Shown here: one piece after another, positions 1-64,000 of the stretch
Numbering within the stretch: position 1 is the first letter of the stretch
Layout: each line of letters starts with the position of its first letter
Origin: Fidelibacterota bacterium
Lineage (GTDB): Bacteria > Fidelibacterota > UBA8477 > JABMPR01
Assembly: GCA_016845065.1 (NCBI GenBank)
Contig: JAERTG010000023.1
Location: 167,553-231,552, forward strand
Length of the DNA: 64,000 nt
Direction of reading: 5' to 3'
Program-made: the position numbers and the translations under genes
The notes under the pieces: model-generated
Databases searched by the model: none
Told to the model about the DNA's origin: nothing
What the model saw: the letters and a program-made list of their open reading frames with translations, nothing else

Positions 1-396
1 CTGGGCATGATACCCACTCTGGATTGTCATGTATGCCACAAGGCTGATTTCAGCCAGGATCTGCCTGCCCATGCTGACCTATCTCCAGTAACAGATTGCT
101 CAACCTGTCACGCCCCTACCCGGTGGGATCAAATATTAGCTATAAACCATGATGTCTTTTTCCCCATTCATAGTGGACAACATCGTGGCGAATGGAATGC
201 TTGCACCGATTGTCATGAGCAGTCAGGGGATTATCAGGTGTTTACATGTTTTGGATCTGGTTGCCATGATGAGGCTGACATGAACGATGAACATTGTGAG
301 GGCAATGATTGTGAACAACGTAGTGGACTCACTTACCCACGCACTGGAGTAAACTCAAATGACTGTCTTGCCTGTCACCCAAGAGGGAATGAATAA
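1..396 (+). CDS. multihaem c-type cytochrome, C-terminal fragment (5' end outside window)
   Basis: The reading frame is open to the window edge. Four canonical CxxCH haem-binding motifs are visible (CHVCH, CSTCH, CTDCH, CLACH), plus one CX4CH-like site. The fragment is Cys/His rich. Confidence 0.6.
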   Translation: MGMIPTLDCHVCHKADFSQDLPAHADLSPVTDCSTCHAPTRWDQILAINHDVFFPIHSGQHRGEWNACTDCHEQSGDYQVFTCFGSGCHDEADMNDEHCEGNDCEQRSGLTYPRTGVNSNDCLACHPRGNE

Positions 397-2014
397 TATG
401 CGGGGATTGATGAGTTGTCTCTTTATGCAAGGTGTATTGCCTATCATATTCATGACTTTGATTGTGGGCAGTTTATCTGGTCGAGAACTTGTAGAAGGCT
501 CCATTACTTATATCAGCCGCGATCAAGCCTATATTGATCTGGGGAAGAAGTCCGGTGTCCAAATTGGTGATAGTGTTCAAGTCTATCGTGATGATGTTTT
601 GTTGGGGGTTGCTCGCATTTCTCAATCAAGTGGAGCCTCCTCAGCTATGGAGGCACTGGAACCGGCAGATATTCCATGGGATATCGGTGATAATGTTGCA
701 CTCGAGGTCACTTTAGCGCAAATACCTCAAACCCCCACTATTGCTTCTTCTGAAGAAGCGACTAAATCGAAGCCAATGGCTCAGGTATTTCTGGATAGTA
801 GTTCTTATGCTCCTAGGACTCCCAGCAATATGACTCTGGATTCTGATAGATTTTCACCTGCATTTACGGGATACATCTCAACACGCGTCTCTGATAGAGG
901 TGGTGATACCAGCGGAGTACGAGAAACAACTGGCTCCATCTATGGTCAGTTCAAGATTTTGGACCTGGGAATAAGACACCTCGATGTAAGTACGTATGTG
1001 CGCAGCAATCGGTCATTCAGAGATTCCAGTTCCCATACAAGCATATACTCAATAATGATGAGTTATGACGATCCCAGCAGTCGTTTTAGCTATTTAATGG
1101 GACGTATGTACCATCCACAATTCTCTATGCTGGGCACCATAGACGGTCTAGGGATGACTTGGAGATCAAATCGCCGAGTGTTGGCTGTAGCGGCCGGTTT
1201 GATGTCAAATGTGAATGACATACAGGATCAGGTTCAACGTAATAAATTTGGAATCCTTGATGAGGAAAAATTCAAATGGGGTAAGATGCAATTTGGAGTT
1301 ATTGGGGAAACCGAATCTGGGGCATTCTCCAGAAATTATTTGCTACTAGGCTCTACCGCAAAGATTGGTTCAAAGCTACGACTTCGGGGCTATAGCGAAT
1401 TTGATCTCGATTTACAGGATCAATCTCAATTTCAGAGAACCCTGTCCCTCACTCGCTTCCGTGCTTCCGTCAGTTGGCGTCCATGGCGTTCATTCATTAG
1501 CTCCACTCGCTATAGTTACCGAGAAAATGTGGTAGATTTACTTGATACGGCACAAACCGAGTATGAAAAGGCAGCGAGACACACTTTTAATTCCAATCTT
1601 AGTTTCATGTTTGGATCTGGTCTGACTCTCACCGGTCAAGCCAGTTTCCGAGGGGATCACAGGAACCGGCAAATAAAAATCTTTGGCTTATCGATGAATC
1701 ACCGAAAATTTACCACTCAAGCCATTTCCCTGAATGCAGGTGGTATGCTAATGTTATCCTACTTAAGTGAAGGAGGTCGGGTATACGCCTCTCTGGGCAA
1801 GGCCGTACTCCCCTGGCTTGATGTCGATTTATACGATGAGATATTTCTCTACAAAATATTGGGTGAATCAAGTTTTAGAACCCGGCACCTGCCTGAAGTA
1901 TCGTTTTCTGCCAAAGTTCCTGGATTGCAGCGACTCAGAGTGCGTACCCGTTTTGAAATTGAAAAGGGTGAATTGCTTTATCGGATCAGTCTTTCTGCCT
2001 CAAGACAGTTTTGA
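389..2014 (+). CDS. outer-membrane beta-barrel protein (hypothetical), immediately downstream of the multihaem cytochrome
   Basis: The N-terminal signal peptide is MRGLMSCLFMQGVLPIIFMTLIVGSLSG. Amphipathic segments rich in S, R and Y alternate along the protein. It ends in a C-terminal Phe (…SRQF), typical of the OMP beta-signal. The start was chosen at the in-frame ATG just after the upstream stop. Confidence 0.4.
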   Translation: MNNMRGLMSCLFMQGVLPIIFMTLIVGSLSGRELVEGSITYISRDQAYIDLGKKSGVQIGDSVQVYRDDVLLGVARISQSSGASSAMEALEPADIPWDIGDNVALEVTLAQIPQTPTIASSEEATKSKPMAQVFLDSSSYAPRTPSNMTLDSDRFSPAFTGYISTRVSDRGGDTSGVRETTGSIYGQFKILDLGIRHLDVSTYVRSNRSFRDSSSHTSIYSIMMSYDDPSSRFSYLMGRMYHPQFSMLGTIDGLGMTWRSNRRVLAVAAGLMSNVNDIQDQVQRNKFGILDEEKFKWGKMQFGVIGETESGAFSRNYLLLGSTAKIGSKLRLRGYSEFDLDLQDQSQFQRTLSLTRFRASVSWRPWRSFISSTRYSYRENVVDLLDTAQTEYEKAARHTFNSNLSFMFGSGLTLTGQASFRGDHRNRQIKIFGLSMNHRKFTTQAISLNAGGMLMLSYLSEGGRVYASLGKAVLPWLDVDLYDEIFLYKILGESSFRTRHLPEVSFSAKVPGLQRLRVRTRFEIEKGELLYRISLSASRQF

Positions 2015-2015
2015 G

Positions 2016-2045
2016 ACTAATCAATAAACCCTCACCACTGGCGTG
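2016..2045. terminator. hairpin between convergent genes (bidirectional intrinsic terminator candidate)
   Basis: A 9-bp perfect stem aaaccctca/tgagggttt encloses a 12-nt loop. A T-rich run flanks it on the minus-strand side. Confidence 0.45.
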
Positions 2046-2076
2046 ATGAGGGTTTGCATAGGATTCTTCTACTACT

Positions 2077-4506
2077 CTATTCGTAGCGTAAAGATTTCAC
2101 AGGATTGGCTACTGCTGCCTGATACGATTGCCAGGCTACTGTAAAAACTGCGACAACCATTGCAATCAACGAGGCTCCAACGAAAATCAGAATACTCATA
2201 TCAATCCGATAAGCATAATTTTGAAGCCATTCACCCATAGCATAGTAGGCTAGGGGAATCGCCAAAGCTACCGCAATCACCATGAGTTTGAGGGTATCCT
2301 TTGATAGGAGAAGAAGCACATTTGCTACAGAAGCTCCCAAGACTTTTCGGATACCAATCTCTTTGGTGCGCTTTTCAGCATTAAATGAGGCTAGTCCCAG
2401 GAGACCAAGGGTAGCAATAAATATCGCCAGCCCAGCAAACAAGAGGACAATATCAGCTGATTGTCGTTCAGTCCGATACAGTTCAGCATACAATTCATCG
2501 AAGTGAGAATACTCCAGAGCCTGTTCTCCAGCATAATTCTTCCATGTATTTTCTATGTGAGCCAGGATACCTTCCAGACGATTTGGATCATATTTAACAG
2601 TAACGAATTTGCCCCAGTTTGGTCTAAATCGAGCCGTTCCATCACCCATAAGAAACATTGCCATGGGACGAATCTCATTCTGTGGAGATTCGAAATGATA
2701 GTCTTCAACCACACCGATAATTTCAATGGGTACTGGATCCCTGCGGAAAAACGTCAGAAGGTCCTTGCCAACAGGATCCTCAACACCGAACGCCTTAACC
2801 GCAGCTTGATTCAGGATAACCCCATTGGTATCCGATCCTCGCTCTCTTGAGAAAAAGCGACCTTCGGCCATGCTGAGTTCATACACATCAGCATAATCGT
2901 GATCCACTAGGAAGCTGGCTACCAGTCGGGTTTCCTCAACACCGTTCACGACCATGGTAGAGGCATTTCCATTGACACCGTCTTCATTTCCTGGGATAAC
3001 CGTACTGTTACTTACTATAATTGCACCAGGATCATCCCTCAGACTGGCTTTAAAGGCCTGAATTGTACGTCCAATATCATCCGTTTTCTCTACAATCAGT
3101 AGATTATCAGGATTTAGTCCTAAATCCTTTGTCTGGATGAAATTCAGTTGATCTCTAATTATCATTGTCGAAATAAGCAGGGTTACCGATACTGAAAACT
3201 GAAAAATAACCAAACCGTTTCGTAACCAATTTCCACCCTTAGATGTAACTGTATTTCCTTTTAGAACCTTGAGTGGGTTGAAAGAGGACAACAAAAAAGC
3301 AGGGTAGCTTCCGGCAAGTAATCCCACTGGTATAACCCAAAGCAATATGATAGGTAGGTCCGATAAGCTCAATGTCAAAGGGGTATCAATCAATTCTGCA
3401 AACCAGGGTAAAATGGACTGTACCATCACGATCGCGAGTGAAAATGCAATAAAGGTCACAAATATGGATTCAGCAAGAAATTGGATAATTATTTGTCTGC
3501 GAGTCCCACCCAGGGTCTTGCGAATTCCTATTTCACGTGCGCGACTCATTGATCTAGCAGTAGATAAATTCATATAATTAATACAAGCTAGTAGAAGAAT
3601 AAAAATGGCTATATATCCAAATATTTTCACGGTTTGTCCATCACCATTCACCTCAAATTCCCCTAACAACTGTGAGTACAAATGAATGTCAGTTAAGGGT
3701 GTGAGAAAGAATGCGTATGCATCTCCCCTCTCTACTAATTGGTCAAATGATATACCGAGGAATTGCTGGACTTCTGGTCCCACGTACTTTTTGATCAGAT
3801 CAGGGAATTTTGCTTCGAACTCAGCTGCACTGGCACCATCAGCAAGCAGCAAATAGGTCTGAAAATTATTACTTAACCAGTTTGCATTACGATCAGGATT
3901 ATAAGAAACCATCGATCCCAGAAAGTCAAAATGCCAGTGTGAATTATCTGGGAATTCCTGAACCACGCCAGTCACGGTAAAATCGGTTCTATTATCAGAA
4001 TTGAGCACTTTCCCGAGAGGATCGACATCACCAAAGTACTTTTTAGCCATACGTTCAGTAATCACAACGCTAAAGGGTTGTGTCAGGGCCGTTTTAGGGT
4101 CGCCGAGTACCATGGGGATGGTGAATACGTCAAAAACCGTTGAATCTGCCTGGAACCAACGCTCCTCAGAAAAGACCTTATCTTCATAACGCAAGACTGG
4201 GAACCCTGTATTTCGGATGCGTGTATAGTTAACCACTTCAGGATATTCTTCCAGCATGGTAGGTCCAGCAGGAGCAGCCGAATTAGTCATTCTAAACTCA
4301 TTGTCCCCCAGTTTACCTTCAAGATTCAAACGATAAATGTTATCAGCACTGCCATGGAATCTATCAAAGCTTCTTTCATAATCGACAAACATCAGGATCA
4401 GGATACAAGTGGTCACACCGATAGCCAATCCTACTATATTGATAAAGGCATATAATCTTTGCTTAATCAGAGATCTAAACGCCACTTTTATATAACTTAA
4501 CCACAT
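2077..4506 (-). CDS. ABC transporter permease, FtsX/MacB-like (duplicated FtsX type, about 800 aa)
   Basis: The N-terminal TM helix and large periplasmic domains are repeated twice. The FtsX-like C-terminal 4-TM blocks are present. It lies downstream of an ABC ATPase and an HlyD adaptor in one operon. Confidence 0.8.
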   Translation of the reverse strand: MWLSYIKVAFRSLIKQRLYAFINIVGLAIGVTTCILILMFVDYERSFDRFHGSADNIYRLNLEGKLGDNEFRMTNSAAPAGPTMLEEYPEVVNYTRIRNTGFPVLRYEDKVFSEERWFQADSTVFDVFTIPMVLGDPKTALTQPFSVVITERMAKKYFGDVDPLGKVLNSDNRTDFTVTGVVQEFPDNSHWHFDFLGSMVSYNPDRNANWLSNNFQTYLLLADGASAAEFEAKFPDLIKKYVGPEVQQFLGISFDQLVERGDAYAFFLTPLTDIHLYSQLLGEFEVNGDGQTVKIFGYIAIFILLLACINYMNLSTARSMSRAREIGIRKTLGGTRRQIIIQFLAESIFVTFIAFSLAIVMVQSILPWFAELIDTPLTLSLSDLPIILLWVIPVGLLAGSYPAFLLSSFNPLKVLKGNTVTSKGGNWLRNGLVIFQFSVSVTLLISTMIIRDQLNFIQTKDLGLNPDNLLIVEKTDDIGRTIQAFKASLRDDPGAIIVSNSTVIPGNEDGVNGNASTMVVNGVEETRLVASFLVDHDYADVYELSMAEGRFFSRERGSDTNGVILNQAAVKAFGVEDPVGKDLLTFFRRDPVPIEIIGVVEDYHFESPQNEIRPMAMFLMGDGTARFRPNWGKFVTVKYDPNRLEGILAHIENTWKNYAGEQALEYSHFDELYAELYRTERQSADIVLLFAGLAIFIATLGLLGLASFNAEKRTKEIGIRKVLGASVANVLLLLSKDTLKLMVIAVALAIPLAYYAMGEWLQNYAYRIDMSILIFVGASLIAMVVAVFTVAWQSYQAAVANPVKSLRYE

Positions 4507-4539
4507 ATTACCACTCCTATTTGGTGTATAGTAGATCTC

Positions 4540-5229
4540 CTAGACATGAAAATTCCCGTTCAGGGTTTCATCTGCAATCTTACCATCGAATAAATTCACA
4601 GTCCGATTCCCGTACGCAGCATAGGCTGGGGAGTGTGTCACCATGACGATGGTTGTACCCTGCTTATTCAAATCCTTCAGCAAGTTCATCACTTCATCGC
4701 CATGTTGGGAATCAAGATTTCCAGTTGGTTCATCTGCGAGGACAATTTTTGGGTTGGTTATCAGGGCTCTAGATACAGCAACACGCTGCTGCTGTCCTCC
4801 AGAGAGTTGCTGCGGATAATGACTACTTCTATGGCCTACACCCATCTTTTCCAGCATGGTACTGACACGCTCTTTGCGCTCAGCAGTGGGAACGCCAAGA
4901 TAGAGTAAGGGTAGTTCAACATTTTCAAATACACTGAGCTCGTCTATGAGATTAAAGCTTTGGAATACAAAGCCAATATTCTCTTTGCGGAAATCTGCTC
5001 GTTGTGTTTCTGAGTAGTCACTTACTTCTTCTCCCAGAAAATGGAACTTACCTGAACTGGGATTGTCCAGTAAACCAAGGACATTCATCAAGGTGGACTT
5101 ACCACAACCTGAAGGTCCCATAATGGATACAAATTCACCCTCATTTATGTTGAGATCAATTTCGTTCAATGCTGTAGTTTCCACTTCGTCTGAGCGAAAT
5201 ACTTTATTGAGTTTTTCCGTCTTTATCAT
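4540..5229 (-). CDS. ABC transporter ATP-binding protein (MacB/LolD-like)
   Basis: Walker A is GPSGCGKST. The ABC signature is LSGGQQQRV. Walker B is [12 protein letters not shown]. Confidence 0.9.
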
Positions 5230-5252
5230 TGTATTCTCCTAGATTGATTTTT

Positions 5253-6509
5253 TCATGTTTCATTTTTAAAAAATAATTGCTCGTAGTCTCCAAACTGGTG
5301 GTAGCTACTTGTAATGACTTGATCACCAGGCTCGAGGCCTTCAAGAACTTCATAATAATCCTGATTTTGTCTCCCAAGCTTCACTTCACGCTTACTGGCA
5401 CTTTGACCACCTTCATCCAGGACATAGACCCATTGGCCTCCAGTTTCTTGATAAAATCCACCTCGTCTTAAAAGAATAGCTTCCGATGAGTTACCCAGCT
5501 CCAGACGCATGTGGATGGTTTGACCACGTCGAATGTCTTCTGGCTCAATCTCCTCAAAGCCGAGTTCAATGCGAAACTGACCGTTGACCACTTCAGGATA
5601 TATCTTGTTTAGAAGAACGGTGTATTCTTTGGAGCCTATACTAAAATGTGCAGGCTGGTTAAGCTGAACTCGAGTGATGAAGTGTTCATCAACGGGAGCG
5701 CTGACCTTAAATCCATCCAGGATATCTATCTGTCCCAGACGTTCTCCTCGAACCTTCGCTTCACCGATTTCTGCATTTAAAGAGGTTAATTGACCAGATA
5801 CTGGGGCAGTGATTACAAGATTATCCAAGTTTTGTTTCACGATTTCCATATTATCCTGCATGCGCTGCAGACCACTTTCCAACTGTTCCACCTGAACTTC
5901 CCGGTAGATTGAGTCCTGCTCAAATGATTGGAGTGTAAGAACGCGTTTTTTTACCAAAAATTGATAATCGTCCCTGCTGGATTCGTATTCTTCGCTGGAG
6001 ATCATGTCCTTATCAGCAAGTTTATCATTGCGCTCGTAGATACGTTTTGCTTGCAGTATTTGATAATCCAGATCCAATAATTGGGACTGGATGTTCAGGC
6101 GATTTTGCTGCATAGCTAATTTGGTATTACGAAGGTTATTGCTCTGCTGGAATAGCTCTGCTTCCCGATACATGATATCAAGCAATAAATTTGTATTTGC
6201 CAGACTGATTATCTTGTCACCTTTCTGAACATAAGTGCCTGCTTCGATATACCTTGATTCTACCCTACCACCTTCAATTGCATCAAGGAAATAAGTTTTG
6301 ATAGGAACTACGGCTCCGCTGAAAGCAATGAACTCCTGGAATTCTCCATTTTCTACGGTGCTGATGCCTATGCGACGATTGTCAATTTTTAAACTATCAT
6401 TACGCTTAGCACCCACGACAAGTGCTGAAATGATTACAATAGCCGCCCCTGCGATAAGAGTGTAGGGCTTATATTTGCTCCATGCAGATCTTTCAATTAT
6501 TTTATCCAT
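5253..6509 (-). CDS. HlyD-family periplasmic adaptor (membrane fusion protein) of a tripartite ABC efflux system
   Basis: There is a single N-terminal TM helix, long coiled-coil heptads and a C-terminal beta-barrel region. It is the first gene of the operon with the ABC ATPase and permease. Confidence 0.75.
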   Translation of the reverse strand: MDKIIERSAWSKYKPYTLIAGAAIVIISALVVGAKRNDSLKIDNRRIGISTVENGEFQEFIAFSGAVVPIKTYFLDAIEGGRVESRYIEAGTYVQKGDKIISLANTNLLLDIMYREAELFQQSNNLRNTKLAMQQNRLNIQSQLLDLDYQILQAKRIYERNDKLADKDMISSEEYESSRDDYQFLVKKRVLTLQSFEQDSIYREVQVEQLESGLQRMQDNMEIVKQNLDNLVITAPVSGQLTSLNAEIGEAKVRGERLGQIDILDGFKVSAPVDEHFITRVQLNQPAHFSIGSKEYTVLLNKIYPEVVNGQFRIELGFEEIEPEDIRRGQTIHMRLELGNSSEAILLRRGGFYQETGGQWVYVLDEGGQSASKREVKLGRQNQDYYEVLEGLEPGDQVITSSYHQFGDYEQLFFKNET

Positions 6510-7201
6510 TATTTTCCCAAACTAGCTGTTTGCACCCTCACGAATGCTCAATTTGTCTCGAATTTCGTTTCGCTTCGAATGCAGGTTTCGAGTAAGTGTC
6601 ATACCATCCTTTATCACAAGGCCCATGCCAAGGTTGCAGAAGACAACCCTATGTTACTGTTTCATATTTGGTTAGGATATATTCTGACAGCAAAGTCAAA
6701 ATGAATTCGCCAATATTATTACTCATATCGATATAGAATGCATATCAATTATATATGGTTATTCAATATTATTGGATCAATCGTTCTATTCCATGTGAGA
6801 GCTGTTTATAAAAAGAAAATAGTCCCGGAAATATCCGAGACTTGATGTCACCGAGAATGGTATTTCCGGTGAATAATTAATTAATGGATTATTGTAATAA
6901 GCTGATACATGTGAAAAAAGAAAGATGATTCGCCTTTGGATCATGGACTTTCTACGATTGTCAAGGTGGTCAGATTGCGATGGCAGAGATGAAATACTCA
7001 CCAGCAAATAGTAATAGACTACCCCTGACTGGATAGGAGTAAGAAACAAGATTTGAATCTATAGCTGACAGAATTCGAGGATCAAGGGTGAAACCTACAG
7101 AAAGCTCAGAGTCCTCGAATAGTTCAGACTCACTACTCAATTCAGCAAAGGATTCATCATGTCTACATTAGGATCTGAGAGAAATATATTGGGATTGCAC
7201 C

Positions 7202-7885
7202 CTACTTTGAAAGAGATTCATCAGAATATAGATTAATTTTATCCACATCATCCAAACCGGAAAGTTCCTTGACCAGGTCATTACCTTTTGATGAGTTTTT
7301 AAGCGTTACATAATAGGATATTTCGTACTGCTGACTACTTCCCAATGATCTTACGTTGATCATGGTGTGTGATCTGCAGTGTGACTGTATGATGCCTAAA
7401 TAGAGTGGTTCTCCCCCATTATGATCTCCGCTATAAGCAAACTGCAACAAATTTTCATCACTTCTGTGGGAACCATAACCAATTTTACTCATAACAAGAA
7501 GCACTACACTGATGCTTAATGTGCCAATTATTGCTATTTGAGCTAATCCTACGCCAGCAGCCAAACCTATGGTCAAAGAAAAGAATATAAATACGATGTC
7601 CATGGGATCTTTTACTGCAGTCCTAAAGCGGATGATAGACATGGCGCCTACTAACCCGAAAGCCCTAGCAAGATTATTTCCAATAACAATAATGACCACG
7701 GTTGTTATCATAGCCAATACTACAAGGGAATTGGAAATGCTCTTGGAATATGAAGCACCACCAAAAGTCATTTTATATGTCTGTGCGATAACCAAACCGC
7801 ACAAAAATGCTACGAGTAAGTTCAACAACACATCCCCAGTACGGATATTCATGTCCATAAGTGACTGTATATCTAGTAATTGCAT
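7202..7885 (-). CDS. DUF4956-like membrane protein
   Basis: Multiple TM helices are followed by a conserved soluble tail. It is tightly linked (11-nt gap) to a VTC-domain gene, the usual DUF4956 partner. Confidence 0.5.
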   Translation of the reverse strand: MQLLDIQSLMDMNIRTGDVLLNLLVAFLCGLVIAQTYKMTFGGASYSKSISNSLVVLAMITTVVIIVIGNNLARAFGLVGAMSIIRFRTAVKDPMDIVFIFFSLTIGLAAGVGLAQIAIIGTLSISVVLLVMSKIGYGSHRSDENLLQFAYSGDHNGGEPLYLGIIQSHCRSHTMINVRSLGSSQQYEISYYVTLKNSSKGNDLVKELSGLDDVDKINLYSDESLSK

Positions 7886-7896
7886 ACTTTCTCTTT

Positions 7897-8664
7897 CTAG
7901 TAATGACTCATAGAAACAATTTCATGTTTGGTGCAATCTCCAACATGTCGATAATGGGCATCTATTCCCCTTACGTATTTGGAGTAAGCCTGTTTTCTGA
8001 GATTGAACTTACGGATGACGCGTCGGAACCATTCAGGCATAGGGTTCTCAGATTTGTATTCTAAAACGAATTCATTTTCGAGAAAAGTAATCAGTTTTTT
8101 CTCCTCATAGAGATCACCCAGCCCTGGGAACATCAACGATCGAATTTGGCTATCCAGAGTAATACGGTCAGAATGATTAAATTTTCCGATATACGCTTCC
8201 CTCGTGTAGGTCACCAGGTTCACAGGAACACGTGAGCTACGCTTCAAGTAAAAGAGAAATTTACTAGCAGTTTTCTTGGATTTCGGAAAATCCTTGCGAT
8301 AAGGAAGAATGTTGTCCATTTCCTCGCCTGCAAACAGCTTATCCACATCAGCATATCTCAAGGGGGTTCTATCTTTTGAAATAAACGTATTATTCTTCCA
8401 CTTTATTTCCAAGAACACTTCACTATCTGCATTAACCTGGTTGTAGCCTCTCATGCGTAGTTTCTTGCGCATTTGAAGTCCTGCATGTTTCTCGTAATAA
8501 TCCTTCAATTCAAAAGTGTCAAAATAAATAGATCGAATCTCGTAAATATTGGATTTCTGCAGGGCCCGATGATTGTCGGCAATCACATAGGGGGAAATAG
8601 CTTTGCGAATCTCATCCATTGAATACATGGGGATGACATACTTATTTTCCTGACGACCGGGCAT
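7897..8664 (-). CDS. VTC-domain (CYTH-like polyphosphate polymerase domain) protein
   Basis: Motifs such as KYVIPM…, IRSIYFDT… and LEIKW… resemble bacterial VTC-domain proteins. It sits in an operon with the DUF4956 gene. Confidence 0.5.
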   Translation of the reverse strand: MPGRQENKYVIPMYSMDEIRKAISPYVIADNHRALQKSNIYEIRSIYFDTFELKDYYEKHAGLQMRKKLRMRGYNQVNADSEVFLEIKWKNNTFISKDRTPLRYADVDKLFAGEEMDNILPYRKDFPKSKKTASKFLFYLKRSSRVPVNLVTYTREAYIGKFNHSDRITLDSQIRSLMFPGLGDLYEEKKLITFLENEFVLEYKSENPMPEWFRRVIRKFNLRKQAYSKYVRGIDAHYRHVGDCTKHEIVSMSHY

Positions 8665-8673
8665 CGCTACTTC

Positions 8674-9720
8674 CTAGAACAATTCGCTTAGCATTTGATA
8701 TACACTCTTCGAAGCAAAACTCACTGACGCTTCAAGTATTTGACCAGGAACAAGAACACCATCAGAATTGTCAATCCGAATTCGAACCAAAATTAATTGC
8801 TCGCTGCCTACTTTTAGGATTTGATCGTCTACTTGCAATTGCTCTGAGCTAACCGACTGCTGATAATTTGGACCCATCAGGGTTAACTCGGCTGTCCATT
8901 CGACCGTGCTATGGGAGCCGCCCTGAATAGGTAGGACAGCCACGAGAGTATCCACTTTCTCAACACTCATAAGGGTGTCTTCGGAAAGTGGGAATAATAA
9001 TTTTCCAGAAATTGGACTCACAAAAGTCATTTTGGTCAATACATCGCGTGCCAGTTCTAATTTTTTCTCCTCATCAGCTATTTGAGACCGGAAAACATCC
9101 AACTTTCTGGTTTGGGCACCGCTCAATGCTGATCCAAGATCTGCCTCAGCTATTGAAACTCTGATTGCATCAAGTCTTTCCCGACGCAGCTCAATATCAT
9201 ATTCCTGTTGAGGTATAATATTCCCATCAAGCAGGCTTTTGGATCTGTCTAGAATTTTCTGTTGCTCTTCAAGGCGTGCCCTGGTATAAGTCAGCCTGAG
9301 TCTGGCAGCTTCAATCTCAGTTTCCTTGCTACCGGACTGCTCAAATTCGAGTGAGGCTTTCAGAGTACTAATATTTCCTTCGAGGCTCACAATTTTATCT
9401 GCAAGTGTAGAAGAATACAACCAAGCCAGGGTATCCCCCTCTGTCACCATACTCTGAGAAATATTCGAATTGGTACGATAAACAACCAAGCCACCACGAT
9501 CTGGAACTAAACTTGTAGAACTAATAGTACGGTTATTCCATAAATCCTTATGATAAGTGGAGTAGGCACCACTTCCGTTCGTAATAACCTGATATTGACT
9601 CGAAGCAGTGACCACAGCTTTTTGTGACGTTCCCTGTGGAAATGGTACAAACAATAGCACCACAAATAATACTGCTGCAATTACAACATATGGGGTTGTT
9701 CGCTTGTGCTTTACAATCAT
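8674..9720 (-). CDS. HlyD-family secretion/adaptor-like protein
   Basis: There is an N-terminal TM anchor and a long coiled-coil region. A lipoyl/beta-barrel-like C-terminus carries an …SPISGKL… motif. It sits 9 nt upstream of the VTC gene. Confidence 0.5.
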   Translation of the reverse strand: MIVKHKRTTPYVVIAAVLFVVLLFVPFPQGTSQKAVVTASSQYQVITNGSGAYSTYHKDLWNNRTISSTSLVPDRGGLVVYRTNSNISQSMVTEGDTLAWLYSSTLADKIVSLEGNISTLKASLEFEQSGSKETEIEAARLRLTYTRARLEEQQKILDRSKSLLDGNIIPQQEYDIELRRERLDAIRVSIAEADLGSALSGAQTRKLDVFRSQIADEEKKLELARDVLTKMTFVSPISGKLLFPLSEDTLMSVEKVDTLVAVLPIQGGSHSTVEWTAELTLMGPNYQQSVSSEQLQVDDQILKVGSEQLILVRIRIDNSDGVLVPGQILEASVSFASKSVYQMLSELF

Positions 9721-9846
9721 CGCGCTACCATCTTCCTAAATATTGACTCAAATAAGTTCCTAAGGTAGAAGACGCTTTTTAAGGATATCCATCTGCTCAA
9801 AAACTTAAGTCATGAATCCCGAATTTTCAGCTATTCTAATATATTT

Positions 9847-11808
9847 TCATGGAAGGTAAATCATTTTCTTGATTTGAATGTTATCACCTGCAGAAGCGCT
9901 AATGAGATACAATCCTGCAGATGCATACACTCCCTCAGAATCAATTCCGTTCCATGTTATATGCCTTTGACCACTTACTTCATCAATTTTGAATCTACGT
10001 AATATACGACCTCTCACATCAATTATGTCAATTTGAATCAAATTTGCTGATATGTTCGTGATGGGAATCGTAGTATCTCCATTAAACGGGTTGGGAAAGT
10101 TTTGACCCAGACTAAAAACATCAGGTAGTTCTGGTGCTGTCCAGGAAGAGTCCAGGGTAAATTCCATGGACTTCATATTGAATCCGGCTTCATATATTTC
10201 AACAGTTAGCAAATGACTCCCAGCACTCATTGATATATCATCAAGTTGCACAGGTAACCAATTATGCCACCCACCGGTTACTGGAGTCTGTATGGCATCC
10301 TCCATCAACTCACCATCAAGGTAGAGCCGCAAGAGACCTGAGGAGTTTTGACTGGCAACTTCAATATCAAGGCTATAACTACCTCCCTGGTCAACTTCAA
10401 TGGTATATAGAAGCCATTCGCCATCCTCAGTCCATCCAATAATGGGATCACCGTGAGTGTCCATTTCTATATCCACACCATCATTTCTGTACTGATACCC
10501 TGAATTCCACGCAGTATAATCGTTCCAGTGCACGGTTTGGTAAACATGATCATTGTATGAAACACCCTGATGCCCGATATCATAGTCTGCGAATAGGATT
10601 TTTCCGGGAACGAGGAGGTCTTTAAAGGGTTTGTTTTGGTATGCAAATTCGGGATCAAAAAGTGAAGCAACCACACCTGGACGATAAGTGCAATTTTCTG
10701 TTTTGATGTTCTCTGCCAGCTCCATTAGTATAGCCTTGGCAGCTTGGATTGAAGGCTTGTTTTCTCCAGTATCCCAATAATGAATCAACTGACTATAATT
10801 TGTGGGACGGGCAATTGAATACGGGCTTGTTATAGTATCTACTTTTTTGGTTGTCCACCAACACCAGCCCACATTGTTAGCCTCAAATAACTGGACAGCA
10901 TCGTGGAACCATGGATTTGAATTCTCACCAGTTTCACTCATCCATAGCGGAACGTCATAACTGTTGCGCATATCGAGATGATTGTCAATAGAATGAGGTC
11001 CATTTTCGCTCCAATACTTATGGAAACTATATGACATATTATCAACAAAAGGTGGCGTCAACCCGGTAAAGTCTGTTGCATACCAATTACCTTCGATAAA
11101 CAGTATGTGATTGTTATCAACTGCCCGGACTACCTCCGCTATATCTGTATACAGTCTTCGGAATGCCTGGCTGCTCACTCCCTCAGGGAGGACTGGTTCA
11201 TTGAGGAGATCATATCCACCAATCCACGGTTCATCGGCGTATCTGGTTGCAATTGCTTCCCAAATCATCATCGTGTGCGATTTATTGGAGTCTGCCAACC
11301 ACAAACGAGCCGTTCCATCGCTGTCACTAATTGGTCCATGATTCTGCCCGCCAGGGGCACAATGCATATCCAAAACAACATGCATTCCAACATCAGAGCA
11401 CCAGGCAATCAGAGAATCAGTAACTTCATATCCCCATTCATTAGGTACTCCACGTGCCTTGGAAAACATATTATAGTGAAATGGCATCCTAACATGATCA
11501 AAGCCCCATAGGGCTAGTTCTGCAATATCCTCTCGCGTTACATAGTTATCATGATATGCTGCGTAAAACTCATCTGCTCCGGACTCTCCAATCACATCGA
11601 CTATTTGTGCGCGGATACTTGTGGGGGATCCCATTCCAGGAGTGTGTAACATATAGCCTTCTGGAACCAGCCATCCACCAAGACCCATACCTCTCATCAG
11701 AGCCGGATTACCATTTGCATCTACAATGCTCTGGCCTTCAGCATGAACAAATGCCTCCAGAGGGGAAAAAATCACAATCAGGACTAACAATAAGGGCAAG
11801 AGCTTCAA
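9847..11808 (-). CDS. glycoside hydrolase family 5 (Exg-like beta-glucanase motifs) with a C-terminal beta-sandwich module and T9SS C-terminal sorting domain
   Basis: A signal peptide is present. GLGGWLVPEGYM matches yeast GH5 exo-1,3-beta-glucanase. The acid/base motif is DLLNEP and the nucleophile motif is MSETGE. The C-terminus is …FPNPFN… CTD. Confidence 0.8.
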   Translation of the reverse strand: MKLLPLLLVLIVIFSPLEAFVHAEGQSIVDANGNPALMRGMGLGGWLVPEGYMLHTPGMGSPTSIRAQIVDVIGESGADEFYAAYHDNYVTREDIAELALWGFDHVRMPFHYNMFSKARGVPNEWGYEVTDSLIAWCSDVGMHVVLDMHCAPGGQNHGPISDSDGTARLWLADSNKSHTMMIWEAIATRYADEPWIGGYDLLNEPVLPEGVSSQAFRRLYTDIAEVVRAVDNNHILFIEGNWYATDFTGLTPPFVDNMSYSFHKYWSENGPHSIDNHLDMRNSYDVPLWMSETGENSNPWFHDAVQLFEANNVGWCWWTTKKVDTITSPYSIARPTNYSQLIHYWDTGENKPSIQAAKAILMELAENIKTENCTYRPGVVASLFDPEFAYQNKPFKDLLVPGKILFADYDIGHQGVSYNDHVYQTVHWNDYTAWNSGYQYRNDGVDIEMDTHGDPIIGWTEDGEWLLYTIEVDQGGSYSLDIEVASQNSSGLLRLYLDGELMEDAIQTPVTGGWHNWLPVQLDDISMSAGSHLLTVEIYEAGFNMKSMEFTLDSSWTAPELPDVFSLGQNFPNPFNGDTTIPITNISANLIQIDIIDVRGRILRRFKIDEVSGQRHITWNGIDSEGVYASAGLYLISASAGDNIQIKKMIYLP

Positions 11809-11832
11809 CGTATTAATTCCATTTACTGTTAA

Positions 11833-12942
11833 TCATTTTAGCATTAATACCTTTTGAATAATTTGCTGATCCATTGCATTCACCATCACAATGTAGGATC
11901 CGCTGGAAACCGTTTTGCCAGAATCATTTTTACCATCCCAAACCAGCGTTTGTACACCTGTAGGATTTGACGATATGGCTTTTGAGTAGATTTTTTTGCC
12001 AACCGTATCGAAAATCTCAAATGTTGCATTACCCTGGGAAAAATTTTGCAATATCAGATTCGTATTCGCATTAAAAGGATTGGGGTATGCAGGAGAAAGC
12101 TTCATATCCTCGGGAAGGCTTATTAAGCTGTCGTTGAGTGAAAGAGCAGGTCCACTGTACCCTGTATTAGTTGGGGTTGTCATGCACAGAACCATATAAC
12201 CATTGTTAAACACGACATTCTCTGGAATAAAATCACAGTTGTTCCCATTCCAGGTATGAGTTGCTTTCTGCCACCGGTCAGTATCCCAACTATCAAAATC
12301 ATCATGCCAAACAGGTGTAAAACCATTGTTGGTTCCTGTAGTCCCATCTCCAGGTGTATACGCAGCATAGCTTACCCAATCGTAATAGGCATAAATTGGT
12401 AGATTTGTCGGGTTAAAGGGTCCTACCCAGTCAGGGTAGTCAGGTTGCCAGATATTCATCATTAATTTCTGAGATCGATTTAGTTGTTCGATATGCCCAT
12501 ATTGTTGTCGATAGACCTCCACTCCATCAACAAACCAGGCTACATACCATGGCGTCCACTCGAATGCATAATCATGAAACACAACTGCTGGGTTATAACC
12601 GAGAGTAACTGAATGTTCATGGTTGGTTTGCCAATCTGTAATTGTATTGAACTGCACTCGATTGATATAGCGACCAAGAAATTCAATATCAATTTCATTC
12701 CAATCCTGAATCCCGGCACCTCCGAGTTCGTGGTAGGTAAACAAACTTGAAACCGTTCCGGAAAATGGAGCCGATTTTATTCTCGCTTCAAAGCGGCCGT
12801 ACAGGAAGGTTTCAATTGTTCTGTATTCACCACCACGATAGTCCTTAGCCTGAAGGAACAATACTGGGGATAAAATCAAGATCATGGTCGTTGCTCTCAT
12901 CAATTTCACATAATGAGCGATGTTCATATAACCCTTATTCAT
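11833..12942 (-). CDS. GH16 endo-beta-1,3(4)-glucanase with T9SS C-terminal sorting domain
   Basis: The GH16 catalytic motif EIDIEFLG is present. The C-terminus is …YPNPFNANT… CTD. Confidence 0.8.
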   Translation of the reverse strand: MNKGYMNIAHYVKLMRATTMILILSPVLFLQAKDYRGGEYRTIETFLYGRFEARIKSAPFSGTVSSLFTYHELGGAGIQDWNEIDIEFLGRYINRVQFNTITDWQTNHEHSVTLGYNPAVVFHDYAFEWTPWYVAWFVDGVEVYRQQYGHIEQLNRSQKLMMNIWQPDYPDWVGPFNPTNLPIYAYYDWVSYAAYTPGDGTTGTNNGFTPVWHDDFDSWDTDRWQKATHTWNGNNCDFIPENVVFNNGYMVLCMTTPTNTGYSGPALSLNDSLISLPEDMKLSPAYPNPFNANTNLILQNFSQGNATFEIFDTVGKKIYSKAISSNPTGVQTLVWDGKNDSGKTVSSGSYIVMVNAMDQQIIQKVLMLK

Positions 12943-13069
12943 TGTGTAAAATCCTGCAATATTGGGTTGGTTGTTATCGTAGGTAAATTGTTATGATTTA
13001 GTGATTCAGGGTAACACGTTGCTCCAGGAAATACATACCTGTTTGGTTTGATTAATCCCACAACTCCCC

Positions 13070-14077
13070 CTACTGGAATAGCCTTACGTAATCTACTTCC
13101 ATGGTTTGGGGGAAAAGTGTAGACGCGTCAGGGTTACCAGGCCAGTCTCCACCTACAGCTACATTCAATATAAGATGAAATTCCTGATCAAATGGCGCTG
13201 GGTAGTCGCCGCCAACTGTAAACCAACTACTTAGTGTCTGAAACAGAACATCGTCAACATACCACCTCATTTCATCCGCCTCCCATTCAAAGGCAAAGGT
13301 GTGAAAGGAGTCAGAAAAATTTCCAGTCGGCAGTACATATGAGGTCCCCGTGGAGCTTTTGTCAGGGTAATAGTTTCCATAATGAATGGTGCCATATGTG
13401 CGTGTTATATCATGACCCAGGAACTCCATGATATCAATCTCACCACTTACAGGCCATCCTCCGTAGACGGAATAAGTGGGCATCATCCATATAGCAGGCC
13501 AGAGTCCTTGTCCTCGAGGTAGTTTTGCTCGGATTTCAATTCGCCCATACTTCCAGTCAACTTTTTGTGCAGTATTCATCCTTGCTGAATTATAAGCAGG
13601 GGCATTTGGATCAAAGGGATTCTCTTTCCTTGCTGTTAAATAAAGGTAGCCGTTTGTCAAGCCAGAATTACCAGGATCCTGGGTATATGACTGCAACTCA
13701 TTGTTGACATAGCCTGGCCACCACTCTTCATGGTTCCATTTTGTCGTATCAATACTACTACCATTAAATTCATCATTCCAAGTCAAACTCCAACCCACAG
13801 GAATTTCGGATGACTTCAGACAATTTCCGTCATCTACAGTGGCAATTGGATCGAAGTTGGCAGAACTTGAATCCGTACAGCCAAAATATTGACAGCTTCC
13901 ATCATCCTCGGTGGCTGTACTATCAAAATTTATTGAATTGGAATCCATACAACCATAGATCACTTCCACAATTGGGTCTTCAGGAGGTGTTGGAGATTTA
14001 CATGCTACTAACAAACCGATTGAAAGAATTGAAATTATAATCAGTTTTGGACTAATCAGATTCAAGTTTACTCCCAT
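13070..14077 (-). CDS. GH16 laminarinase-type lipoprotein with two short Cys-bracketed N-terminal mini-repeats
   Basis: The GEIDIMEFLG motif carries the Met beta-bulge typical of laminarinases. The lipobox is LLVAC. The start was trimmed to an internal ATG (14077) to remove a 113-nt overlap with the upstream gene. Confidence 0.8.
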   Translation of the reverse strand: MGVNLNLISPKLIIISILSIGLLVACKSPTPPEDPIVEVIYGCMDSNSINFDSTATEDDGSCQYFGCTDSSSANFDPIATVDDGNCLKSSEIPVGWSLTWNDEFNGSSIDTTKWNHEEWWPGYVNNELQSYTQDPGNSGLTNGYLYLTARKENPFDPNAPAYNSARMNTAQKVDWKYGRIEIRAKLPRGQGLWPAIWMMPTYSVYGGWPVSGEIDIMEFLGHDITRTYGTIHYGNYYPDKSSTGTSYVLPTGNFSDSFHTFAFEWEADEMRWYVDDVLFQTLSSWFTVGGDYPAPFDQEFHLILNVAVGGDWPGNPDASTLFPQTMEVDYVRLFQ

Positions 14078-15572
14078 AATCAAAGATATGATCCGTGGTA
14101 ATTTGAGGAAAAGGGGGCACGAGAACAGGATATGGAACATTATCCTGGGCAACAAACATGTCAATATGTGTAATGCTTACCGCTTCATATACATCAAAAT
14201 TGATGTAGATATCACTTGAATATACAGTTTGAAGGCTGTCTATGATGGGATTCATGTATCCTTCAATGAAAGGGATGGAATTTGAAGAACTTATCGTGCT
14301 GTCGTCAATCGAGAACCTGATTACTTCCTTATAAATTCCGGATAGATATTGATCTTGCCACATTTGCTCGTAAGAGATTATTTCCTTACGGGTTGAATAC
14401 CCTTTGGCATATGCTTCTCCAGTTATAATGTGGTCCTTGAGTAAATCTGCTATGGCGAGTTTCACCTGACGGGCAAAATCAGACATTTCAAAGCGTTTTT
14501 CACGAAACACCAAGGGGTGACTGGCCACGAGGATATAAAAATCTTGAACAGTCCAGTCTTTGCCATCAAAAGAGAAGAGTTTTTGATCCAAATGGGATTC
14601 ATTAAGATCAGATTCGTTCAATGCCAGATGCTGCTTTTCAAGGTCCCAAATCGCCTGATTCAGCATGGAGCCTTTATCCGACTCCTTCATCAAGTATTTT
14701 TCAGCCAAATCATCGACCACAACCCGAAAAGTATTTTCTTCAAGAACGAAACTTTTTCCGCGCATAAGTTCAGCAGTATGCTCGTTAAAAATCAGGTTGC
14801 CTTCACGCTCTTTTACCTTCGAGACGACATCCTCCCATAGCGTCCGATTTGCTGATTCGCTCATATTCAGTTTGTCATTCCAACCCATCACCTTGAGAAT
14901 AAGATATTTTCCATCCCTCAGCTCGAGAGGGCCAATTACTGATCCCTTTTCCAGGGGTTGAGAAAATAGTGCTTCCCGAATGATGATTTCTTCATCATCA
15001 AACCAGGTAAGTTTTTTTACTTCCACCACTTTCGTACCAAGAATCCGCTCATAGACGGATTCAAATGATTCTCCATCATCCAGGAAAGTTTTTGTAGCAT
15101 ATGCAAATTGAGAGTCAGGCAGAGTGATGAATCCTAAATCAAACTCACGATGGGCATCCTTAAAGCTCCGATTCAATTGCTCATCAGTTGAATTAACCAG
15201 GTTGATACCATGCTCATATCGATATAGCTGACGCATCGCTTGTTCTCGACGACCCTGAATGTACTTATCAAATTGAATGGGAGATTCAAATTCAGGTTTC
15301 GCTAAGACATCAAGGGCAAGAAGTTTTTCCGCAATCAGTGAATTGAGAATAATTTTTTTGTGGATGCTATTGTCCCCACTACAGTAACTCGGTCGTGGCG
15401 TATATTCAACTCTGCGAATAAATTCTGATTTAGTAATTACCCGATCGCCAACTCGAGCCATTACCTCAGAATTGGGATAGGAGTCGACATCCTTCTTCCC
15501 TCCACATCCACTAAGGAGAAAAAAAGATACGGTCAAGACATAAAAGGATCGGTATATCTTTTGAGCAAGCAT
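14052..15572 (-). CDS. hypothetical lipoprotein (SurA-N-like chaperone region possible)
   Basis: The lipobox is LLSGC. No catalytic motif was recognised. It lies directly downstream of the PorV-like gene. Confidence 0.4.
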   Translation of the reverse strand: MLAQKIYRSFYVLTVSFFLLSGCGGKKDVDSYPNSEVMARVGDRVITKSEFIRRVEYTPRPSYCSGDNSIHKKIILNSLIAEKLLALDVLAKPEFESPIQFDKYIQGRREQAMRQLYRYEHGINLVNSTDEQLNRSFKDAHREFDLGFITLPDSQFAYATKTFLDDGESFESVYERILGTKVVEVKKLTWFDDEEIIIREALFSQPLEKGSVIGPLELRDGKYLILKVMGWNDKLNMSESANRTLWEDVVSKVKEREGNLIFNEHTAELMRGKSFVLEENTFRVVVDDLAEKYLMKESDKGSMLNQAIWDLEKQHLALNESDLNESHLDQKLFSFDGKDWTVQDFYILVASHPLVFREKRFEMSDFARQVKLAIADLLKDHIITGEAYAKGYSTRKEIISYEQMWQDQYLSGIYKEVIRFSIDDSTISSSNSIPFIEGYMNPIIDSLQTVYSSDIYINFDVYEAVSITHIDMFVAQDNVPYPVLVPPFPQITTDHIFDYGSKLESD

Positions 15573-15593
15573 CCCTGCTATATCATTAACTCA

Positions 15594-16691
15594 CTAGAAC
15601 TGATATGTCAATGTAAAAGAGTTGGCATACCCTAGCAGACCCATGGATCTATAGGCATAGTCCAATGCAATTGCCTGACGCCCAAACAGCTTGTACTCGA
15701 TTCCCCCACCCCAAGTGATGGCTGAATATGGTATTTCTGAACCAAATAAATTTAGCTCTTCATCGCCATTAACTAAATACAATCCTCGCATTCCAGTTCT
15801 CAGGAACACATGTGTACCTCGAATAAACGCTAAATCGTACTGGAGTCCCAAATTGACTGATTCACTATTATTGTTTGGGTGCAAAACATCTATGGCAACC
15901 AGCAGATTGTGTTTGTGGGTATACAGCGGATATAAGGATATGCCAGCTCTGAATATTACTGGGAGGTCCCATGAATCGGTTTTGTATTCACCTTGAACCG
16001 TAGAATAATTTCCAGCTTCATCTGGTTCAATATCGATGACATTAAGCATATCAATACCAGAATACGACATTTTTGAACCATAATTGGAAATACTCATACC
16101 AATTCGCATACCCTCTTCCTGTTTACCTGTGGGACTGAAGAAGTCGGTTACGATTGAAACACCCAGATCAAGTGCCAATGCACTTGCCCCACTATGCCAA
16201 ATAGTCGATGAGATGTATTTTGTTGATACGCCAAAAGAGAACCAGTTGACGATAGAACGGGCATAGGTCAGAGACATGGCATATTCTGAGGCCTGATAAA
16301 ACTCACCTGTCCCATCCTGGTACCGTAAATTGGTGACTGGAATACTTCCAAAATCGACGTGATTCATGCTTAAGCCAATGTTACCCACATTTGGAACAGT
16401 AATAGCAACTGCGGCATAACGATTGGCAATGCCAGCAACCCAGGCTTGATCCATGACAATTAACTCGGGCTGTACCTGGAAGGCTAAACCTGCTGGGTTC
16501 CAATAAATTGAGGATATGCTTTTGCCTACGCTCACATAGGCCTCACCCATTGCTACTGCTGGTCCAATACCAATTTCCAGGAAATTGGCAGCTGTGGTTC
16601 CATATCTGTACGGTTTCTGGGCAAATAAGGAGCTAGAGACCAGCAACCCTAAAATCGTAATCTTTAAAAATGATTTCATATATGTTCTCAT
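15594..16691 (-). CDS. porV: PorV/LptO-like T9SS outer-membrane beta-barrel
   Basis: A signal peptide is present. The N-terminal motif FLEIGIGPAVAMGEAYVSV…SIYWNPAGLAF resembles the PorV family. It ends …TYQF. It overlaps the stop of the preceding 1187-aa CTD protein by 4 bp, matching porU-porV gene order. Confidence 0.5.
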   Translation of the reverse strand: MRTYMKSFLKITILGLLVSSSLFAQKPYRYGTTAANFLEIGIGPAVAMGEAYVSVGKSISSIYWNPAGLAFQVQPELIVMDQAWVAGIANRYAAVAITVPNVGNIGLSMNHVDFGSIPVTNLRYQDGTGEFYQASEYAMSLTYARSIVNWFSFGVSTKYISSTIWHSGASALALDLGVSIVTDFFSPTGKQEEGMRIGMSISNYGSKMSYSGIDMLNVIDIEPDEAGNYSTVQGEYKTDSWDLPVIFRAGISLYPLYTHKHNLLVAIDVLHPNNNSESVNLGLQYDLAFIRGTHVFLRTGMRGLYLVNGDEELNLFGSEIPYSAITWGGGIEYKLFGRQAIALDYAYRSMGLLGYANSFTLTYQF

Positions 16692-19600
16692 TTCAACACC
16701 GCAAACTTTCCAATATGTTCTCTTCCAGATTCGTTTGATTCAACGTGGTATATGTACATACCAGCTGCAATCTCCAGATTTTCCTCCGTTAGCAGGTTCC
16801 AATGCATCGATCCATTGGCAGCGGAATTTTCAACTTCGATTGTTTTGATTAAAACTCCAGATGAAGTAAATATCTTGATAACACAAGAGGCTGGGAGATG
16901 CGTAAACATTATCTTACGAGGTTGGTTCAAAAAGCGATTTCTCAACGCAGGTTCCATAGCATTTGTACCCACGTAGGGATTTGGAACCACTTTAATACTA
17001 TCCATGGTTTGAGCTTCCCGGACCATGTCAATCTCATCAATGGTTTTCGTTGTGAAACGGATAGTGTCCGAACCCCAGAATGGTCGCTCAAAACTGAGTT
17101 GGTATCGGTCCCCGACTGAAGGATAGTCGAAATCTCCACCACCAATAAAATCAATTACAAAGGCAGTTCCCAACCACTTGGCAGATGTATCAACACTGCC
17201 CACCAGGATTTTATCTTGAAATTTATTGAACACACCATCGGTTGTCCAACTGGGACCAAAGTGATCTTGAACGACTAAATCCATAATGGGATGATTCCCA
17301 TCATCATCAACTAAACTTGTATTTATGACATAAAAATCAAAGGATTGATCCAAAATGACTTTGGGTGGGAACCACAAACCATTGTCATTTTCATCCCGAA
17401 CATCTGTAGATGATGCTACCTGGCTCGTATATGCTGTTGAATCTCCAGTAAAAACAATCTCATAATCAAATGGGAAGAGATTTGATTCCCGCTTGGTGAG
17501 CGAAACAGTCATATGGTTAATGGGTGAACCGCTAATCCAACCAGTCGCATGTGGACCATCATCAATTTCTGGTTCAGTAACTCTCTGGTCAATCTGCAGT
17601 TGAAGACCATCAAATATATCAGTTTTAATCAGAGTATCTGGATTTAAGGTCCAGGTATTTAAGCCCTCATCCAAAATTAAATTCTCGACGGAGTAATTTG
17701 AATTTCCGCTTGAATCAAAGCGAGATTCGCTATACACTACAATTGGAGACCCGCTTGTAATGTCTGATACTTTATATCCACTTGTAATGTAGTGACTGGG
17801 GTTCGATCTATCATTCACGAGCGTATCAATAAGAAAGGTGACTTCGTAAGTATGTCCATCCTCGATTTGATCACGTGCAAATACAACAGGGGTTACACGC
17901 CCCGTTCCCAGGATGTGATTCTGTAATGAGTCCAACAAAACGACTGGCTCGTTATATCCTGCCGCAGTCGCTCTCGGTGTAACAATCTGGACGTTGGAGC
18001 CAACGCCTGTTACCTCATCATATTCGTTAATGCTAACCACCAGATTATTCTCAGAAGGCGCAATACCGGGAGTACTTGTGCTTATACCGTAGTCGTAGGC
18101 AGTCAACCCATAATAGTATGTTCTACCATTTTGGACATCTTCATCGATATAATAGTGTTTTAATCCTGTCTCTGTTCCGAGGTTGAAAGCAATTCCATTT
18201 ACTAAGCCAAATTCAGCAAAACCAAAGACTGAATCCACTAAATCACATTCGAAAATAGGATCTTTAAAGGTTGGCAGTCCATATCCATCGGTGATTATTT
18301 CGGCATCTTCAAAGAACTTATCTGTTGATTTATAGAGCTTATATCCTTCAAAATCGTTCACATTTCCAATAAATGGATCACGGGTGAGTTTGTCAGAGCG
18401 GTCGTCCCAGGTCAAGATCACTTTCCCATCAGCTACCGTTGCTTCCAGTGTTGGCATCAATGGAGGCTGTGCAAAACGATAGTCTGATTCATAGATCAAC
18501 TGAACCACAGATTTTAATTGGTACAGAGCTGGTGCGACCCAATCTGGAGCCATCATATTTTCATCAGTAGAATGAAGTTCTGCCATGGATATTCGCTCAG
18601 TTCTTCCAGCAAATAGTGGAAAGGGACCTGAAGCGAATAACTCGACTAGGTTGGCGTTCACATCATATAATTTCACCAGTGTATCTGCTGCAACCATATC
18701 CCACATGACATCATCATTATTAAACCATTTGGTACCTGGTGGAGCTGGACCATCAGGAACGGTCACAATTGTAAACAGCTGAAAGGATGTCAATCCAAGC
18801 ATATCAGATTCACTTACATCTGTTTCAGCAAAATTTGGCTCACAGCCAAGGGCTTCGTCATAATCCGGTTTATGATTTCCTTCCGTACCATCTAAATCTG
18901 GACCAGGATAATTCAAATCTAAAGGTCCGAGACCATCTAATCCGACATCATCACCATAGGGTTCAAAAGCCTGGTATATTCCATCTCCATTTAAATCAAC
19001 TCCATCTGTCCAGTCCTGATCCTCATCTCCTGACCAATGTTCTTTCAATTCCGATTCTACAAGTCCGTAGAAATCAAGAAACTTAGCCAGATCTGCAATC
19101 CCATCGGTAGGTCCTATGAGACTTCCTGCCGGATTATCCCTTGCCTCATCTATCAGACCATCATCATCATTGTCTTCCATGTCGTAGGCCAAGCCCGGAC
19201 TCTCCAGGTACGCAAAGCCCATAATTCCCGGAGTACCACCATCAGAAGCCTCTTCATCCTTGTCCCATGAATAGGCCAAATCCAACTCATCATTGTAAAA
19301 ACCAATATCATCGTCCGGACCTTCTCCACCAATGGCATTGTCGACCCAGTATCCGAAGCAAACTTCAGGGAGATCGTAAATTGAATTATTGGTTATGTTG
19401 TATTCCCAGAATAGTGCATCTCGAACCTGTGGATTATTCCACTGAAATCCACGGGTTTCTACACGTAGTCCCAGGCCACCCCAGGGAGCACCATCCTGAA
19501 TGGTAATTGCGTGCCCTTCATCTCCAATAAATCTTCCTGGTTTTGGATAATATTTGACCATGTCATCATCACCCAGATACTCCTGATCCTGGGCATCATT

Positions 19601-20227
19601 TACCACAAAATATGTCTCTAGATCGGCGTATTGAATACCTCGTCCAAATCGGCCATCCCATTCCCCTGGCCACTCTTTTGCATAACCGCCCTTGGGCCAA
19701 CCCTCTAGCGGCCAGGATGCTGTATCATCACTCATAGCAGGATGTTCGCTGGTCTCATTGAAATAACCCCAAACCGGGTAAAAACCCCATTCAACATTAC
19801 TTGTATCGCTCTGATCCATGTGCTCACGATAACTGGTTTGCAAAAAATGAAGAATGTGCAAATTTGGGTTGTTGGCAATTATGTCCGGGTCATCTACGAC
19901 AATAGAGTCCACTGTAGTATCATCCATATCATTCTCAATATAGACACGAGCGCCTACCAGGAGGCCAATACCATCAACCATCTTATACCCAGAATTGTTA
20001 TTGGGCCATTTTGAAGCTGCTTCGTCGGGCCAGTTTGACAATTCAGTATTATTCGTAAACTCGAGATGAATACGGTTGCCATTCATGGTTCCTTCGCGTT
20101 CAGCTTCAAAATCACCTGCGACATCTATCGGACCATTATATGGTCTACCCTGGCTGAACAAAGCAAGTGGCAGTGTGAGGAGTATGATTAATGCTGGCGC
20201 TATGTGGATATGTTTTATTGTTTTCAT
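16688..20227 (-). CDS. large secreted T9SS-CTD protein, candidate PorU-like C-terminal signal peptidase (or Ca-binding adhesin)
   Basis: The protein is about 1180 aa with a signal peptide. The call rests on its size and position immediately upstream of, and overlapping, the PorV-like gene. A C25-type catalytic motif could not be confirmed. Many DxDxDG Ca-binding-like repeats are present. It carries a variant C-terminal CTD. Confidence 0.35.
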   Translation of the reverse strand: MKTIKHIHIAPALIILLTLPLALFSQGRPYNGPIDVAGDFEAEREGTMNGNRIHLEFTNNTELSNWPDEAASKWPNNNSGYKMVDGIGLLVGARVYIENDMDDTTVDSIVVDDPDIIANNPNLHILHFLQTSYREHMDQSDTSNVEWGFYPVWGYFNETSEHPAMSDDTASWPLEGWPKGGYAKEWPGEWDGRFGRGIQYADLETYFVVNDAQDQEYLGDDDMVKYYPKPGRFIGDEGHAITIQDGAPWGGLGLRVETRGFQWNNPQVRDALFWEYNITNNSIYDLPEVCFGYWVDNAIGGEGPDDDIGFYNDELDLAYSWDKDEEASDGGTPGIMGFAYLESPGLAYDMEDNDDDGLIDEARDNPAGSLIGPTDGIADLAKFLDFYGLVESELKEHWSGDEDQDWTDGVDLNGDGIYQAFEPYGDDVGLDGLGPLDLNYPGPDLDGTEGNHKPDYDEALGCEPNFAETDVSESDMLGLTSFQLFTIVTVPDGPAPPGTKWFNNDDVMWDMVAADTLVKLYDVNANLVELFASGPFPLFAGRTERISMAELHSTDENMMAPDWVAPALYQLKSVVQLIYESDYRFAQPPLMPTLEATVADGKVILTWDDRSDKLTRDPFIGNVNDFEGYKLYKSTDKFFEDAEIITDGYGLPTFKDPIFECDLVDSVFGFAEFGLVNGIAFNLGTETGLKHYYIDEDVQNGRTYYYGLTAYDYGISTSTPGIAPSENNLVVSINEYDEVTGVGSNVQIVTPRATAAGYNEPVVLLDSLQNHILGTGRVTPVVFARDQIEDGHTYEVTFLIDTLVNDRSNPSHYITSGYKVSDITSGSPIVVYSESRFDSSGNSNYSVENLILDEGLNTWTLNPDTLIKTDIFDGLQLQIDQRVTEPEIDDGPHATGWISGSPINHMTVSLTKRESNLFPFDYEIVFTGDSTAYTSQVASSTDVRDENDNGLWFPPKVILDQSFDFYVINTSLVDDDGNHPIMDLVVQDHFGPSWTTDGVFNKFQDKILVGSVDTSAKWLGTAFVIDFIGGGDFDYPSVGDRYQLSFERPFWGSDTIRFTTKTIDEIDMVREAQTMDSIKVVPNPYVGTNAMEPALRNRFLNQPRKIMFTHLPASCVIKIFTSSGVLIKTIEVENSAANGSMHWNLLTEENLEIAAGMYIYHVESNESGREHIGKFAVLK

Positions 20228-20228
20228 T

Positions 20229-23096
20229 CTATAACTCAACTTCCAAACCAATTTTTATTTCACGAGGGGTGGTAAACATACCTGGGTTCTTATAACCATC
20301 GTCTATGGTGTTAAAAGAACTTCGAAACCCTTCCCTATCAATGTCTTTTATAATACCTGAATATGCTCTTCCAGTAGCCCCATTGACATAAGCTGCATTA
20401 TATCGATCCAGCAAATTGTAAATGGATAGATTTAATTTCGCATTGATCCCGAACATCACGGGAAGTCTTAAGAATCCTGTAAAATCAACATGAAAACCTA
20501 GCGCTTTGTGACTGTTATTTGCAGGCAGCACAATATTTACAAGGTCACTACCATCAGGTGGTGAATATGTAAAGGTTGTTCCAGAATTAACATAGCCTGT
20601 AAAGAATGTCCCATAATGCCCAGCCGAGTATCCAGCAGATAAATTGAAGGTGTGCCTTTGGTCCCAACTCATGGTGATCATCTTCTTGACTTCATCAATG
20701 GAGCTACCTGCCCGATTAAAAGTCTGTTGGGCATTGTCTGCATTACCTTTTGTGTACTGAAGCGTATAATTTGCATTGGTGCGAAATCCACCCTTATTGA
20801 AGTCAAACTTGACTTCCAACCCGCGCACATTACCATAATCTTTGTTGGTATAAAGACCGTAACTCACCTGGTTATATGTTGTTACAACTGCGGCACTTAA
20901 CAGGTCATAAATATCTCTGTAATATAGATTGACTTCCAACCCCATTCCTTCGGCAAGCTCTTGCCAAAGCCCGATTTCGTAACTGACTGTCCTTTGGGCA
21001 TTCAAACCTAAGTTTTCGCCACCCAGGTTTCCATTCCCCATAGTCGTTCCAAAATCGCTGCCAACAAAAAATCCATCATTCTGGTAAATGTTTGAGTAAG
21101 CCGGCATCTGGAAAAAATGTCCGTAACTAAAGTGTAATACAGCTCTGTTTCCCAGCTGATACGCCAGACCAAAACGGGGACTTATTTGATAAATGGATTC
21201 TGAATCAAGATACTCAGACATCCTAGATTCGTCTAAAACCTTTACGCTGTCCTGGAGATCATCATCCCAAACTAGTTCAGGAACGCCGAGTGAATCAGTG
21301 ATATAATATGTTGAGGAATTGGATGGATTACGTCTCTGGGACGGATAAACCGTGTTGGCATCAAAAAAATCATATCGCAAACCGAGATTGATGACCATTT
21401 CATCAAACTCCATCTTATCCTGTATATAAAAGGATCCATCAATGGGTTGCTTTTGATAACTATCTGCATTCTCTGTATTAGATGCTGCAAATACGGGTTT
21501 GTAATTCCATTCGTTGACAGTACCAGCGTATAAATTTCTAATCAGGTGATAAGAGCTTGTAATATCATGCTCAGATATTTGAAATCCTGTTTTTAAGCTG
21601 TGTGCATTATTGACCTGCCAGGTCAAATCAAATTTAATGTTTCGGGTAATTGTTTCACGCTCTGTGTGGCCTTTATCTTGCCCACCATAGGCAAAACCGG
21701 GTCCATAGGATTGAGCATAAATGTCATGTATATAGTTATAGACCGTGTCGCCTTCGAAATACCAGAGCCCATTGATCTGACTAAATTCTTCTGCAATGGT
21801 ATAGGATTGAGGATCTTTAAAAAGGTAATTACCATAATAATTGGTGGATTGACTCAATTTAAGATCATAAAAAAATGAGTTGCTGAGCATGTGGTTTAGC
21901 TGGAATGCAATAAAATCCGAATTACCATAATTTTTATTTCTGCCATCAGGTTTGTATTTACTTCCGTGGTCATAACCTATCCATTCATCGTCATTTCTGT
22001 TGAACATGAGAGAGGAGCGAAGTTTTGGTGTTGGTCTAAAGGAAATTTTTGCCAGCAGGGATGAATGTTTACTTGAGCTCATTGAAACGAATGCACTGTC
22101 GCCAGAATGGTCATCGATCCACTCCAGAGAATCTGCAGATGAATAGTCACTCAAATCCCAAACGTTAAAACGTCGGATTCCATTTAAATGACCCGCTGTT
22201 GATTGCTCTCGATAATTAATAAAAAATCCAATCCTATCACCGAGGATTGGACCTGTGAGCATAAATTTATTGTCATAATTTGTGTTTAGCTTGTAATGAT
22301 CCTCCTCGTTATCTGTGAGTCCAAATGGCTTCAAACCCAAAAATATATCTTCTTCACCTTCATAGGTATTAGATGTGAAATAGGTGGCAATAGAGGAGGA
22401 TGCTGAGGCGTGAAATTCAGTGGTACCATTCTTGGTCACTGCATTCACAATACCACTCATGGCGTTGCCATATTCTGCATTAAAAGTACCTGTGATAACC
22501 TCTAAATCTTGTACAGCTTCCGTTTCAATGGTCACTGCAGCACTGTTTCCACCAAAGACTTCATCGACCTGTATACCATCAATCAAGTAACTGACTTCTC
22601 CGCTACGCCCCCCTCGAAAGTGTCCAGCAACGACTCCCGCTTGCATATCTACAACTGCACCAACACTTTCCACAGGAAGAACTGCTATATCATCTGCGGA
22701 AATATTCTTTACTGTACTAGTCTGATCACGCTTAGTCGAGATTTTACTGGCTGTAACAAATACAGTTGCACCTTCCAGCATGCTGCTATTGATGTCGGCA
22801 TCCAAATATGTTGTCCTATTTGTAGAAACTCGAACATCTTCAACAACGTAAATTTCATAGCCTATCATAGAGACTTTTACTGTATAGGAACCAGGTGTCA
22901 AATTGATGATATCATAATAACCATCTACGTCGGTAACCGCACCGACACCCGCTTCTTCAATAATTATATTAACTCCAACCATAAATTCTTTGGTTTCGGC
23001 ATCTCTAATTTTTCCAGCAATCTTGCCTGTAGTCTGTGCAAAAAGACTAGAAGCGATAATTGGGATGGCAATCAGGGTAGTAAGTATGTTTTTCAT
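20229..23096 (-). CDS. TonB-dependent receptor with N-terminal carboxypeptidase-regulatory-like domain (no SusD partner)
   Basis: A CarbopepD_reg-like region (TGKIAGKIRDAET…GYYDI…) is followed by a plug-like segment and a long beta-barrel. The start was trimmed to the Met before the signal peptide. Confidence 0.65.
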   Translation of the reverse strand: MKNILTTLIAIPIIASSLFAQTTGKIAGKIRDAETKEFMVGVNIIIEEAGVGAVTDVDGYYDIINLTPGSYTVKVSMIGYEIYVVEDVRVSTNRTTYLDADINSSMLEGATVFVTASKISTKRDQTSTVKNISADDIAVLPVESVGAVVDMQAGVVAGHFRGGRSGEVSYLIDGIQVDEVFGGNSAAVTIETEAVQDLEVITGTFNAEYGNAMSGIVNAVTKNGTTEFHASASSSIATYFTSNTYEGEEDIFLGLKPFGLTDNEEDHYKLNTNYDNKFMLTGPILGDRIGFFINYREQSTAGHLNGIRRFNVWDLSDYSSADSLEWIDDHSGDSAFVSMSSSKHSSLLAKISFRPTPKLRSSLMFNRNDDEWIGYDHGSKYKPDGRNKNYGNSDFIAFQLNHMLSNSFFYDLKLSQSTNYYGNYLFKDPQSYTIAEEFSQINGLWYFEGDTVYNYIHDIYAQSYGPGFAYGGQDKGHTERETITRNIKFDLTWQVNNAHSLKTGFQISEHDITSSYHLIRNLYAGTVNEWNYKPVFAASNTENADSYQKQPIDGSFYIQDKMEFDEMVINLGLRYDFFDANTVYPSQRRNPSNSSTYYITDSLGVPELVWDDDLQDSVKVLDESRMSEYLDSESIYQISPRFGLAYQLGNRAVLHFSYGHFFQMPAYSNIYQNDGFFVGSDFGTTMGNGNLGGENLGLNAQRTVSYEIGLWQELAEGMGLEVNLYYRDIYDLLSAAVVTTYNQVSYGLYTNKDYGNVRGLEVKFDFNKGGFRTNANYTLQYTKGNADNAQQTFNRAGSSIDEVKKMITMSWDQRHTFNLSAGYSAGHYGTFFTGYVNSGTTFTYSPPDGSDLVNIVLPANNSHKALGFHVDFTGFLRLPVMFGINAKLNLSIYNLLDRYNAAYVNGATGRAYSGIIKDIDREGFRSSFNTIDDGYKNPGMFTTPREIKIGLEVEL

Positions 23097-23199
23097 AGGA
23101 AACTTTATTTTTGGTAAATTCACTTTCAGCGAAATCAAAGAAGCAGCTAGCCCCGGCCACACTCACATGTTTCCGGGGCTAAACTGCAGTTATTTCACC

Positions 23200-26100
23200 C
23201 TATTTAAGCAGTGTAACCTTCATCACAGACGTACCAGAAGCACGTGATACTACAACAAAGTAGATACCTGTACCAACAGAATGTCCATATGAGTTTCTTC
23301 CGTGCCATACAACATTGTAATGGCCAGCTGCATGTCTTGAATCCACAAGAGATGTAACTTTCTGACCTAACATATTGAAGATATCAATTTTAACGTCTTC
23401 TACAGCGGGAAGCTGATATTGTATGTTTACATCGGGGTTGAAAGGATTTGGATATGTATGCATCAGGAACTCGGTAGGTAGAAGAAGTTCATCTTCAACT
23501 GCCACAGCATCACATGTTCCAAACACTGCACCATCCGCATCATATTCTGTCTCGTCACCAATGGGAGTGAGAAGTTGGCGTACATCTAAGGAGACACCTT
23601 CATCAAATACCGTACACTCCAGTCCTGTCATATCCTCAAAGGTTCCAGCTCCATAAGCGAACAAGTAGTTCACAGTATCTCGGGTGGTAAGCGTGATGGT
23701 TCCACTCCAGGTACCAGCTACAGAAGTTTCTGTAAATAGAACTGGATTTGAGAAATCCCACTCATTAGCTGAATGGATTACATATGGTGAATCAGAAGCA
23801 GGATTAAATCCTGACACTGCACTCATATCGACGCTGAATGTGACGTCTACATCATGAGCCGGTGCACATGGGAAACAAGAGTTGAAGCAGTAAGCTGGTA
23901 ATACCATGTCTTCTGTTGGTGTGACTTGTCTATCACCACGAGTATAGTCTGTCGTTGGCAGACCACAGCCACCATTTACTAGCTCCTCATTTTCTTCCCA
24001 ATCACCTTCCCATCCATTGATGGCCGGTGAATTTCTGAATTTCCATGTCACTTCCATATCTCTTGGAAGTTCAAGAGTGTATTCATAAATATCGTCACCA
24101 TCTGGGTCTAACAGTTGATACCCAGTCTGATTGTCGCCAGGTAATGTTCCACCTGCGATAAACACACCTTCATCATGGACAACTTCATCCTGCATATCCA
24201 CGCGGAAAGTCACGTTTACAAGATCTACAAAACCACAACTACCATCATCAGTACACTGAGCATAGCAGGTGTTAACAGTGGTATCATTCACACCAACCTG
24301 AATGTATCTGTCATTAAAGTTATCTGGATCAGCGCAATCCTGGCCTGCAATGTTTTCTTTACCTGACCAGTCGCCTGCATCACCATTCGTGAATGTATAA
24401 TGAGTGAATTGATTATTCATCAAGGTGTAAATCAATGTATAAACACCATCATCTGCAGTTACATCGCCATGAGTTCCATCATCGTACATGGGATTATCAC
24501 CAGGCACACCAAAAGTACCGCCACCGGCCAGGAACATCCCTGTCTCGGCAACTTCGATCATTTCAGTATTCACCATAAACGTGACATCGACTACATCCGT
24601 ATCGTAATAACAGCTACCATCATCTACTGTGGCGGTTGGATCGTAGTTAAGAGCTGTTGGATCCATACAACCGAAAACATCATCAGAGTATATGGCTTTC
24701 AGGTTATCAAACCAGACAGCTCCAGTCATAACATCACCGATTTCTGTGTTCCATGGTGGTGAGACCCATTCAAATCCAAACCCGACAATTTTGTCTAGAT
24801 CCAGGAGATCATTTCCTGCAATTCCAGCCCAACCAGTACGGACAAAACCGTTAGTATATTCTTGTCCACCAGCATTGGATTCTGTTTTTACAAGCGGAAT
24901 TCTGATCTCTGACCAACCTGAACCAGCATCATCATCCAGGAAGTAATCATCCTCGATAAAGGCATAGTAGAATTCGCAACTATCTTTACTCCATTTAGTT
25001 GGATCAGGTTGATCACTAGCATCAACCAGGGTAAATCGGAGTGCCATTGAAGAGTCAATGTTGGTTGGGATGTAGTTCTGAATCTGAAAACTGAGATAAT
25101 TATGACTTGAGATATCAAGATAATCATCAGTAATATGATTCACTGAAGAGAAACCACCATATTGATAATAGTGCTCTATTGTGTAATCAAACTGGCCTGC
25201 GCCAACACCATCTTGCGGCAATCCTGCGCTTGACACGAGTGTGGAAGTAATGGAGTTGACAAGTTCGGATTCAACTGGATAGTCAAACTGCCAGAATGCA
25301 TCTGCGCCAATGGCAATATCTTCAGCAGTTTCAAAACCATTTAATACAAGATCATCAGGCATGACCCATGGTTCGCCATGAAAATAGATATTATCTAAAT
25401 AGATATCACCATTACCATCAAATTTCAATTGGTGAATATCGGTTAGAACCATACCCAGATCAGTATAATGATCTAATCTGATATCTACACTCGTCCAACC
25501 AGTTGATCCAACGGGTAAGGCAAAAGCCTGTTCCCCACTTGAGATACTGATTAGAAAAAGATTCAATGCAGTAGAGTTATCTGACCAGAAATCAACATGC
25601 AAATATCCTTTTGCAGAAACATCGTGAGCAACGCCGCCATCAGTGCTACCAATATTAATTCCCTGATAATTGAGACCAGTATAAAGCATGGTGTTGTTAC
25701 CATCAATCTGTACTTCTGATTGTACAGTTGCTTGACCCCAACCAGGATTGAAGTTCGTCCCTGCTATATCAGTGTATGCATCACTGTATATTGAAATAAC
25801 ATCAGCTTCCAATTCAGTGGGTGTGGGTGCAGCAACAGCTGGACCTTCGAGTACTTCGTCACAACCTACACATTCCATCCAACAGATGGTGTCCATCACA
25901 ACATCATTGAACAAGGCAACGACGCCATATGTAACATCACTGGGATTATCGGGATGAGGGAATGCACATGCAGATCCAACAGCTGGTCTTCCTTCAGGAG
26001 ATCCCCAGCCACCACCTAATAAATATAGAAAACGGTGAGTTCCTGCAGCTACACTTGCAGTTGCTGAATAGATGCCATCATCATTATCATCAGTAAGTTC

Positions 26101-26628
26101 CAGATCCCAGCCTGTCCAACCACCGAAATCACCAGTTGCCCAAATATTTGAACCTTCAGGTACTGTTTCTTCATTCATATCTACTATAAATGTAACATCA
26201 TAGGTATCCTGACAAGGATCACAGGAATTCCAACATGTTGTATCAGCAACAACGTCAGCATCAACAACAGTAAAACCAAAAGTGGCATCACCTTCATCGA
26301 GTGCAGAATCGCAAATTGACTGATCAATTGGTCTTCCCTCTGGGCTTCCCCAGCCACCGCCTATTAGGTATAAGTAGCGGTAAGAGCCTGGAGCAACATC
26401 AGCTATCGTTCCGGAAAAGATACCATCAGCATCAGCATCCGTAAGCTCAGTTCCCCAACCACTCCAGCCATCGACTTCACCAGTAATCCAAATACTGGTT
26501 CCTTCGGGTACGCTAGCACGGGCTGCATCAACTGCAATTGTCACATTGTATGTCTGTGCGGTTAGTAACACAGGTAACAACAGTAGCATTGCAATTGCTA
26601 ATTTTGTTAAGTAACGCTTAGGTAGCAT
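23200..26628 (-). CDS. multi-domain secreted glycan-binding protein (starch-binding-like beta-sandwich repeats + shared 150-aa domain) with T9SS CTD
   Basis: An RBS (ggagga) precedes the internal ATG. Five V.VTF.VDM… beta-sandwich repeats resemble the CBM20 fold. The GWGSPEGRP motif occurs twice. A roughly 150-aa domain is homologous to one in ORF 56014..58344. The C-terminus is …YPNPFNP… CTD. Confidence 0.6.
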   Translation of the reverse strand: MLPKRYLTKLAIAMLLLLPVLLTAQTYNVTIAVDAARASVPEGTSIWITGEVDGWSGWGTELTDADADGIFSGTIADVAPGSYRYLYLIGGGWGSPEGRPIDQSICDSALDEGDATFGFTVVDADVVADTTCWNSCDPCQDTYDVTFIVDMNEETVPEGSNIWATGDFGGWTGWDLELTDDNDDGIYSATASVAAGTHRFLYLLGGGWGSPEGRPAVGSACAFPHPDNPSDVTYGVVALFNDVVMDTICWMECVGCDEVLEGPAVAAPTPTELEADVISIYSDAYTDIAGTNFNPGWGQATVQSEVQIDGNNTMLYTGLNYQGINIGSTDGGVAHDVSAKGYLHVDFWSDNSTALNLFLISISSGEQAFALPVGSTGWTSVDIRLDHYTDLGMVLTDIHQLKFDGNGDIYLDNIYFHGEPWVMPDDLVLNGFETAEDIAIGADAFWQFDYPVESELVNSITSTLVSSAGLPQDGVGAGQFDYTIEHYYQYGGFSSVNHITDDYLDISSHNYLSFQIQNYIPTNIDSSMALRFTLVDASDQPDPTKWSKDSCEFYYAFIEDDYFLDDDAGSGWSEIRIPLVKTESNAGGQEYTNGFVRTGWAGIAGNDLLDLDKIVGFGFEWVSPPWNTEIGDVMTGAVWFDNLKAIYSDDVFGCMDPTALNYDPTATVDDGSCYYDTDVVDVTFMVNTEMIEVAETGMFLAGGGTFGVPGDNPMYDDGTHGDVTADDGVYTLIYTLMNNQFTHYTFTNGDAGDWSGKENIAGQDCADPDNFNDRYIQVGVNDTTVNTCYAQCTDDGSCGFVDLVNVTFRVDMQDEVVHDEGVFIAGGTLPGDNQTGYQLLDPDGDDIYEYTLELPRDMEVTWKFRNSPAINGWEGDWEENEELVNGGCGLPTTDYTRGDRQVTPTEDMVLPAYCFNSCFPCAPAHDVDVTFSVDMSAVSGFNPASDSPYVIHSANEWDFSNPVLFTETSVAGTWSGTITLTTRDTVNYLFAYGAGTFEDMTGLECTVFDEGVSLDVRQLLTPIGDETEYDADGAVFGTCDAVAVEDELLLPTEFLMHTYPNPFNPDVNIQYQLPAVEDVKIDIFNMLGQKVTSLVDSRHAAGHYNVVWHGRNSYGHSVGTGIYFVVVSRASGTSVMKVTLLK

Positions 26629-26686
26629 TATGCTTCCTCCTTCTTTGGTTATGTGAATCATTATAATTCCTTCATTCCTAACATAT

Positions 26687-28294
26687 TCATGCAAATATTA
26701 CCCAGAGTACTAGAACAGTTAAAACCAGTACAATGGATGCTATCACATTAATTTTATTCCATCTAGAGTTCTGATTATCCATGCGTCGACTCATATCAGT
26801 CTGCATCTCAGAGGCCGTCGCAAAAGTAAGTCCGGAGATGCGTTGTCGATCTGGTATGGAAGTGAACAAACTAACTATCACCACGACGCCCACAGAAATA
26901 ACAAACAAGAATACAGCAAAATGTAAAAAGTTCATTGTGGCGAACCATTCAACACTCCCCATTGGTCTGCCTGATTTTGCCATTATCTCGAGAATGAATC
27001 GTGAGGCTCCTAAAACAGCGCCAACTCCAAGTGCAGATATCGCTCCCTGAGCATTTGCCCGACTCCAGAAAATACCAAGAATAAATACTGCAGCAATGGG
27101 AGGGCTGATGTAGGCTTGGACACTTTGGAGATAAACGAAGAGCTGGCCACTTAGCATTGTGATGAGTGGAACGGAGAGAACACCTAAAATGACCATCACT
27201 GTTGTTGCTAGGCGACCAACCAGAACCAGTTCAACTTCTGAGGAATTTGGTCTAAAGTTTTTATAAAAATCAATTGTAAATAAGGTTGAGGTACTATTAA
27301 AAACACTGGCTAGAGATGACATCAATGCCGCCAGTAGGCTGGCAATCACAATACCTTTGACTCCCGAGGGTAGCAAATAACTAGTGACCAGTGTCGGATA
27401 GGCTTCATCACCTGTAGTACCAAAAAGAGCGGCTGCAATTAAACCGGGGAGAACCAGTATAAATACCGGTAAAATTTTGAGGAAGCCCGCCAGGATGGCC
27501 CCTGAGCGGGCGTGGTTAATATTCTTTGCGCTCAGAACTCGCTGAACGATAAATTGATCCGTACACCAATACCAGATACCCAATATCGGCGCTCCGAAGA
27601 TGATTCCTGTCCAGGGGAAGTCTGGATGATCAAACGCCTTGAACATTTGGAAGTATTCTGGGGGTAGCTTGGCCTGAAGTCCAGTAAATCCTCCTACCTC
27701 ATTTAAGCCAAGGAGCGTCAAGGCAATTGCACCCCCAATAAGAATGAAAGCCTGGACAAGCTCCGTATAGATCACAGCGCTGAGACCGCCAGCAATGGTA
27801 TAAATCCCTGTGACAATAATAAGCACAATGGCTGAGGTCATCATGTCCCAACCTAGAATCTTATTGAGCAACAATCCGCCTGCAAAAAGAGTGACGGAGA
27901 TTTTTGTAATGACATAAGCAATGATGGATACTGAAGTGAGATACATGCGACTGGCTTTTCCGTATCGTTTTTCTAAGAATTCAGGCATGGTAAAAACACC
28001 TGATTTCAAATAGAACGGGACAAAAATCCATCCCAGGAAAAGCACCATAAAGGCAGCCAGCCATTCAAAATGACCCACAGCCAACCCACTACTTGAACCT
28101 GTTCCAGCTAACCCAATAAAATGTTCGCTTGAGATGTTAGAGGCAAAAAGGGAAGCACCAATCGCAAGCCAGCCAACATTTCGACCTGCCAGGAAATATT
28201 CCGTGCTATCATTGGTCCGACGGGAAAAGTAAATTCCGATTCCCACTACGAGGAGGAAGTACAGAATAATGACAGCGAAATCCAAACCGCTCAT
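26687..28294 (-). CDS. sodium:solute symporter (SSS/SGLT family)
   Basis: Multiple TM helices are present. The N-terminal SSS signature is FLAGRNVGWLAIGASLFASNISSEHFIGLAG. Confidence 0.85.
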   Translation of the reverse strand: MSGLDFAVIILYFLLVVGIGIYFSRRTNDSTEYFLAGRNVGWLAIGASLFASNISSEHFIGLAGTGSSSGLAVGHFEWLAAFMVLFLGWIFVPFYLKSGVFTMPEFLEKRYGKASRMYLTSVSIIAYVITKISVTLFAGGLLLNKILGWDMMTSAIVLIIVTGIYTIAGGLSAVIYTELVQAFILIGGAIALTLLGLNEVGGFTGLQAKLPPEYFQMFKAFDHPDFPWTGIIFGAPILGIWYWCTDQFIVQRVLSAKNINHARSGAILAGFLKILPVFILVLPGLIAAALFGTTGDEAYPTLVTSYLLPSGVKGIVIASLLAALMSSLASVFNSTSTLFTIDFYKNFRPNSSEVELVLVGRLATTVMVILGVLSVPLITMLSGQLFVYLQSVQAYISPPIAAVFILGIFWSRANAQGAISALGVGAVLGASRFILEIMAKSGRPMGSVEWFATMNFLHFAVFLFVISVGVVVIVSLFTSIPDRQRISGLTFATASEMQTDMSRRMDNQNSRWNKINVIASIVLVLTVLVLWVIFA

Positions 28295-28622
28295 TCAGTA
28301 CTCCAGGAAAAATTGATGATTTGTGCAATAAATCTCATTGGTTAATACTATATAAGTCAAATACCAGACCACTTTTAGCCATACCAATACAGAGCGAGAT
28401 AATCAGAAGAGAATATCGATTTTTAAGTCAGTTATTGTAGGATACGGAGGTGTTTGTATAACAAGAGTTTACAAATACAAATTCAGATAATATTCTGTAA
28501 ATTTTTGTCTTAAATTATTTTTTCTTCATGTAGAATTCGAAGGTCTGTAAATCAGGAGAGTCACTTATTATAGGAATAATAATATTATTATTATAATAAG
28601 TGATATATGATAATGATCAGAT

Positions 28623-30068
28623 TTATTTAAGCCCAAGTTCCTTGCACATCCGATGAAAATTTGGTGGTGCGAGTCCCAGTTTTCCAGCAGCCTCTGTGTC
28701 AGTTCGGCTGTGCTGACGGACAAATTCAAAATACTGTCTGCGAAAGTTTTGTTCTACATCTTTTAGCGGTTTTATGCCCTCTGTGGAGAATACTGGATTT
28801 GTGATGCCATTAGTTGAATCTTGTGCTTGCACGTCCATGGCAAGTTCCACAATATCACGTGTTATGGCATCGCTACTCAGTATAACTAGTCTTTGTGTAA
28901 CATTCTTCAGCTGACGCACATTCCCTGGCCAATGGAATTGTTCTAAAAGGGACCAGGCACCATCTGTTATAACAGGTAAAACAATACTCAGATCCCGACA
29001 ATGATGACCAACAAAATAGTCAATTAGAATGCGGATATCTTCTTTGCGTTCCTTTAAGGCCGGTGCCTGGATATTGAGTATATTCAAACGGTAGTAAAGA
29101 TCTTCTCGAAAGAGATTATTCTTCATTCGTTCTTTTAAATTTTTATTTGTGGCAGCTATTACCCTCACATCAACACGATGACTCTTCTTCCGACCAATCT
29201 TATCCATTTCTCCTGTCTCAAGAACTCGCAGCAGTTTGGCCTGTGCTTGATATGGTAGTTCAGATATTTCATCCAGGAAAATGGTTCCATGATTTGCCTG
29301 TTCGAAGAGACCAGCCTTATCTTCTTTCGCTCCGGTGAATGCACCTTTAATAAATCCGAATAGTTCACTCTCGATTAGCTCATCAGGGATGGCGGCACAA
29401 TTAACAGTGACAAAATTTTCATATCGTCGGCTGCTTTGATAGTGGATGTTCCTGGCTATCAACTCCTTCCCTGTTCCAGATTCACCAATGATAAGCACAT
29501 TTGCGTGAGTCGCTGAATATTTGGTAATACGTTCGCGAACCTTCAGAATACTTTCTGAATCACCCAACATAGGTCGTTCCTGAATAATTCGAGCAATTTT
29601 ATTATCCAACCTGCTCTGTGAACGCATGCGCTCTTGCTCCAACTGCTTTTTTTCTGCTGCATTCATAATTGTCAAAATGAAGTCAGTGGGCTGGTAGATA
29701 AACTCCTCAATATCAGAAGGATATTTTGTACCAAACCAATAGGCACCACTCTCAATCAATTGATTGGCAAAATGCAAGTCGGTCTGATTGATTGTCATTT
29801 TTGTGATAACGATGATCTGGATAGTGGGATCAACTTTTTTCAAGCGTTTTATGAGTCGTTCTCCATATAACCCACCTGATATCTGGTAATCCAGAATGGC
29901 TACATCATACGGTCCCTTTTCCTCAAGCGTGTGAAGGGCATCTTCACCTGTGGAAACGATGTCCCGAATACTGATTCTCTCTCGGTAGGGTGCGATGGTA
30001 TTTTTAATGCGGCGAACGTCAAACTCTTCATCTTCAATGAGGAGTACTCTTATTTGATCCTGTTCCAT
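28623..30068 (-). CDS. sigma-54-dependent response regulator (NtrC family: REC + AAA+ + Fis HTH)
   Basis: The receiver domain carries the phospho-acceptor Asp. Walker A is GESGTGKE. The GAFTGA sigma-54 contact motif is present. There is a C-terminal HTH. Confidence 0.85.
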   Translation of the reverse strand: MEQDQIRVLLIEDEEFDVRRIKNTIAPYRERISIRDIVSTGEDALHTLEEKGPYDVAILDYQISGGLYGERLIKRLKKVDPTIQIIVITKMTINQTDLHFANQLIESGAYWFGTKYPSDIEEFIYQPTDFILTIMNAAEKKQLEQERMRSQSRLDNKIARIIQERPMLGDSESILKVRERITKYSATHANVLIIGESGTGKELIARNIHYQSSRRYENFVTVNCAAIPDELIESELFGFIKGAFTGAKEDKAGLFEQANHGTIFLDEISELPYQAQAKLLRVLETGEMDKIGRKKSHRVDVRVIAATNKNLKERMKNNLFREDLYYRLNILNIQAPALKERKEDIRILIDYFVGHHCRDLSIVLPVITDGAWSLLEQFHWPGNVRQLKNVTQRLVILSSDAITRDIVELAMDVQAQDSTNGITNPVFSTEGIKPLKDVEQNFRRQYFEFVRQHSRTDTEAAGKLGLAPPNFHRMCKELGLK

Positions 30069-30071
30069 ATT

Positions 30072-31550
30072 CTATCCTGTTGGAGCCTGCAATGTGAAGC
30101 AGGCACCTCCTTCTGCTTTGTTATGTGCATCCACCACCCAATCGCATCTGCGGCTAATCTCCCATGCCAGGTAGCAACCATAACCAGAGTTCTGACTTCC
30201 ATCTTTGGTACTCACAGATTCTTTAAATATGGCCTTTTGGCCCTGTTCGTCAACTTGTAACAATTCAGATGATAAACCTTTTCCATTATCGCAAATCTCA
30301 ATCATGAGGATTTTTTTAGCTGCATCATGTTTTGTTTTAATCTTAAGAATAAGGTCATGATCAACATTGTGCTCTATAGCGTTTTGAATCAATGGCTCGA
30401 TGATCTCCCACGCCACATATTCATTCACATGCAGGATAGGAATATCCTCTGCAAAATCGAGTTCAACACTGACGGCATTGCTTTCACTCGCCTTATAAAC
30501 TCGTTGAAATATGTTTTCTACAACAAACTGAATAACCTCATTAATATTGGTTTGAAATATGGGGTTACGGATGACATGAAGGGGTGGATCGTAGGTTTTC
30601 ATGTCATAAATCACCCGTGACACAAAATTTGCATATTTTGTGACGCGGTTGCGCGTTTCATCCAGATTTTTATCCCTCAAGCCTCTGAGATCCTCTTTAA
30701 TAAATCCCATGACCTTTTCCGCTTTATGATGGGTGTGATAAATACGTTTTGTAAAGAGGGATTCTTTCTGGTGCTCTACTTGTTCTCGAAGCTGTTTTGA
30801 GCGTTGGTCAAACAATTGATGTTGGACCTCATCCCGTTCTTGAGCGGTGTAGGAGTAAATGAAAAACATTGCTAAAAATCCAAACAGAATGAGACCGGTA
30901 AATAAAATTCCACTTTGACTATATGCAGATTCAATAAGTGCGAGAAATCCTGCAACATCAGGAGTCACCCGCATATAGGCTGCACCTGCAATTTCACCCC
31001 TGTCATAAAAGGGAACCAACACATGGAAGGTGTTGTTGCCTTCAAGTGAGCTGACAATTTGTTCCTCATCCACTAAGACCTGTGAATGTTCATGATAATA
31101 AAGAATAGCATTTGAAGCAGATGGTTGAATGTCAATAACCCGGATTGAATCTGGCTCAAGATAAAGATCATAGATTTCAGCTCCGTCTCTCAGGGCAGTG
31201 ACCCTACTCCCCTGATTGACAAGGAGATAGACTTCATCAATATTCCTTTGGAGCATTTGCTGGCTTAATAATTTATCAAAAGACTCGATGGTCTTAATTC
31301 TGTTCTCACCGTTTATCGGGATATCCTGCCGTCCTTGCTCAATGAGAAGTTCAAGTGCAGTAGTCGTTAAATCAGCAACCCTTTCAGCAGAGTCACGTCG
31401 GTAGTATTCCATAGCCTGTTGAAATATTTGATTGGTTGATTGACTGTTGATAAATGAAAGGGCAGTTTGAAATACCACTACCACAATAAACAACACCAGG
31501 ATGTGTTGAATTTCAAAATGGTAGTTTTCAAATTTTTGAGTCAGTTTCAA
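30072..31550 (-). CDS. sensor histidine kinase with periplasmic domain
   Basis: Two TM helices flank a sensor domain of about 200 aa. The C-terminal HATPase_c has G-boxes (DNGKGL, GYGCYLAW). The gene overlaps the upstream SBP gene by 4 nt and stops 3 nt before the RR gene. Confidence 0.7.
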   Translation of the reverse strand: MKLTQKFENYHFEIQHILVLFIVVVVFQTALSFINSQSTNQIFQQAMEYYRRDSAERVADLTTTALELLIEQGRQDIPINGENRIKTIESFDKLLSQQMLQRNIDEVYLLVNQGSRVTALRDGAEIYDLYLEPDSIRVIDIQPSASNAILYYHEHSQVLVDEEQIVSSLEGNNTFHVLVPFYDRGEIAGAAYMRVTPDVAGFLALIESAYSQSGILFTGLILFGFLAMFFIYSYTAQERDEVQHQLFDQRSKQLREQVEHQKESLFTKRIYHTHHKAEKVMGFIKEDLRGLRDKNLDETRNRVTKYANFVSRVIYDMKTYDPPLHVIRNPIFQTNINEVIQFVVENIFQRVYKASESNAVSVELDFAEDIPILHVNEYVAWEIIEPLIQNAIEHNVDHDLILKIKTKHDAAKKILMIEICDNGKGLSSELLQVDEQGQKAIFKESVSTKDGSQNSGYGCYLAWEISRRCDWVVDAHNKAEGGACFTLQAPTG

Positions 31551-32908
31551 AAAGATTGACCTCTTTTTAGCACATCGTCGATATCATTTTGCGCCTTGGC
31601 AAGCCCTGCTTCAACCTCAATCTCACCAGACATAATCTGGTGTAAGTGCGTTGAAAGAATATCAGATATGAGGGTGTAATGATCCAAGGTCGGTCTATGC
31701 AGCCCCTTCTGCATCATTTTCTGAATCAACCGCAATCTCTCTTGGCGTGGTCCAGATTCAGCCCGACTATAAAATTCTCGTTGAATAGGAAGAAGTCCCT
31801 CACTTTCATAGAATATTCTTTGTCCCTCCATAGAGGCAGCAAACTTCATGAATTCAATGGCTGCATTTTTGACTGGAGAATGTTTGGAAAGCATCATGTT
31901 CCAACCGCCAAATACCGGTGTCGATTCACCTCCCTCAAAGTGAGGCAAGGGAGCTATTTCCAATTTTTCAAACAATTCAGGATCAAATCGCTGATAATTC
32001 TCATTATTCATCGTAGGCCAGCCACGGACAAAGGGTATGTCGTGAGCCAGTGCGAAACGGATACAGTCATCCTCTGTCATACTCAATGCTTCAACAGGTG
32101 CAAAATTTGTGCTGATCATTTCACGCATGAAATGGGTTCGCTCGATGATTAGTGGATGTGTCAGGTCAATCAGCTTTCCAGAAGTTTCATCTTCCAGTGT
32201 TCGCCCGATGATTTCATTGAAATTACAAATCAGTCCTTCATAGGCGACTGCCTGTGGGATGAATATAGGTTTATCTGTGAAATATCTCTCCCTGAGTTCA
32301 AGCAATTCTTCCCAGGATATGGATTGATTTATACGGTCCACAATGGCCTCGCCGTCTTCTAATGCGAGGATCATATCTTTACGATAATAAAGGGCACCAA
32401 TATCTGTATACAACGGAACGGCATATAAGATGTCATTGACATAACAAGTTTGGAGTGGTTGAGGGACTAATTTCTTTAAAAACTGAGGTGCAAAATAAGG
32501 CGTAAGCGGTTCGGCCCATTTAGTAAATCGAGGTACCCATATCAAATCGACGGAAAAAACATCAATTCTACTGCTACGACTTCTTAAGTTTCTGGCTATC
32601 AGCTCCTTACGTTGATTCGTGTTGAATTTAGAAAAGGGTAAATCAATGGCTATTACTTCTATTTCCCCTCTATAAAGCTCATTAAATTGCCTGATTATTT
32701 CAGCATGACCCACCCCAATATTGTCTGCAAAATAAACTCGCTCAATTCCATCCGTGTTTAGCGGATTTGGACCAAGAGGAAATGATGAAATCAAGAATGA
32801 TATGAGGAAGATTAGTGCCCCAATTGAAAACAGAAAGGGTAGACTTGTGGAGAGTGTTTTTAACCGAAGTTTTTTGGGCGGCTCTTTTTGTAAATTCGTA
32901 TCATTCAT
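31547..32908 (-). CDS. membrane-anchored extracellular solute-binding protein (SBP_bac_1-like) co-operonic with HK/RR
   Basis: There is an N-terminal TM anchor. SBP-like blocks (GEIEV…IDVFSVD…W…) are present. No ABC permease is adjacent. Confidence 0.5.
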   Translation of the reverse strand: MNDTNLQKEPPKKLRLKTLSTSLPFLFSIGALIFLISFLISSFPLGPNPLNTDGIERVYFADNIGVGHAEIIRQFNELYRGEIEVIAIDLPFSKFNTNQRKELIARNLRSRSSRIDVFSVDLIWVPRFTKWAEPLTPYFAPQFLKKLVPQPLQTCYVNDILYAVPLYTDIGALYYRKDMILALEDGEAIVDRINQSISWEELLELRERYFTDKPIFIPQAVAYEGLICNFNEIIGRTLEDETSGKLIDLTHPLIIERTHFMREMISTNFAPVEALSMTEDDCIRFALAHDIPFVRGWPTMNNENYQRFDPELFEKLEIAPLPHFEGGESTPVFGGWNMMLSKHSPVKNAAIEFMKFAASMEGQRIFYESEGLLPIQREFYSRAESGPRQERLRLIQKMMQKGLHRPTLDHYTLISDILSTHLHQIMSGEIEVEAGLAKAQNDIDDVLKRGQSF

Positions 32909-33215
32909 ATTATTGAAATGATAATAATTGGCATATCAAAACAATACAAGCTCTAACTATTAAATTGCAGGGAAATCAGTCCACGGCTTTGAATGAGAAA
33001 TTAATTTCACCAAAATAGGATATGAAATCCAATCCAATCTCCGCCTTACGAAATCTAAATTGCCATCAATTCAATGGTGTTATTGACATAAACACAAAGA
33101 GTTACACACATTTTCCTGAGAATAGATTTCCGATTAAATAATTTATCTGGATCTTCATCTGCCAAAGATTTCATTTCGCAGATAGTAGAGGGTATAAAAC
33201 TGATGTAGGAGTGGC

Positions 33216-33233
33216 ACCCAATTTGAATACATA
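33216..33233 (+). promoter_or_regulatory. sigma-54-like -24/-12 element (TGGCAC-N5-TTGAA) upstream of the GH3 gene
   Basis: A TGGCACccaatTTGAA element lies about 50 nt upstream of the GH3 ATG. The -12 element has GA rather than the consensus GC, so the match is weak. Confidence 0.2.
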
Positions 33234-33283
33234 AATACCAGGAAGCAATTCTGTATCTAGATATCAACATATGAGGAGTAAAC

Positions 33284-35131
33284 ATGTTTACGAGATCGAT
33301 ATTTCTGAAAATTTTTGTGCTTGGATTCATGCTTCAACTAGTAGTCACCTGCAATTCCACCGAACCAATTGTCAAACATGTATCCGTGACGGGGAAAAGT
33401 GTAGAGAACATTGTTGAATTGATGACATTGGCAGAAAAAGTTGGACAAATGACTCAGGCTGATAGGCGCTATCTAATTGATGAAGCTGATATTACGGAAT
33501 TGCACTTAGGATCCCTTCTCAGTGGAGGTGGATCAACCCCTGAAATTAATAATCCCACATCCTGGGCTGATATGGTTGATGGTTATCAGGCTCTAGCTGC
33601 CAAATCTCGTTTGGGAATTCCTCTCATGTACGGTATTGATGCAGTCCATGGACACAGCAATGTAGTGGGTGCTACTATCTTTCCACATAATATTGCCCTT
33701 GGAGCCACAGGTAATCCTGAACTGGTAAAGGAAATTGCCCACATCACCGCAAAAGAAGTTCGAGCAACGGGGATTAATTGGACATTTGATCCCTGCGTCG
33801 CTAACTCAAGAGACGAACGTTGGGGACGCGCCTATGAGTCCTATGGAGAGGACCCAGCTCTCCTAGCCGCTCTCGGACAGGCCCAGGTTGAGGGTTATCA
33901 GGGAGCATCACTTAGCGCTCCTGATGCAATTGTGGCATGTACGAAACATTACATTGGAGATGGCGCTCCCACCTGGACAACAGGCAATAATGGTAAAATT
34001 GATCGCGGAGATGCTCAAATTTCCGAAGATGAATTAAGAGCCCTTCATTTACCACCCTACCAGGCTGCTATTCAAGGTGGGACAGCAACCATCATGGCTT
34101 CATATAACAGCTGGAATGGTGAAAAACTTCATGGGCAAAAATATCTCATGACCGATGTACTCAAAGGAGAGCTTGGGTTTCAGGGTTTCATCGTAACAGA
34201 TTGGGCGGGCATTGATGAGCTCCCAGGTGATTATAAGAGTGATATAGTTGAGTCAATCAACGCAGGTGTTGATATGGTTATGGTTCCTGGAGATACGAGC
34301 AAAGATGGGTACACATACAGAGAATTTATCACCAAGTTGACCGAAGCCATCAATGAAGGCTTGATAGAAATGTCTCGCATCAATGATGCTGTAACCAGAA
34401 TCTTGAATGTTAAAAAGAGTATGGGTCTGTTGGATGCGCCCTACAGCAACGATCGCAATCTCATCTCCCACGTAGGTTCACCCGAGCATCGAGAAGTGGC
34501 CCGGCAAGCTGTCCGTGAATCTGTAGTATTGCTAAAGAACAACAGCGTCTTACCATTATCCAAAGAGCTCTCAACACTTGTTGTAGCTGGTCGTGGGGCC
34601 AATGATGTTGGCATGCAATGTGGTGGCTGGACCATTTCCTGGCAGGGTGGTATGGGCGATATCACTCCCGGTACTACCGTCTTGGAAGGCGTTCAAGCAA
34701 GCGTTTCTTCATCAACCCAGGTGATTCACTCGCCTGATGGAACAGCTGCTGCCAGTGCAGATGCTGTAATAGTTGTTGTTGGAGAGACACCCTATGCTGA
34801 AATGCATGGAGATAGGGATAATCTAGTCCTATCAGACGAAGATTTGGCAGTTATTAACACAGTAAAGACCAGTGGAAAACCTATGGTGGTCGTGCTCCTT
34901 TCAGGACGTCCTATAATCGTCACCGATATCATTGAAGAGGTGGATGCTTTGCTAGCTGCATGGCTGCCTGGAACAGAAGGCAATGGAATCTCCGATGTGA
35001 TTTTTGGTGATTATTCACCTACTGGAAAACTCTCAGTGACCTGGCCGAAAGACATGAGTCAAATACCAATTAACCAGGGTGATAATAATTACTCACCTCT
35101 CTTTCCTGTAGGATATGGAATGAGTTATTAG
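33284..35131 (+). CDS. GH3 beta-glucosidase lipoprotein
   Basis: The lipobox is VVTCNS. GH3 N-domain motifs are present (KVGQM, GIDAVHG). The catalytic nucleophile motif is GFIVTDW. A C-terminal alpha/beta sandwich domain follows. Confidence 0.85.
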   Translation: MFTRSIFLKIFVLGFMLQLVVTCNSTEPIVKHVSVTGKSVENIVELMTLAEKVGQMTQADRRYLIDEADITELHLGSLLSGGGSTPEINNPTSWADMVDGYQALAAKSRLGIPLMYGIDAVHGHSNVVGATIFPHNIALGATGNPELVKEIAHITAKEVRATGINWTFDPCVANSRDERWGRAYESYGEDPALLAALGQAQVEGYQGASLSAPDAIVACTKHYIGDGAPTWTTGNNGKIDRGDAQISEDELRALHLPPYQAAIQGGTATIMASYNSWNGEKLHGQKYLMTDVLKGELGFQGFIVTDWAGIDELPGDYKSDIVESINAGVDMVMVPGDTSKDGYTYREFITKLTEAINEGLIEMSRINDAVTRILNVKKSMGLLDAPYSNDRNLISHVGSPEHREVARQAVRESVVLLKNNSVLPLSKELSTLVVAGRGANDVGMQCGGWTISWQGGMGDITPGTTVLEGVQASVSSSTQVIHSPDGTAAASADAVIVVVGETPYAEMHGDRDNLVLSDEDLAVINTVKTSGKPMVVVLLSGRPIIVTDIIEEVDALLAAWLPGTEGNGISDVIFGDYSPTGKLSVTWPKDMSQIPINQGDNNYSPLFPVGYGMSY

Positions 35132-35172
35132 ATGTTGCCTAATAGAAATGAAGGAATTATGCTTAAGTTGAT

Positions 35173-38100
35173 ATGATCCCTCAACCAATGGCATTATTCA
35201 GAGCAGCTGGTTTCCTGGTAGCAATAGTACCCTCTCTTCTCTTGGGTCAATCCTTGATTCTTAATGAAATTGTTGCTTCTAACCGAGCAAGTTTATACGA
35301 TGAGGATGGTGACACACCAGATTGGATTGAAATATACAATACTTCCTCATCTGCAGTCAGCTTACAAGGTTTTGGTCTTTCTGATGATATTAACAATCCA
35401 TATAAATGGATATTTGGAGCTGGTGAAATAGATGGCGATAGTCATGCCATTATTTTTGCATCAGATAAGGACAGGCAAGCCTTAAACCTAAACTGGGACC
35501 TCATATTCGAAGAAGGTTCTCTGTGGCGCTATTTTGTTGGTACTTCAAATCCACCTTCAAATTGGAACTCATTGAATTTTAATGAAAATCAATGGCTAGA
35601 GAGTGTCAGCGGGTTTGGTTACGGGGACAATGATGATAATACGATAATTCCGTCGACCATGTCCGTTTATCTGCGGAACACATTCACTATCTCTGATACC
35701 TCCTCGGTCCCCGGTCTCCTTTTTCACATCGATTATGATGATGGATATGTCGCCTACCTCAATGGTGTTGAATTCTCCAGAGAAAACATGGGTGAGCCAG
35801 GAAGCGAGGTAAATAATAACACACCGGCAACAACCTATACCGAACCATCATTGCCTGACAATGTTGATCTACCCTTTACCCTCATCTCCAGTGATTTAAT
35901 GGTGGAGGGTGACAACGTCATTGCAGTTGAAGTGCATAATCACAGCCTGTCCTCATCTGACATGACTGCAATCCCATTTCTGAGTATAGGCGAACTGGAT
36001 ACACCTGATTCTCCATTACCTTCCTTTTTAGAGTCACCTGCTCAAAGCCAATTTCACACCAATTTTAAAGTTAATAGTGATGGTGAGTTGGTCATGTTAA
36101 CGAGTCCTGATGGTGGGAGTCTAGATTCAATTCGAGTACCTGAGCTGCCCTCAGACATCAGTTGGGGTAGAGAGCCTGATGCCAGTGGAAATATGTTCTA
36201 TTTCAATCCACCAACTCCTGGTGAGACGAATGTGGGAGGATTCACTGTCCCTGCCGAACCACCTGTTCTGTCTCCTGGACCGGGATTTTATAACTTCGGT
36301 ATCTCGCTGAGCATGGGCGCAGTGCCACAAGGGCGGGTTTATAAATATACACTGGATGGAAGCATTCCGAATCTGAGCTCAGCAACCTATACCACACCGT
36401 TATCTATCACTCAAACCACAGTAGTTCGAGTCTTAACATGCGCCCCTGATGGCACGAATCCCACTCTAAATTCATTTAGTTATTTCATTAATGAGGAACC
36501 CGACCTACCTGTCATGTCTCTCATTTTTGAACCGGGTGCATTTTTTGATAATGATACTGGACTGTATGTGATGGGTTCAGATGCATCTCCATCCTTCCCC
36601 CATTTTGGAGCAAATTTCTGGGAAGACTGGGAAAGGCAAGTTCACGTCGAATATTTTGATGGTGGGAATGAGCTCAGCTATGCGGCTTCTGCAGGCGTGA
36701 AAATATTTGGGGGCTGGAGTAGAGGGAATCCACAAAAGTCTCTTTCATTATTTGCCCGTGGACGCTATGGAACCAGCAAATTTGAGTACCCTTTCTTTCC
36801 GGACCTGGGCATCGATAAATTCGAGGCTATTGTGCTCAGAAATTCTGGAAATGATTGGAATATGTCAGGCTATAGAGATGGTTTTATGACAAGCCTTGTC
36901 TCTGAGCGGGATGTTGACAAGCAAGCGTTTCAGCCAGTCGAAGTCTATTTAAATGGTGACTATTGGGGAATTTATAACTTGCGAGAGAAGGTAAACGAGC
37001 ATTTTGTGTCAAGTCATCACGATGTTGATAATGATGATATCGATTTATTGGCCTTGGATGGGAATGAGGTGGTGCATGGTGAAAACAACCATTATGTGGA
37101 CTTAATTGATTACATCAACTCTCACACACTTAACTCTGATCTCGATTTTGAGTACGTTGAAGAACGCGTGGATATTGATAATTTTATTAATTACCAATTG
37201 GCCCAGATCTACTTCGATAACCAGGACTGGCCTGGAAATAATATCAAGTTTTGGCGCTCCAGGCTGCCCGGTGGCAAATGGCGTTGGATATTGTATGATA
37301 CTGATTTTGGTTTTAGCATCTGGAGTAATAATAACTATATAAGAAATACTCTGGAGTTTGCCACAGATCCAAATGGACCAGATTGGCCCAATCCACCATG
37401 GTCTACTCTCCTCCTTCGGAAATTTTTAACGAACCCAGGGTTCGAGCGGAATTTCATCCTCACCGCTTGTGACCTTTTAAATCAGCCATTCATATACGAG
37501 CAGGTTGAGTCAGCACTCAATGAGCATCAACAATGGTTATTACCATCCCTTCCAGACCATATTTCGCGGTGGAATCACATGAGTCTTCCCAACTGGTACA
37601 ACGAAGGGATGATCATGGATAACTTTGCTTTGAATAGACCCTATTATATGCGCAATCACTTTCGAAGTAAATTTAACCTTGGTGCAGACAGTGAACTTCA
37701 GGTCAATGTTGAACCAGCAGGCGCTGGAAAAGTGCGTGTCCATTCCATCGTCCCGGATAACTATCCATGGGTGGGAACTTATTTTTCATCGGTTCCTGTT
37801 GACGTCCGCGCCATTGCCCTTCAGGGATATCAATTTTCACACTGGCAGAATAGGCTGGTAACCGATGTGGATTTGACCATTAGCATGGCATCGGATGTTG
37901 AATTAACGGCTATATTTGTTCCTGTTTCTCCCGATGATGGTGCTCTGGTTATCAACGAAATCAATTATAACTCCCTGAATGATTCTGACACCAAGGATTG
38001 GATCGAATTATTTAATGGCACGCCTGAGGCTGTCGATCTGACAGGATGGGCAGTCAGCGATGACAACGATGATAACTGGTTTGTGTTGTCCGAAATATCA

Positions 38101-38727
38101 CTTGCTCCTGATGCATATTTGATTGTGACTAGCGATAGCCTCGCCTATAGAAGTATTCACGGGAGTGATGCTCGGATTGTTGGTGATCTGGATTTCAATT
38201 TCAGCAATGGAGGAGAATTGATTCGCCTCTTTAACTCAGATCAAATAATTGTGGATAGTGTACGCTATGATGATGAGGATCCATGGCCTACTGAGCCTGA
38301 TGGAGATGGTCCTACATTAGAGTTGACATTCCCTACTCTGGACAATGGTTTGAGTACGAGTTGGGCTGTTTCAGATAACCTGGGGACGCCTGGTGCTCAA
38401 AATGGCAGCTTTGCTGTTCCATCAGCATTCAACAATGACAACGGACCTACGGAATTTCGAATCGGAATGGCCTTCCCAAATCCATTCAATGCAATGATCA
38501 CCATCCCTTACACCGTTGCCGAAATCGGGTTATTTCAGATCGATATATTTGATCTCAGAGGTCGCATGATTCATTCAGAGAGCATCAATTCATCACGAAG
38601 TGGTTCAGGAAATTATCATTGGGATGGAAGGAATGAGCATGGGCTGGCACAAAGTTCTGGAATGTACGTGGTTCGATTAACTCAAAACGAACTTACTGCC
38701 AGTATAAAAATCGCGCTCCTCCGATAG
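35173..38727 (+). CDS. giant CotH-kinase-like protein with two lamin-tail domains and T9SS CTD
   Basis: Two LTD motifs are present (LILNEIVASN…DWIEIYN, LVINEINYNS…DWIELFN). The central region has CotH-like blocks (LRNSGNDWN…VYLNGDYWGIYNL). The C-terminus is …FPNPFNAM… CTD. Confidence 0.55.
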   Translation: MIPQPMALFRAAGFLVAIVPSLLLGQSLILNEIVASNRASLYDEDGDTPDWIEIYNTSSSAVSLQGFGLSDDINNPYKWIFGAGEIDGDSHAIIFASDKDRQALNLNWDLIFEEGSLWRYFVGTSNPPSNWNSLNFNENQWLESVSGFGYGDNDDNTIIPSTMSVYLRNTFTISDTSSVPGLLFHIDYDDGYVAYLNGVEFSRENMGEPGSEVNNNTPATTYTEPSLPDNVDLPFTLISSDLMVEGDNVIAVEVHNHSLSSSDMTAIPFLSIGELDTPDSPLPSFLESPAQSQFHTNFKVNSDGELVMLTSPDGGSLDSIRVPELPSDISWGREPDASGNMFYFNPPTPGETNVGGFTVPAEPPVLSPGPGFYNFGISLSMGAVPQGRVYKYTLDGSIPNLSSATYTTPLSITQTTVVRVLTCAPDGTNPTLNSFSYFINEEPDLPVMSLIFEPGAFFDNDTGLYVMGSDASPSFPHFGANFWEDWERQVHVEYFDGGNELSYAASAGVKIFGGWSRGNPQKSLSLFARGRYGTSKFEYPFFPDLGIDKFEAIVLRNSGNDWNMSGYRDGFMTSLVSERDVDKQAFQPVEVYLNGDYWGIYNLREKVNEHFVSSHHDVDNDDIDLLALDGNEVVHGENNHYVDLIDYINSHTLNSDLDFEYVEERVDIDNFINYQLAQIYFDNQDWPGNNIKFWRSRLPGGKWRWILYDTDFGFSIWSNNNYIRNTLEFATDPNGPDWPNPPWSTLLLRKFLTNPGFERNFILTACDLLNQPFIYEQVESALNEHQQWLLPSLPDHISRWNHMSLPNWYNEGMIMDNFALNRPYYMRNHFRSKFNLGADSELQVNVEPAGAGKVRVHSIVPDNYPWVGTYFSSVPVDVRAIALQGYQFSHWQNRLVTDVDLTISMASDVELTAIFVPVSPDDGALVINEINYNSLNDSDTKDWIELFNGTPEAVDLTGWAVSDDNDDNWFVLSEISLAPDAYLIVTSDSLAYRSIHGSDARIVGDLDFNFSNGGELIRLFNSDQIIVDSVRYDDEDPWPTEPDGDGPTLELTFPTLDNGLSTSWAVSDNLGTPGAQNGSFAVPSAFNNDNGPTEFRIGMAFPNPFNAMITIPYTVAEIGLFQIDIFDLRGRMIHSESINSSRSGSGNYHWDGRNEHGLAQSSGMYVVRLTQNELTASIKIALLR

Positions 38728-38733
38728 GAAAAT

Positions 38734-40824
38734 CTACTCAACTAATCTCACAGTACCGAAATTTGCTGGAGATTGATACGCATTATCGCTGGAAGAAAAC
38801 CAGGATATTTTACCATTTCTGGTGTTGCTGTCATTATCATTGATATGGACATCCAGACCCAATAGTTGATCGACACTGGGCATTCCATTTAAACTTTTCC
38901 AAGGAATGGCAATTTCCAGTGTATATCCCTCAGATTGGGAGCGCTGTTCAATTCGCGCACCTTCAAAATGGGCTCCAATATCAGCATACAAATTGTTACC
39001 ACCTAAAACAAATCTGAGTTGGTACTCGTCGTTTCCGTAGAACTTTGATTTACTGTTATCTGTATCCAGATAAAGCTCGAGTCCATCATTTAAATAGTCT
39101 ACTGATGAATTTACACTAAGACTATCATCCTTAATCTCCATATAAAAATAAAGGTGCTCCCAATCCCATCGCGCGCTGAACCAGGCGCTGAGATCTGCTT
39201 CGTCACGGATAGAGCCAGAAATATTATTATTGAGAGGTAATTGTTCTGTCCTTCCCCATTGCTCATCCCACTCCCCATCAATTTTAGGCGGGGGTGATAC
39301 GTAAAATATTTTGGTCCCCTTAAACTTCTTCCATGAAATTTTATTTGGATGTGTTTGAGTTTTACCCTTATCGTTCCATACTTCAACATGGAAATTTCCG
39401 CTTCTCATTTTCAAGGGTAATTCATGAATAGACAATTCAAAATCTGCGGCTTCAGGGAGCATCTTTCCGTTTCTATACCATTGATAGTTGAGGGGATAGC
39501 CCGAAGTTTCCACACTGATTGTGCCTGCATAACCCTCACTGAAAGTTCTGTCTGAGGAGATTTCGAGAATCATTGGCTCCTTTGACTCCAGTGTACTTGA
39601 ATAAGCTTGTGGATCTAATGGATATAGAGACTGCACCATCGCCGGTAAAAAATCACACATCTTTGAATTTGTCATTTTCGCCTGTTCGAAGAGCCATCTT
39701 TTTGCCAACCGTTTACTAGGTTTAGGACCTTCACCATTCCAGTAGGCCAGGATCTTTTTGAATCCCTCAGTTTTCCTGATACTCCAGGGTTGTCGCTTTA
39801 GCTCAAATTTTTTATGTGTCCACCAGCTCCATCCCACATTTGCCTTCTCTAGAAATTCAGTGGAAGCTCTGTATAACTCCCAGGGAGGATCCTGTTCACC
39901 GGTTTCACCATGCCATAGAGGCATATCATACTTTTTGCGTAGATCATCCCACCGTTGTATACCTCGTGAAGTGTGTGTTGGCGGGTAAGAGTGGAATGCC
40001 ATGACAAGGTGGGGATCCCAATCCATCGGTTCCAGAATAGAAAAATCCTGAGCCCAGTCATCTCCTTCAATAAAAATGATGCCCTCTGTGTCAGTTTTAC
40101 GAATAACCCTGGTGATACGAAGGTATAATTCTCTGAGTAATCCAGGATCAATCCCATCGTATCGAGCCAGTAAGGGTTCATTCAAGAGATCATAACCCAC
40201 AATACAGGATTTCTCAGAATAACGTCTGGTGATTGTATCCCAAAGATCAATGGTCCGAGGCCAATATACGGACTTCTCCGTCCAGAGTCGGGCCTCCCCA
40301 TCACTATCGGATATATTCTCGGCATTTTGGCCACCAGGAGCCCCATGTAGATCCCAGATGATACCCATGCCGCTTTCCTCGCACCAATCCACAAAATTAT
40401 CAAGGAACCGAAAATTATGTTCGTCATAGACAAATGGGGGTTGTTCAGGTTGTTGATCCCGAGGTTGAATCATGGAGGCAAGAAGTGGAACTCTAAGTGT
40501 GTTCACACCAAATGATTTCATATTCTCCACATCTTCTCGGGTTACGAAATTTGAATAATAGCTGTCCCAGAATTTCTGAGCATTTCTGGAACCAATTAAT
40601 GCCTCTATTGCCGTTTCAAAGTGTCTTGGCCTATCAAGCTTTCGGATTCCCCACATATATCCCTCTGGAAGCAACCAGCCCCCTAAACCAATTCCTCTGA
40701 GTTGGATGGTTTCTCCAGTTTTGATGTCTACAATGTTTTGACCATTTGTGGTATAATATGCCTGTGCTTCAAAACCCATTGTGAGTAAAAGAATGAATGC
40801 TAGAGTTTGGATTTTTATCGTCAT
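38734..40824 (-). CDS. GH5 glycoside hydrolase (paralog of 9847..11808) with C-terminal CBM9/DOMON-like module, no CTD
   Basis: A signal peptide is present. Motifs GLGGWLLPEGYM, DLLNEP and HGETGE match GH5. The C-terminal module of about 180 aa is beta-sandwich-like. Confidence 0.8.
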   Translation of the reverse strand: MTIKIQTLAFILLLTMGFEAQAYYTTNGQNIVDIKTGETIQLRGIGLGGWLLPEGYMWGIRKLDRPRHFETAIEALIGSRNAQKFWDSYYSNFVTREDVENMKSFGVNTLRVPLLASMIQPRDQQPEQPPFVYDEHNFRFLDNFVDWCEESGMGIIWDLHGAPGGQNAENISDSDGEARLWTEKSVYWPRTIDLWDTITRRYSEKSCIVGYDLLNEPLLARYDGIDPGLLRELYLRITRVIRKTDTEGIIFIEGDDWAQDFSILEPMDWDPHLVMAFHSYPPTHTSRGIQRWDDLRKKYDMPLWHGETGEQDPPWELYRASTEFLEKANVGWSWWTHKKFELKRQPWSIRKTEGFKKILAYWNGEGPKPSKRLAKRWLFEQAKMTNSKMCDFLPAMVQSLYPLDPQAYSSTLESKEPMILEISSDRTFSEGYAGTISVETSGYPLNYQWYRNGKMLPEAADFELSIHELPLKMRSGNFHVEVWNDKGKTQTHPNKISWKKFKGTKIFYVSPPPKIDGEWDEQWGRTEQLPLNNNISGSIRDEADLSAWFSARWDWEHLYFYMEIKDDSLSVNSSVDYLNDGLELYLDTDNSKSKFYGNDEYQLRFVLGGNNLYADIGAHFEGARIEQRSQSEGYTLEIAIPWKSLNGMPSVDQLLGLDVHINDNDSNTRNGKISWFSSSDNAYQSPANFGTVRLVE

Positions 40825-40885
40825 TTAAGCTTTCGAGGGCTCGTGGAAATGAAATCGGGACTCATTTGTGTGAATTGTTGAGCCA

Positions 40886-43240
40886 TTATATATGAATTGG
40901 CCAGAATAAAGGCAGAATAAATACGGCGATCAATCCGAATAGTATAACCAGGGGCAATCCAACTCTGGTGTAATCAGTAAATCGATATCCACCAATACCC
41001 ATAACCAGCAGATTAACAGGGTGTCCCACGGGACTCAAAAAACTGGCTGAACTTCCCAGTGCTACAACCATGGCCAAGGCGTAGGGTGAAAGTCCCAAAT
41101 TTGTAGCAGTAGCCAATGCCATGGGCGCCATAAGAACAGCCACAGCGGCTGTTGGCATGACTTGAGCAAAAAGGCAGGTAACAATGTATAATCCAGCGAT
41201 GATACCCTGTGGGCCCAGAAAGGCTAGAGAACCCAGAAGACTATCTGCCAAAAGGCTGGTTACCCCGGTTTCTTGCATGGCCACTCCCAGACTCAACATC
41301 CCGGCGATGAGCATGATGGCTCGCCACTCAATAGCTTCATATGCCTCATCCATAGTGATACATTTTGTCAATACCATGAGCACAGCCCCACCTAAAGCAG
41401 CAATGAAAATGGGTAGCCATCCAATGGCTACTGCGACGAGAACACCAATTTCAATGCCGGCAGCTATCATGACTTTGTCTTTTTTGTAAATAGGCTGATC
41501 AAGACCACTTATGATGAGATAGTCATCCTCCTCTTGTAACATGCCCAGATTTTGGCGTAGACCATAAACCATGAGGGCATCGCCCGGCTCCAAAACAAAA
41601 TCACGAAGGTTTGTGCGATAAGCCCTGTCCCTGCGCCAGATTGCCAGCACAGTTAGCCCAAATTTTTCGCGGAAATAGAGCTCACCAATGGTCTTGCCGG
41701 CGGCCGAATTTCTGGGTGACAGGGTAATTTCAGCCACACCAACTTCATCAGATTCCAATCGTTCCAGATCGTTCTTGGATTGTTCCTCCATTTCCAGATT
41801 CTGTAAACTATGTAGAATTTCCAGGATTTCAGGTTCTCCAATAACGATGAGAATATCATTGGCTTCAAGCTCATGAGCCGGGGGTGGCATAAAGATGACC
41901 TCTTCGCCTCTGCGGATTCCCAGGACATTGATTCCCAAAGCGCTTTTCAGGTGGCTTCTGGCGATGCTCCGGGTTGCCAGGGTCGATTCATCAGGAATTT
42001 GTATACCTATTAGATGTCGGTGCAGTTTGTATTTGAGAGCCACCTTGCGGGGTGAGACATAATTGAACTCGCTAGATTGTTTGCTGTCAGCCATGGCATC
42101 CAGTTTATCAGTTTGCCCAATGGCGATGAGTAGATCATCTGGATTGAATCGGTAATTTCTCAAACGAGACACACGTACTTTATTTTTCTGAATCACAGCA
42201 ATGATGTTTATCTCATAGGAATTCCGAGTGCCGGCTTCTTTGAAGGTCTTTCCTATGAGGGAAGAATCTGGAGCAATTTTAAATTCTGCAAATCGAATGG
42301 CTTTTTCTAACTCATGTTCACCAATCAACCAACCATGCTTCAGAGTGAGGGTTTTCCAGTCTCGGAGGGTACCAACTTGATCTCTTCGTCCTCCAACCAG
42401 CAATTTATCCTCAGCACGCAACTGAGTGTCAGGTCCTGGAGCCAACAGGGTTTTCTCTCCCCTCAGTATGGCCAGGACATTGAATCCCAGGGCTGATCCA
42501 AGACGGCTCTCAGCAAGATTCTTATCCTTTAAGGCAGAATCTTCAGGGATGCTCATGGTCAGGAGACGATCATTGAGCTCGTATTGGCCATTGAGGGTAT
42601 CAGCGATTGAAGTTGATCTCCCCAGGTCTCTGTTTGGCAGCATATGCCTCCCAAAGAAAACGAGGTAGGCAATGCCAACAGCCATGGCAATCACACCAAT
42701 TGGAGTAAAATCAAACAAACCAAATGGCTGGAGACCTTCCATTTCAAGCGCATTGCTGATGAGGATGTTGGGAGCGGTAGCAATCAGCGTGGTCAATCCA
42801 CCGAAGAGAGATGCAAAAGCCAGAGGAATCAATAGTTTTGATGGTGAGCGACCGGTTCGATGGGCAATTTCCATGACTACAGGCAACATGAGGGCGGCTA
42901 CACCAATATTGTTCATAACACCTGATAAGGCACCTACTGTTACCATCATTATCACCAACAATTTGATCTCACTATTCCCAGATAGTTTGAGAATCTGACC
43001 ACCCAGGATTTGAGCGACACCCGTTCTTACCAGCCCAGCACTTAAAATCAGTACAGAGGCAATAGTAATGATGGCTGTATTGCTAAACCCGGCGATGGCC
43101 TGATGATGTGTGATGAGACCAAAAATAGATAAAATCAGCAGAACAGATAAGGCTACCAGATCTACTCGAAGCCATTCCGTGACAAATAGGATTACCGCTC
43201 CGGCTAGGACTGCGAGTACAAATATCATGGAAAATGTCAT
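40886..43240 (-). CDS. SLC13/DASS-type permease with four internal TrkA-C (RCK_C) domains
   Basis: Two transporter halves of 5-6 TM helices each flank four repeats of about 70 aa with TrkA-C-like patterns. Confidence 0.65.
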   Translation of the reverse strand: MTFSMIFVLAVLAGAVILFVTEWLRVDLVALSVLLILSIFGLITHHQAIAGFSNTAIITIASVLILSAGLVRTGVAQILGGQILKLSGNSEIKLLVIMMVTVGALSGVMNNIGVAALMLPVVMEIAHRTGRSPSKLLIPLAFASLFGGLTTLIATAPNILISNALEMEGLQPFGLFDFTPIGVIAMAVGIAYLVFFGRHMLPNRDLGRSTSIADTLNGQYELNDRLLTMSIPEDSALKDKNLAESRLGSALGFNVLAILRGEKTLLAPGPDTQLRAEDKLLVGGRRDQVGTLRDWKTLTLKHGWLIGEHELEKAIRFAEFKIAPDSSLIGKTFKEAGTRNSYEINIIAVIQKNKVRVSRLRNYRFNPDDLLIAIGQTDKLDAMADSKQSSEFNYVSPRKVALKYKLHRHLIGIQIPDESTLATRSIARSHLKSALGINVLGIRRGEEVIFMPPPAHELEANDILIVIGEPEILEILHSLQNLEMEEQSKNDLERLESDEVGVAEITLSPRNSAAGKTIGELYFREKFGLTVLAIWRRDRAYRTNLRDFVLEPGDALMVYGLRQNLGMLQEEDDYLIISGLDQPIYKKDKVMIAAGIEIGVLVAVAIGWLPIFIAALGGAVLMVLTKCITMDEAYEAIEWRAIMLIAGMLSLGVAMQETGVTSLLADSLLGSLAFLGPQGIIAGLYIVTCLFAQVMPTAAVAVLMAPMALATATNLGLSPYALAMVVALGSSASFLSPVGHPVNLLVMGIGGYRFTDYTRVGLPLVILFGLIAVFILPLFWPIHI

Positions 43241-43461
43241 CTAATACCTGTCAGTTTGAGCTTCTTTACATCGACCTGAACTTCAGAGGTGAATATTTTA
43301 AAGGTAAAGGGAAAAGGGCTGGGGTGCAAGAAATCACTGAAACTCCTGGTCTCAGCATCCTAGGCAAGAAAGAGCTGAAATTGACATCATTGCATAAACT
43401 ATTTTATGCTACTTCCTCCCCCATGTCTATTACTATGCAGGCTGAACATTTTCATTGAAAG

Positions 43462-44922
43462 ATGATGATACTGGATGAAGTCGGGGTTCTAGAGGAGTGT
43501 GTTGAATTGTTAAGTAAAATAGCTACCAGATGGGGTTCAGAATTTGGATATCGACACATCCTTGTCGTAGCATTCCCACTGATCCTGAGTACTGGTTCCT
43601 GGTCCATACAACAATTTGTTGACCGGATGTTTCTCAGCTGGCATTCTGAAGAAGCACTTGCTGCAGCCATGCCTGCAGGAATCCTCAACTTTGCCTTTAT
43701 CTGCCTCTTTATCGGCACAGTAAGTTATGCCGGAACTTTCGTATCCCAATATGTCGGAGCGCAGGAGGATCACAAAGTAGGTAAGGTTCTATGGCACAGC
43801 TTCTATCTCTCTCTGTTTGGGGCGATAATCTTGTTGCTCGTTGCTCCCTTCTCCAGCGAATTATTCAGCATCGTTGGACATAGCAGTAAACTCCAGATCA
43901 TGGAGAGCACCTATTTCAAAATTCTATGCTTCGGTGGATTGGGACCTATCCTCTCCTCTGCATTTGCTGGATTCTTTACTGGTCAAGGTCGGAATTGGCC
44001 CGTGATGTGGGTAAATTTATTCACAACCACAACGAATCTGATTCTGGACTATCTCTTGATCTTTGGTATAGGCATATTCCCAGAGATGGGTATTGCCGGA
44101 GCTGCTCTTGCTACTATCATCGCTGGTTTTTTATCTATCATCATGTATCTCATTTTGATTTTAAGACCTCACAACGAAACGCGATTCAAGGTTTGGTCAT
44201 CCAGGGCCTGGGACGCTTCTTTCATGAGACGGTTCCTCAAGTACGGTTTACCCAGCGGTGGTCACTTCTTTCTGGAAATCATGGGGTTTACAGCCTTCAT
44301 TCTAATCCTGGGAAGGATTGGTCAGATGGAACTGGCAGCAACAAATATTGCCATAAACATCAATAGTCTGGCCTTTATGCCCATGTTTGGTTTGGGTATC
44401 GCTGTATCAATGATGGTAGGTCAGAACATCGGTGGTGGAAAACCAGAAACTGCTCAATACGCAGCTAATTCGGGAGTTCAGCTTGGAATGGTATATATGA
44501 TCTTCTGTACTTTCCTGTATGTAGGCATTCCACAAGTTTTTGTAGCTCCGTTTGCTGCTTCCACTGAAACATTTGGGATGGCAGTTATTTTATTACGCTT
44601 CGTTGCGGTTTATGCTGTTTTTGACACACTAAGTATTTTGTATTCATCAGCCATTAAGGGTGCAGGAGATACTCATTTTGTCATGCGCATAACAACAGCC
44701 CTTTCCATATTTGTACTAATTATTCCCACTTTTGTCGCTGTGGAGTATTTTGATTCAGGGCTCTATTTGCCGTGGACATTCTGTGCACTATTTATCGTAT
44801 CCATGGGGCTCACTTTTCTTGGTAGATTTTTTGGTGGAAAATGGAAAAATATGAGTGTCATTGAGACACCTGGTTTTCTCCCATCCCAACACCCTGCAAA
44901 TCCAATCTCTCCTGAATTGTAA
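43462..44922 (+). CDS. MATE family efflux transporter
   Basis: There are 12 predicted TM helices with typical MATE length and composition. A candidate -35/-10 promoter (TTGACA…TATTTTAT) lies upstream near 43383. Confidence 0.8.
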   Translation: MMILDEVGVLEECVELLSKIATRWGSEFGYRHILVVAFPLILSTGSWSIQQFVDRMFLSWHSEEALAAAMPAGILNFAFICLFIGTVSYAGTFVSQYVGAQEDHKVGKVLWHSFYLSLFGAIILLLVAPFSSELFSIVGHSSKLQIMESTYFKILCFGGLGPILSSAFAGFFTGQGRNWPVMWVNLFTTTTNLILDYLLIFGIGIFPEMGIAGAALATIIAGFLSIIMYLILILRPHNETRFKVWSSRAWDASFMRRFLKYGLPSGGHFFLEIMGFTAFILILGRIGQMELAATNIAININSLAFMPMFGLGIAVSMMVGQNIGGGKPETAQYAANSGVQLGMVYMIFCTFLYVGIPQVFVAPFAASTETFGMAVILLRFVAVYAVFDTLSILYSSAIKGAGDTHFVMRITTALSIFVLIIPTFVAVEYFDSGLYLPWTFCALFIVSMGLTFLGRFFGGKWKNMSVIETPGFLPSQHPANPISPEL

Positions 44923-44980
44923 TCTTATAATCCGAATGAGATTTATGGATTAAGACAACCTTTTGTCTTGACTTCGCTTA

Positions 44981-45011
44981 CTGTTGATAAATACTTTGTA
45001 CGGTAATCGAA
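44981..45011. promoter_or_regulatory. perfect 10-bp inverted repeat (AATACTTTGT-N11-ACAAAGTATT), candidate ROK-repressor operator
   Basis: A palindrome lies 45 bp upstream of the first gene of the plus-strand glycan operon. That operon encodes a ROK regulator. Confidence 0.3.
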
Positions 45012-45055
45012 CAAAGTATTATCTGTGTAGAATGATGTCCTAATGAGGAGTCCGC

Positions 45056-46390
45056 ATGTATCAGGAGTATCACAAACTGACTCATCCCAAAATAAAGGGA
45101 ATAGGGCTCAGCCTGATTATTTTGCTCGGATTGTCCTTCTCAAATTGTTCAAACAACCAGGTCGCATTTGTTAAAGTGGTCTCTGACAGCACAGGCCATA
45201 AACTCACTGTCAATGATACAGATTACTTTGTGAATGGGATGAATTGGGACTACTACCCCATCGGAACCAATTATAAATATAAGTTTTGGGAACAACCTGA
45301 TGATTTCATTAAGTCTGTCCTTGACGAAGAAATGAAAGCACTGCATGACATGGGGGTAAACACTATCCGTCAATATGTTGGTGTACCACCTCACTGGGTT
45401 GAATACATCTACGATACATATGGTATTTTCACAGTCCTGAACCATAGCTTTGCTCGATACGGGATAGAGGTGAATGGTAGCTGGGTGGCTAATGTGGATT
45501 ATGGAGACCCTGCGACACGGGAGATAATTCTTAACGATGTCATTCTGATGGTTGAACAATTTCGCTATGTCCCTGGAGTATTGATGTGGCTATTGGGGAA
45601 TGAAAATAACTACGGATTGATTTGGGAATCGTCTGAGACTGGAGATATGCCGGAAGCACGGGACAGTCACTTCCAGCAAGCACGCGACTTATACTCACTA
45701 TACAATGAAGCGATCAGGATCATCCATATCAGGGATAATCGAAGGCCCGTGGCCATAGCCAATGGCGATGTTCAATTTATAGATCTCATTGTTGAGGAAA
45801 TTGAAAATCTAGATATTTTTGGAACCAACAGTTATCGCGGAGCCTCATTTGAGGACTTGTTCAAGCTTGTAAATGATAAACTGGATATTCCCTTACTCCT
45901 CACTGAATTTGGTGCAGATGCCTTTCATGCTCAAGAACAAAGGGAAGACCAGAGCTCACAAGCGCTAGTCCTCTTGGAAAATTGGCGCGAGATCTATCTG
46001 CAAGCTGCAGGAAATGGTGATGTTGGTAATACAATCGGTGGTCTTACATTCCAATTTAGCGACGGTTGGTGGAAATCAGGTCCTGACGATAAATTGGATA
46101 TACATGATTCCACAGCCTCGTGGTCAAATGGAGGCTACTCCGACGATTTCACTCCTGGCGTCAATAATATGAACGAAGAATGGTTTGGGATTTGTGGACG
46201 TGAAGCTTCTAAAACGCCAAACAGGGATATTCTACGCCCCCGTTTGGCATATTACCTTCTCATGAAGATTCACGCTCTCGATCCCCTCCTGTCATCTCAG
46301 GGAGCCCCAGAAATTAACAAATTCTTCTCAGAATTAGCTGAGACGAATCTGGACTCTCTCAGCTCAATTTATAAGTTTTACAATAATTGA
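45056..46390 (+). CDS. clan GH-A (beta/alpha)8 glycoside hydrolase lipoprotein, family uncertain (GH2-TIM/GH158/GH35-like)
   Basis: The lipobox is LSFSNC. The acid/base-like motif is LLGNENNYG and the nucleophile-like motif is LLTEFGAD. The protein is only 444 aa and lacks the GH2 N-terminal domains. Confidence 0.45.
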   Translation: MYQEYHKLTHPKIKGIGLSLIILLGLSFSNCSNNQVAFVKVVSDSTGHKLTVNDTDYFVNGMNWDYYPIGTNYKYKFWEQPDDFIKSVLDEEMKALHDMGVNTIRQYVGVPPHWVEYIYDTYGIFTVLNHSFARYGIEVNGSWVANVDYGDPATREIILNDVILMVEQFRYVPGVLMWLLGNENNYGLIWESSETGDMPEARDSHFQQARDLYSLYNEAIRIIHIRDNRRPVAIANGDVQFIDLIVEEIENLDIFGTNSYRGASFEDLFKLVNDKLDIPLLLTEFGADAFHAQEQREDQSSQALVLLENWREIYLQAAGNGDVGNTIGGLTFQFSDGWWKSGPDDKLDIHDSTASWSNGGYSDDFTPGVNNMNEEWFGICGREASKTPNRDILRPRLAYYLLMKIHALDPLLSSQGAPEINKFFSELAETNLDSLSSIYKFYNN

Positions 46391-47685
46391 ACCTCTCAGA
46401 TAAAAAGTTGTCACCTCTTTCTGGTGTTGGGTATCGACAGGTAAATATTTCAGGGTTTCGCAAGGTTGATCGGTGGGAAGCCAGGCCATTGGCGGATTCG
46501 GTCCTCCACCTGATATGGCGAGAAAAGCAAATTTCCAGAGCCGAGATAGCACGCCAAATAGGAATATCCCGCTCAACTGTGACTGAGGTGATACGAGATT
46601 TACTCAATACGGGTTATGTCAAGGAAGTTGGGGCTGGGGTTTCCAGCGGTGGTCGAAAACCCATTGTTCTTGAATTCCAGAATAACCATAAACTGATTCT
46701 TGGTATCGATATCGGTGCTACCCATGTTTCTGTGGCTCTACTCAATCTCGGTGGTGAGTTATTGTCATTCAATCGGCAGAGTCATTCTGTCCGAAATGAT
46801 CCGGAGGGGACGCGTAGTCTGGTCTTCAAGCTTTGCGATGCCTCTCTTAGTCAAGTTAACAACGGTCAGCAACGTCTATTAAGTATTGGTGTAGCCCTCC
46901 CCAGCCCTGTAGATCCAGATCACCCCGAATGGGTGTCAGAAGTAGTAATTCCTGCATGGCGCGGGAGGAATGAATTGGATATACTACATAGCCATTATGG
47001 TGTTCCTGTTTATGTAGACAATGATGCCAATCTTGGTGCCCTGGCCGAGTATCGTTGGGGTGCTGGTCGTGGATGTAAGGACCTGACCTATGTCAAGATT
47101 GGGTATGGACTCGGTGCAGGTTTTGTACTCAACGGTGAAATCTATCGCGGTTCCACAGGAATTGCCGGTGAAATGGGACATATGACTGTAGGAGAAAGCG
47201 ATACCCTATGCGAATGCGGATTGAATGGATGTTTAATCACTCTTGTAGGTGGAAAAGCCATGTCTGCCAGAGCTTCTGAGTTGTCAGATAAGTATCCTGA
47301 GAGTCCGTTGACAAAAGGTGATACTGATCTGGAAGCTATTGAAGCTGCAGCTCATAAACATGATGAATTAGCCCTCCAGCTTTACAAAGAAACAACTGAA
47401 TATTTGAGTCTAGCTATTACAGGTTGGATCAATATGATGAACCCCAGTAGAGTCATTCTTGGGGGATCGATGCAGGAGTTCCAGAATCGTCTATTGGACC
47501 CAGTCCGTGAAAAGATCAAGGCATGTTCCATCGTAGGATCAGTGCCTATCACCGACATACGGGCAGGTGAATTAGCACATCAGGCCGAAAGTATTGGTGC
47601 AGCGACTCTGGCCCTGGAAGGCGTCTTTTCAAATCCAGGTTTTTATCGAAATCAAATTGAACCACTAGAGGCATCGAATGTCTAG
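46387..47685 (+). CDS. ROK-family transcriptional regulator (HTH + sugar-kinase-like domain)
   Basis: The N-terminal HTH is ISRAEIARQIGISRSTVTEVI. The glycine-rich motif is ILGIDIGATH. The Zn motif is CECGLNGC. A TTG start overlaps the upstream stop by 4 nt. Confidence 0.8.
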   Translation: MNLSDKKLSPLSGVGYRQVNISGFRKVDRWEARPLADSVLHLIWREKQISRAEIARQIGISRSTVTEVIRDLLNTGYVKEVGAGVSSGGRKPIVLEFQNNHKLILGIDIGATHVSVALLNLGGELLSFNRQSHSVRNDPEGTRSLVFKLCDASLSQVNNGQQRLLSIGVALPSPVDPDHPEWVSEVVIPAWRGRNELDILHSHYGVPVYVDNDANLGALAEYRWGAGRGCKDLTYVKIGYGLGAGFVLNGEIYRGSTGIAGEMGHMTVGESDTLCECGLNGCLITLVGGKAMSARASELSDKYPESPLTKGDTDLEAIEAAAHKHDELALQLYKETTEYLSLAITGWINMMNPSRVILGGSMQEFQNRLLDPVREKIKACSIVGSVPITDIRAGELAHQAESIGAATLALEGVFSNPGFYRNQIEPLEASNV

Positions 47686-47777
47686 TAGACATACTGTTTG
47701 TACTGTTACTGACTATATATGTACTGAAATATGAATCTCTCTCTCTTTAAGAATTGATCAATGAAGGAGTCTGGCAC

Positions 47778-49727
47778 ATGAGTGCAAAAACACACTACAA
47801 AACTGCACGAGAAGATCGAATTTCGCTGAAACAAAAATCAGCATATGCTGTGGGTATGCTGGTGAACAATCTCCAAGCAGCAGCACTACCCGCCATGGTA
47901 GTTATCCTCAACCTGGGACTCGGAATGGATGTCTTATGGGTGGGTCTCATCGGAGCAATCCCCCGCATATTTGATGCAGTCTCGGATCCGCTGTTGGGAT
48001 ACATTTCTGACAATACCAGGACTCGCTGGGGCAGACGCCGACCTTTTATCTTTGCCGGTGCTATCCTTGCAGGAATTATTTTCGCCCTCATGTGGCAATT
48101 ACCTTCTGGGTACATTGATATTCTTGATAAGACACCCATCAAGCAACACCAGATCATTACTGCAGGTGAGTCGGATGCGGTCTTCAATGATGCAGGTGGT
48201 GTATTTTCGGAATATTCCGAGACTTCCATGCCTGATGCAAAATTCACCTTATATGGTCCAGAGGCACTGGCAATAAATCTGGGTTCATCTCTGGCCACAA
48301 ACCTGGATGGCTTCCCTCAGGTTGAGATAAATGTGGATATTCCGGAGTATGAGTCCTTCGAGGTTGTTTTCAATGAATCTGCTGGTGAGTCCTACTCAAT
48401 CCTCCTAACCGAAAACATGTCCGAGGATGGAAAGGGAAATCTATACAAGTTCAGTCTAGCAGATCTTGCCAAAAGCCCCCTTCCTGGAGATCAAACAGGC
48501 AACGATGTTCTAGACATTCAATCGCTGGGTAATATTTCTATACAGCTTACAGGGTTGGTTGGAACTGGAACGGCTACCATTCATTCTGTCAAGCTGCGAA
48601 AAAGTGAAAAATTCTTTGTCACTTATTTCTGGTATTTCATGGCCATGTCCATCCTCTTCTTTCTGGCATACACAGTATTTGCTACCCCTTTCGTAGCCTT
48701 TGGTTACGAAATGACGCCTGATTATCATGAACGTACTCGCCTGCACGCTTTTGCCAACACGGTGGGTCAGTTGGCCTGGTTGGGTGTTCCCTGGTTTTAC
48801 GCCATCATGTCCAGCACTTTATTCAGGGATACTGTACATGGTGCCCGCACCCTGGCGATCGCCGTGGGTATAATTGTCGCTGTATTCGGAATAATTCCTG
48901 CCATTTTCCTCAAGGAAAGACAAACTCTGGAACCCGTAAAAAATGCCGGTAAGAGTATTGGGCAAAACATGAGCGAGTTTTTCAAGGGAATTGTTACCAC
49001 CTTCAAATGTAGTCCATTTGTGAAATTGTGTGGTGCAACCTTTCTCGTTTTTAATGGGTTTCAACTGGGCATGTCCTTCTCCATATATGTCATGATATAC
49101 TATCTGTTTGGTGGTAATGATGGTGATGCGGGAAAACTCATGGGCTGGTTTGGGATGCTTACTTCCATTGCTACCCTTGGTGTAATTCCATTAACTGGAT
49201 GGATTGCTACCAAGATTGGCAAACGTAAAACATTTCTGCTTACAATTTCAATTTCAATCCTAGGGTATGCGATCAAATGGGTTGGGTATAATCCTGATTA
49301 TCCATACTGGCTCTTATATGCTGCACCTTTTGTTGCTTTTGGTACCGGCTCATTGTTTACCCTCATGGGATCCATGATATCGGATGTGTGTGATTATGAT
49401 GAACTTGAAACACATCAACGTCGCGAAGGTGTTTTTGGAGCTATCTACTGGTGGATGGTTAAAGTCGGGATGGCTCTGGCTGGCCTCCTCACAGGGATTT
49501 TACTCAAGGTCTCCGGATTCGATGTGGCACTGGGAGCAGCCCAATCAGAAAATACTTTATTCCTGATTAGAATCTTTGATGTGGGTATACCCCTCCTCAC
49601 CTCTCTGATAGCCCTATGGATTATTTCCACCTACAAACTCACTGAAGTGAAAGCCTACGATATTAGAACACAGCTCGAGGCCAGACGCGGAAAAGTCGCA
49701 ATGGCAGATGCTTCAGAAAACGATTAA
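47778..49727 (+). CDS. GPH-family (MelB-like) MFS sugar:cation symporter with a soluble insertion of about 180 aa
   Basis: The GPH signature is DAVSDPLLGYISDNTRTRWGRRRPF. TM helices are interrupted by a hydrophilic segment at about residues 115-290. The start was chosen at the ATG preceded by the RBS aaggag. Confidence 0.75.
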   Translation: MSAKTHYKTAREDRISLKQKSAYAVGMLVNNLQAAALPAMVVILNLGLGMDVLWVGLIGAIPRIFDAVSDPLLGYISDNTRTRWGRRRPFIFAGAILAGIIFALMWQLPSGYIDILDKTPIKQHQIITAGESDAVFNDAGGVFSEYSETSMPDAKFTLYGPEALAINLGSSLATNLDGFPQVEINVDIPEYESFEVVFNESAGESYSILLTENMSEDGKGNLYKFSLADLAKSPLPGDQTGNDVLDIQSLGNISIQLTGLVGTGTATIHSVKLRKSEKFFVTYFWYFMAMSILFFLAYTVFATPFVAFGYEMTPDYHERTRLHAFANTVGQLAWLGVPWFYAIMSSTLFRDTVHGARTLAIAVGIIVAVFGIIPAIFLKERQTLEPVKNAGKSIGQNMSEFFKGIVTTFKCSPFVKLCGATFLVFNGFQLGMSFSIYVMIYYLFGGNDGDAGKLMGWFGMLTSIATLGVIPLTGWIATKIGKRKTFLLTISISILGYAIKWVGYNPDYPYWLLYAAPFVAFGTGSLFTLMGSMISDVCDYDELETHQRREGVFGAIYWWMVKVGMALAGLLTGILLKVSGFDVALGAAQSENTLFLIRIFDVGIPLLTSLIALWIISTYKLTEVKAYDIRTQLEARRGKVAMADASEND

Positions 49728-49733
49728 GGGAAA

Positions 49734-51446
49734 TTGACAATTATGATCAACGAAAGAATTAAACCACAAGCTTTTTCAATTTTGAGTCTGGCTATACTGT
49801 TTATGTCTTGCAGTCACTTACCAGAACCTACACCTCAAGAACCTCTTCAAAAGCTCACATCAACTTCTGAAATTCTGCTCACTTCAGCCAGTGGGAGTAA
49901 AATTGCAGCCCAGAAAAATGTCAAATTCAAATCTGGGCAGGCTGAGGGAGTTGTCCTCCGGGTTTTCCCTGATAGCGTTAAACAGACCATTGATGGTATA
50001 GGAACCTCGTTCACCGAGTCTTCAGCCTTCGTCCTGGCACATCTAGAGTCAGAACACCGCCAGGAAGTCATGCAAAAGATTTATGGGACTGATGGTGCCA
50101 ATTTCTCCCTCACCCGCACCCATATTGCCTCCTGTGATTTCTCCGTCGAAGGAAAATATTCCTACGCTGAGCAACCTGGTGATACTGCACTTACTTCGTT
50201 CACCATCGCTGAGGATACAGAGGGATTTCCAGTCAGCAAGTACCCTGGCATCAAGGATGAGAAGTACGACCTCCTCCCCATGATTCAGGAAGCCTTAAAA
50301 ATCAAACAAGACCAGCAAGATTCTGATCTCCGAATAATTGCATCGGCGTGGACTGCCCCACCATGGATGAAAGATATTGAAAAGTACTATCAGCCTATGA
50401 CAGCCGATAATGGCTGGCACGGCACTGGCGGGACCCTGAAACCTGAATATGTCAGCACGTACTCTGATTACATCCTTCGCTACCTCGAGGCTTACAAGGC
50501 AGCCGGTGTGAACATCTGGGGTCTTACTCCCGTAAATGAACCCCATGGTAATAATGGCCAGTGGGAAAGCATGAACTTTAGTCCCGAGACACAGAGCGAG
50601 TTTGTCCAGAAACATCTTGGTCCTGGTTTACGGGCAGGAGGTTTTGGAGATGCTAAACTTCTGATCTTTGATCAGAATCGTGATGGTATTGAAGAATGGA
50701 CAGATGTGCTCTTCCCAGCTGATAACGAGCATAAATACATTTATGGAATTGCAGTTCACTGGTATGAGAGTACATACAAAGTTTATGAGGATATTTTTGA
50801 CCGAGTACATGAAAAGTATCCTGAGTACTCAATCGTTCACACAGAGGGATGTATTGATGATCTTGGGAAACCGGCTCCTGATGATTGTACAGATCCAGTT
50901 GGCAGAACAGAAACAAACTGGTTCGACAATGATGATTTCTGGTGGTCTAAGTCCGCCTCTGATTGGGGATATGCAGTTCCATGGACTCCTGGGAATGGCA
51001 AAGATCATCCCCTTTACGTCCCAGTACATCGATATGCCCGCAATATCATAGTCAGCCTTGATCACTGGATGACCGGTTGGGTTGATTGGAACATCGTGTT
51101 GGACAGTCAGGGTGGTCCGAATCATGTCGGTAATTTTTGTGGTGCCCCAATCATGATAGACACAGCTACCCAGCATGTGTATTACACTCCCATATATTCC
51201 GTTTTAGCTCAGTTTAGCCGGACAATACGACCTGGTGATAAAGCACTCAAAACAGTGGTCAACAAAGCAGGTCTAAATGAGGATGATATACATTTCTGCG
51301 CCACTATTAATGCAAGTGGATTGATGAGTGTGCAGGTTTTGAACACATCTTCTTCTCCAATTCACTACAAGCTGCAAGTGGGAGATGAATTTGCTGATGT
51401 AATCATCCCAGAAAATTCAGTACAGACAGTGAGAGTACAGCTGTAA
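49734..51446 (+). CDS. GH30 glycoside hydrolase lipoprotein (beta-1,6-glucanase/glucosylceramidase fold)
   Basis: The ASCDFS motif matches GBA 'MASCDFS'. The acid/base motif is VNEPHGN. The nucleophile region is HTEGC. The lipobox is LFMSC. Confidence 0.8.
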   Translation: MTIMINERIKPQAFSILSLAILFMSCSHLPEPTPQEPLQKLTSTSEILLTSASGSKIAAQKNVKFKSGQAEGVVLRVFPDSVKQTIDGIGTSFTESSAFVLAHLESEHRQEVMQKIYGTDGANFSLTRTHIASCDFSVEGKYSYAEQPGDTALTSFTIAEDTEGFPVSKYPGIKDEKYDLLPMIQEALKIKQDQQDSDLRIIASAWTAPPWMKDIEKYYQPMTADNGWHGTGGTLKPEYVSTYSDYILRYLEAYKAAGVNIWGLTPVNEPHGNNGQWESMNFSPETQSEFVQKHLGPGLRAGGFGDAKLLIFDQNRDGIEEWTDVLFPADNEHKYIYGIAVHWYESTYKVYEDIFDRVHEKYPEYSIVHTEGCIDDLGKPAPDDCTDPVGRTETNWFDNDDFWWSKSASDWGYAVPWTPGNGKDHPLYVPVHRYARNIIVSLDHWMTGWVDWNIVLDSQGGPNHVGNFCGAPIMIDTATQHVYYTPIYSVLAQFSRTIRPGDKALKTVVNKAGLNEDDIHFCATINASGLMSVQVLNTSSSPIHYKLQVGDEFADVIIPENSVQTVRVQL

Positions 51447-51506
51447 GACCCCGATATCGATTGTGATAAACGGTTAATAAGAATTTTATGATTAGAGGTA
51501 TTTAGA

Positions 51507-54500
51507 GTGAAATCTTCTCGTAAACCCAGCTACCAGTTGAACAAGAATGGTGATTTTCTTATAAGTAACTACAATTCAGCTAAGCCATTCTCAAGCTTTT
51601 TCCCAGGAATCGCAGGAAAAATGGGCATACCCATGTGGGTGTTCTATGTGAATCGCGGTCAGGGGATCTGCAGTATGGGTGTCCAGGACAAGGAGAATCC
51701 TATTATGGAATTTCTTCCTGCGAATTGGGCTTATCAATTGGCACCAACACAGGGGTTTAGAACCTTTTTAAAATTTCCTGAGGGTTCAGGAGTCAACTTT
51801 TATGAACCGTTTCAGGATCACTACCAGGATAAGGAAATTGAGCGTACTCAGACCATGCATATTTCACCCTCCCACCTGGTATTGGTAGAAGAAAACAAGA
51901 CTCTCGGGCTTCGTTTTACCGTTGAGTATCATTCTGTCCCTAATGAAAGTTACGCTGGTCTCATAAGAAATCTGCATATAACAAATTTAAACAACATTGA
52001 TGTATCCTTCGAGGGACTGGATGGTCTCCCACTCATTGTTCCTTTTGGCATTGGCAATTTCGGCTTGAAAAATATCCGCCGTTTGATGGAAGCATTTGTT
52101 GAAGTGAAAAACTATGACGCGAAAGCCCCATTGTTTAAGGCCAAAGTTAAGCCCGCTGATCGGCCCGATGTTGAAATGCTGGAACGCGGTAATTTTTATG
52201 TTGGATTTGAGAACATTCACAAGGGGTTGAAGAAACTAACCCCCATCGTTGATCCAGAGCGAATCTTTGGTACTCACAACGATTATATTTATCCTGATTT
52301 TTTCCTGAATACACCTTTTGATGCCCTTCTGGATCATCAGGCATTTGAGAATCGATATCCCTCAGCAATGAGCAAGTTTTCAACAGAATTAGGCGCCGGT
52401 GAGACATATACGGTGAGCTCTGTAATTGGTCATGCTGAATCTCAGGACGCTTTGAACTCCCAGTTACCAAACATCATGAGAAAAGACTATTTCTCCAAAA
52501 AAGCTCAGGAGAGTATCAACATTATCGATGAGTTGACTCAGAAAAATCTGGTGATAAGCCGTGAGCCTATTTTTGACATGTATGTCAGACAAAATTTTCT
52601 GGATAATGTGCTTCGTGGTGGTTTTCCCTATACTCTGGAAGGAAACCAGGCTAAATCTGTACTCCATCTTTATTCGAGAAAACATGGTGATCTTGAGCGC
52701 GATTATAATGACTATCGTATCACTCCCTCTCACTATTCCCAGGGTAACGGCAATTTTAGGGACATCAATCAAAATCGTCGCTCTGATTTATTGTTTAACC
52801 CTGATGTGGGCTCCGGAAACCTGGAACATTTTGTCAATCTCATTCAACTCGATGGGTTCAACCCCTTGGTACTAAAGGAAGTTAGGTACAGGGTTGAAGA
52901 TTTGAATTCTGCCACCCAAATAGTTAACAGTCATTTTAACTCAGGATTATCGTTTGAACTCCTCACCTTCCTCCAGGAGCCTGTCAGTCCAGGAGAATTG
53001 CTGGATTTTCTAAGGCAAAAAGACGTTGTGTTTGATGACAATGCTGATGTCTTATTGGGTGACCTCCTGGGAAGCTGCAAAAAAATCAATGATACAGATT
53101 TTGCAGAGGGATACTGGTCAGATCATTGGACTTATAACCTAGACCTTCTTGAAAATTATCTGAGCATTTATCCTGAGAGACTGAGACATATTCTATTTGA
53201 TTATCAGGAATTCACATTTCACGATAGTGATCATCGTGTACTTCCTCGTTCTGATAAATATGTAATCTGGGACGGTAAAGCGATGCAGCTAGATGCTGTT
53301 TTTCATGACAAAGAGAAAGCCACTCTCATCGCTTCCAGGAGCAAAGATCAACACCTCATGCGAGATGCTCATGGGCTGGGTCAAGTGGTTCAGACGACAC
53401 TTTTTGTGAAATTACTCAGCATTATCACCAATAAAATCGCTTCTCTGGATCCTTCAGGTATAGGTGTCGAAATGGAGACAGATAAGCCCAATTGGTATGA
53501 CGCATTAAATGGCTTGCCTGGTGTACTTGGTTCAAGTCTCAGTGAAACTATAGAAATCAAGCGTCACGCTGAATTCATTTTATCTGCTATGGATGAAATC
53601 CATCTTGCAGAAGAGATAGCTCTATACATTGAGCTACATGAATTCACCAGTATGGTATTCGCGGCACTCTCGAATGGTGGGAATGATTATACATATTGGG
53701 ATACCGTAAGCTCTGCAAAGGAAGAGTATCGTTCCAAAACCAGGATGGGTATCCATGGATCTGAAATAACTGTAAGTCAGGATTGGATCCAGGAGTTTCT
53801 CCAGGCTGTTGTAGGTAAGGTTGATCAAAGTATTGAGAAAGCGCTCTACTCGGATACGGGTATCCCTGGAACCTATTTTTATCATGAAGTCGCGGATTAT
53901 CAGCTTATCGATCGTATTGATGATCCGGGTACGAAGCATCCGAAACTCAATGGACGAGGCTTCCCTTGTTACCAGGCGAACTCCTTTAAATTAGTACGTC
54001 TACCTCTTTTTCTTGAGGGTCCCGTCCACTATCTCCGCACACTTCCAGAACGAGATATGGCCAAACAGCTGGCTAAAGATATTAAAAATAGTGGTCTTTA
54101 TGACAACGAGCTGGAAATGTATAAGGTTAATGCTGAATTGAGCGACCAACCCATGGAAATTGGTCGTGCAAGGGTGTTCTCGCCGGGATGGTTTGAGAAT
54201 GAATCGATATGGTTGCACATGGAATACAAATATATGCTGGAGCTACTTCGCAATGGTTTGTATGAAATTTTCTTCCAGGATTTCAAAAAAGTGTTCATCC
54301 CCTTTCTTGACCCTGAAGTGTACGGCCGCAGCATTTTGGAAAATTCATCCTTTCTGGTGAGCAGCGCAAATCCAAATCCTGACCTTCATGGTACTGGATT
54401 CGTCGCCCGACTTAGTGGCGCAACAGCTGAATTCATTCATATCCTCATGCAGATGGCCATGGGGCCAAGAGCTTTTTCAATCAATTCTACAGGTGAATTG

Positions 54501-54824
54501 AACTTTGCGCTGAAGCCCATGCTTCCCTCCTGGTTGTTTACGGAAGCAGAGCAAAAAACAACCGTCCTGATGGATGGAGTTCAGACTTCAATCTCAACGC
54601 CAGCCCACAGCTTCACCTTTATGCTGCTTAGTAATATACTGGTGACTTATCACAACCCCAAGCAGAAGGACACTTTTGGTCCCGATGGGGTTACACCTCA
54701 GGAATGGCTTCTTACGGACCCTAAGGGCCAATCTCAGAGCTTTCAGGGCTCCCTTCTGGGAGGGGAGCAAGCGGAGCAAATTAGATCGAAACAGATTAAA
54801 CGTATTGAGATCACACTAGGTTGA
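51507..54824 (+). CDS. large cytoplasmic protein, candidate beta-1,3-glucan/laminaribiose phosphorylase (GH149/GH161/GH94-like)
   Basis: The protein is 1105 aa with no signal peptide. It is flanked by GH30 and GH17 in one operon. Its size and N-terminal beta-sandwich-like start fit family GH149. Catalytic motifs were not confirmed. Confidence 0.35.
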   Translation: MKSSRKPSYQLNKNGDFLISNYNSAKPFSSFFPGIAGKMGIPMWVFYVNRGQGICSMGVQDKENPIMEFLPANWAYQLAPTQGFRTFLKFPEGSGVNFYEPFQDHYQDKEIERTQTMHISPSHLVLVEENKTLGLRFTVEYHSVPNESYAGLIRNLHITNLNNIDVSFEGLDGLPLIVPFGIGNFGLKNIRRLMEAFVEVKNYDAKAPLFKAKVKPADRPDVEMLERGNFYVGFENIHKGLKKLTPIVDPERIFGTHNDYIYPDFFLNTPFDALLDHQAFENRYPSAMSKFSTELGAGETYTVSSVIGHAESQDALNSQLPNIMRKDYFSKKAQESINIIDELTQKNLVISREPIFDMYVRQNFLDNVLRGGFPYTLEGNQAKSVLHLYSRKHGDLERDYNDYRITPSHYSQGNGNFRDINQNRRSDLLFNPDVGSGNLEHFVNLIQLDGFNPLVLKEVRYRVEDLNSATQIVNSHFNSGLSFELLTFLQEPVSPGELLDFLRQKDVVFDDNADVLLGDLLGSCKKINDTDFAEGYWSDHWTYNLDLLENYLSIYPERLRHILFDYQEFTFHDSDHRVLPRSDKYVIWDGKAMQLDAVFHDKEKATLIASRSKDQHLMRDAHGLGQVVQTTLFVKLLSIITNKIASLDPSGIGVEMETDKPNWYDALNGLPGVLGSSLSETIEIKRHAEFILSAMDEIHLAEEIALYIELHEFTSMVFAALSNGGNDYTYWDTVSSAKEEYRSKTRMGIHGSEITVSQDWIQEFLQAVVGKVDQSIEKALYSDTGIPGTYFYHEVADYQLIDRIDDPGTKHPKLNGRGFPCYQANSFKLVRLPLFLEGPVHYLRTLPERDMAKQLAKDIKNSGLYDNELEMYKVNAELSDQPMEIGRARVFSPGWFENESIWLHMEYKYMLELLRNGLYEIFFQDFKKVFIPFLDPEVYGRSILENSSFLVSSANPNPDLHGTGFVARLSGATAEFIHILMQMAMGPRAFSINSTGELNFALKPMLPSWLFTEAEQKTTVLMDGVQTSISTPAHSFTFMLLSNILVTYHNPKQKDTFGPDGVTPQEWLLTDPKGQSQSFQGSLLGGEQAEQIRSKQIKRIEITLG

Positions 54825-54864
54825 ATCAGTAACAACTAGACAATAATTCTTAAACGGGGAAAAA

Positions 54865-55950
54865 ATGAAACATTCACGATATTTAAAAATCTTTACAGTA
54901 GTTTTGACTGGCATGATCATATCATGTCAACCCCAAGTACCTGCAGGACCTGAAATGGATAATATTCCTGTTCCAAATGAGAACGCGGTTAATCAAGAAA
55001 AAACTTTCACTACCAGGCCATTCGTGCCTTTTCTAGATGGTAGATGGATCGGTAATGCTATTTCTTTTGGATGCTATCGTGAAGGTCAAGCTCCCCACGT
55101 GAAGGGACCCTCTGAGGAGGAAATCCTAGAAGATTTGAACATACTTTCAAAACATTGGAATCTTGTAAGAGTTTATGGTTCTGATGACGATAGTGAACGT
55201 GTGTTAAAGGTGATTCATGAGCATCAACTCCCCATGAAGGTGATGTTGGGAATCTGGCTTGAGAATGAGACAAAACGTCCAGAACGAAAACCTCATAATA
55301 TGGAGCAGGTTCGACGCGGTATTGAATTAGCCAATCGATTTCCCAAAGAGGTGATCGCAATTAATGTTGGGAATGAAACTCAAGTTGAATGGTCCTGGCA
55401 TGGAATGGAAATGGAAAATCTGATCAAGTATATCAGGACCGTGAGAGAAAGTGTGCCGCAGCCGGTAACAACAGCTGATGACTATAATTTTTGGAACAAG
55501 GATCACAGCCGGATGGTGGCTAAGGAGATCGATTTTATTGGTCTTCATGCATATCCCCTATGGAATGGAAAAACTCTAGAGAAATCTGTCGCCTGGATAG
55601 ATGCGATTTACAAATCCGCCAAAGCTTTTCACCCAGATCGGGAGATCATACTCAGTGAAACAGGCTGGGCAACAAAACATGACCCATCGAAACAAGGTCC
55701 AGGAGAAGAGGGTGCACTGGTCAAAACGGAGGTCAGTGTAAAGGCTCAGCAATCCTTCCTTGTGGAATTCAATAAATGGGTGGAAGAGCAGCAGGTAACC
55801 GTTTTTCTTTTTGAAGCCTTCGATGAACCATGGAAAGGTGGCGGTCTTGAATCTGGACCAGATGTAATGGAAAAACACTGGGGGGTTTTCAACGAAGATC
55901 GTACCCCTAAAGAATCCTTGAAAGCTTTCCTAAATACTAAGAAACATTAA
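54865..55950 (+). CDS. GH17 endo-beta-1,3-glucanase lipoprotein
   Basis: The GH17 signature is ILSETGWAT (nucleophile). The acid/base motif is INVGNE. The lipobox is IISCQ. Confidence 0.8.
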   Translation: MKHSRYLKIFTVVLTGMIISCQPQVPAGPEMDNIPVPNENAVNQEKTFTTRPFVPFLDGRWIGNAISFGCYREGQAPHVKGPSEEEILEDLNILSKHWNLVRVYGSDDDSERVLKVIHEHQLPMKVMLGIWLENETKRPERKPHNMEQVRRGIELANRFPKEVIAINVGNETQVEWSWHGMEMENLIKYIRTVRESVPQPVTTADDYNFWNKDHSRMVAKEIDFIGLHAYPLWNGKTLEKSVAWIDAIYKSAKAFHPDREIILSETGWATKHDPSKQGPGEEGALVKTEVSVKAQQSFLVEFNKWVEEQQVTVFLFEAFDEPWKGGGLESGPDVMEKHWGVFNEDRTPKESLKAFLNTKKH

Positions 55951-56013
55951 TCTAAACATAGTTTCTACGAAGATTTAACGACTCCCTTCGCCAGGAGCAC
56001 ATCGCATTGAAAG

Positions 56014-58344
56014 GTGTCAAACATGAAAGCAGGATTAGTCTTTAAAATAATACTGGCAACGATCCTAGGGTTGAGTGGATCTCTAGTTGCTCAAGTAGCC
56101 CCCATTAATTTTGAAGCTGAAGGTATTGGAGCAGATTGGACGTGGACATCTTTTGAAAACGACACAAATCCTCCTCTGACCATTGTTTCAAACCCTGGTG
56201 CAGACACTGTGAACGCCTCTGCAATGGTAGCTTCCTACACCACATTAACCACAGGTCAACCCTGGGCTGGTTTTGAATCTCTTCACGGTGCAGATATCGG
56301 ACCCTTCAGTTTTGATGTGACCAATAGTACGATTAAGCTTATGGTATACAAAACCGTTATCAGTGATGTCGGTGTTAAATTCGCCGAAGCCAATGGTGAA
56401 GCACAGCCAGAGGTAAAGGTTGCAAACACCTTGATCAACCAATGGGAAGAGCTGACATTTGACCTTTCTGGCAGCATCGGTGCTGGAATAACTGGCATAG
56501 TTGATCAGATCATTATTTTTCCCGACTTTGACCTGGTTGGAAGAACGACAGACAATACTTGTTACATAGATAATATCACTTTCTCCGGACAGGATCTACC
56601 CCCAGCGCCTGCTGCTCATGCACCATTACCTACAGCTCCTGCAGATGATGTCATTTCAGTATTCAGTGATTCATATACAAATCTTGCCCAAACCAATTTC
56701 AATCCTGGTTGGGGTCAGGAAACGGTAATGTCCGAGGTGATGATAGAGGGTAATAACACACTGCTTTACTCAAGCTTGGACTACCAGGGTATAGAGCTGG
56801 GAAGTGCTCAGGACCTAACTGAAATGGATTCGGTGCATGTGGACTTCTGGAGCGCTAATTCAACCGAATTGCAGATCTTTCTCATCAGTCAGTCCTCAGG
56901 AGAACAGGCCTACTCACTACCATTCGCTACTGAAACCTGGGTAAGTACCTACGTTCCCCTGTCTCATTTCACCGATCTTGGACTCTCAATAAGTGATATT
57001 TTCCAGCTTAAGTTTGTAGGCAATGGCGATGTGTATATTGACAATATTTATTTTGAAGGCGAAGGTGGTGGCCTGGAACCAACCCCCTATTTCCCAATCG
57101 ACTTTGAGATTGATGGTCATGGAGCTGACTGGACCTGGACTACCTTTGAAAATGGTGCCAACGATCCACTTGTTATCGGTACCAATCCAAGCACCACTGG
57201 AGTAAACGCTTCTGCAACCGTGGCATCAATGACAACCATGACTACGGGTGCGGCTTGGGCTGGTGTGGAGTCTCAACATGGTGCAGACATCGGTACTTTT
57301 TCACTTGATGCCAGCAATAGCACAATAAGTATCATGGTGTACAAACCCATTCTTAGTGATGTGGGGATTAAACTGGCAAAGCCTGATGGTTGGTCCATGG
57401 GAGAAATAAAAGTAGCCAATTCTGTTATTAATGAGTGGGAAGAGTTGACCTTCGATTTTTCATCACAGATGCAAGACGGCTATGATCAGATCGTCATTTT
57501 CCCAGACTTTGATCTTGCTGGCAGAACCACTGACAATACGTGTTACTTTGACAACATCACTTTTTCTGGTCAAGTGGTGCCAGCATCTCCTGTGGCTCAC
57601 GCTCCAATCCCTACATTGGCAGCAGAGGATGTTGTTTCGATATTTAGCGATTCCTATCCAAGCACTGCAGGTGTCAATTTGAACCCTGGCTGGGGACAGG
57701 CAACGGTGGTAAGTGAGGTAGAAATTGAACAAAACAATACTTTAGTTTATTCTGATTTGAATTATCAGGGCACAGAATTTCAAGCCATTGATGTAAGTGG
57801 TATGACTCACTTTCACCTGGACTTCTGGACAGGAAACTCAACTGCCCTGAATTTCTTTGTCATCAGTCAGACCCCTACAGTTGATAGTGATTACTTCACT
57901 CTCGCCATCACACCTGAACAGTGGATTAGCTTGGATATCCCCTTGACTGCATACCCAAATGTTGATCTAGCAGATGTGTTTCAGTTCAAGGTCGAAGGAA
58001 ATGGAACGATTTATTGGGACAACTTTTACTTCTATTCAAATACGGTTGCTGTTGATGATGAGAGAAAAGAGGTGATTCCCAGTGAATTTATTCTCGAACA
58101 GAATTTCCCTAATCCTTTCAACCCTGGAACCTCAGTAAACTACAGAATCGCTGAATCCGGGTCTGTAACACTCAAGATTTATAACATTTTGGGGCAAGAG
58201 GTTGTGACCTTGGTTGATGGATTTGCGTCACCTGGCTATTATAGTACTCATTTAGATGCGAACCACCTGGCCGCTGGCACCTACTTCTATGCGCTTACAT
58301 CTGGAAATCAGAGAATTGTTAAAAAGATGGTGTTGATCAAATAG
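56014..58344 (+). CDS. secreted non-catalytic multidomain protein ((A-B)x2 + T9SS CTD), candidate laminarin-binding surface protein
   Basis: A signal peptide is present. Two tandem units of about 340 aa each contain a CBM4/6-like domain (…DNTCY.DNITFSG) plus a 150-aa domain shared with ORF 23200..26628. The C-terminus is …FPNPFNPGT… CTD. Confidence 0.6.
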   Translation: MSNMKAGLVFKIILATILGLSGSLVAQVAPINFEAEGIGADWTWTSFENDTNPPLTIVSNPGADTVNASAMVASYTTLTTGQPWAGFESLHGADIGPFSFDVTNSTIKLMVYKTVISDVGVKFAEANGEAQPEVKVANTLINQWEELTFDLSGSIGAGITGIVDQIIIFPDFDLVGRTTDNTCYIDNITFSGQDLPPAPAAHAPLPTAPADDVISVFSDSYTNLAQTNFNPGWGQETVMSEVMIEGNNTLLYSSLDYQGIELGSAQDLTEMDSVHVDFWSANSTELQIFLISQSSGEQAYSLPFATETWVSTYVPLSHFTDLGLSISDIFQLKFVGNGDVYIDNIYFEGEGGGLEPTPYFPIDFEIDGHGADWTWTTFENGANDPLVIGTNPSTTGVNASATVASMTTMTTGAAWAGVESQHGADIGTFSLDASNSTISIMVYKPILSDVGIKLAKPDGWSMGEIKVANSVINEWEELTFDFSSQMQDGYDQIVIFPDFDLAGRTTDNTCYFDNITFSGQVVPASPVAHAPIPTLAAEDVVSIFSDSYPSTAGVNLNPGWGQATVVSEVEIEQNNTLVYSDLNYQGTEFQAIDVSGMTHFHLDFWTGNSTALNFFVISQTPTVDSDYFTLAITPEQWISLDIPLTAYPNVDLADVFQFKVEGNGTIYWDNFYFYSNTVAVDDERKEVIPSEFILEQNFPNPFNPGTSVNYRIAESGSVTLKIYNILGQEVVTLVDGFASPGYYSTHLDANHLAAGTYFYALTSGNQRIVKKMVLIK

Positions 58345-58483
58345 GTTAATATCCCACTTGATTCGGTGCGGATTTGGTGTTCGCGACGCTCCACCTTCCT
58401 CCGCAAGCTTCCGCTGGAAGCCTTGCTACGGTTGAACCGAATCTTTGCTATGCAAAGAAAGGCGGTTCTGCATCATGCCCCAT

Positions 58484-58523
58484 AAAAAAACAAAATGGCC
58501 CCTCATGGGACCATTTTATTTTC
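58484..58523. terminator. bidirectional intrinsic terminator hairpin
   Basis: An A-tract is followed by an 11-bp stem aaaatggcccc/gggaccatttt with loop tcat, then a T-tract. Confidence 0.55.
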
Positions 58524-58568
58524 GTAGCAGGGGGCGGATTTGAACCGCCGACACCCGGCTTATGAAGT
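58524..58568 (-). other. tRNA-like 3' fragment (T-arm GGCGGTTCAAATCCGCC + acceptor 3' strand); no 5' half found
   Basis: A canonical T-stem/loop and a 7-nt acceptor strand are present. No complementary 5' acceptor, D-arm or anticodon arm occurs within 120 nt. Confidence 0.35.
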
Positions 58569-58628
58569 CTATAAATAGATTCTCTATACCTCTAAATATT
58601 AACTACTTACGACGCTTAGTGGTTGACG

Positions 58629-58650
58629 GGTATACCGAAATAGGTATACC
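58629..58650. repeat. two copies of the palindromic octamer GGTATACC separated by 6 nt, abutting palindrome GGACGTCC
   Basis: Read directly in the sequence. This is a potential protein-binding or recombination site. Confidence 0.5.
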
Positions 58651-58685
58651 GGACGTCCATTTTGGATACAGAGTCCGGTTGAATG

Positions 58686-58745
58686 CACTGCACTCCAAAT
58701 GCAGCGTACCTTCGGGTACCGGGGGTTCGAATCCCTCACTCTCCG
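58686..58745 (+). other. tRNA-like 3' three-quarters (anticodon arm with CUCCAAA loop, hairpin variable arm, T-arm GGGGGTTCGAATCCC, acceptor 3' strand); 5' half not foldable
   Basis: The 5-bp stem ctgca/tgcag has a Trp-like loop. A variable hairpin gtacc-ttcg-ggtac and a T-arm follow. No matching 5' acceptor strand or D-arm occurs upstream, so this is a pseudo-tRNA or fragment. Confidence 0.35.
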
Positions 58746-58915
58746 CTCTTGTTTTACAACAACTTAGGTGCCAGCTACTCAACAATCTCCTAGTGCATAT
58801 TGTGGCACTTTTTGAGACATTTCACGCCACCTCACGCCATATTCTTTGACATTACTTTGACACAGTCGTAGTTGAACGTTTAGATTTTCTAATATTATCA
58901 TCAGTTGTGTAATGT

Positions 58916-59371
58916 TTATGGTATTAGGGCGGTGTTTTGACCGCTACTATTATAAAGGCTTATTGCCCCATCATGAGTTGTAGTATGTGAAAGCGAAATG
59001 GTTTCTTGACCGCTATTATTATAGAGACCTATTGCCCCGCCATGGGCAGTAGTATGTGAAATATTAATGGTGTTTTGACCGCTGCTATTATAGAGGTCTA
59101 TTGCCCCATCATCGGCTATAGTGTGTGAAAGCGAAATGGTTTTTTGACCAGTACTATTCAAGATATCTATTACCCCACTGCCATTTGAGGTGGTTACGGC
59201 CATTATACGATTCCCTTTTTTATCGATAAAATTTATCCAGCCCCTCTTGGGAATATTTATGTCACCCACTGTAATACTATCAAACGTTGTATTTGTTGCC
59301 CCTATTGACATAAATCCAATCACAGCAACTAGAAACCCAATTATTACACTTCTAGGGTCTAACTTTTTCAT
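58916..59371 (-). CDS. small membrane-anchored/secreted protein with about 22-aa tandem repeats (ILNSTGQKTISLSHTxxxDGAIxLYNSSGQ)
   Basis: There is an N-terminal hydrophobic anchor. Four imperfect repeats are encoded by DNA repeats of about 66 bp. Confidence 0.45.
   Translation of the reverse strand: MKKLDPRSVIIGFLVAVIGFMSIGATNTTFDSITVGDINIPKRGWINFIDKKGNRIMAVTTSNGSGVIDILNSTGQKTISLSHTIADDGAIDLYNSSGQNTINISHTTAHGGAIGLYNNSGQETISLSHTTTHDGAISLYNSSGQNTALIP
58928..59190. repeat. about 4 tandem direct repeats of about 66 bp (coding, inside ORF 58916..59371)
   Basis: The gaccgct…attgcccc…gtgtgaaagcgaaatg units recur with roughly 80-85% identity. Confidence 0.65.
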
Positions 59372-59504
59372 GATCCCTCCATTCTCAATTCATGTTTACT
59401 TTTCATTAATCCCAGCGACTAGTTGTCCTAGCGACTAGCCCTCCTAGGACTAAAGCGAAAATAATCATAAATATCCATTCGCCGTAAGCCATCATTAGTA
59501 GAGC

Positions 59505-59867
59505 TGGGGCAGTAATAATGAAGTAGCCATCGTCTTGTTGCGCTTTGTAGCTGTCTACGCCTTGTTTGATACGTTAAGCATACTGTACTCATCTGCGATC
59601 AAAGGAGCTGGTGATACCCACTTTGTCATGCGAGTGACCACAGCACTATCCGTTTTTGTTTTGATTATCCCAACCTACATCGCAGTAGAATATTTTGATG
59701 CCAACCTGTATCTCCCCTGGACCTTCTGTGCCCTATTTATTGGGGGAATGGGTCTTACATTTCTAGGCAGATTTTATGGTGGAAAATGGAAGAAAATGAG
59801 TGTTATTGAGACTCCCGGATTCCTACCATCTCAACATCCTGCTAATCCCATTTCTCCTGAAGTATAG
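59505..59867 (+). pseudogene. truncated 3' fragment of a MATE efflux transporter paralog
   Basis: The encoded 110-120 aa are about 88% identical to the C-terminus of the intact MATE gene at 43462..44922, which is …LLRFVAVYAVFDTLSILYSSAIKGAGDTHF…SQHPANPISPEL. Nucleotide identity is roughly 75-80%. An in-frame stop lies just upstream of the homology start. The agcgactag direct repeats lie 40-70 bp further upstream. Confidence 0.7.
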
Positions 59868-61144
59868 AAACTTAATTTATGACTCACCTGAATCTGTCAT
59901 TGGCGTCAGAGCCCCGAGACGGTCAACGCATTTATCTAAAGCAAGCTATCATTACTTCTAAATTGCGTTCCAATGATACCCCCTGACAAATGGATCCCCA
60001 TCAGCCATAAGAGATAACCAGAAAATTGTTCCTGTAGTGAACCAGTACCACCCTCCCATCGAGCTAATTGATATGTACCATTTTATTTGTTATGGAAGAT
60101 GATTCAGTTTCCAACCTTCAGAATGACACACTTCACTCACAGATTTCCCAATTAAATTCATACGATTCCAGTATATGTTGTATTCACCTGCAAAGGCAGG
60201 ATCTTCCTCCAGGATATCAATCAATGCACCGATGGTATCTTTCATACCCTGGAATACGGAAGAATTTTGCGTGTGAATCCAACATTTACTTCAACGCTTT
60301 GCTAGGATCCCCCAGAGGAATTAATACCCCTCATTACGGTAAGAATCATCAATATTTCAGAGAGGGGCTGAACTGAGTTATAAATTAGACATGTGGTCAG
60401 ACATATAAGTCACAATGAATCCTTGATATCCGGAATATTCAGGAACTATATCAGCAACATATGCTGGTACCAAATATACCTCAGTGCACCAGCTTCTGTC
60501 TCTGTATACCTAAATAAGAAGAAGTGATAGATTGAATCATGGATAGGATTAAATACGCCACTAAAGGCTCTATATGTGTGTGAAAATACCACAATTAACT
60601 CACGAGATCAGGGTAAATTTATAAGTTGAAAACAGAGGGATCCCTTTTACTTTAAAGCAGTATTAGTTGAGATTGCCTTCATGGCATTCAGTTTAAGGAG
60701 TTCAGTTGGAGATTTCAAACTCAGGATATCGACCAAAAGATTTGTTCAATGCGTTTACCAAAAATCGGTCACCCAGAAAACCAATACACAATAATGATTT
60801 AGTTCAAAAAGATCGAATTCGAATACGAGAATTATCAACTCTTATCGAAGATGCTGAATTTTCTGAAATCATTGTACGAGAGCCACTTACTAAAATAGAT
60901 ATTTTCGTATAGTGGGAATTATGATACTCCGAGATTTCGGGGTATCTTTACAATCATGAAGATTTCCCTCCAGATTCCCCTCCATGCACATGTTTAACTT
61001 GGCAATTTCGACTTCACTTATCTCTAATGATCTCACAATCTTAGCCTGGTTGTCATGAGTATGAGAGCACTCGATCTATCTAGTGATCAATATATGAGTG
61101 AATTGGGTACTTCTGAGTTATGATTAAAAATTTAGTCTGTAATT

Positions 61145-63994
61145 TTAGGGTTTATCAATTCGATTAATCCTTTCAATCAAAACCTCTGCTTTCCAAGGTT
61201 TTTGAATGAACTCAGTAATTCCCATATCCTGGTACTCTCGCTTATCCGCAAGTCCTAGGTGACCTGTAGAGAGAATAATTGGAGTCAGAGATCCTGATTC
61301 TCGAATCTCTTGAGACATCTCTAATCCAGACATTTCTGGCATAGTTAAATCGGTAACTATGAGATCGTATTTCTCAGGATTAGCTCTGAACAATTTTAAG
61401 GCTTGCTTCCCATTGGCAGCATTATCGACCTTAAAACCCACGTTTGATAGGATGGTTTGGGTAGTAACACGAATACTATCCTCATCATCGACTAGCAAGA
61501 TAGATTGACTGGAAGTTGCTGGTGGTATAAACTTTTTGCTTGGGATCTTCTCCTGAATAATCTCTGTTACTGGAAAATGAATTGTGAAAATGGTCCCCTC
61601 ACCAAATTTACTCGAAACTTTAATCTCAGCACTCATCATTTCAACAATTCCATGAATTACTGATAGACCTAATCCTGTACCCTGACCAAATTGCTTGGTG
61701 GTAAAGAAAGGATCAAAAATCTTGTCAAGGTCAGCAGGCTCAATCCCGAAACCGGTGTCACTCAATTTGAGTTCGACTACATCAACTTCAGCCTCCCCTT
61801 TTCCCAGTGAAGCTCGGGTTTGCTGCAGGCTTACCTTTAATATTCCACCCTCAACCCCCATGGCATGTTGTGCATTATTGCACAGATTGATCACAATCTG
61901 ATGAATCTGGGTTTTATCGCAAAGTACCAAACCACAATTCAAATCTATGTCTTGCTGTATCTCAATAGTTGAGGGGAAGCTTGCTCTTTCTAATAATAAA
62001 GCCTCAGCCACAAATTCTTGGATATACTGGGGTTTCATTTCAACCGCAGATTTTCTACTGAAGGTCAGGATTTGATTGACAATAGCTTTAGCTCGTTCTC
62101 CCCCTTCCATGAGGTGTTGCATATTGGATTGTACTAATTCATTGTCAGGCAAATCTGCCGCTATCAAACCCCCGTAGAGAAACATACCTTGGAGAATATT
62201 ATTTAACTCGTGAGCTATACCACCAACCATTGTCCCAACTGCTTCCAGCTTGTGTGACTGACGGAGTTGGGCTTCTAATGTGATTCGATCTTGTTCGATA
62301 CTTTTCCGCTCGCTGATATCTCTCGTTATGGAAAGGATGTGAGGGACACCTTCCAAATCAATGACGCTGGCGGACATCAGACCAGTGACGACAGAGCCGT
62401 CTTTCCGCAAGAAATTCGCCTCCAAATTCACATAATGACCCCATCGCTTTATACCGCGAATCAATTCCCACCTATCTTTCAGATTGTGCCACATGTTGAT
62501 TTCGATCGATGTCTTCCCAATTGTTTCTTCCCGGCTATAACCAGTCACCAATGTGAATCCTTCGTTGATGTCAATGTAACAGCCATCGTTCAGTCTGTTA
62601 ATGGCGATTGCGTCTGGACTGGTATAGAAAGTCGTCTTAAAACGCTCTTCACTTTCTCGAAGCGCTTTCTCAGATATTTTTCGATCTTGGATTTCGTGTT
62701 GGAGCGCTTGGTGCAGTTTCGCATTGTTGATCGCTGCACTCACATAGATGCCAATGGTTGTTGCAAACACGAGATCATCTCCTGAAAAAGAGTTAACCGC
62801 ACGAAAAAGATTAAGAGTGCCAATGACATCATTGTTTATGATCAGCGGAACTACGAGAATATTGTCGGTATCTGCCACTGCGGTTCCAGGTACATGGAAA
62901 GCGCCAGTATGTCGTGCAGCATTATTGAATATCTTCCCTTTTTTGGATTTAACAATAGTCCCAGATAGACTGTTCTCAATATCCACACGAGACGCCATAA
63001 TATCTTCATCTTGATTAGGATATTGGGAGGCGGCAGGTCTGAGGAACTGACCTGATTCTTCTAGCAAATATACAGTTACACCTTGGCAATCAAGAAGGCT
63101 TAACGTCTCCCTGCAAACGTTTCCGAGGACAATACTAATATCAAGTGTTGAGCCTAAGCTGTGTACCGTTTCTAACAATTTTTCCTGTCGCTGAAATTGC
63201 TTGTTTAATACCAATTCGGTTAGTTTTCGGTCCGTAACATCATCGATTAATGCCTGGGCACCGATCACCTTGCCAGGGTATTCATAAATTGGACTAATCT
63301 TGTAGTTAAGATAGGCAGTCTTATTCCCCTTTGAAGTATACTCACTCTCATTTTGGATAGACTTCCCACTTTTAATCACATCCTGAAATGCAGCAGACAC
63401 TCCAATCCGATTTAAAGGTTCGAATTGAAATAAGTTGATCTGCATAGTAGCCTCAAGTGAGGGAGATCCAAGAATTTCAAGAATTTTAGGGTTGGCACTA
63501 ATAATATTTCCTTGAGTATCTATAGAGACAATACCAACTGGAGCGGATTCTACTAATGTACGATAACGTTTTTCACTCTCTGCCAACACTTCTTCGGACA
63601 ATTTAAAATCAGTTACATCACGAAAGATATCGTACGATCCACTTATAACCCCTTCTGTTTTTATTGCAATTGAACTAACCTGAACCACTCGAATTTCACC
63701 TGACTTGGTGACAACTCTACCTTCATAGCCCTTATAGAAAGCATCCCTTTGTAGCTTTTCCATATATTGGATAGACTTCTGGACGTCTTCATTGTGAACA
63801 ATATCCTGAACTCTCAGTTTGGCTAATTCCTCGTGTGTGTAGCCTAACATATCTTGAGCAGCTTGATTGGAATCAATAAATCTGCCATCCATATCAAGCA
63901 TACAGATACCATCGAGACTCGTTTCAACAAGCTCCCTATATTTTGATTCACTTGCCCTTTGTGTTGCCGTCCGTTCTATTACTTTTTCTTTCAT
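61145..63994 (-). CDS. hybrid sensor histidine kinase/response regulator with multiple PAS domains and a GAF domain
   Basis: PAS S-box repeats are present. The H-box is GIAHELNNILQ. The HATPase motif is GTGLGLSVIHG. The C-terminal REC is ILLVDDEDSIR…DLIVTDLTMPEMSG. Confidence 0.85.
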   Translation of the reverse strand: MKEKVIERTATQRASESKYRELVETSLDGICMLDMDGRFIDSNQAAQDMLGYTHEELAKLRVQDIVHNEDVQKSIQYMEKLQRDAFYKGYEGRVVTKSGEIRVVQVSSIAIKTEGVISGSYDIFRDVTDFKLSEEVLAESEKRYRTLVESAPVGIVSIDTQGNIISANPKILEILGSPSLEATMQINLFQFEPLNRIGVSAAFQDVIKSGKSIQNESEYTSKGNKTAYLNYKISPIYEYPGKVIGAQALIDDVTDRKLTELVLNKQFQRQEKLLETVHSLGSTLDISIVLGNVCRETLSLLDCQGVTVYLLEESGQFLRPAASQYPNQDEDIMASRVDIENSLSGTIVKSKKGKIFNNAARHTGAFHVPGTAVADTDNILVVPLIINNDVIGTLNLFRAVNSFSGDDLVFATTIGIYVSAAINNAKLHQALQHEIQDRKISEKALRESEERFKTTFYTSPDAIAINRLNDGCYIDINEGFTLVTGYSREETIGKTSIEINMWHNLKDRWELIRGIKRWGHYVNLEANFLRKDGSVVTGLMSASVIDLEGVPHILSITRDISERKSIEQDRITLEAQLRQSHKLEAVGTMVGGIAHELNNILQGMFLYGGLIAADLPDNELVQSNMQHLMEGGERAKAIVNQILTFSRKSAVEMKPQYIQEFVAEALLLERASFPSTIEIQQDIDLNCGLVLCDKTQIHQIVINLCNNAQHAMGVEGGILKVSLQQTRASLGKGEAEVDVVELKLSDTGFGIEPADLDKIFDPFFTTKQFGQGTGLGLSVIHGIVEMMSAEIKVSSKFGEGTIFTIHFPVTEIIQEKIPSKKFIPPATSSQSILLVDDEDSIRVTTQTILSNVGFKVDNAANGKQALKLFRANPEKYDLIVTDLTMPEMSGLEMSQEIRESGSLTPIILSTGHLGLADKREYQDMGITEFIQKPWKAEVLIERINRIDKP

Positions 63995-64000
63995 TATTCT

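Follow-up and report, generated by a model that had tools for sequence, protein, structure and literature searches.

Few pools of fixed carbon in the sea are as large as laminarin, whose consumption has been worked out mostly in Flavobacteriia. The biochemically characterised members of family GH161, PapP from Paenibacillus polymyxa and THA_1941 (TaBGP) from Thermosipho africanus, are beta-1,3-specific phosphorylases (PMC6484121; bioRxiv 10.1101/2025.04.05.647330). They differ in chain-length preference: PapP, the founding enzyme, does not cleave laminaribiose and needs oligosaccharides of DP at least 3 (PMC6484121), whereas THA_1941 accepts a DP of at least 2, laminaribiose included (bioRxiv 10.1101/2025.04.05.647330). 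The enzymes of the sister family GH149 degrade their substrates down to glucose (PMC6484121), a difference between the two families that may matter for function. The PapP/THA_1941-type genes are found with ABC transporters and with GH1, GH3 and GH94 genes, mostly in Gram-positive bacteria or Thermotogae, and the laminarin-induced locus of Bacillus weihaiensis holds a GH161 gene with GH30 and GH16 (PMC6484121).

The window, i.e. the whole 64-kb stretch of DNA analysed here, from a Marinimicrobia genome, encodes a 1105-aa protein that belongs to GH161 and not to GH149. This kind of enzyme is already known, the family having been defined in 2019 and its structures released in 2025, and the protein is an ordinary member of it. 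We give a probability of about 0.85 to the reading that the gene product is a cytoplasmic inverting GH161 phosphorylase of clan GH-Q, an EC 2.4.1.97-type beta-1,3-glucan phosphorylase acting in the laminarin pathway proposed below; this functional reading rests on conserved residues and on the chemistry of homologues, the nearest characterised or solved GH161 proteins being only about 41% identical.

The family assignment comes from sequence and fold alike. The best phmmer match in the PDB is 9qqk_A, 'gh161 phosphorylase' (7.6e-216, 722 bits, query 12-1022), 9h8v being likewise a GH161 match, and the profile built from the family aligns positions 13-1103 with residues 4-1035 of the solved GH161 chain at 999 bits. 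Identity to this chain is about 41% over 918 aligned positions (36% in the structural alignment), which lies inside the range published within GH161 (37% for PapP-OcP1, 44.9% for THA_1941-PapP); by transitivity, the window protein is of the same family as PapP and THA_1941. In Foldseek, the GH161 structures 9gy9 ('bacterial beta-1,3-glucan phosphorylase from family GH161') and 9qqk ('GH161 phosphorylase in complex with beta-1,3 glucooligosaccharide') come first with TM 0.84-0.89, ahead of GH149 (0.68) and GH94 (0.45-0.62). The solved GH161 proteins (9gy9, 9qqk/9sr2 'GH161A', 9h8v) are collinear with the window protein over their full length, the latter exceeding them by about 60 residues and having a divergent C-terminal tail and small insertions, among them one of 13 aa near 814-826. 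[quoted passage not shown]

The gene lies in an operon whose order is GH158-like lipoprotein, ROK regulator, MFS, GH30, GH161, GH17, T9SS protein:

45056..46390, plus strand: first operon gene, coding for a lipoprotein-like TIM-barrel glycosidase of 444 aa with a distant likeness to GH158
46387..47685, plus strand: ROK regulator with N-terminal winged HTH, NagC/Mlc-like, overlapping the preceding gene by 4 nt
47754..49727, plus strand: GPH/MFS_2 sugar:cation symporter (Pfam MFS_2 1.4e-62, in two stretches)
49734..51446, plus strand: GH30, endo-beta-1,6-glucanase-like, lipoprotein-type signal peptide (Pfam Glyco_hydro_30 7.7e-62)
51507..54824, plus strand: GH161 beta-1,3-glucan phosphorylase gene, 1105 aa, GTG start, predicted cytoplasmic
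54865..55950, plus strand: GH17 beta-1,3-glucanase or transglycosylase, lipoprotein-type signal peptide (Pfam Glyco_hydro_17 1.5e-08)
56014..58344, plus strand: 776-aa secreted protein with T9SS C-terminal sorting domain (Por_Secre_tail 2.4e-09)

The GH161 gene, flanked by GH30 and GH17, is a single unbroken ORF in the ORF listing, whose length at 42.6% GC is well past chance expectation, and 6007 full-length homologues of its product were found with E<=1e-10 among the candidates scored (611 representatives clustered at 50%, with E<=1e-30). The GTG start is supported by its being the first start codon past the upstream stop, by a GAGG 8 nt 5' of it, by homologues of 1105-1113 aa that align from residue 1, and by the 1105-aa length of the same protein in NCBI (P0391). 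Two database gene calls are too short (P0001, 1067 aa, beginning at M39; P0008, 1039 aa), and tblastn finds the full conserved N-terminus 5' of the called start in three loci (L003-L005). By Kyte-Doolittle hydropathy, the first 65 aa contain no hydrophobic segment of signal type, the highest mean over 15 residues being 1.13 versus 2.0-2.3 in the neighbours, and the conserved family sequence already begins at about residue 9. Signal peptides are present in the GH30, GH17, GH3 and GH158-like proteins and absent here; the enzyme is thus predicted to be cytoplasmic, as the sequence-only reading had proposed.

The 444-aa protein, in which a signal peptide is followed by a Cys, matches Pfam Glyco_hydro_2_C weakly; its family profile has 6pal (BuGH158, 1.5e-06) and 9oro ('GH158', 2.7e-06) as top PDB matches, making it a candidate endo-beta-1,3-glucanase. 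The regulator matches Pfam ROK (3.2e-55) and HTH_24/MarR, with NCBIfam NagC (7.4e-58) under its cut-off. For GH30, the NCBIfam model endo-1,6-beta-glucanase BT3312 (3.3e-53) is also under cut-off, and GH17 has PDB matches 4wtp (4e-18) and 6fcg ('GH17 family', 5.6e-17). The sole further match in the body of the T9SS protein is a PKD-like stretch (8qx6, 1.5e-06). The symporter, with a likely start at M9 (47778), is modelled by AF2 with a MelB-like core (TMt 0.80-0.82). The same model predicts an orphan all-beta insertion of about 170 aa between TM3 and TM4, for which PDB and Pfam gave no match.

A direct repeat of a MatE 3' end (family D1; 74% DNA identity, spacing 14,945 bp) brackets the operon, the orphan fragment at its right end being 87% identical over 114 aa (tblastn):

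44590..44889, plus strand: left MatE repeat copy, within the intact MatE gene 43462..44922
59535..59834, plus strand: right MatE repeat copy, in the orphan MatE C-terminal fragment 59523..59867

Upstream, a beta-glucan utilisation region extends over 9847..40824, with assignments made by Pfam and NCBIfam matches:

9847-11808, minus strand: GH5+CBM6
11833-12942, minus strand: GH16+T9SS
13070-14164, minus strand: GH16
15594-16691, minus strand: PorV-like
16688-20251, minus strand: 1187-aa protein without family
20229-23162, minus strand: TonB-dependent receptor
23200-26694, minus strand: T9SS protein
26687-28294, minus strand: SSF symporter
28623-32908, minus strand: sigma54 two-component system with SBP-like protein
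33284-35131, plus strand: GH3
35173-38727, plus strand: CotH/LTD T9SS protein
38734-40824, minus strand: GH5+CBM9

The likeness to the PapP and THA_1941 loci lies in a predicted cytoplasmic role after an oligosaccharide importer, near GH30/GH16-type enzymes (PMC6484121), but the partners in the window are an MFS symporter, lipoprotein GH30 and GH17, a TonB-dependent receptor and T9SS-secreted enzymes instead. The succession MFS, GH30, GH161, GH17 parallels the 'variant 1' laminarin PULs (GH149-GH30-GH17) of Bacteroidota (PMC6771811, PMC6484121, PMC10108472, PMC6246565). The same operon is present in Marinimicrobia relatives and is partly kept in other lineages, including Zixibacteria, where GH161 is linked with GH17 and GH16; in a further lineage, it is linked with MFS, GH30 and GH17.

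These genes suggest the following pathway. Judging from families and sorting signals, laminarin would be cut at the cell surface or beyond it, by GH16 enzymes secreted through the T9SS and by the GH158-like lipoprotein, and the fragments would cross the outer membrane via the TonB-dependent receptor. By analogy with characterised Formosa enzymes, the periplasmic lipoproteins GH30, GH17 and GH3 would then trim them, GH30 removing the beta-1,6 branches, and the GPH/MFS symporter would import short linear beta-1,3-gluco-oligosaccharides. In the cytoplasm, if the chemistry is that of its homologues, GH161 would use inorganic phosphate to break the beta-1,3 linkage at the non-reducing end, releasing alpha-D-glucose 1-phosphate and a chain shorter by one unit. 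Phosphoglucomutase would lead glucose 1-phosphate into glycolysis, with one ATP saved per glucosyl unit. Control of the operon probably falls to the ROK/HTH protein. The flanking GH30 and GH17, the exported glycosidases and the importer agree with the cytoplasmic end of a laminarin pathway, the place given to the protein by the sequence-only reading, and the phosphorolysis of imported laminari-oligosaccharides that it put forward appears to be the most likely reaction. If the enzyme were PapP-like (DP at least 3), laminaribiose would build up, yet the window encodes no cytoplasmic beta-glucosidase and no GH94.

A GH161 enzyme could have other physiological substrates, such as mixed-linkage beta-1,3/1,4, beta-1,6-branched, beta-1,2 or beta-1,4 oligosaccharides. 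The characterised members are only about 41% identical to the window protein, PapP takes beta-linked disaccharides as acceptors whatever their linkage (PMC6484121), and the window also holds GH5+CBM6, GH5+CBM9 and GH16 enzymes whose best NCBIfam matches are beta-1,3-1,4-glucanases; the two GH5 enzymes with CBM6/CBM9 may indicate a locus target wider than pure beta-1,3-glucan. THA_1941 was itself initially reported as a cellodextrin phosphorylase, but this claim was corrected to beta-1,3 (PMC6484121, PMC8140972). As beta-1,3 specificity is seen in the two characterised GH161 enzymes and in the solved complex, and the conserved adjoining GH30, GH17 and GH158-like genes are a laminarin-locus signature (PMC10108472), such substrates are unlikely. 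It is still less probable that the enzyme works mainly in the synthetic direction, with glucose 1-phosphate going into beta-1,3-glucan stored inside the cell. The reaction can run both ways, long beta-1,3 chains are readily formed by GH161 enzymes in vitro (PMC6484121; bioRxiv 10.1101/2025.04.05.647330), and heterokont members are tied to chrysolaminarin metabolism (PMC6484121). However, the gene shares its operon, which is kept across lineages, with exported glycosidases of degradative function, an importer and a regulator that responds to sugar. Moreover, the high phosphate of the cytoplasm favours phosphorolysis.

The sequence-only reading had named the protein a GH149-type beta-1,3-glucan phosphorylase; the function class and the clan hold, by fold and residues, but the family does not. 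The misassignment is understandable, since GH149 fills the slot adjoining GH30 and GH17 in laminarin PULs of marine Bacteroidota (PMC6484121, PMC10108472). A GH149 beta-1,3-oligoglucan phosphorylase like Pro_7066 or Euglena EgP1 would have a similar size (about 1130-1160 aa versus 1105), and these enzymes have in common with the window protein their clan, fold (6hq6, E 6.8e-38), W-x-D/RD/Glu/His machinery, reaction type and genomic role. Nevertheless, the NCBIfam GH149 equivalog model NF058639 matches only partially (119.3 bits versus a cut-off of 1150), the GH149 chains 6hq6/6hq8 are absent from the phmmer (E<=1) and family-profile (E<=10) searches of the PDB, the fold match has 14% identity, and the GH161 structures score about six times better in bits with a much higher TM; GH149 membership is extremely improbable and was rejected. 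A further mark of GH149 is a pair of additional inserted domains, Dom1 and Dom2, which flank the catalytic domain (PMC6771811). GH94 membership was rejected as well: there is no Pfam domain at E<=0.01, including none of GH94 type, no GH94 chain by sequence in the family-profile search of the PDB at E<=10, and only a remote fold match (10-13% identity). The GH94 laminaribiose phosphorylase PsLBP (6ggy/6gh3; TM 0.62) acts on the beta-1,3 linkage and has the clan, domain plan, catalytic Asp and RD motif in common with the window protein (PMC6771811) but is disaccharide-specific, about 200 residues shorter and 13% identical. The ranking of GH161 far above GH149, itself above GH94, is a proxy, from sequence and fold searches, for clan phylogeny or dbCAN classification. 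Clan GH-Q is indicated by the top fold matches (GH94, GH149, GH161; probability 1.00) and by the presence of the catalytic Asp, RD and His; neither GH36, GH116 nor GH78 matches better, GH116 being only a remote fold match (TM 0.18-0.31).

The residues of the predicted active site fall in four segments:

52677..52781, plus strand: codons R391..R425, arginine cluster with the R418-D419 'RD' motif, predicted sugar-1-phosphate recognition
53493..53501, plus strand: codons W663-Y664-D665, W-x-D catalytic loop, D665 being the predicted general acid
54195..54218, plus strand: codons E897..H904 (ENESIWLH), predicted -1 subsite glutamate and phosphate-site histidine
54348..54416, plus strand: codons S948..S970, predicted phosphate-binding serines, spaced as in THA_1941

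All residues known from mutagenesis or structures of GH161, GH149 and GH94 are present, and the active-site residues are the same in the solved GH161 chain, including the W-Y-D form of the catalytic loop (W628-Y629-D630). Among 83 homologues of 35-55% identity, 11 of 14 key positions are invariant (83/83), D419, S948 and S970 being near-invariant or conservatively replaced. Compared by published positions, R345, R373, W623/D625, E840, S891 and S913 of THA_1941 have conserved, spacing-matched counterparts. In the loop, W663 and D665 are invariant and the middle residue is N, Y or C; D665, which would protonate the leaving group, corresponds to D625 of W623-N624-D625 in THA_1941, whose mutants are dead (bioRxiv 10.1101/2025.04.05.647330), and the GH149 counterpart is W651-N652-D653 of Pro_7066 (PMC6771811). 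R391, R398, R418 and R425 are invariant and D419 is found in 81/83, and the solved GH161 chain keeps all five; an RD motif is known from GH149 and GH94 (PMC6771811), and THA_1941 cannot work without R345 and R373 (bioRxiv 10.1101/2025.04.05.647330), R345 corresponding, by spacing only, to either R391 or R398. E897 and H904, invariant and kept in the solved chain, have E951 and H959 as counterparts in Pro_7066 (PMC6771811); E840 is essential in THA_1941 (bioRxiv 10.1101/2025.04.05.647330) and the phosphate-site histidine of GH161 has been noted (PMC6484121). The spacing E897-S948-S970 (51, 22) equals that of E840-S891-S913 in THA_1941, with 81 S and 2 T at S948 and 70 S and 13 T at S970. A hydrolase or transglycosylase without phosphorylase chemistry, as (alpha/alpha)6 relatives seen as remote fold matches (GH15, GH63, GH65, GH116) include hydrolases, is highly implausible, since R391/R398, R418, H904, S948 and S970, which would hold the phosphate, are all kept and strongly conserved, and no hydrolase was found described for GH161, GH149 or GH94 in the cited literature.

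Within GH161, the proteins from Marinimicrobia, Cloacimonetes and Zixibacteria form a clade with at least 54% identity among members and about 35-45% to other GH161. Tentatively, and with the odds against it, this clade might be a functionally distinct subgroup that replaces GH149 in Gram-negative TonB/T9SS-type laminarin loci and works with a GPH transporter bearing an orphan periplasmic beta-domain; in the absence of a cytoplasmic beta-glucosidase, its enzymes may take imported laminari-oligosaccharides as far as laminaribiose or glucose, or may cope with beta-1,6 branches.

The assignment has value for annotation: the close relatives of the protein are all labelled 'hypothetical protein' in databases, and thousands of homologues bear this label and no Pfam domain. 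Furthermore, substrate predictions for PULs that list GH149 alone would miss GH161 loci. More largely, the locus points to a complete laminarin pathway in Marinimicrobia relatives, organised much like that of Flavobacteriia, in which the ATP-saving phosphorolytic step would be carried out by GH161 and not by GH149. If the reading of a distinct subgroup were true, it would be a previously undescribed phosphorolytic route of laminarin use in uncultured Marinimicrobia.

In the ORF listing of the window, the gene at 51507..54824 (+) is a single unbroken ORF of 1105 codons that begins with GTG. As the sequence-only reading had claimed, it lies between a GH30 gene (upstream, 49734..51446) and a GH17 gene (downstream, 54865..55950), both on the same strand. 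The lack of a signal peptide, also claimed there, is borne out: the N-terminus carries no hydrophobic signal segment (best 15-residue hydropathy mean 1.13, vs 2.0-2.3 for the neighbours) and the conserved family sequence begins at about residue 9. The GTG start is supported by its position as the earliest start codon past the upstream stop, by a GAGG located 8 nt upstream, by the alignment of homologues of 1105-1113 aa from residue 1 and by the length of the NCBI copy of the same protein (P0391, 1105 aa). Database gene calls of the family are often N-terminally truncated (P0001 begins only at M39, and P0008 is 1039 aa long), and tblastn reveals the conserved N-terminus ahead of the annotated start in the loci L003-L005; the conserved segment that such calls miss, FSSFFPGIAGK.GIP.W, falls within 51507..51623 in the window. 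The genome seems to use non-ATG starts often: the GH161, GH30, MFS, ROK and T9SS protein genes begin with GTG or TTG. The closest named homologues of the protein belong to Candidatus Marinimicrobia / Neomarinimicrobiota.

The family proposed by the sequence-only reading, GH149, does not hold. Pfam gives no match for the protein, and the only NCBIfam match is indeed the GH149 equivalog model, but it is partial and reaches 119 bits vs a cut-off of 1150. By phmmer, the PDB matches (E = 7.6e-216, 722 bits, query 12-1022) are only two versions of one protein, titled 'gh161 phosphorylase / GH161A' (9qqk, 9sr2) or 'Cellobiose phosphorylase' (9h8v), the names of these entries, of 9fz9 and of the GH161 cryo-EM structure being depositors' titles only. 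A 40-homologue profile extends this match to both ends of the protein (999 bits, positions 13-1103 vs chain 4-1035) and retrieves no GH149 or GH94 chain from the PDB even at E<=10. The identity counted from the alignment with the solved GH161 chain, 380 of 918 aligned positions (41%), falls within the published internal spread of GH161, i.e. 37% between PapP and OcP1 (PMC6484121) and 44.9% between THA_1941 and PapP (bioRxiv 10.1101/2025.04.05.647330). The window protein has a 13-residue insertion near residues 814-826. Solved structures rank as follows against the AlphaFold2 model of the protein (pLDDT 79, pTM 0.80).

Fold matches of the AlphaFold2 model
GH161: 9gy9, 'bacterial beta-1,3-glucan phosphorylase from family GH161', and 9qqk, 'in complex with beta-1,3 glucooligosaccharide'; TM 0.84-0.89, identity 36%
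GH149 (Pro_7066): 6hq6, 6hq8; TM 0.68, identity 14%
GH94 laminaribiose phosphorylase: 6ggy, 6gh3; TM 0.62, identity 13%
Other GH94: various entries; TM 0.45-0.50, identity 10-12%

The PDB sequence matches and this ranking therefore place the protein in GH161; GH149 is its sister within the clan, and membership in it is rejected on the NCBIfam score, the lack of any GH149 chain in the PDB sequence searches up to E<=10 and the TM of 0.68 at 14% identity. Among the other families named by the sequence-only reading (GH36, GH116 and GH78), which were also rejected, only GH116 appears, with TM 0.18-0.31. The 'GH161' strings found in a Maribacter paper are GH16_1x subfamily names. An 18-mer of the published PapP reverse primer hits 13 loci in genome contigs, none of which encodes a homologue (chance matches), and the two ends of PapP deduced from its primers (MQPY..., ...LERSL) occur in none of 270 retrieved proteins.

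The catalytic loop of THA_1941, a characterised GH161 enzyme, is W623-N624-D625, D625 being catalytic; E840 lies at the glucose moiety and R345, R373, S891 and S913 at the phosphate, and mutants of R345, R373, D625 and E840 are inactive (bioRxiv 10.1101/2025.04.05.647330). GH149 Pro_7066 and GH94 enzymes display a WND loop (D653), an RD motif (R470-D471), E951 and H959 (PMC6771811). The counterparts in the window protein are W663-Y664-D665, R418-D419, R391/R398, E897, H904, S948 and S970, all of them identical in the solved GH161 chain, which likewise carries W-Y-D. The spacing E897-S948-S970 (51 and 22 residues) is that of E840-S891-S913 in THA_1941, and the counterpart of R345 would be R391 or R398, as placed by spacing only. 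In an alignment of 83 homologues with 35-55% identity, W663, D665, R391, R398, R418, R425, E897 and H904 are invariant (83/83), D419 is found in 81, S948 is S in 81 and T in 2, and S970 is S in 70 and T in 13; the middle residue of the W-x-D loop varies (N 32, Y 27, C 20). With these counterparts present and conserved, the protein retains at sequence level the residues that a phosphorylase needs for catalysis and phosphate binding, and a loss of this chemistry finds no support. The AF2 confidence is lowest (<50) at residues 27-58, 68-80, 391-404, 412-416, 661-663, 886-899 and 932-969, stretches that correspond to the most conserved loops, those forming the active site; this may reflect an active site completed in the homodimer, or a shallow alignment (40 sequences).

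The GH161 gene is one of seven genes that follow each other on one strand at distances of -4 to 68 nt, hence probably an operon.

Genes of the probable operon
45056..46390, +, lipoprotein-like TIM-barrel glycosidase, 444 aa, distantly GH158-like (family profile)
46387..47685, +, ROK regulator with winged HTH (family matches)
47754..49727, +, GPH/MFS symporter (family match)
49734..51446, +, GH30 (family match)
51507..54824, +, GH161 (PDB sequence and fold matches)
54865..55950, +, GH17 (family and PDB matches)
56014..58344, +, T9SS-sorted protein (family match)

A promoter and terminator scan of 44.8-59 kb returned counts at shuffle level (25 vs 28.9 and 12 vs 12.1 in shuffled sequence). The first product shows only a weak Glyco_hydro_2_C match in Pfam and has >2000 homologues, mostly annotated 'hypothetical' or 'glycosidase'. 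The best PDB matches of its family profile are BuGH158 (6pal, 1.5e-06) and 9oro 'GH158' (2.7e-06), and judging from this similarity it may be a divergent GH158-like laminarinase. The product of the last gene is a secreted protein of 776 aa that carries a T9SS sorting domain. Its 690-aa body could be assigned to no family, the sole other match being PKD-like (residues 369-485; PDB 8qx6, 1.5e-06); it may bind glycans at the cell surface or act as an enzyme. The orthologous position in the locus L001 is occupied by a 1467-aa LTD/T9SS protein.

The symporter (657-aa ORF) exceeds MelB-type transporters by about 200 aa. Between TM3 and TM4 the predicted structure shows a confidently modelled all-beta insertion (about 170 aa; about residues 114-285, about nt 48093-48608, +; pLDDT 80-90), probably on the periplasmic side. 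Searched alone against PDB and Pfam, including with a sequence profile, the insertion gives no match, and a fold search for the inserted domain with the model is dominated by MelB and other MFS cores. This long form of about 650 aa is conserved across phyla (Marinimicrobia, Cloacimonetes, Planctomycetota and others), with certain relatives reaching 826-921 aa. This domain may be a built-in oligosaccharide-capturing module; an MFS-GH17 fusion from Formosa offers a comparison (PMC6246565).

The same operon, with the same gene order, recurs in relatives from the Marinimicrobia at 60-85% identity. A Zixibacteria MAG has GH17 and then a GH16 gene after GH161, and one further genome displays the order MFS, GH30, GH17, two other genes, GH161. 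'Variant 1' laminarin PULs of marine Bacteroidota are organized as GH149-GH0-GH30_1-GH17, sometimes with GH158 (PMC10108472; also PMC6246565, PMC6484121). The window operon has the same design, with GH161 in their GH149 (phosphorylase) slot, which explains the earlier GH149 guess.

The whole operon, from the GH158-like gene to the T9SS gene, lies between two diverged copies, in direct orientation, of the MatE 3' end (last 114 codons).

Copies of the MatE repeat (repeat search and alignment)
44590-44889, copy in the resident MatE
59535-59834, copy in an orphan fragment, 59523..59867

The copies, spaced by 14,945 bp, share 74-78% DNA and 87% protein identity, and in neither does the homology continue past the stop codon. 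With 91% identity, the orphan copy is closer to the MatE of the relatives L003/L004 than to the resident one (87%). This suggests a recombination footprint, the cassette having been exchanged or inserted among related genomes. GC content shows no trace of a distant transfer, and a recent horizontal acquisition of the GH161 gene from a distant source finds no support, as its GC and GC3 match those of its neighbours.

A large beta-glucan utilisation island (9847..40824) lies upstream of the operon.

Families matched within the island
9847..40824, two GH16 (one with a T9SS tail), GH5+CBM6, GH5+CBM9, GH3
9847..40824, PorV-like protein, TonB-dependent receptor, SSF symporter
9847..40824, sigma54 two-component system with an SBP-like protein; several T9SS-tailed proteins

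Pfam gave no match of SusD type in the island. Two proteins without family match are encoded by the (-) strand next to the TonB-dependent receptor, a 1187-aa protein (16688..20251) and a 506-aa lipoprotein (14052..15572). Elsewhere in the window, a VTC-domain protein (7897..8664) adjoins a DUF4956 protein (7202..7885) within 7202..8664 (-), beside an ABC/MacB-FtsX/HlyD efflux set (2077..6509); none of these is related to the GH161 finding. On the other side of the operon, a stretch of 2.7 kb (58.4-61.1 kb) otherwise devoid of long ORFs contains a tandem repeat (58931-59176; 69-nt unit, three overlapping 108-nt copies, 81-83% identity) located in a small ORF without family match (58916..59371, -).

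Onto the observed family membership, residue conservation, lack of signal peptide and conserved neighbourhood, a pathway can be mapped whose biochemical steps are all drawn from characterised homologues. Secreted GH16 and GH158-like enzymes would break laminarin into fragments that the TonB-dependent receptor would import. Periplasmic GH30 would strip beta-1,6 branches while GH17 and GH3 would trim the chains (GH30, GH17, GH3 and the GH158-like protein are probable lipoproteins, their signal peptides ending near a cysteine), and the MFS symporter would bring short linear oligosaccharides into the cytoplasm. There, GH161 would use phosphate to take glucosyl units off the non-reducing end, releasing each as alpha-glucose 1-phosphate, which would spare one ATP per unit. 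PapP is unable to cleave laminaribiose (PMC6484121); THA_1941 cleaves it (bioRxiv 10.1101/2025.04.05.647330). The window contains no gene for a cytoplasmic beta-glucosidase, a GH94 enzyme or a phosphoglucomutase; therefore, either the window enzyme acts down to DP2 (laminaribiose), or genes outside the window supply the missing step. Since the neighbours point to laminarin and every characterised GH161 enzyme is specific for beta-1,3 linkages, the enzyme could have another linkage specificity but this is unlikely, and a biosynthetic role finds no support.

This type of enzyme is already known, the family having been established in 2019 and structures released in 2025. In the 2019 paper, GH161 occurs mainly in Gram-positive bacteria and heterokonts and in association with ABC transporters (PMC6484121), and its presence in a TonB/T9SS/MFS laminarin locus of Marinimicrobia is a mildly new setting. 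Mildly new as well is the breadth of this poorly annotated clade, which comprises 611 representatives at 50% clustering (E<=1e-30); in the closest 120 database clusters, every source-named one is a 'hypothetical protein' and none carries a Pfam domain. The apparent substitution of GH149 by GH161 is mildly new too.

What the first reader, a model, noticed from the sequence alone, without database searches (positions are those of the whole stretch)
56014..58344. (A-B)x2 + CTD architecture, with the 150-aa B domain shared between two separate surface proteins
ORF 56014..58344 is an internal tandem duplication of about 340 aa each. Domain A carries …W.G.ES.HGADIG…DNTCY.DNITFSG, and the two copies are 55-60% identical. 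Domain B is clearly homologous to a domain in ORF 23200..26628: ISVFSDSYTNLAQTNFNPGWGQETV…DNIYFEGE versus ISIYSDAYTDIAGTNFNPGWGQATV…DNIYFHGE. I do not recognise the B domain. It may be a new beta-glucan-binding module specific to this lineage.
Basis: seen in the sequence. Interest (0 to 1): 0.6.

Follow-up and report, generated by a model that had tools for sequence, protein, structure and literature searches.

The report
Secreted laminarin-binding protein with uncharted module
This gene encodes a secreted, non-catalytic sugar-capturing protein of a marine Marinimicrobia bacterium: one of its two repeated modules is an already described laminarin-binding module, and the other is a widespread but still uncharacterised module that travels with laminarin-degrading genes across many bacteria.

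Summary
ORF 56014..58344 (776 aa) reads signal peptide, A1-B1, A2-B2, type IX secretion (T9SS) C-terminal domain. The halves are 57% identical (E=3e-129). B recurs in ORF 23200..26694 (54% and 41% identity).

- **Domain A is known.** It is homologous to PDB 8QX6, "Novel laminarin-binding CBM X584" (profile E=2.8e-15, 30% identity, top Foldseek hit). This is the CBMxx family of Zühlke et al.
- **Domain B is uncatalogued.** Pfam, NCBIfam and PDB sequences give no significant match, and sources call its carriers "hypothetical protein".
- **B looks like a carbohydrate-binding module (CBM).** Its model (pLDDT 92) is a beta-jelly-roll closest to CBM11, CBM8 and CBM29 (12-17% identity).
- **B is not lineage-specific.** 3,480 clusters at 50% identity match it, mostly Bacteroidota, with up to 11 tandem copies per protein.
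- **B travels with laminarin genes.** GH16 lies within 10 kb in 73 of 80 genomic loci, GH17 in 54, GH30 in 50. B is also fused to GH16 catalytic modules.

The window gene follows GH30, a GH161 phosphorylase and GH17. The best reading is a T9SS-exported multivalent laminarin-capture protein in which B is an uncharacterised CBM family. Binding is untested.

The parts
56014..58344 (+). Whole gene: 776-aa secreted non-catalytic protein laid out as signal peptide, A1-B1, A2-B2, T9SS C-terminal domain
56014..56094 (+). N-terminal Sec signal peptide, about aa 1-27 (…LSGSLVAQ|VAP). An alternative ATG start lies 3 codons downstream
   Evidence: Read directly from the translation. No signal-peptide predictor was run
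56095..56604 (+). Domain A1 (aa 28-197): CBMxx/X584-type laminarin-binding module
   Evidence: The local A HMM places it at 26-197. The A profile matches 8QX6 at E=2.8e-15. The AF2 model has pLDDT 92.4 and its top Foldseek hit is 8qx6 at 30% identity
56641..57066 (+). Domain B1 (aa 210-351): uncatalogued CBM-like beta-jelly-roll
   Evidence: AF2 pLDDT 92.4. Foldseek finds CBM11, CBM8 and CBM29. No Pfam, NCBIfam or PDB sequence match
57082..57585 (+). Domain A2 (aa 357-524): second CBMxx/X584-type module, 63% identical to A1
   Evidence: phmmer match to 8qx6_A falls in this copy, aa 369-485, E=1.5e-6.
57622..58044 (+). Domain B2 (aa 537-677): second B module, 49% identical to B1. It lacks the family-conserved Glu at B1 position 88
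58105..58344 (+). T9SS type A C-terminal sorting domain (aa 698-776) plus stop codon
   Evidence: PF18962 at 37.8 bits and TIGR04183 at 45.2 bits, both above their cutoffs
25369..25809 (-). Third copy of domain B, inside the 1164-aa T9SS surface protein (aa 296-442)
   Evidence: 54% and 41% identity to B1 and B2 by BLASTP. Alignment A1
23200..26694 (-). 1164-aa multi-domain T9SS-CTD protein carrying one B module. It lies between an SSS symporter gene and a TonB-dependent receptor gene
   Evidence: The orthologue in Neomarinimicrobiota MAG L002 is 71% identical and in the same gene order
54865..55950 (+). GH17 beta-1,3-glucanase, immediately upstream. The N-terminus has a lipobox-like sequence, MIISC
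   Evidence: PF00332 at 35.1 bits against a cutoff of 28.2. N-terminus read
51507..54824 (+). GH161 beta-1,3-glucan phosphorylase (1105 aa) with no signal peptide, so cytoplasmic
   Evidence: PDB 9qqk 'gh161 phosphorylase', E=7.6e-216
49734..51446 (+). GH30 glycosidase, lipoprotein-like N-terminus
   Evidence: PF02055 E=7.7e-62. N-terminus read
47754..49727 (+). MFS_2 sugar transporter
   Evidence: PF13347 E=1.4e-62. Homologues lie in 59 of 80 B-containing loci
46387..47685 (+). ROK-family regulator with an N-terminal helix-turn-helix
45056..46390 (+). Clan GH-A TIM-barrel lipoprotein with weak GH2_C similarity, family unassigned
   Evidence: PF02836 E=7.9e-6. Only weak GH2 hits in the PDB. 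Homologues lie in 59 of 80 B-containing loci
11833..12942 (-). GH16 catalytic domain with a T9SS CTD: candidate secreted endo-laminarinase partner
   Evidence: PF00722 E=8.7e-26 and PF18962 E=4.4e-6
13070..14164 (-). Second GH16, lipoprotein-like N-terminus
   Evidence: PF00722 E=4.9e-24. Homologues lie in 73 of 80 B-containing loci
20229..23162 (-). TonB-dependent receptor (CarboxypepD_reg, Plug and barrel domains): candidate oligosaccharide importer

Best explanation
The gene encodes a non-catalytic, multivalent laminarin-capture protein of a Marinimicrobia (Neomarinimicrobiota) bacterium.

**Shown**
- It has a Sec signal peptide and a T9SS type A C-terminal domain.
- It carries two A modules that belong to the crystallographically characterised laminarin-binding CBM family (8QX6, X584, CBMxx).
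- It carries two B modules with a CBM-type beta-jelly-roll model.
- It is the last gene of a same-strand run: ROK regulator, MFS transporter, GH30, GH161 phosphorylase, GH17.
- B-containing proteins are a conserved component of equivalent loci in Bacteroidota, and B is fused to GH16 catalytic modules.

**Inferred**
- The protein crosses the inner membrane by Sec and the outer membrane by T9SS. The CTD is then removed and the protein is either tethered to the cell surface or released.
- The A modules bind the beta-1,3-glucan chain in a cleft.
- B is a second, uncharacterised CBM family that also binds laminarin, either the backbone or its beta-1,6 branches. This would give up to four binding sites and higher avidity for a dilute soluble glycan.
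- Bound laminarin is cut by the T9SS-secreted GH16. Oligosaccharides enter through the TonB-dependent receptor.
- Oligosaccharides are then trimmed by the lipoprotein-like GH17, GH30 and TIM-barrel enzymes, taken up by the MFS or SSS transporters and phosphorolysed by GH161.
- The B site is proposed to lie on the face formed by invariant, alternating, non-hydrophobic residues H275/D277/W279 and Q331, with W233 and W309 (p1 numbering).
For: - **Architecture and duplication:**
- **T9SS CTD above curated cutoffs:**
- **A is the 8QX6 family:** phmmer E=1.5e-6. The profile gives E=2.8e-15 over nearly the whole chain. The AF2 model (pLDDT 92.4) has 8qx6 'Novel laminarin-binding CBM X584' as its top Foldseek hit at 30% identity and TM 0.66-0.69. 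It also hits 4BQ2, the remote neighbour reported for CBMxx (preprint). CBMxx binds laminarin by affinity gel electrophoresis, ITC and a laminaritriose complex.
- **B has a CBM fold:** pLDDT 92.4. Foldseek finds CBM11 bound to a mixed-linkage glucan tetrasaccharide (E=1.5e-6), then CBM8, CBM29, CBM28/30 and CBM6. Individual B copies give sub-threshold Pfam hits to CBM_11, CBM30, CIA30 and SGBP_B_XBD.
- **Context in the window:** GH17, GH161 (E=7.6e-216) and GH30. GH16 and the TonB-dependent receptor sit next to the second B protein.
- **Context elsewhere:** within +-10 kb of B in 80 loci from different species, GH16 occurs in 73, GH17 in 54, GH30 in 50, GH161 in 37 and MFS_2 in 59. Gene orders are shown. 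One locus (L049) reads SusC- and SusD-sized ORFs (not annotated), then a B-A-A protein, then GH16.
- **Fusions:** A and B share a polypeptide in 31 of the 150 best hits. B is fused to GH16 in at least 7 proteins (Pfam GH16 in 3 of 39).
- **Conserved residues:** across 149 B domains of 25-61% identity.
Against: - No binding data exist for B or for this protein.
- B's structural neighbours are only 12-17% identical and bind varied glycans (beta-1,4/1,3-1,4-glucan, mannan, xylan, agarose), so fold alone does not give specificity.
- Context cannot separate binding of the beta-1,3 backbone from binding of beta-1,6 branches, mixed-linkage glucan or a partner protein.
- The window's A modules lack the long loop present in 8QX6 between the WEEL strand and the next strand. 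The cleft may therefore be shallower, and affinity is unknown.
- The 80 loci are those most similar to B1, so they may represent one orthologous sub-family of B.
- T9SS machinery is seen in the window only as a sub-threshold PorV-like gene (26.3 bits against a cutoff of 27).
- Model coordinates could not be inspected, so the proposed binding face is inferred from the sequence pattern only.
Confidence: 0.68

Rival explanations
1. B is not a glycan-binding module. It is a structural spacer or a protein-protein interaction module that presents the A modules away from the cell surface, or docks the protein onto the transporter or enzymes. Only A would bind laminarin.
For: - Many surface glycan-binding proteins contain non-binding beta-sandwich spacers. 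The Ig-like modules of Cf-SGBP did not bind laminarin.
- B has no sequence-detectable relationship to a characterised CBM.
Against: - Many proteins consist of B repeats only, up to 11 copies with no A, in the gene position where a binding protein is expected.
- B is appended directly to GH16 catalytic modules without A.
- The fold is a CBM jelly-roll rather than an Ig or PKD spacer.
- Polar and aromatic residues that alternate with hydrophobic core positions on beta-strands are near-invariant across 25-61% identity.
Confidence: 0.15
2. B is a CBM with a specificity other than the beta-1,3 backbone. Candidates are the beta-1,6 side chains or pustulan-type glucan, mixed-linkage beta-1,3/1,4-glucan, or another co-occurring algal glycan. 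A and B would then recognise different features of the substrate.
For: - The top structural neighbour is CBM11 in complex with a beta-1,3-1,4 tetrasaccharide.
- Loci with B usually contain GH30 (50 of 80), a family that includes beta-1,6-glucanases (my knowledge of the family).
- Alternating two different modules in (A-B)x2 suggests complementary rather than redundant roles.
- The related Pfam family SGBP_B_XBD binds xyloglucan, and one B copy passes its threshold.
Against: - The only catalytic module found fused to B in the sampled proteins is GH16.
- The surrounding genes (GH16, GH17, GH161) all act on beta-1,3 linkages.
- There is no positive evidence for any other ligand.
Confidence: 0.15
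3. One reading: B is a new beta-glucan-binding module specific to this lineage.
For: - B is absent from Pfam, NCBIfam and the PDB.
- The exact protein is not on record in the public collections searched.
Against: - At E<=1e-3, 3,480 representative clusters match.
- At least 502 genomic loci carry B. They come from Saprospiraceae, Lewinellaceae, Chitinophagales, Flavobacteriaceae, Bacteroidales, Marinilabiliales, Cytophagales and Neomarinimicrobiota.
- Cultured carriers include Flavilitoribacter nigricans and Flavobacterium cellulosilyticum.
- A Melioribacteraceae MAG also carries it.
Confidence: 0.02

Closest known systems
Cf-SGBP of Christiangramia forsetii and its CBMxx modules (PDB 8QX6, 'Novel laminarin-binding CBM X584'). 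Source: Zühlke et al., bioRxiv 10.1101/2023.09.07.556657, published as Environ Microbiol 2024, 26:e16624. From my memory only, the published CAZy number is CBM102
   Same: - Non-catalytic, multimodular and elongated, with repeated CBMs, and encoded in a laminarin utilisation locus with GH16, GH17 and GH30.
- Domain A is homologous to CBMxx_IV (E=2.8e-15, 30% identity, same fold).
- Internal duplication of modules.
   Different: - Cf-SGBP is a lipoprotein with two Ig-like modules and four CBMxx, next to SusC/D.
- The window protein has a Sec signal peptide and a T9SS CTD, no Ig modules and no adjacent SusC/D.
- It alternates CBMxx-type modules with the unrelated B module (hhalign probability 5%).
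- Its A modules lack the long cleft-flanking loop seen in 8QX6.
- The host is Marinimicrobia, not Bacteroidota.
CBM11 (Pfam PF03425; Clostridium thermocellum Lic26A-Cel5E module, PDB 6R31 and 1V0A)
   Same: - Best structural match to the B model (Foldseek E=1.5e-6, TM 0.64).
- A beta-jelly-roll of similar size that binds beta-glucans.
- Some B copies give sub-threshold PF03425 hits.
   Different: - Only 15-17% identity.
- The window's B copies give no PF03425 hit at E<=1.
- Different taxonomic and genomic setting: cellulosomal Firmicutes enzymes against FCB-group laminarin loci.
SGBP_B_XBD (Pfam PF18329), the xyloglucan-binding domain of a Bacteroides surface glycan-binding protein B
   Same: - A C-terminal beta-sandwich binding domain of a non-catalytic surface glycan-binding protein in a polysaccharide utilisation locus.
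- One B copy in a homologue (P0144, aa 853-969) passes the curated threshold (39.9 against 26.4 bits). Another copy is sub-threshold over most of the profile.
   Different: - The window's B1, B2 and the copy in ORF 23200..26694 do not match PF18329.
- PF18329 was not among the 25 most frequent families in 39 B proteins.
- The ligand context is xyloglucan rather than laminarin.
T9SS type A cargo proteins (Por_Secre_tail, TIGR04183)
   Same: - A C-terminal sorting domain above the curated cutoffs.
- An N-terminal Sec signal peptide.
- Many B-family proteins share this CTD (18 of 39).
   Different: T9SS export and surface attachment have been studied in Bacteroidota (my knowledge). They are only inferred for this Marinimicrobia genome.

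Membership tests
CBMxx / X584 laminarin-binding CBM family (domain A) | Significant sequence similarity to the founding member (Cf-SGBP CBMxx_IV, PDB 8QX6) over the whole module | tested here: met
   phmmer E=1.5e-6. The profile of 20 A domains gives E=2.8e-15, profile positions 13-156 of 168 against chain residues 7-162 of 165
CBMxx / X584 laminarin-binding CBM family (domain A) | Beta-sandwich fold like the crystal structure | tested here: met
   AF2 model pLDDT 92.4. Top Foldseek hits are 8qx6_A and 8qx6_B at 30% identity, TM 0.66-0.69. 4BQ2 is also recovered, as the authors reported for CBMxx
CBMxx / X584 laminarin-binding CBM family (domain A) | Conservation of the ligand-contacting residues and the two cleft-flanking loops | tested here: inconclusive
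   The contact residues are given only in a figure that is not held. The alignment shows the window's A lacks the roughly 17-residue insertion of 8QX6 after the WEEL strand. The authors report that loop variation gives shallower clefts in some members
CBMxx / X584 laminarin-binding CBM family (domain A) | Binding of laminarin | not testable with these tools
   Needs affinity gel electrophoresis or ITC with recombinant A1 and A2
T9SS type A cargo | C-terminal sorting domain above the curated thresholds, plus an N-terminal signal peptide | tested here: met
   PF18962 at 37.8 bits (cutoff 27) and TIGR04183 at 45.2 bits (cutoff 23), at aa 698-773. The signal-like N-terminus was read
T9SS type A cargo | T9SS machinery present in the same genome | tested here: inconclusive
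   Only a PorV-like gene at 15594..16691, at 26.3 bits against a cutoff of 27. The rest of the genome is not available
CBM11 (PF03425), for domain B | Match to the family profile at the curated threshold | tested here: not met
   No hit at E<=1 for the window protein. Homologous B copies reach 11.6-25.5 bits against a cutoff of 27. Structural similarity only
SGBP_B_XBD (PF18329), for domain B | Match to the family profile at the curated threshold | tested here: not met
   No hit for the window protein. One B copy of homologue P0144 passes at 39.9 bits, which suggests a remote relationship between the families rather than membership
CBMxx / X584, for domain B | Detectable homology to A or to 8QX6 | tested here: not met
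   hhalign of the A profile against the B profile gives probability 5%, with only the last strand (YxDNIxF) aligned. The B profile finds no 8QX6 match in the PDB at E<=10. 8qx6 is not among B's 50 best Foldseek hits
Bacteroidota SusE/F-type or PUL-encoded SGBP lipoproteins | Lipoprotein signal, and a gene adjacent to a SusC/SusD pair | tested here: not met
   No lipobox Cys in the N-terminus. The neighbours are GH17, GH161 and GH30 with no SusC/D. Anchoring or export is by T9SS CTD instead. It works like an SGBP but is not a member of that class in the strict sense

The most novel reading that the evidence does not exclude
Domain B is the founding material for a new carbohydrate-binding module family that recognises laminarin or its beta-1,6 branches. 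It would be as widespread in Bacteroidota and Marinimicrobia laminarin loci as the recently defined CBMxx and CBMyy families, and so far invisible to Pfam, NCBIfam and PDB-based annotation. If so, a substantial part of the 'hypothetical' proteins of marine and freshwater laminarin utilisation loci would be glycan-capture proteins. The A-B alternation would be a two-specificity capture device.
Probability: 0.45. Interest if true: 0.6.

Novelty: new variant of a known kind. Interest (0 to 1): 0.45.

Why it matters
Laminarin is one of the largest fluxes of fixed carbon in the ocean. The proteins that capture it at the cell surface decide which bacteria get it.

Two laminarin-binding CBM families were defined only in 2023-2024. 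Domain A shows that one of them reaches beyond Bacteroidota into Marinimicrobia (SAR406), a poorly cultured deep-ocean phylum, where it is delivered by T9SS rather than as a lipoprotein.

Domain B is a third module. It is abundant and unannotated, it shares the same loci, and it is fused to GH16 laminarinases.

Characterising B would:
- improve annotation of thousands of "hypothetical" proteins;
- sharpen metagenomic and metaproteomic read-outs of laminarin use;
- test whether mixed-module proteins recognise different features of branched glucans.

This is an incremental gain for CAZyme biology (a candidate new CBM family), not a new kind of system.

Tried and rejected
- **PDB sequence search with the B profile** at E<=10 found only a spurious hit. 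phmmer with homologue P0144 also found nothing relevant.
- **hhalign of the A profile against the B profile** showed no relationship. I therefore rejected the idea that B is a divergent copy of A or CBMxx.
- **PF26918** appeared in the precomputed annotations of some B proteins and looked like a possible Pfam model of B. It is 'Ig_Eae', an Ig-like N-terminal domain. Rejected.
- **GH158 assignment for ORF 45056..46390.** I suspected this, but phmmer against the PDB found only weak GH2 TIM-barrel similarity. I left the family unassigned.
- **The exact protein is not on record** in the public assemblies.
- **The first word-indexed protein search** found only 12 fragments. The exhaustive HMMER search showed that this under-represented the family.
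- **Literature searches** for a described CBM family matching B found nothing. The published version of the Zühlke paper is not held, so the CBM102/CBM103 numbering rests on my memory plus one indirect mention of CBM103.
Full report
**1. The observation**

ORF 56014..58344 (+) is real and encodes 776 aa. I split the protein at residue 355 and compared the halves. They align over 320 residues at 57% identity, E=3e-129.

The domain limits come from local HMMs and alignments:
- signal peptide: about aa 1-27
- A1: aa 28-197
- Pro/Ala linker
- B1: aa 210-351
- A2: aa 357-524
- B2: aa 537-677
- C-terminal domain: aa 698-776

A1 and A2 are 63% identical. B1 and B2 are 49% identical.

The C-terminal domain passes the curated thresholds of Pfam Por_Secre_tail (37.8 bits against 27) and TIGR04183 (45.2 bits against 23).

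B recurs in the minus-strand ORF 23200..26694, a 1164-aa protein that also carries a T9SS CTD. BLASTP gives 54% identity for B1 (E=3e-55) and 41% for B2 (E=2e-37).

**2. Domain A is a known laminarin-binding module**

A phmmer search of the whole protein against PDB sequences hit 8qx6_A at E=1.5e-6.

A profile of 20 A domains raised this to E=2.8e-15. It covers profile positions 13-156 of 168 and chain residues 7-162 of 165.

The AlphaFold model of A1 has pLDDT 92.4. Its best Foldseek match is 8qx6, titled "Novel laminarin-binding CBM X584" and released 2024-09-18. Identity is 30% and TM is 0.66-0.69. The GH50-associated module 4BQ2 appears further down the list.

This matches the description of CBMxx in Zühlke et al. 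(bioRxiv 10.1101/2023.09.07.556657):
- four tandem CBMxx modules in the C. forsetii surface glycan-binding protein;
- a 2.0 Å structure of CBMxx_IV with laminaritriose;
- 4BQ2 as the only remote structural neighbour;
- laminarin binding shown by affinity gel electrophoresis and ITC.

From memory, the published name is CBM102. I could not verify the number because the published paper is not held.

The window's A modules lack a long insertion that 8QX6 has after the conserved WEEL strand. The authors report that loop differences make some CBMxx clefts shallower, so affinity here may differ.

**3. Domain B is uncatalogued but not rare**

B gives no significant match in:
- Pfam-A or NCBIfam;
- PDB sequences, even with a 15-sequence profile at E<=10.

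It is also unrelated to A in a profile-profile comparison. hhalign probability is 5%, and only the final YxDNIxF strand aligns.

Its AlphaFold model is confident (pLDDT 92.4, pTM 0.87) and almost all-beta. Foldseek against the PDB returns carbohydrate-binding jelly-rolls at 12-17% identity:
- CBM11 with a mixed-linkage glucan tetrasaccharide (E=1.5e-6, TM 0.64)
- CBM8
- CBM29
- CBM28/30
- CBM6

Individual B copies in homologues give sub-threshold Pfam hits to CBM_11, CBM30, CIA30 and SGBP_B_XBD. A single copy (P0144, aa 853-969) passes the SGBP_B_XBD threshold. B therefore sits in the CBM11-like part of the galactose-binding-domain-like fold space without belonging to a curated family.

An exhaustive HMMER search of 1.84 billion cluster representatives found 3,480 proteins at E<=1e-3 and 1,364 at E<=1e-30. 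Many carry 3-11 tandem B copies.

Sources name these proteins "hypothetical protein" or "T9SS type A sorting domain-containing protein". Precomputed annotations from a newer Pfam release give nothing for B-only proteins. The one candidate accession, PF26918, turned out to be an Ig-like domain.

**4. Distribution**

The best 80 break down as follows:
- nearly all are Bacteroidota: Saprospiraceae, Lewinellaceae, Chitinophagales, Flavobacteriaceae, Bacteroidales, Marinilabiliales, Cytophagales;
- cultured strains include Flavilitoribacter nigricans, Flavobacterium cellulosilyticum, Phaeodactylibacter xiamenensis, Foetidibacter luteolus and Ancylomarina sp.;
- two are Candidatus Neomarinimicrobiota MAGs;
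- two contigs come from one MAG labelled Lentisphaeria.

"Specific to this lineage" is refuted.

The window itself is Marinimicrobia-like. Its SSS, B-protein, TonB-receptor, 1187-aa and PorV-like genes are collinear with the Neomarinimicrobiota contigs L002 and L031. Identities are 77-90% for the flanking genes and 64-71% for the B-containing protein.

The closest orthologue of the target gene is in L001. It is 782 aa, has the same A-B-A-B order and is 67.6% identical.

(A-B)x2 also occurs in P0140, P0161, P0032, P0078 and P0148. The duplication therefore predates the divergence of these organisms.

**5. What B travels with**

In the window the target gene ends a same-strand run:
- TIM-barrel lipoprotein (weak GH2_C similarity)
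- ROK regulator
- MFS_2 transporter
- GH30
- GH161 beta-1,3-glucan phosphorylase (PDB 9qqk, E=7.6e-216)
- GH17

The second B protein lies next to a TonB-dependent receptor and two GH16 genes, one of which has a T9SS CTD.

I searched the window's enzymes with phmmer against all ORFs of the 80 loci, within +-10 kb of the B match:

| Family | Loci with a homologue (of 80) |
|---|---|
| GH16 | 73 |
| TIM-barrel protein (weak GH2_C similarity) | 59 |
| MFS_2 | 59 |
| GH17 | 54 |
| GH30 | 50 |
| GH161 | 37 |

Typical Bacteroidota gene order is: TIM-barrel protein of about 1050 aa, B-repeat protein, GH16, GH161/149-like, GH17, GH30, MFS. In Ancylomarina a B-A-A protein follows two ORFs of SusC and SusD size, which I did not annotate.

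Within polypeptides:
- A and B co-occur in 31 of the 150 best hits.
- B is fused to GH16 catalytic modules in at least seven proteins, for example P0030, P0057 and the 2435-aa P0020 with two GH16 and nine B copies.
- GH16 was the only catalytic family seen among the 25 most frequent Pfam families in 39 B proteins. Por_Secre_tail occurred in 18 of them.

Being appended to a glycoside hydrolase, repeated in tandem, and sitting in the binding-protein slot of a utilisation locus is how CBMs behave.

**6. Proposed mechanism**

*Shown.* The protein has export signals, two modules of a proven laminarin-binding family, two CBM-fold modules of an uncatalogued family, and a laminarin-catabolic neighbourhood.

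*Inferred.* Sec and T9SS export place the protein at or beyond the outer membrane. A binds the beta-1,3 chain. B provides further binding sites, either for the same chain or for beta-1,6 branches. Multivalency raises capture of dilute soluble laminarin. The secreted GH16, the TonB-dependent receptor, the periplasmic lipoprotein glycosidases, the transporters and the cytoplasmic GH161 complete the pathway.

*Conservation in B.* Across 149 B domains of 25-61% identity, the residues conserved in at least 80% include Y12, W24, H66, D68, W70, E88, W100, Q122 and the DNxYF strand (B1 numbering; add 209 for the protein).
- H66, D68 and W70 alternate with hydrophobic residues on one strand, as does Q122 on another. 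That is the pattern expected of a solvent-exposed functional face.
- I could not inspect model coordinates, so this placement is inference.
- B2 lacks the conserved Glu88.

**7. Rivals**

- **B is a non-binding spacer or docking module (about 0.15).** This is disfavoured by B-only proteins, by GH16-B fusions and by the conserved polar and aromatic face.
- **B binds something other than the beta-1,3 backbone (about 0.15).** Candidates are beta-1,6 branches or mixed-linkage glucan. The data here cannot separate this from the main explanation. It would make the A-B alternation more interesting.
- **The lineage-specific reading is refuted.**

**8. Novelty and verdict**

The protein is a new architectural variant of a known kind, a multimodular laminarin-binding protein. 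Here it occurs in Marinimicrobia, is exported by T9SS and mixes two module types.

A is known. B is a strong candidate for a new CBM family. It may already have an internal CAZy "X" number, which I cannot check.

No experiment supports binding by B. The result is a well-supported, testable lead of moderate interest rather than a surprise.

Noticed in passing
window 45056..46390 (+): A 444-aa lipoprotein-like TIM-barrel with only weak GH2_C similarity (Pfam E=7.9e-6; weak GH2 hits in the PDB). A homologous domain lies within 10 kb of the B match in 59 of 80 loci. In the Bacteroidota loci whose gene order I inspected it is part of an ORF of about 1050 aa directly upstream of the B-repeat protein. 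It looks like an unassigned glycosidase family tied to laminarin loci.
   Followed up: partly
window 14052..20251 (-): Three genes lie downstream of the TonB-dependent receptor: a 1187-aa secreted protein with no Pfam hit, a PorV-like protein (26.3 bits against a cutoff of 27) and a 506-aa lipoprotein with no Pfam hit. The first two are 82-86% identical and collinear in both Neomarinimicrobiota MAGs (L002, L031). The 506-aa lipoprotein is seen only as a 79% identical fragment at the end of L002. They may be the Marinimicrobia counterpart of SusD or of accessory outer-membrane components.
   Followed up: partly
window 23200..26694 (-), aa 40-290 and 449-1070 of the product: Besides its one B module, the 1164-aa protein has two N-terminal repeats with weak CBM48, AMPK1_CBM and X25 similarity. 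It also has a roughly 210-aa module ending in WFDNLKA (jelly-roll-like), a 'choice-of-anchor X' motif (NF041940, E=5.7e-10) and further repeats before the T9SS CTD. None of these were characterised.
   Followed up: no
window 58916..59371 (-): A 151-aa ORF just downstream of the target has a signal or TM-like N-terminus. It also has about three imperfect repeats of roughly 22 aa (…ISLSHTxxxDGAIxLYNSSGQNT…). No Pfam hit.
   Followed up: no
window 38734..40824 (-): A GH5 cellulase-family catalytic domain is fused to a C-terminal CBM9 (PF06452, E=6.9e-41). The window therefore also encodes a beta-1,4-glycan-type enzyme near the laminarin genes. No homologue was found in the 80 B loci.
   Followed up: partly
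L001 and L009 (contigs CAZOBQ010000127.1 and CAZOBQ010000117.1): The MAG labelled 'uncultured Lentisphaeria bacterium binchicken_co28_69' carries the closest orthologue of the target (67.6% identity, A-B-A-B). It also carries an SSS symporter 85% identical to the window's, followed by a B protein. The window's other relatives are Neomarinimicrobiota, so the label may be a mis-binning or a taxonomy-mapping problem.
   Followed up: partly
L013 2258..5137, L057 2190..5054, L062 2251..5151: Large ORFs of about 955-967 aa sit upstream of the B-protein clusters in Bacteroidota. Their size and position recall the 940-aa membrane-spanning beta-glucan regulator BguR described in bioRxiv 10.64898/2026.01.10.698779. 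Not tested.
   Followed up: no
B-family homologues, e.g. P0175, P0198, P0213 (first B copy): A longer B sub-type of about 160 aa begins …VPVDxW/YYNGYW… and carries an inserted acidic loop, KLVDFGADGxxGGGDDxEHE. It usually precedes a canonical B copy and follows an Ig-like (Big_2 / Ig_Eae) domain. It may have a different specificity or bind a metal ion.
   Followed up: no
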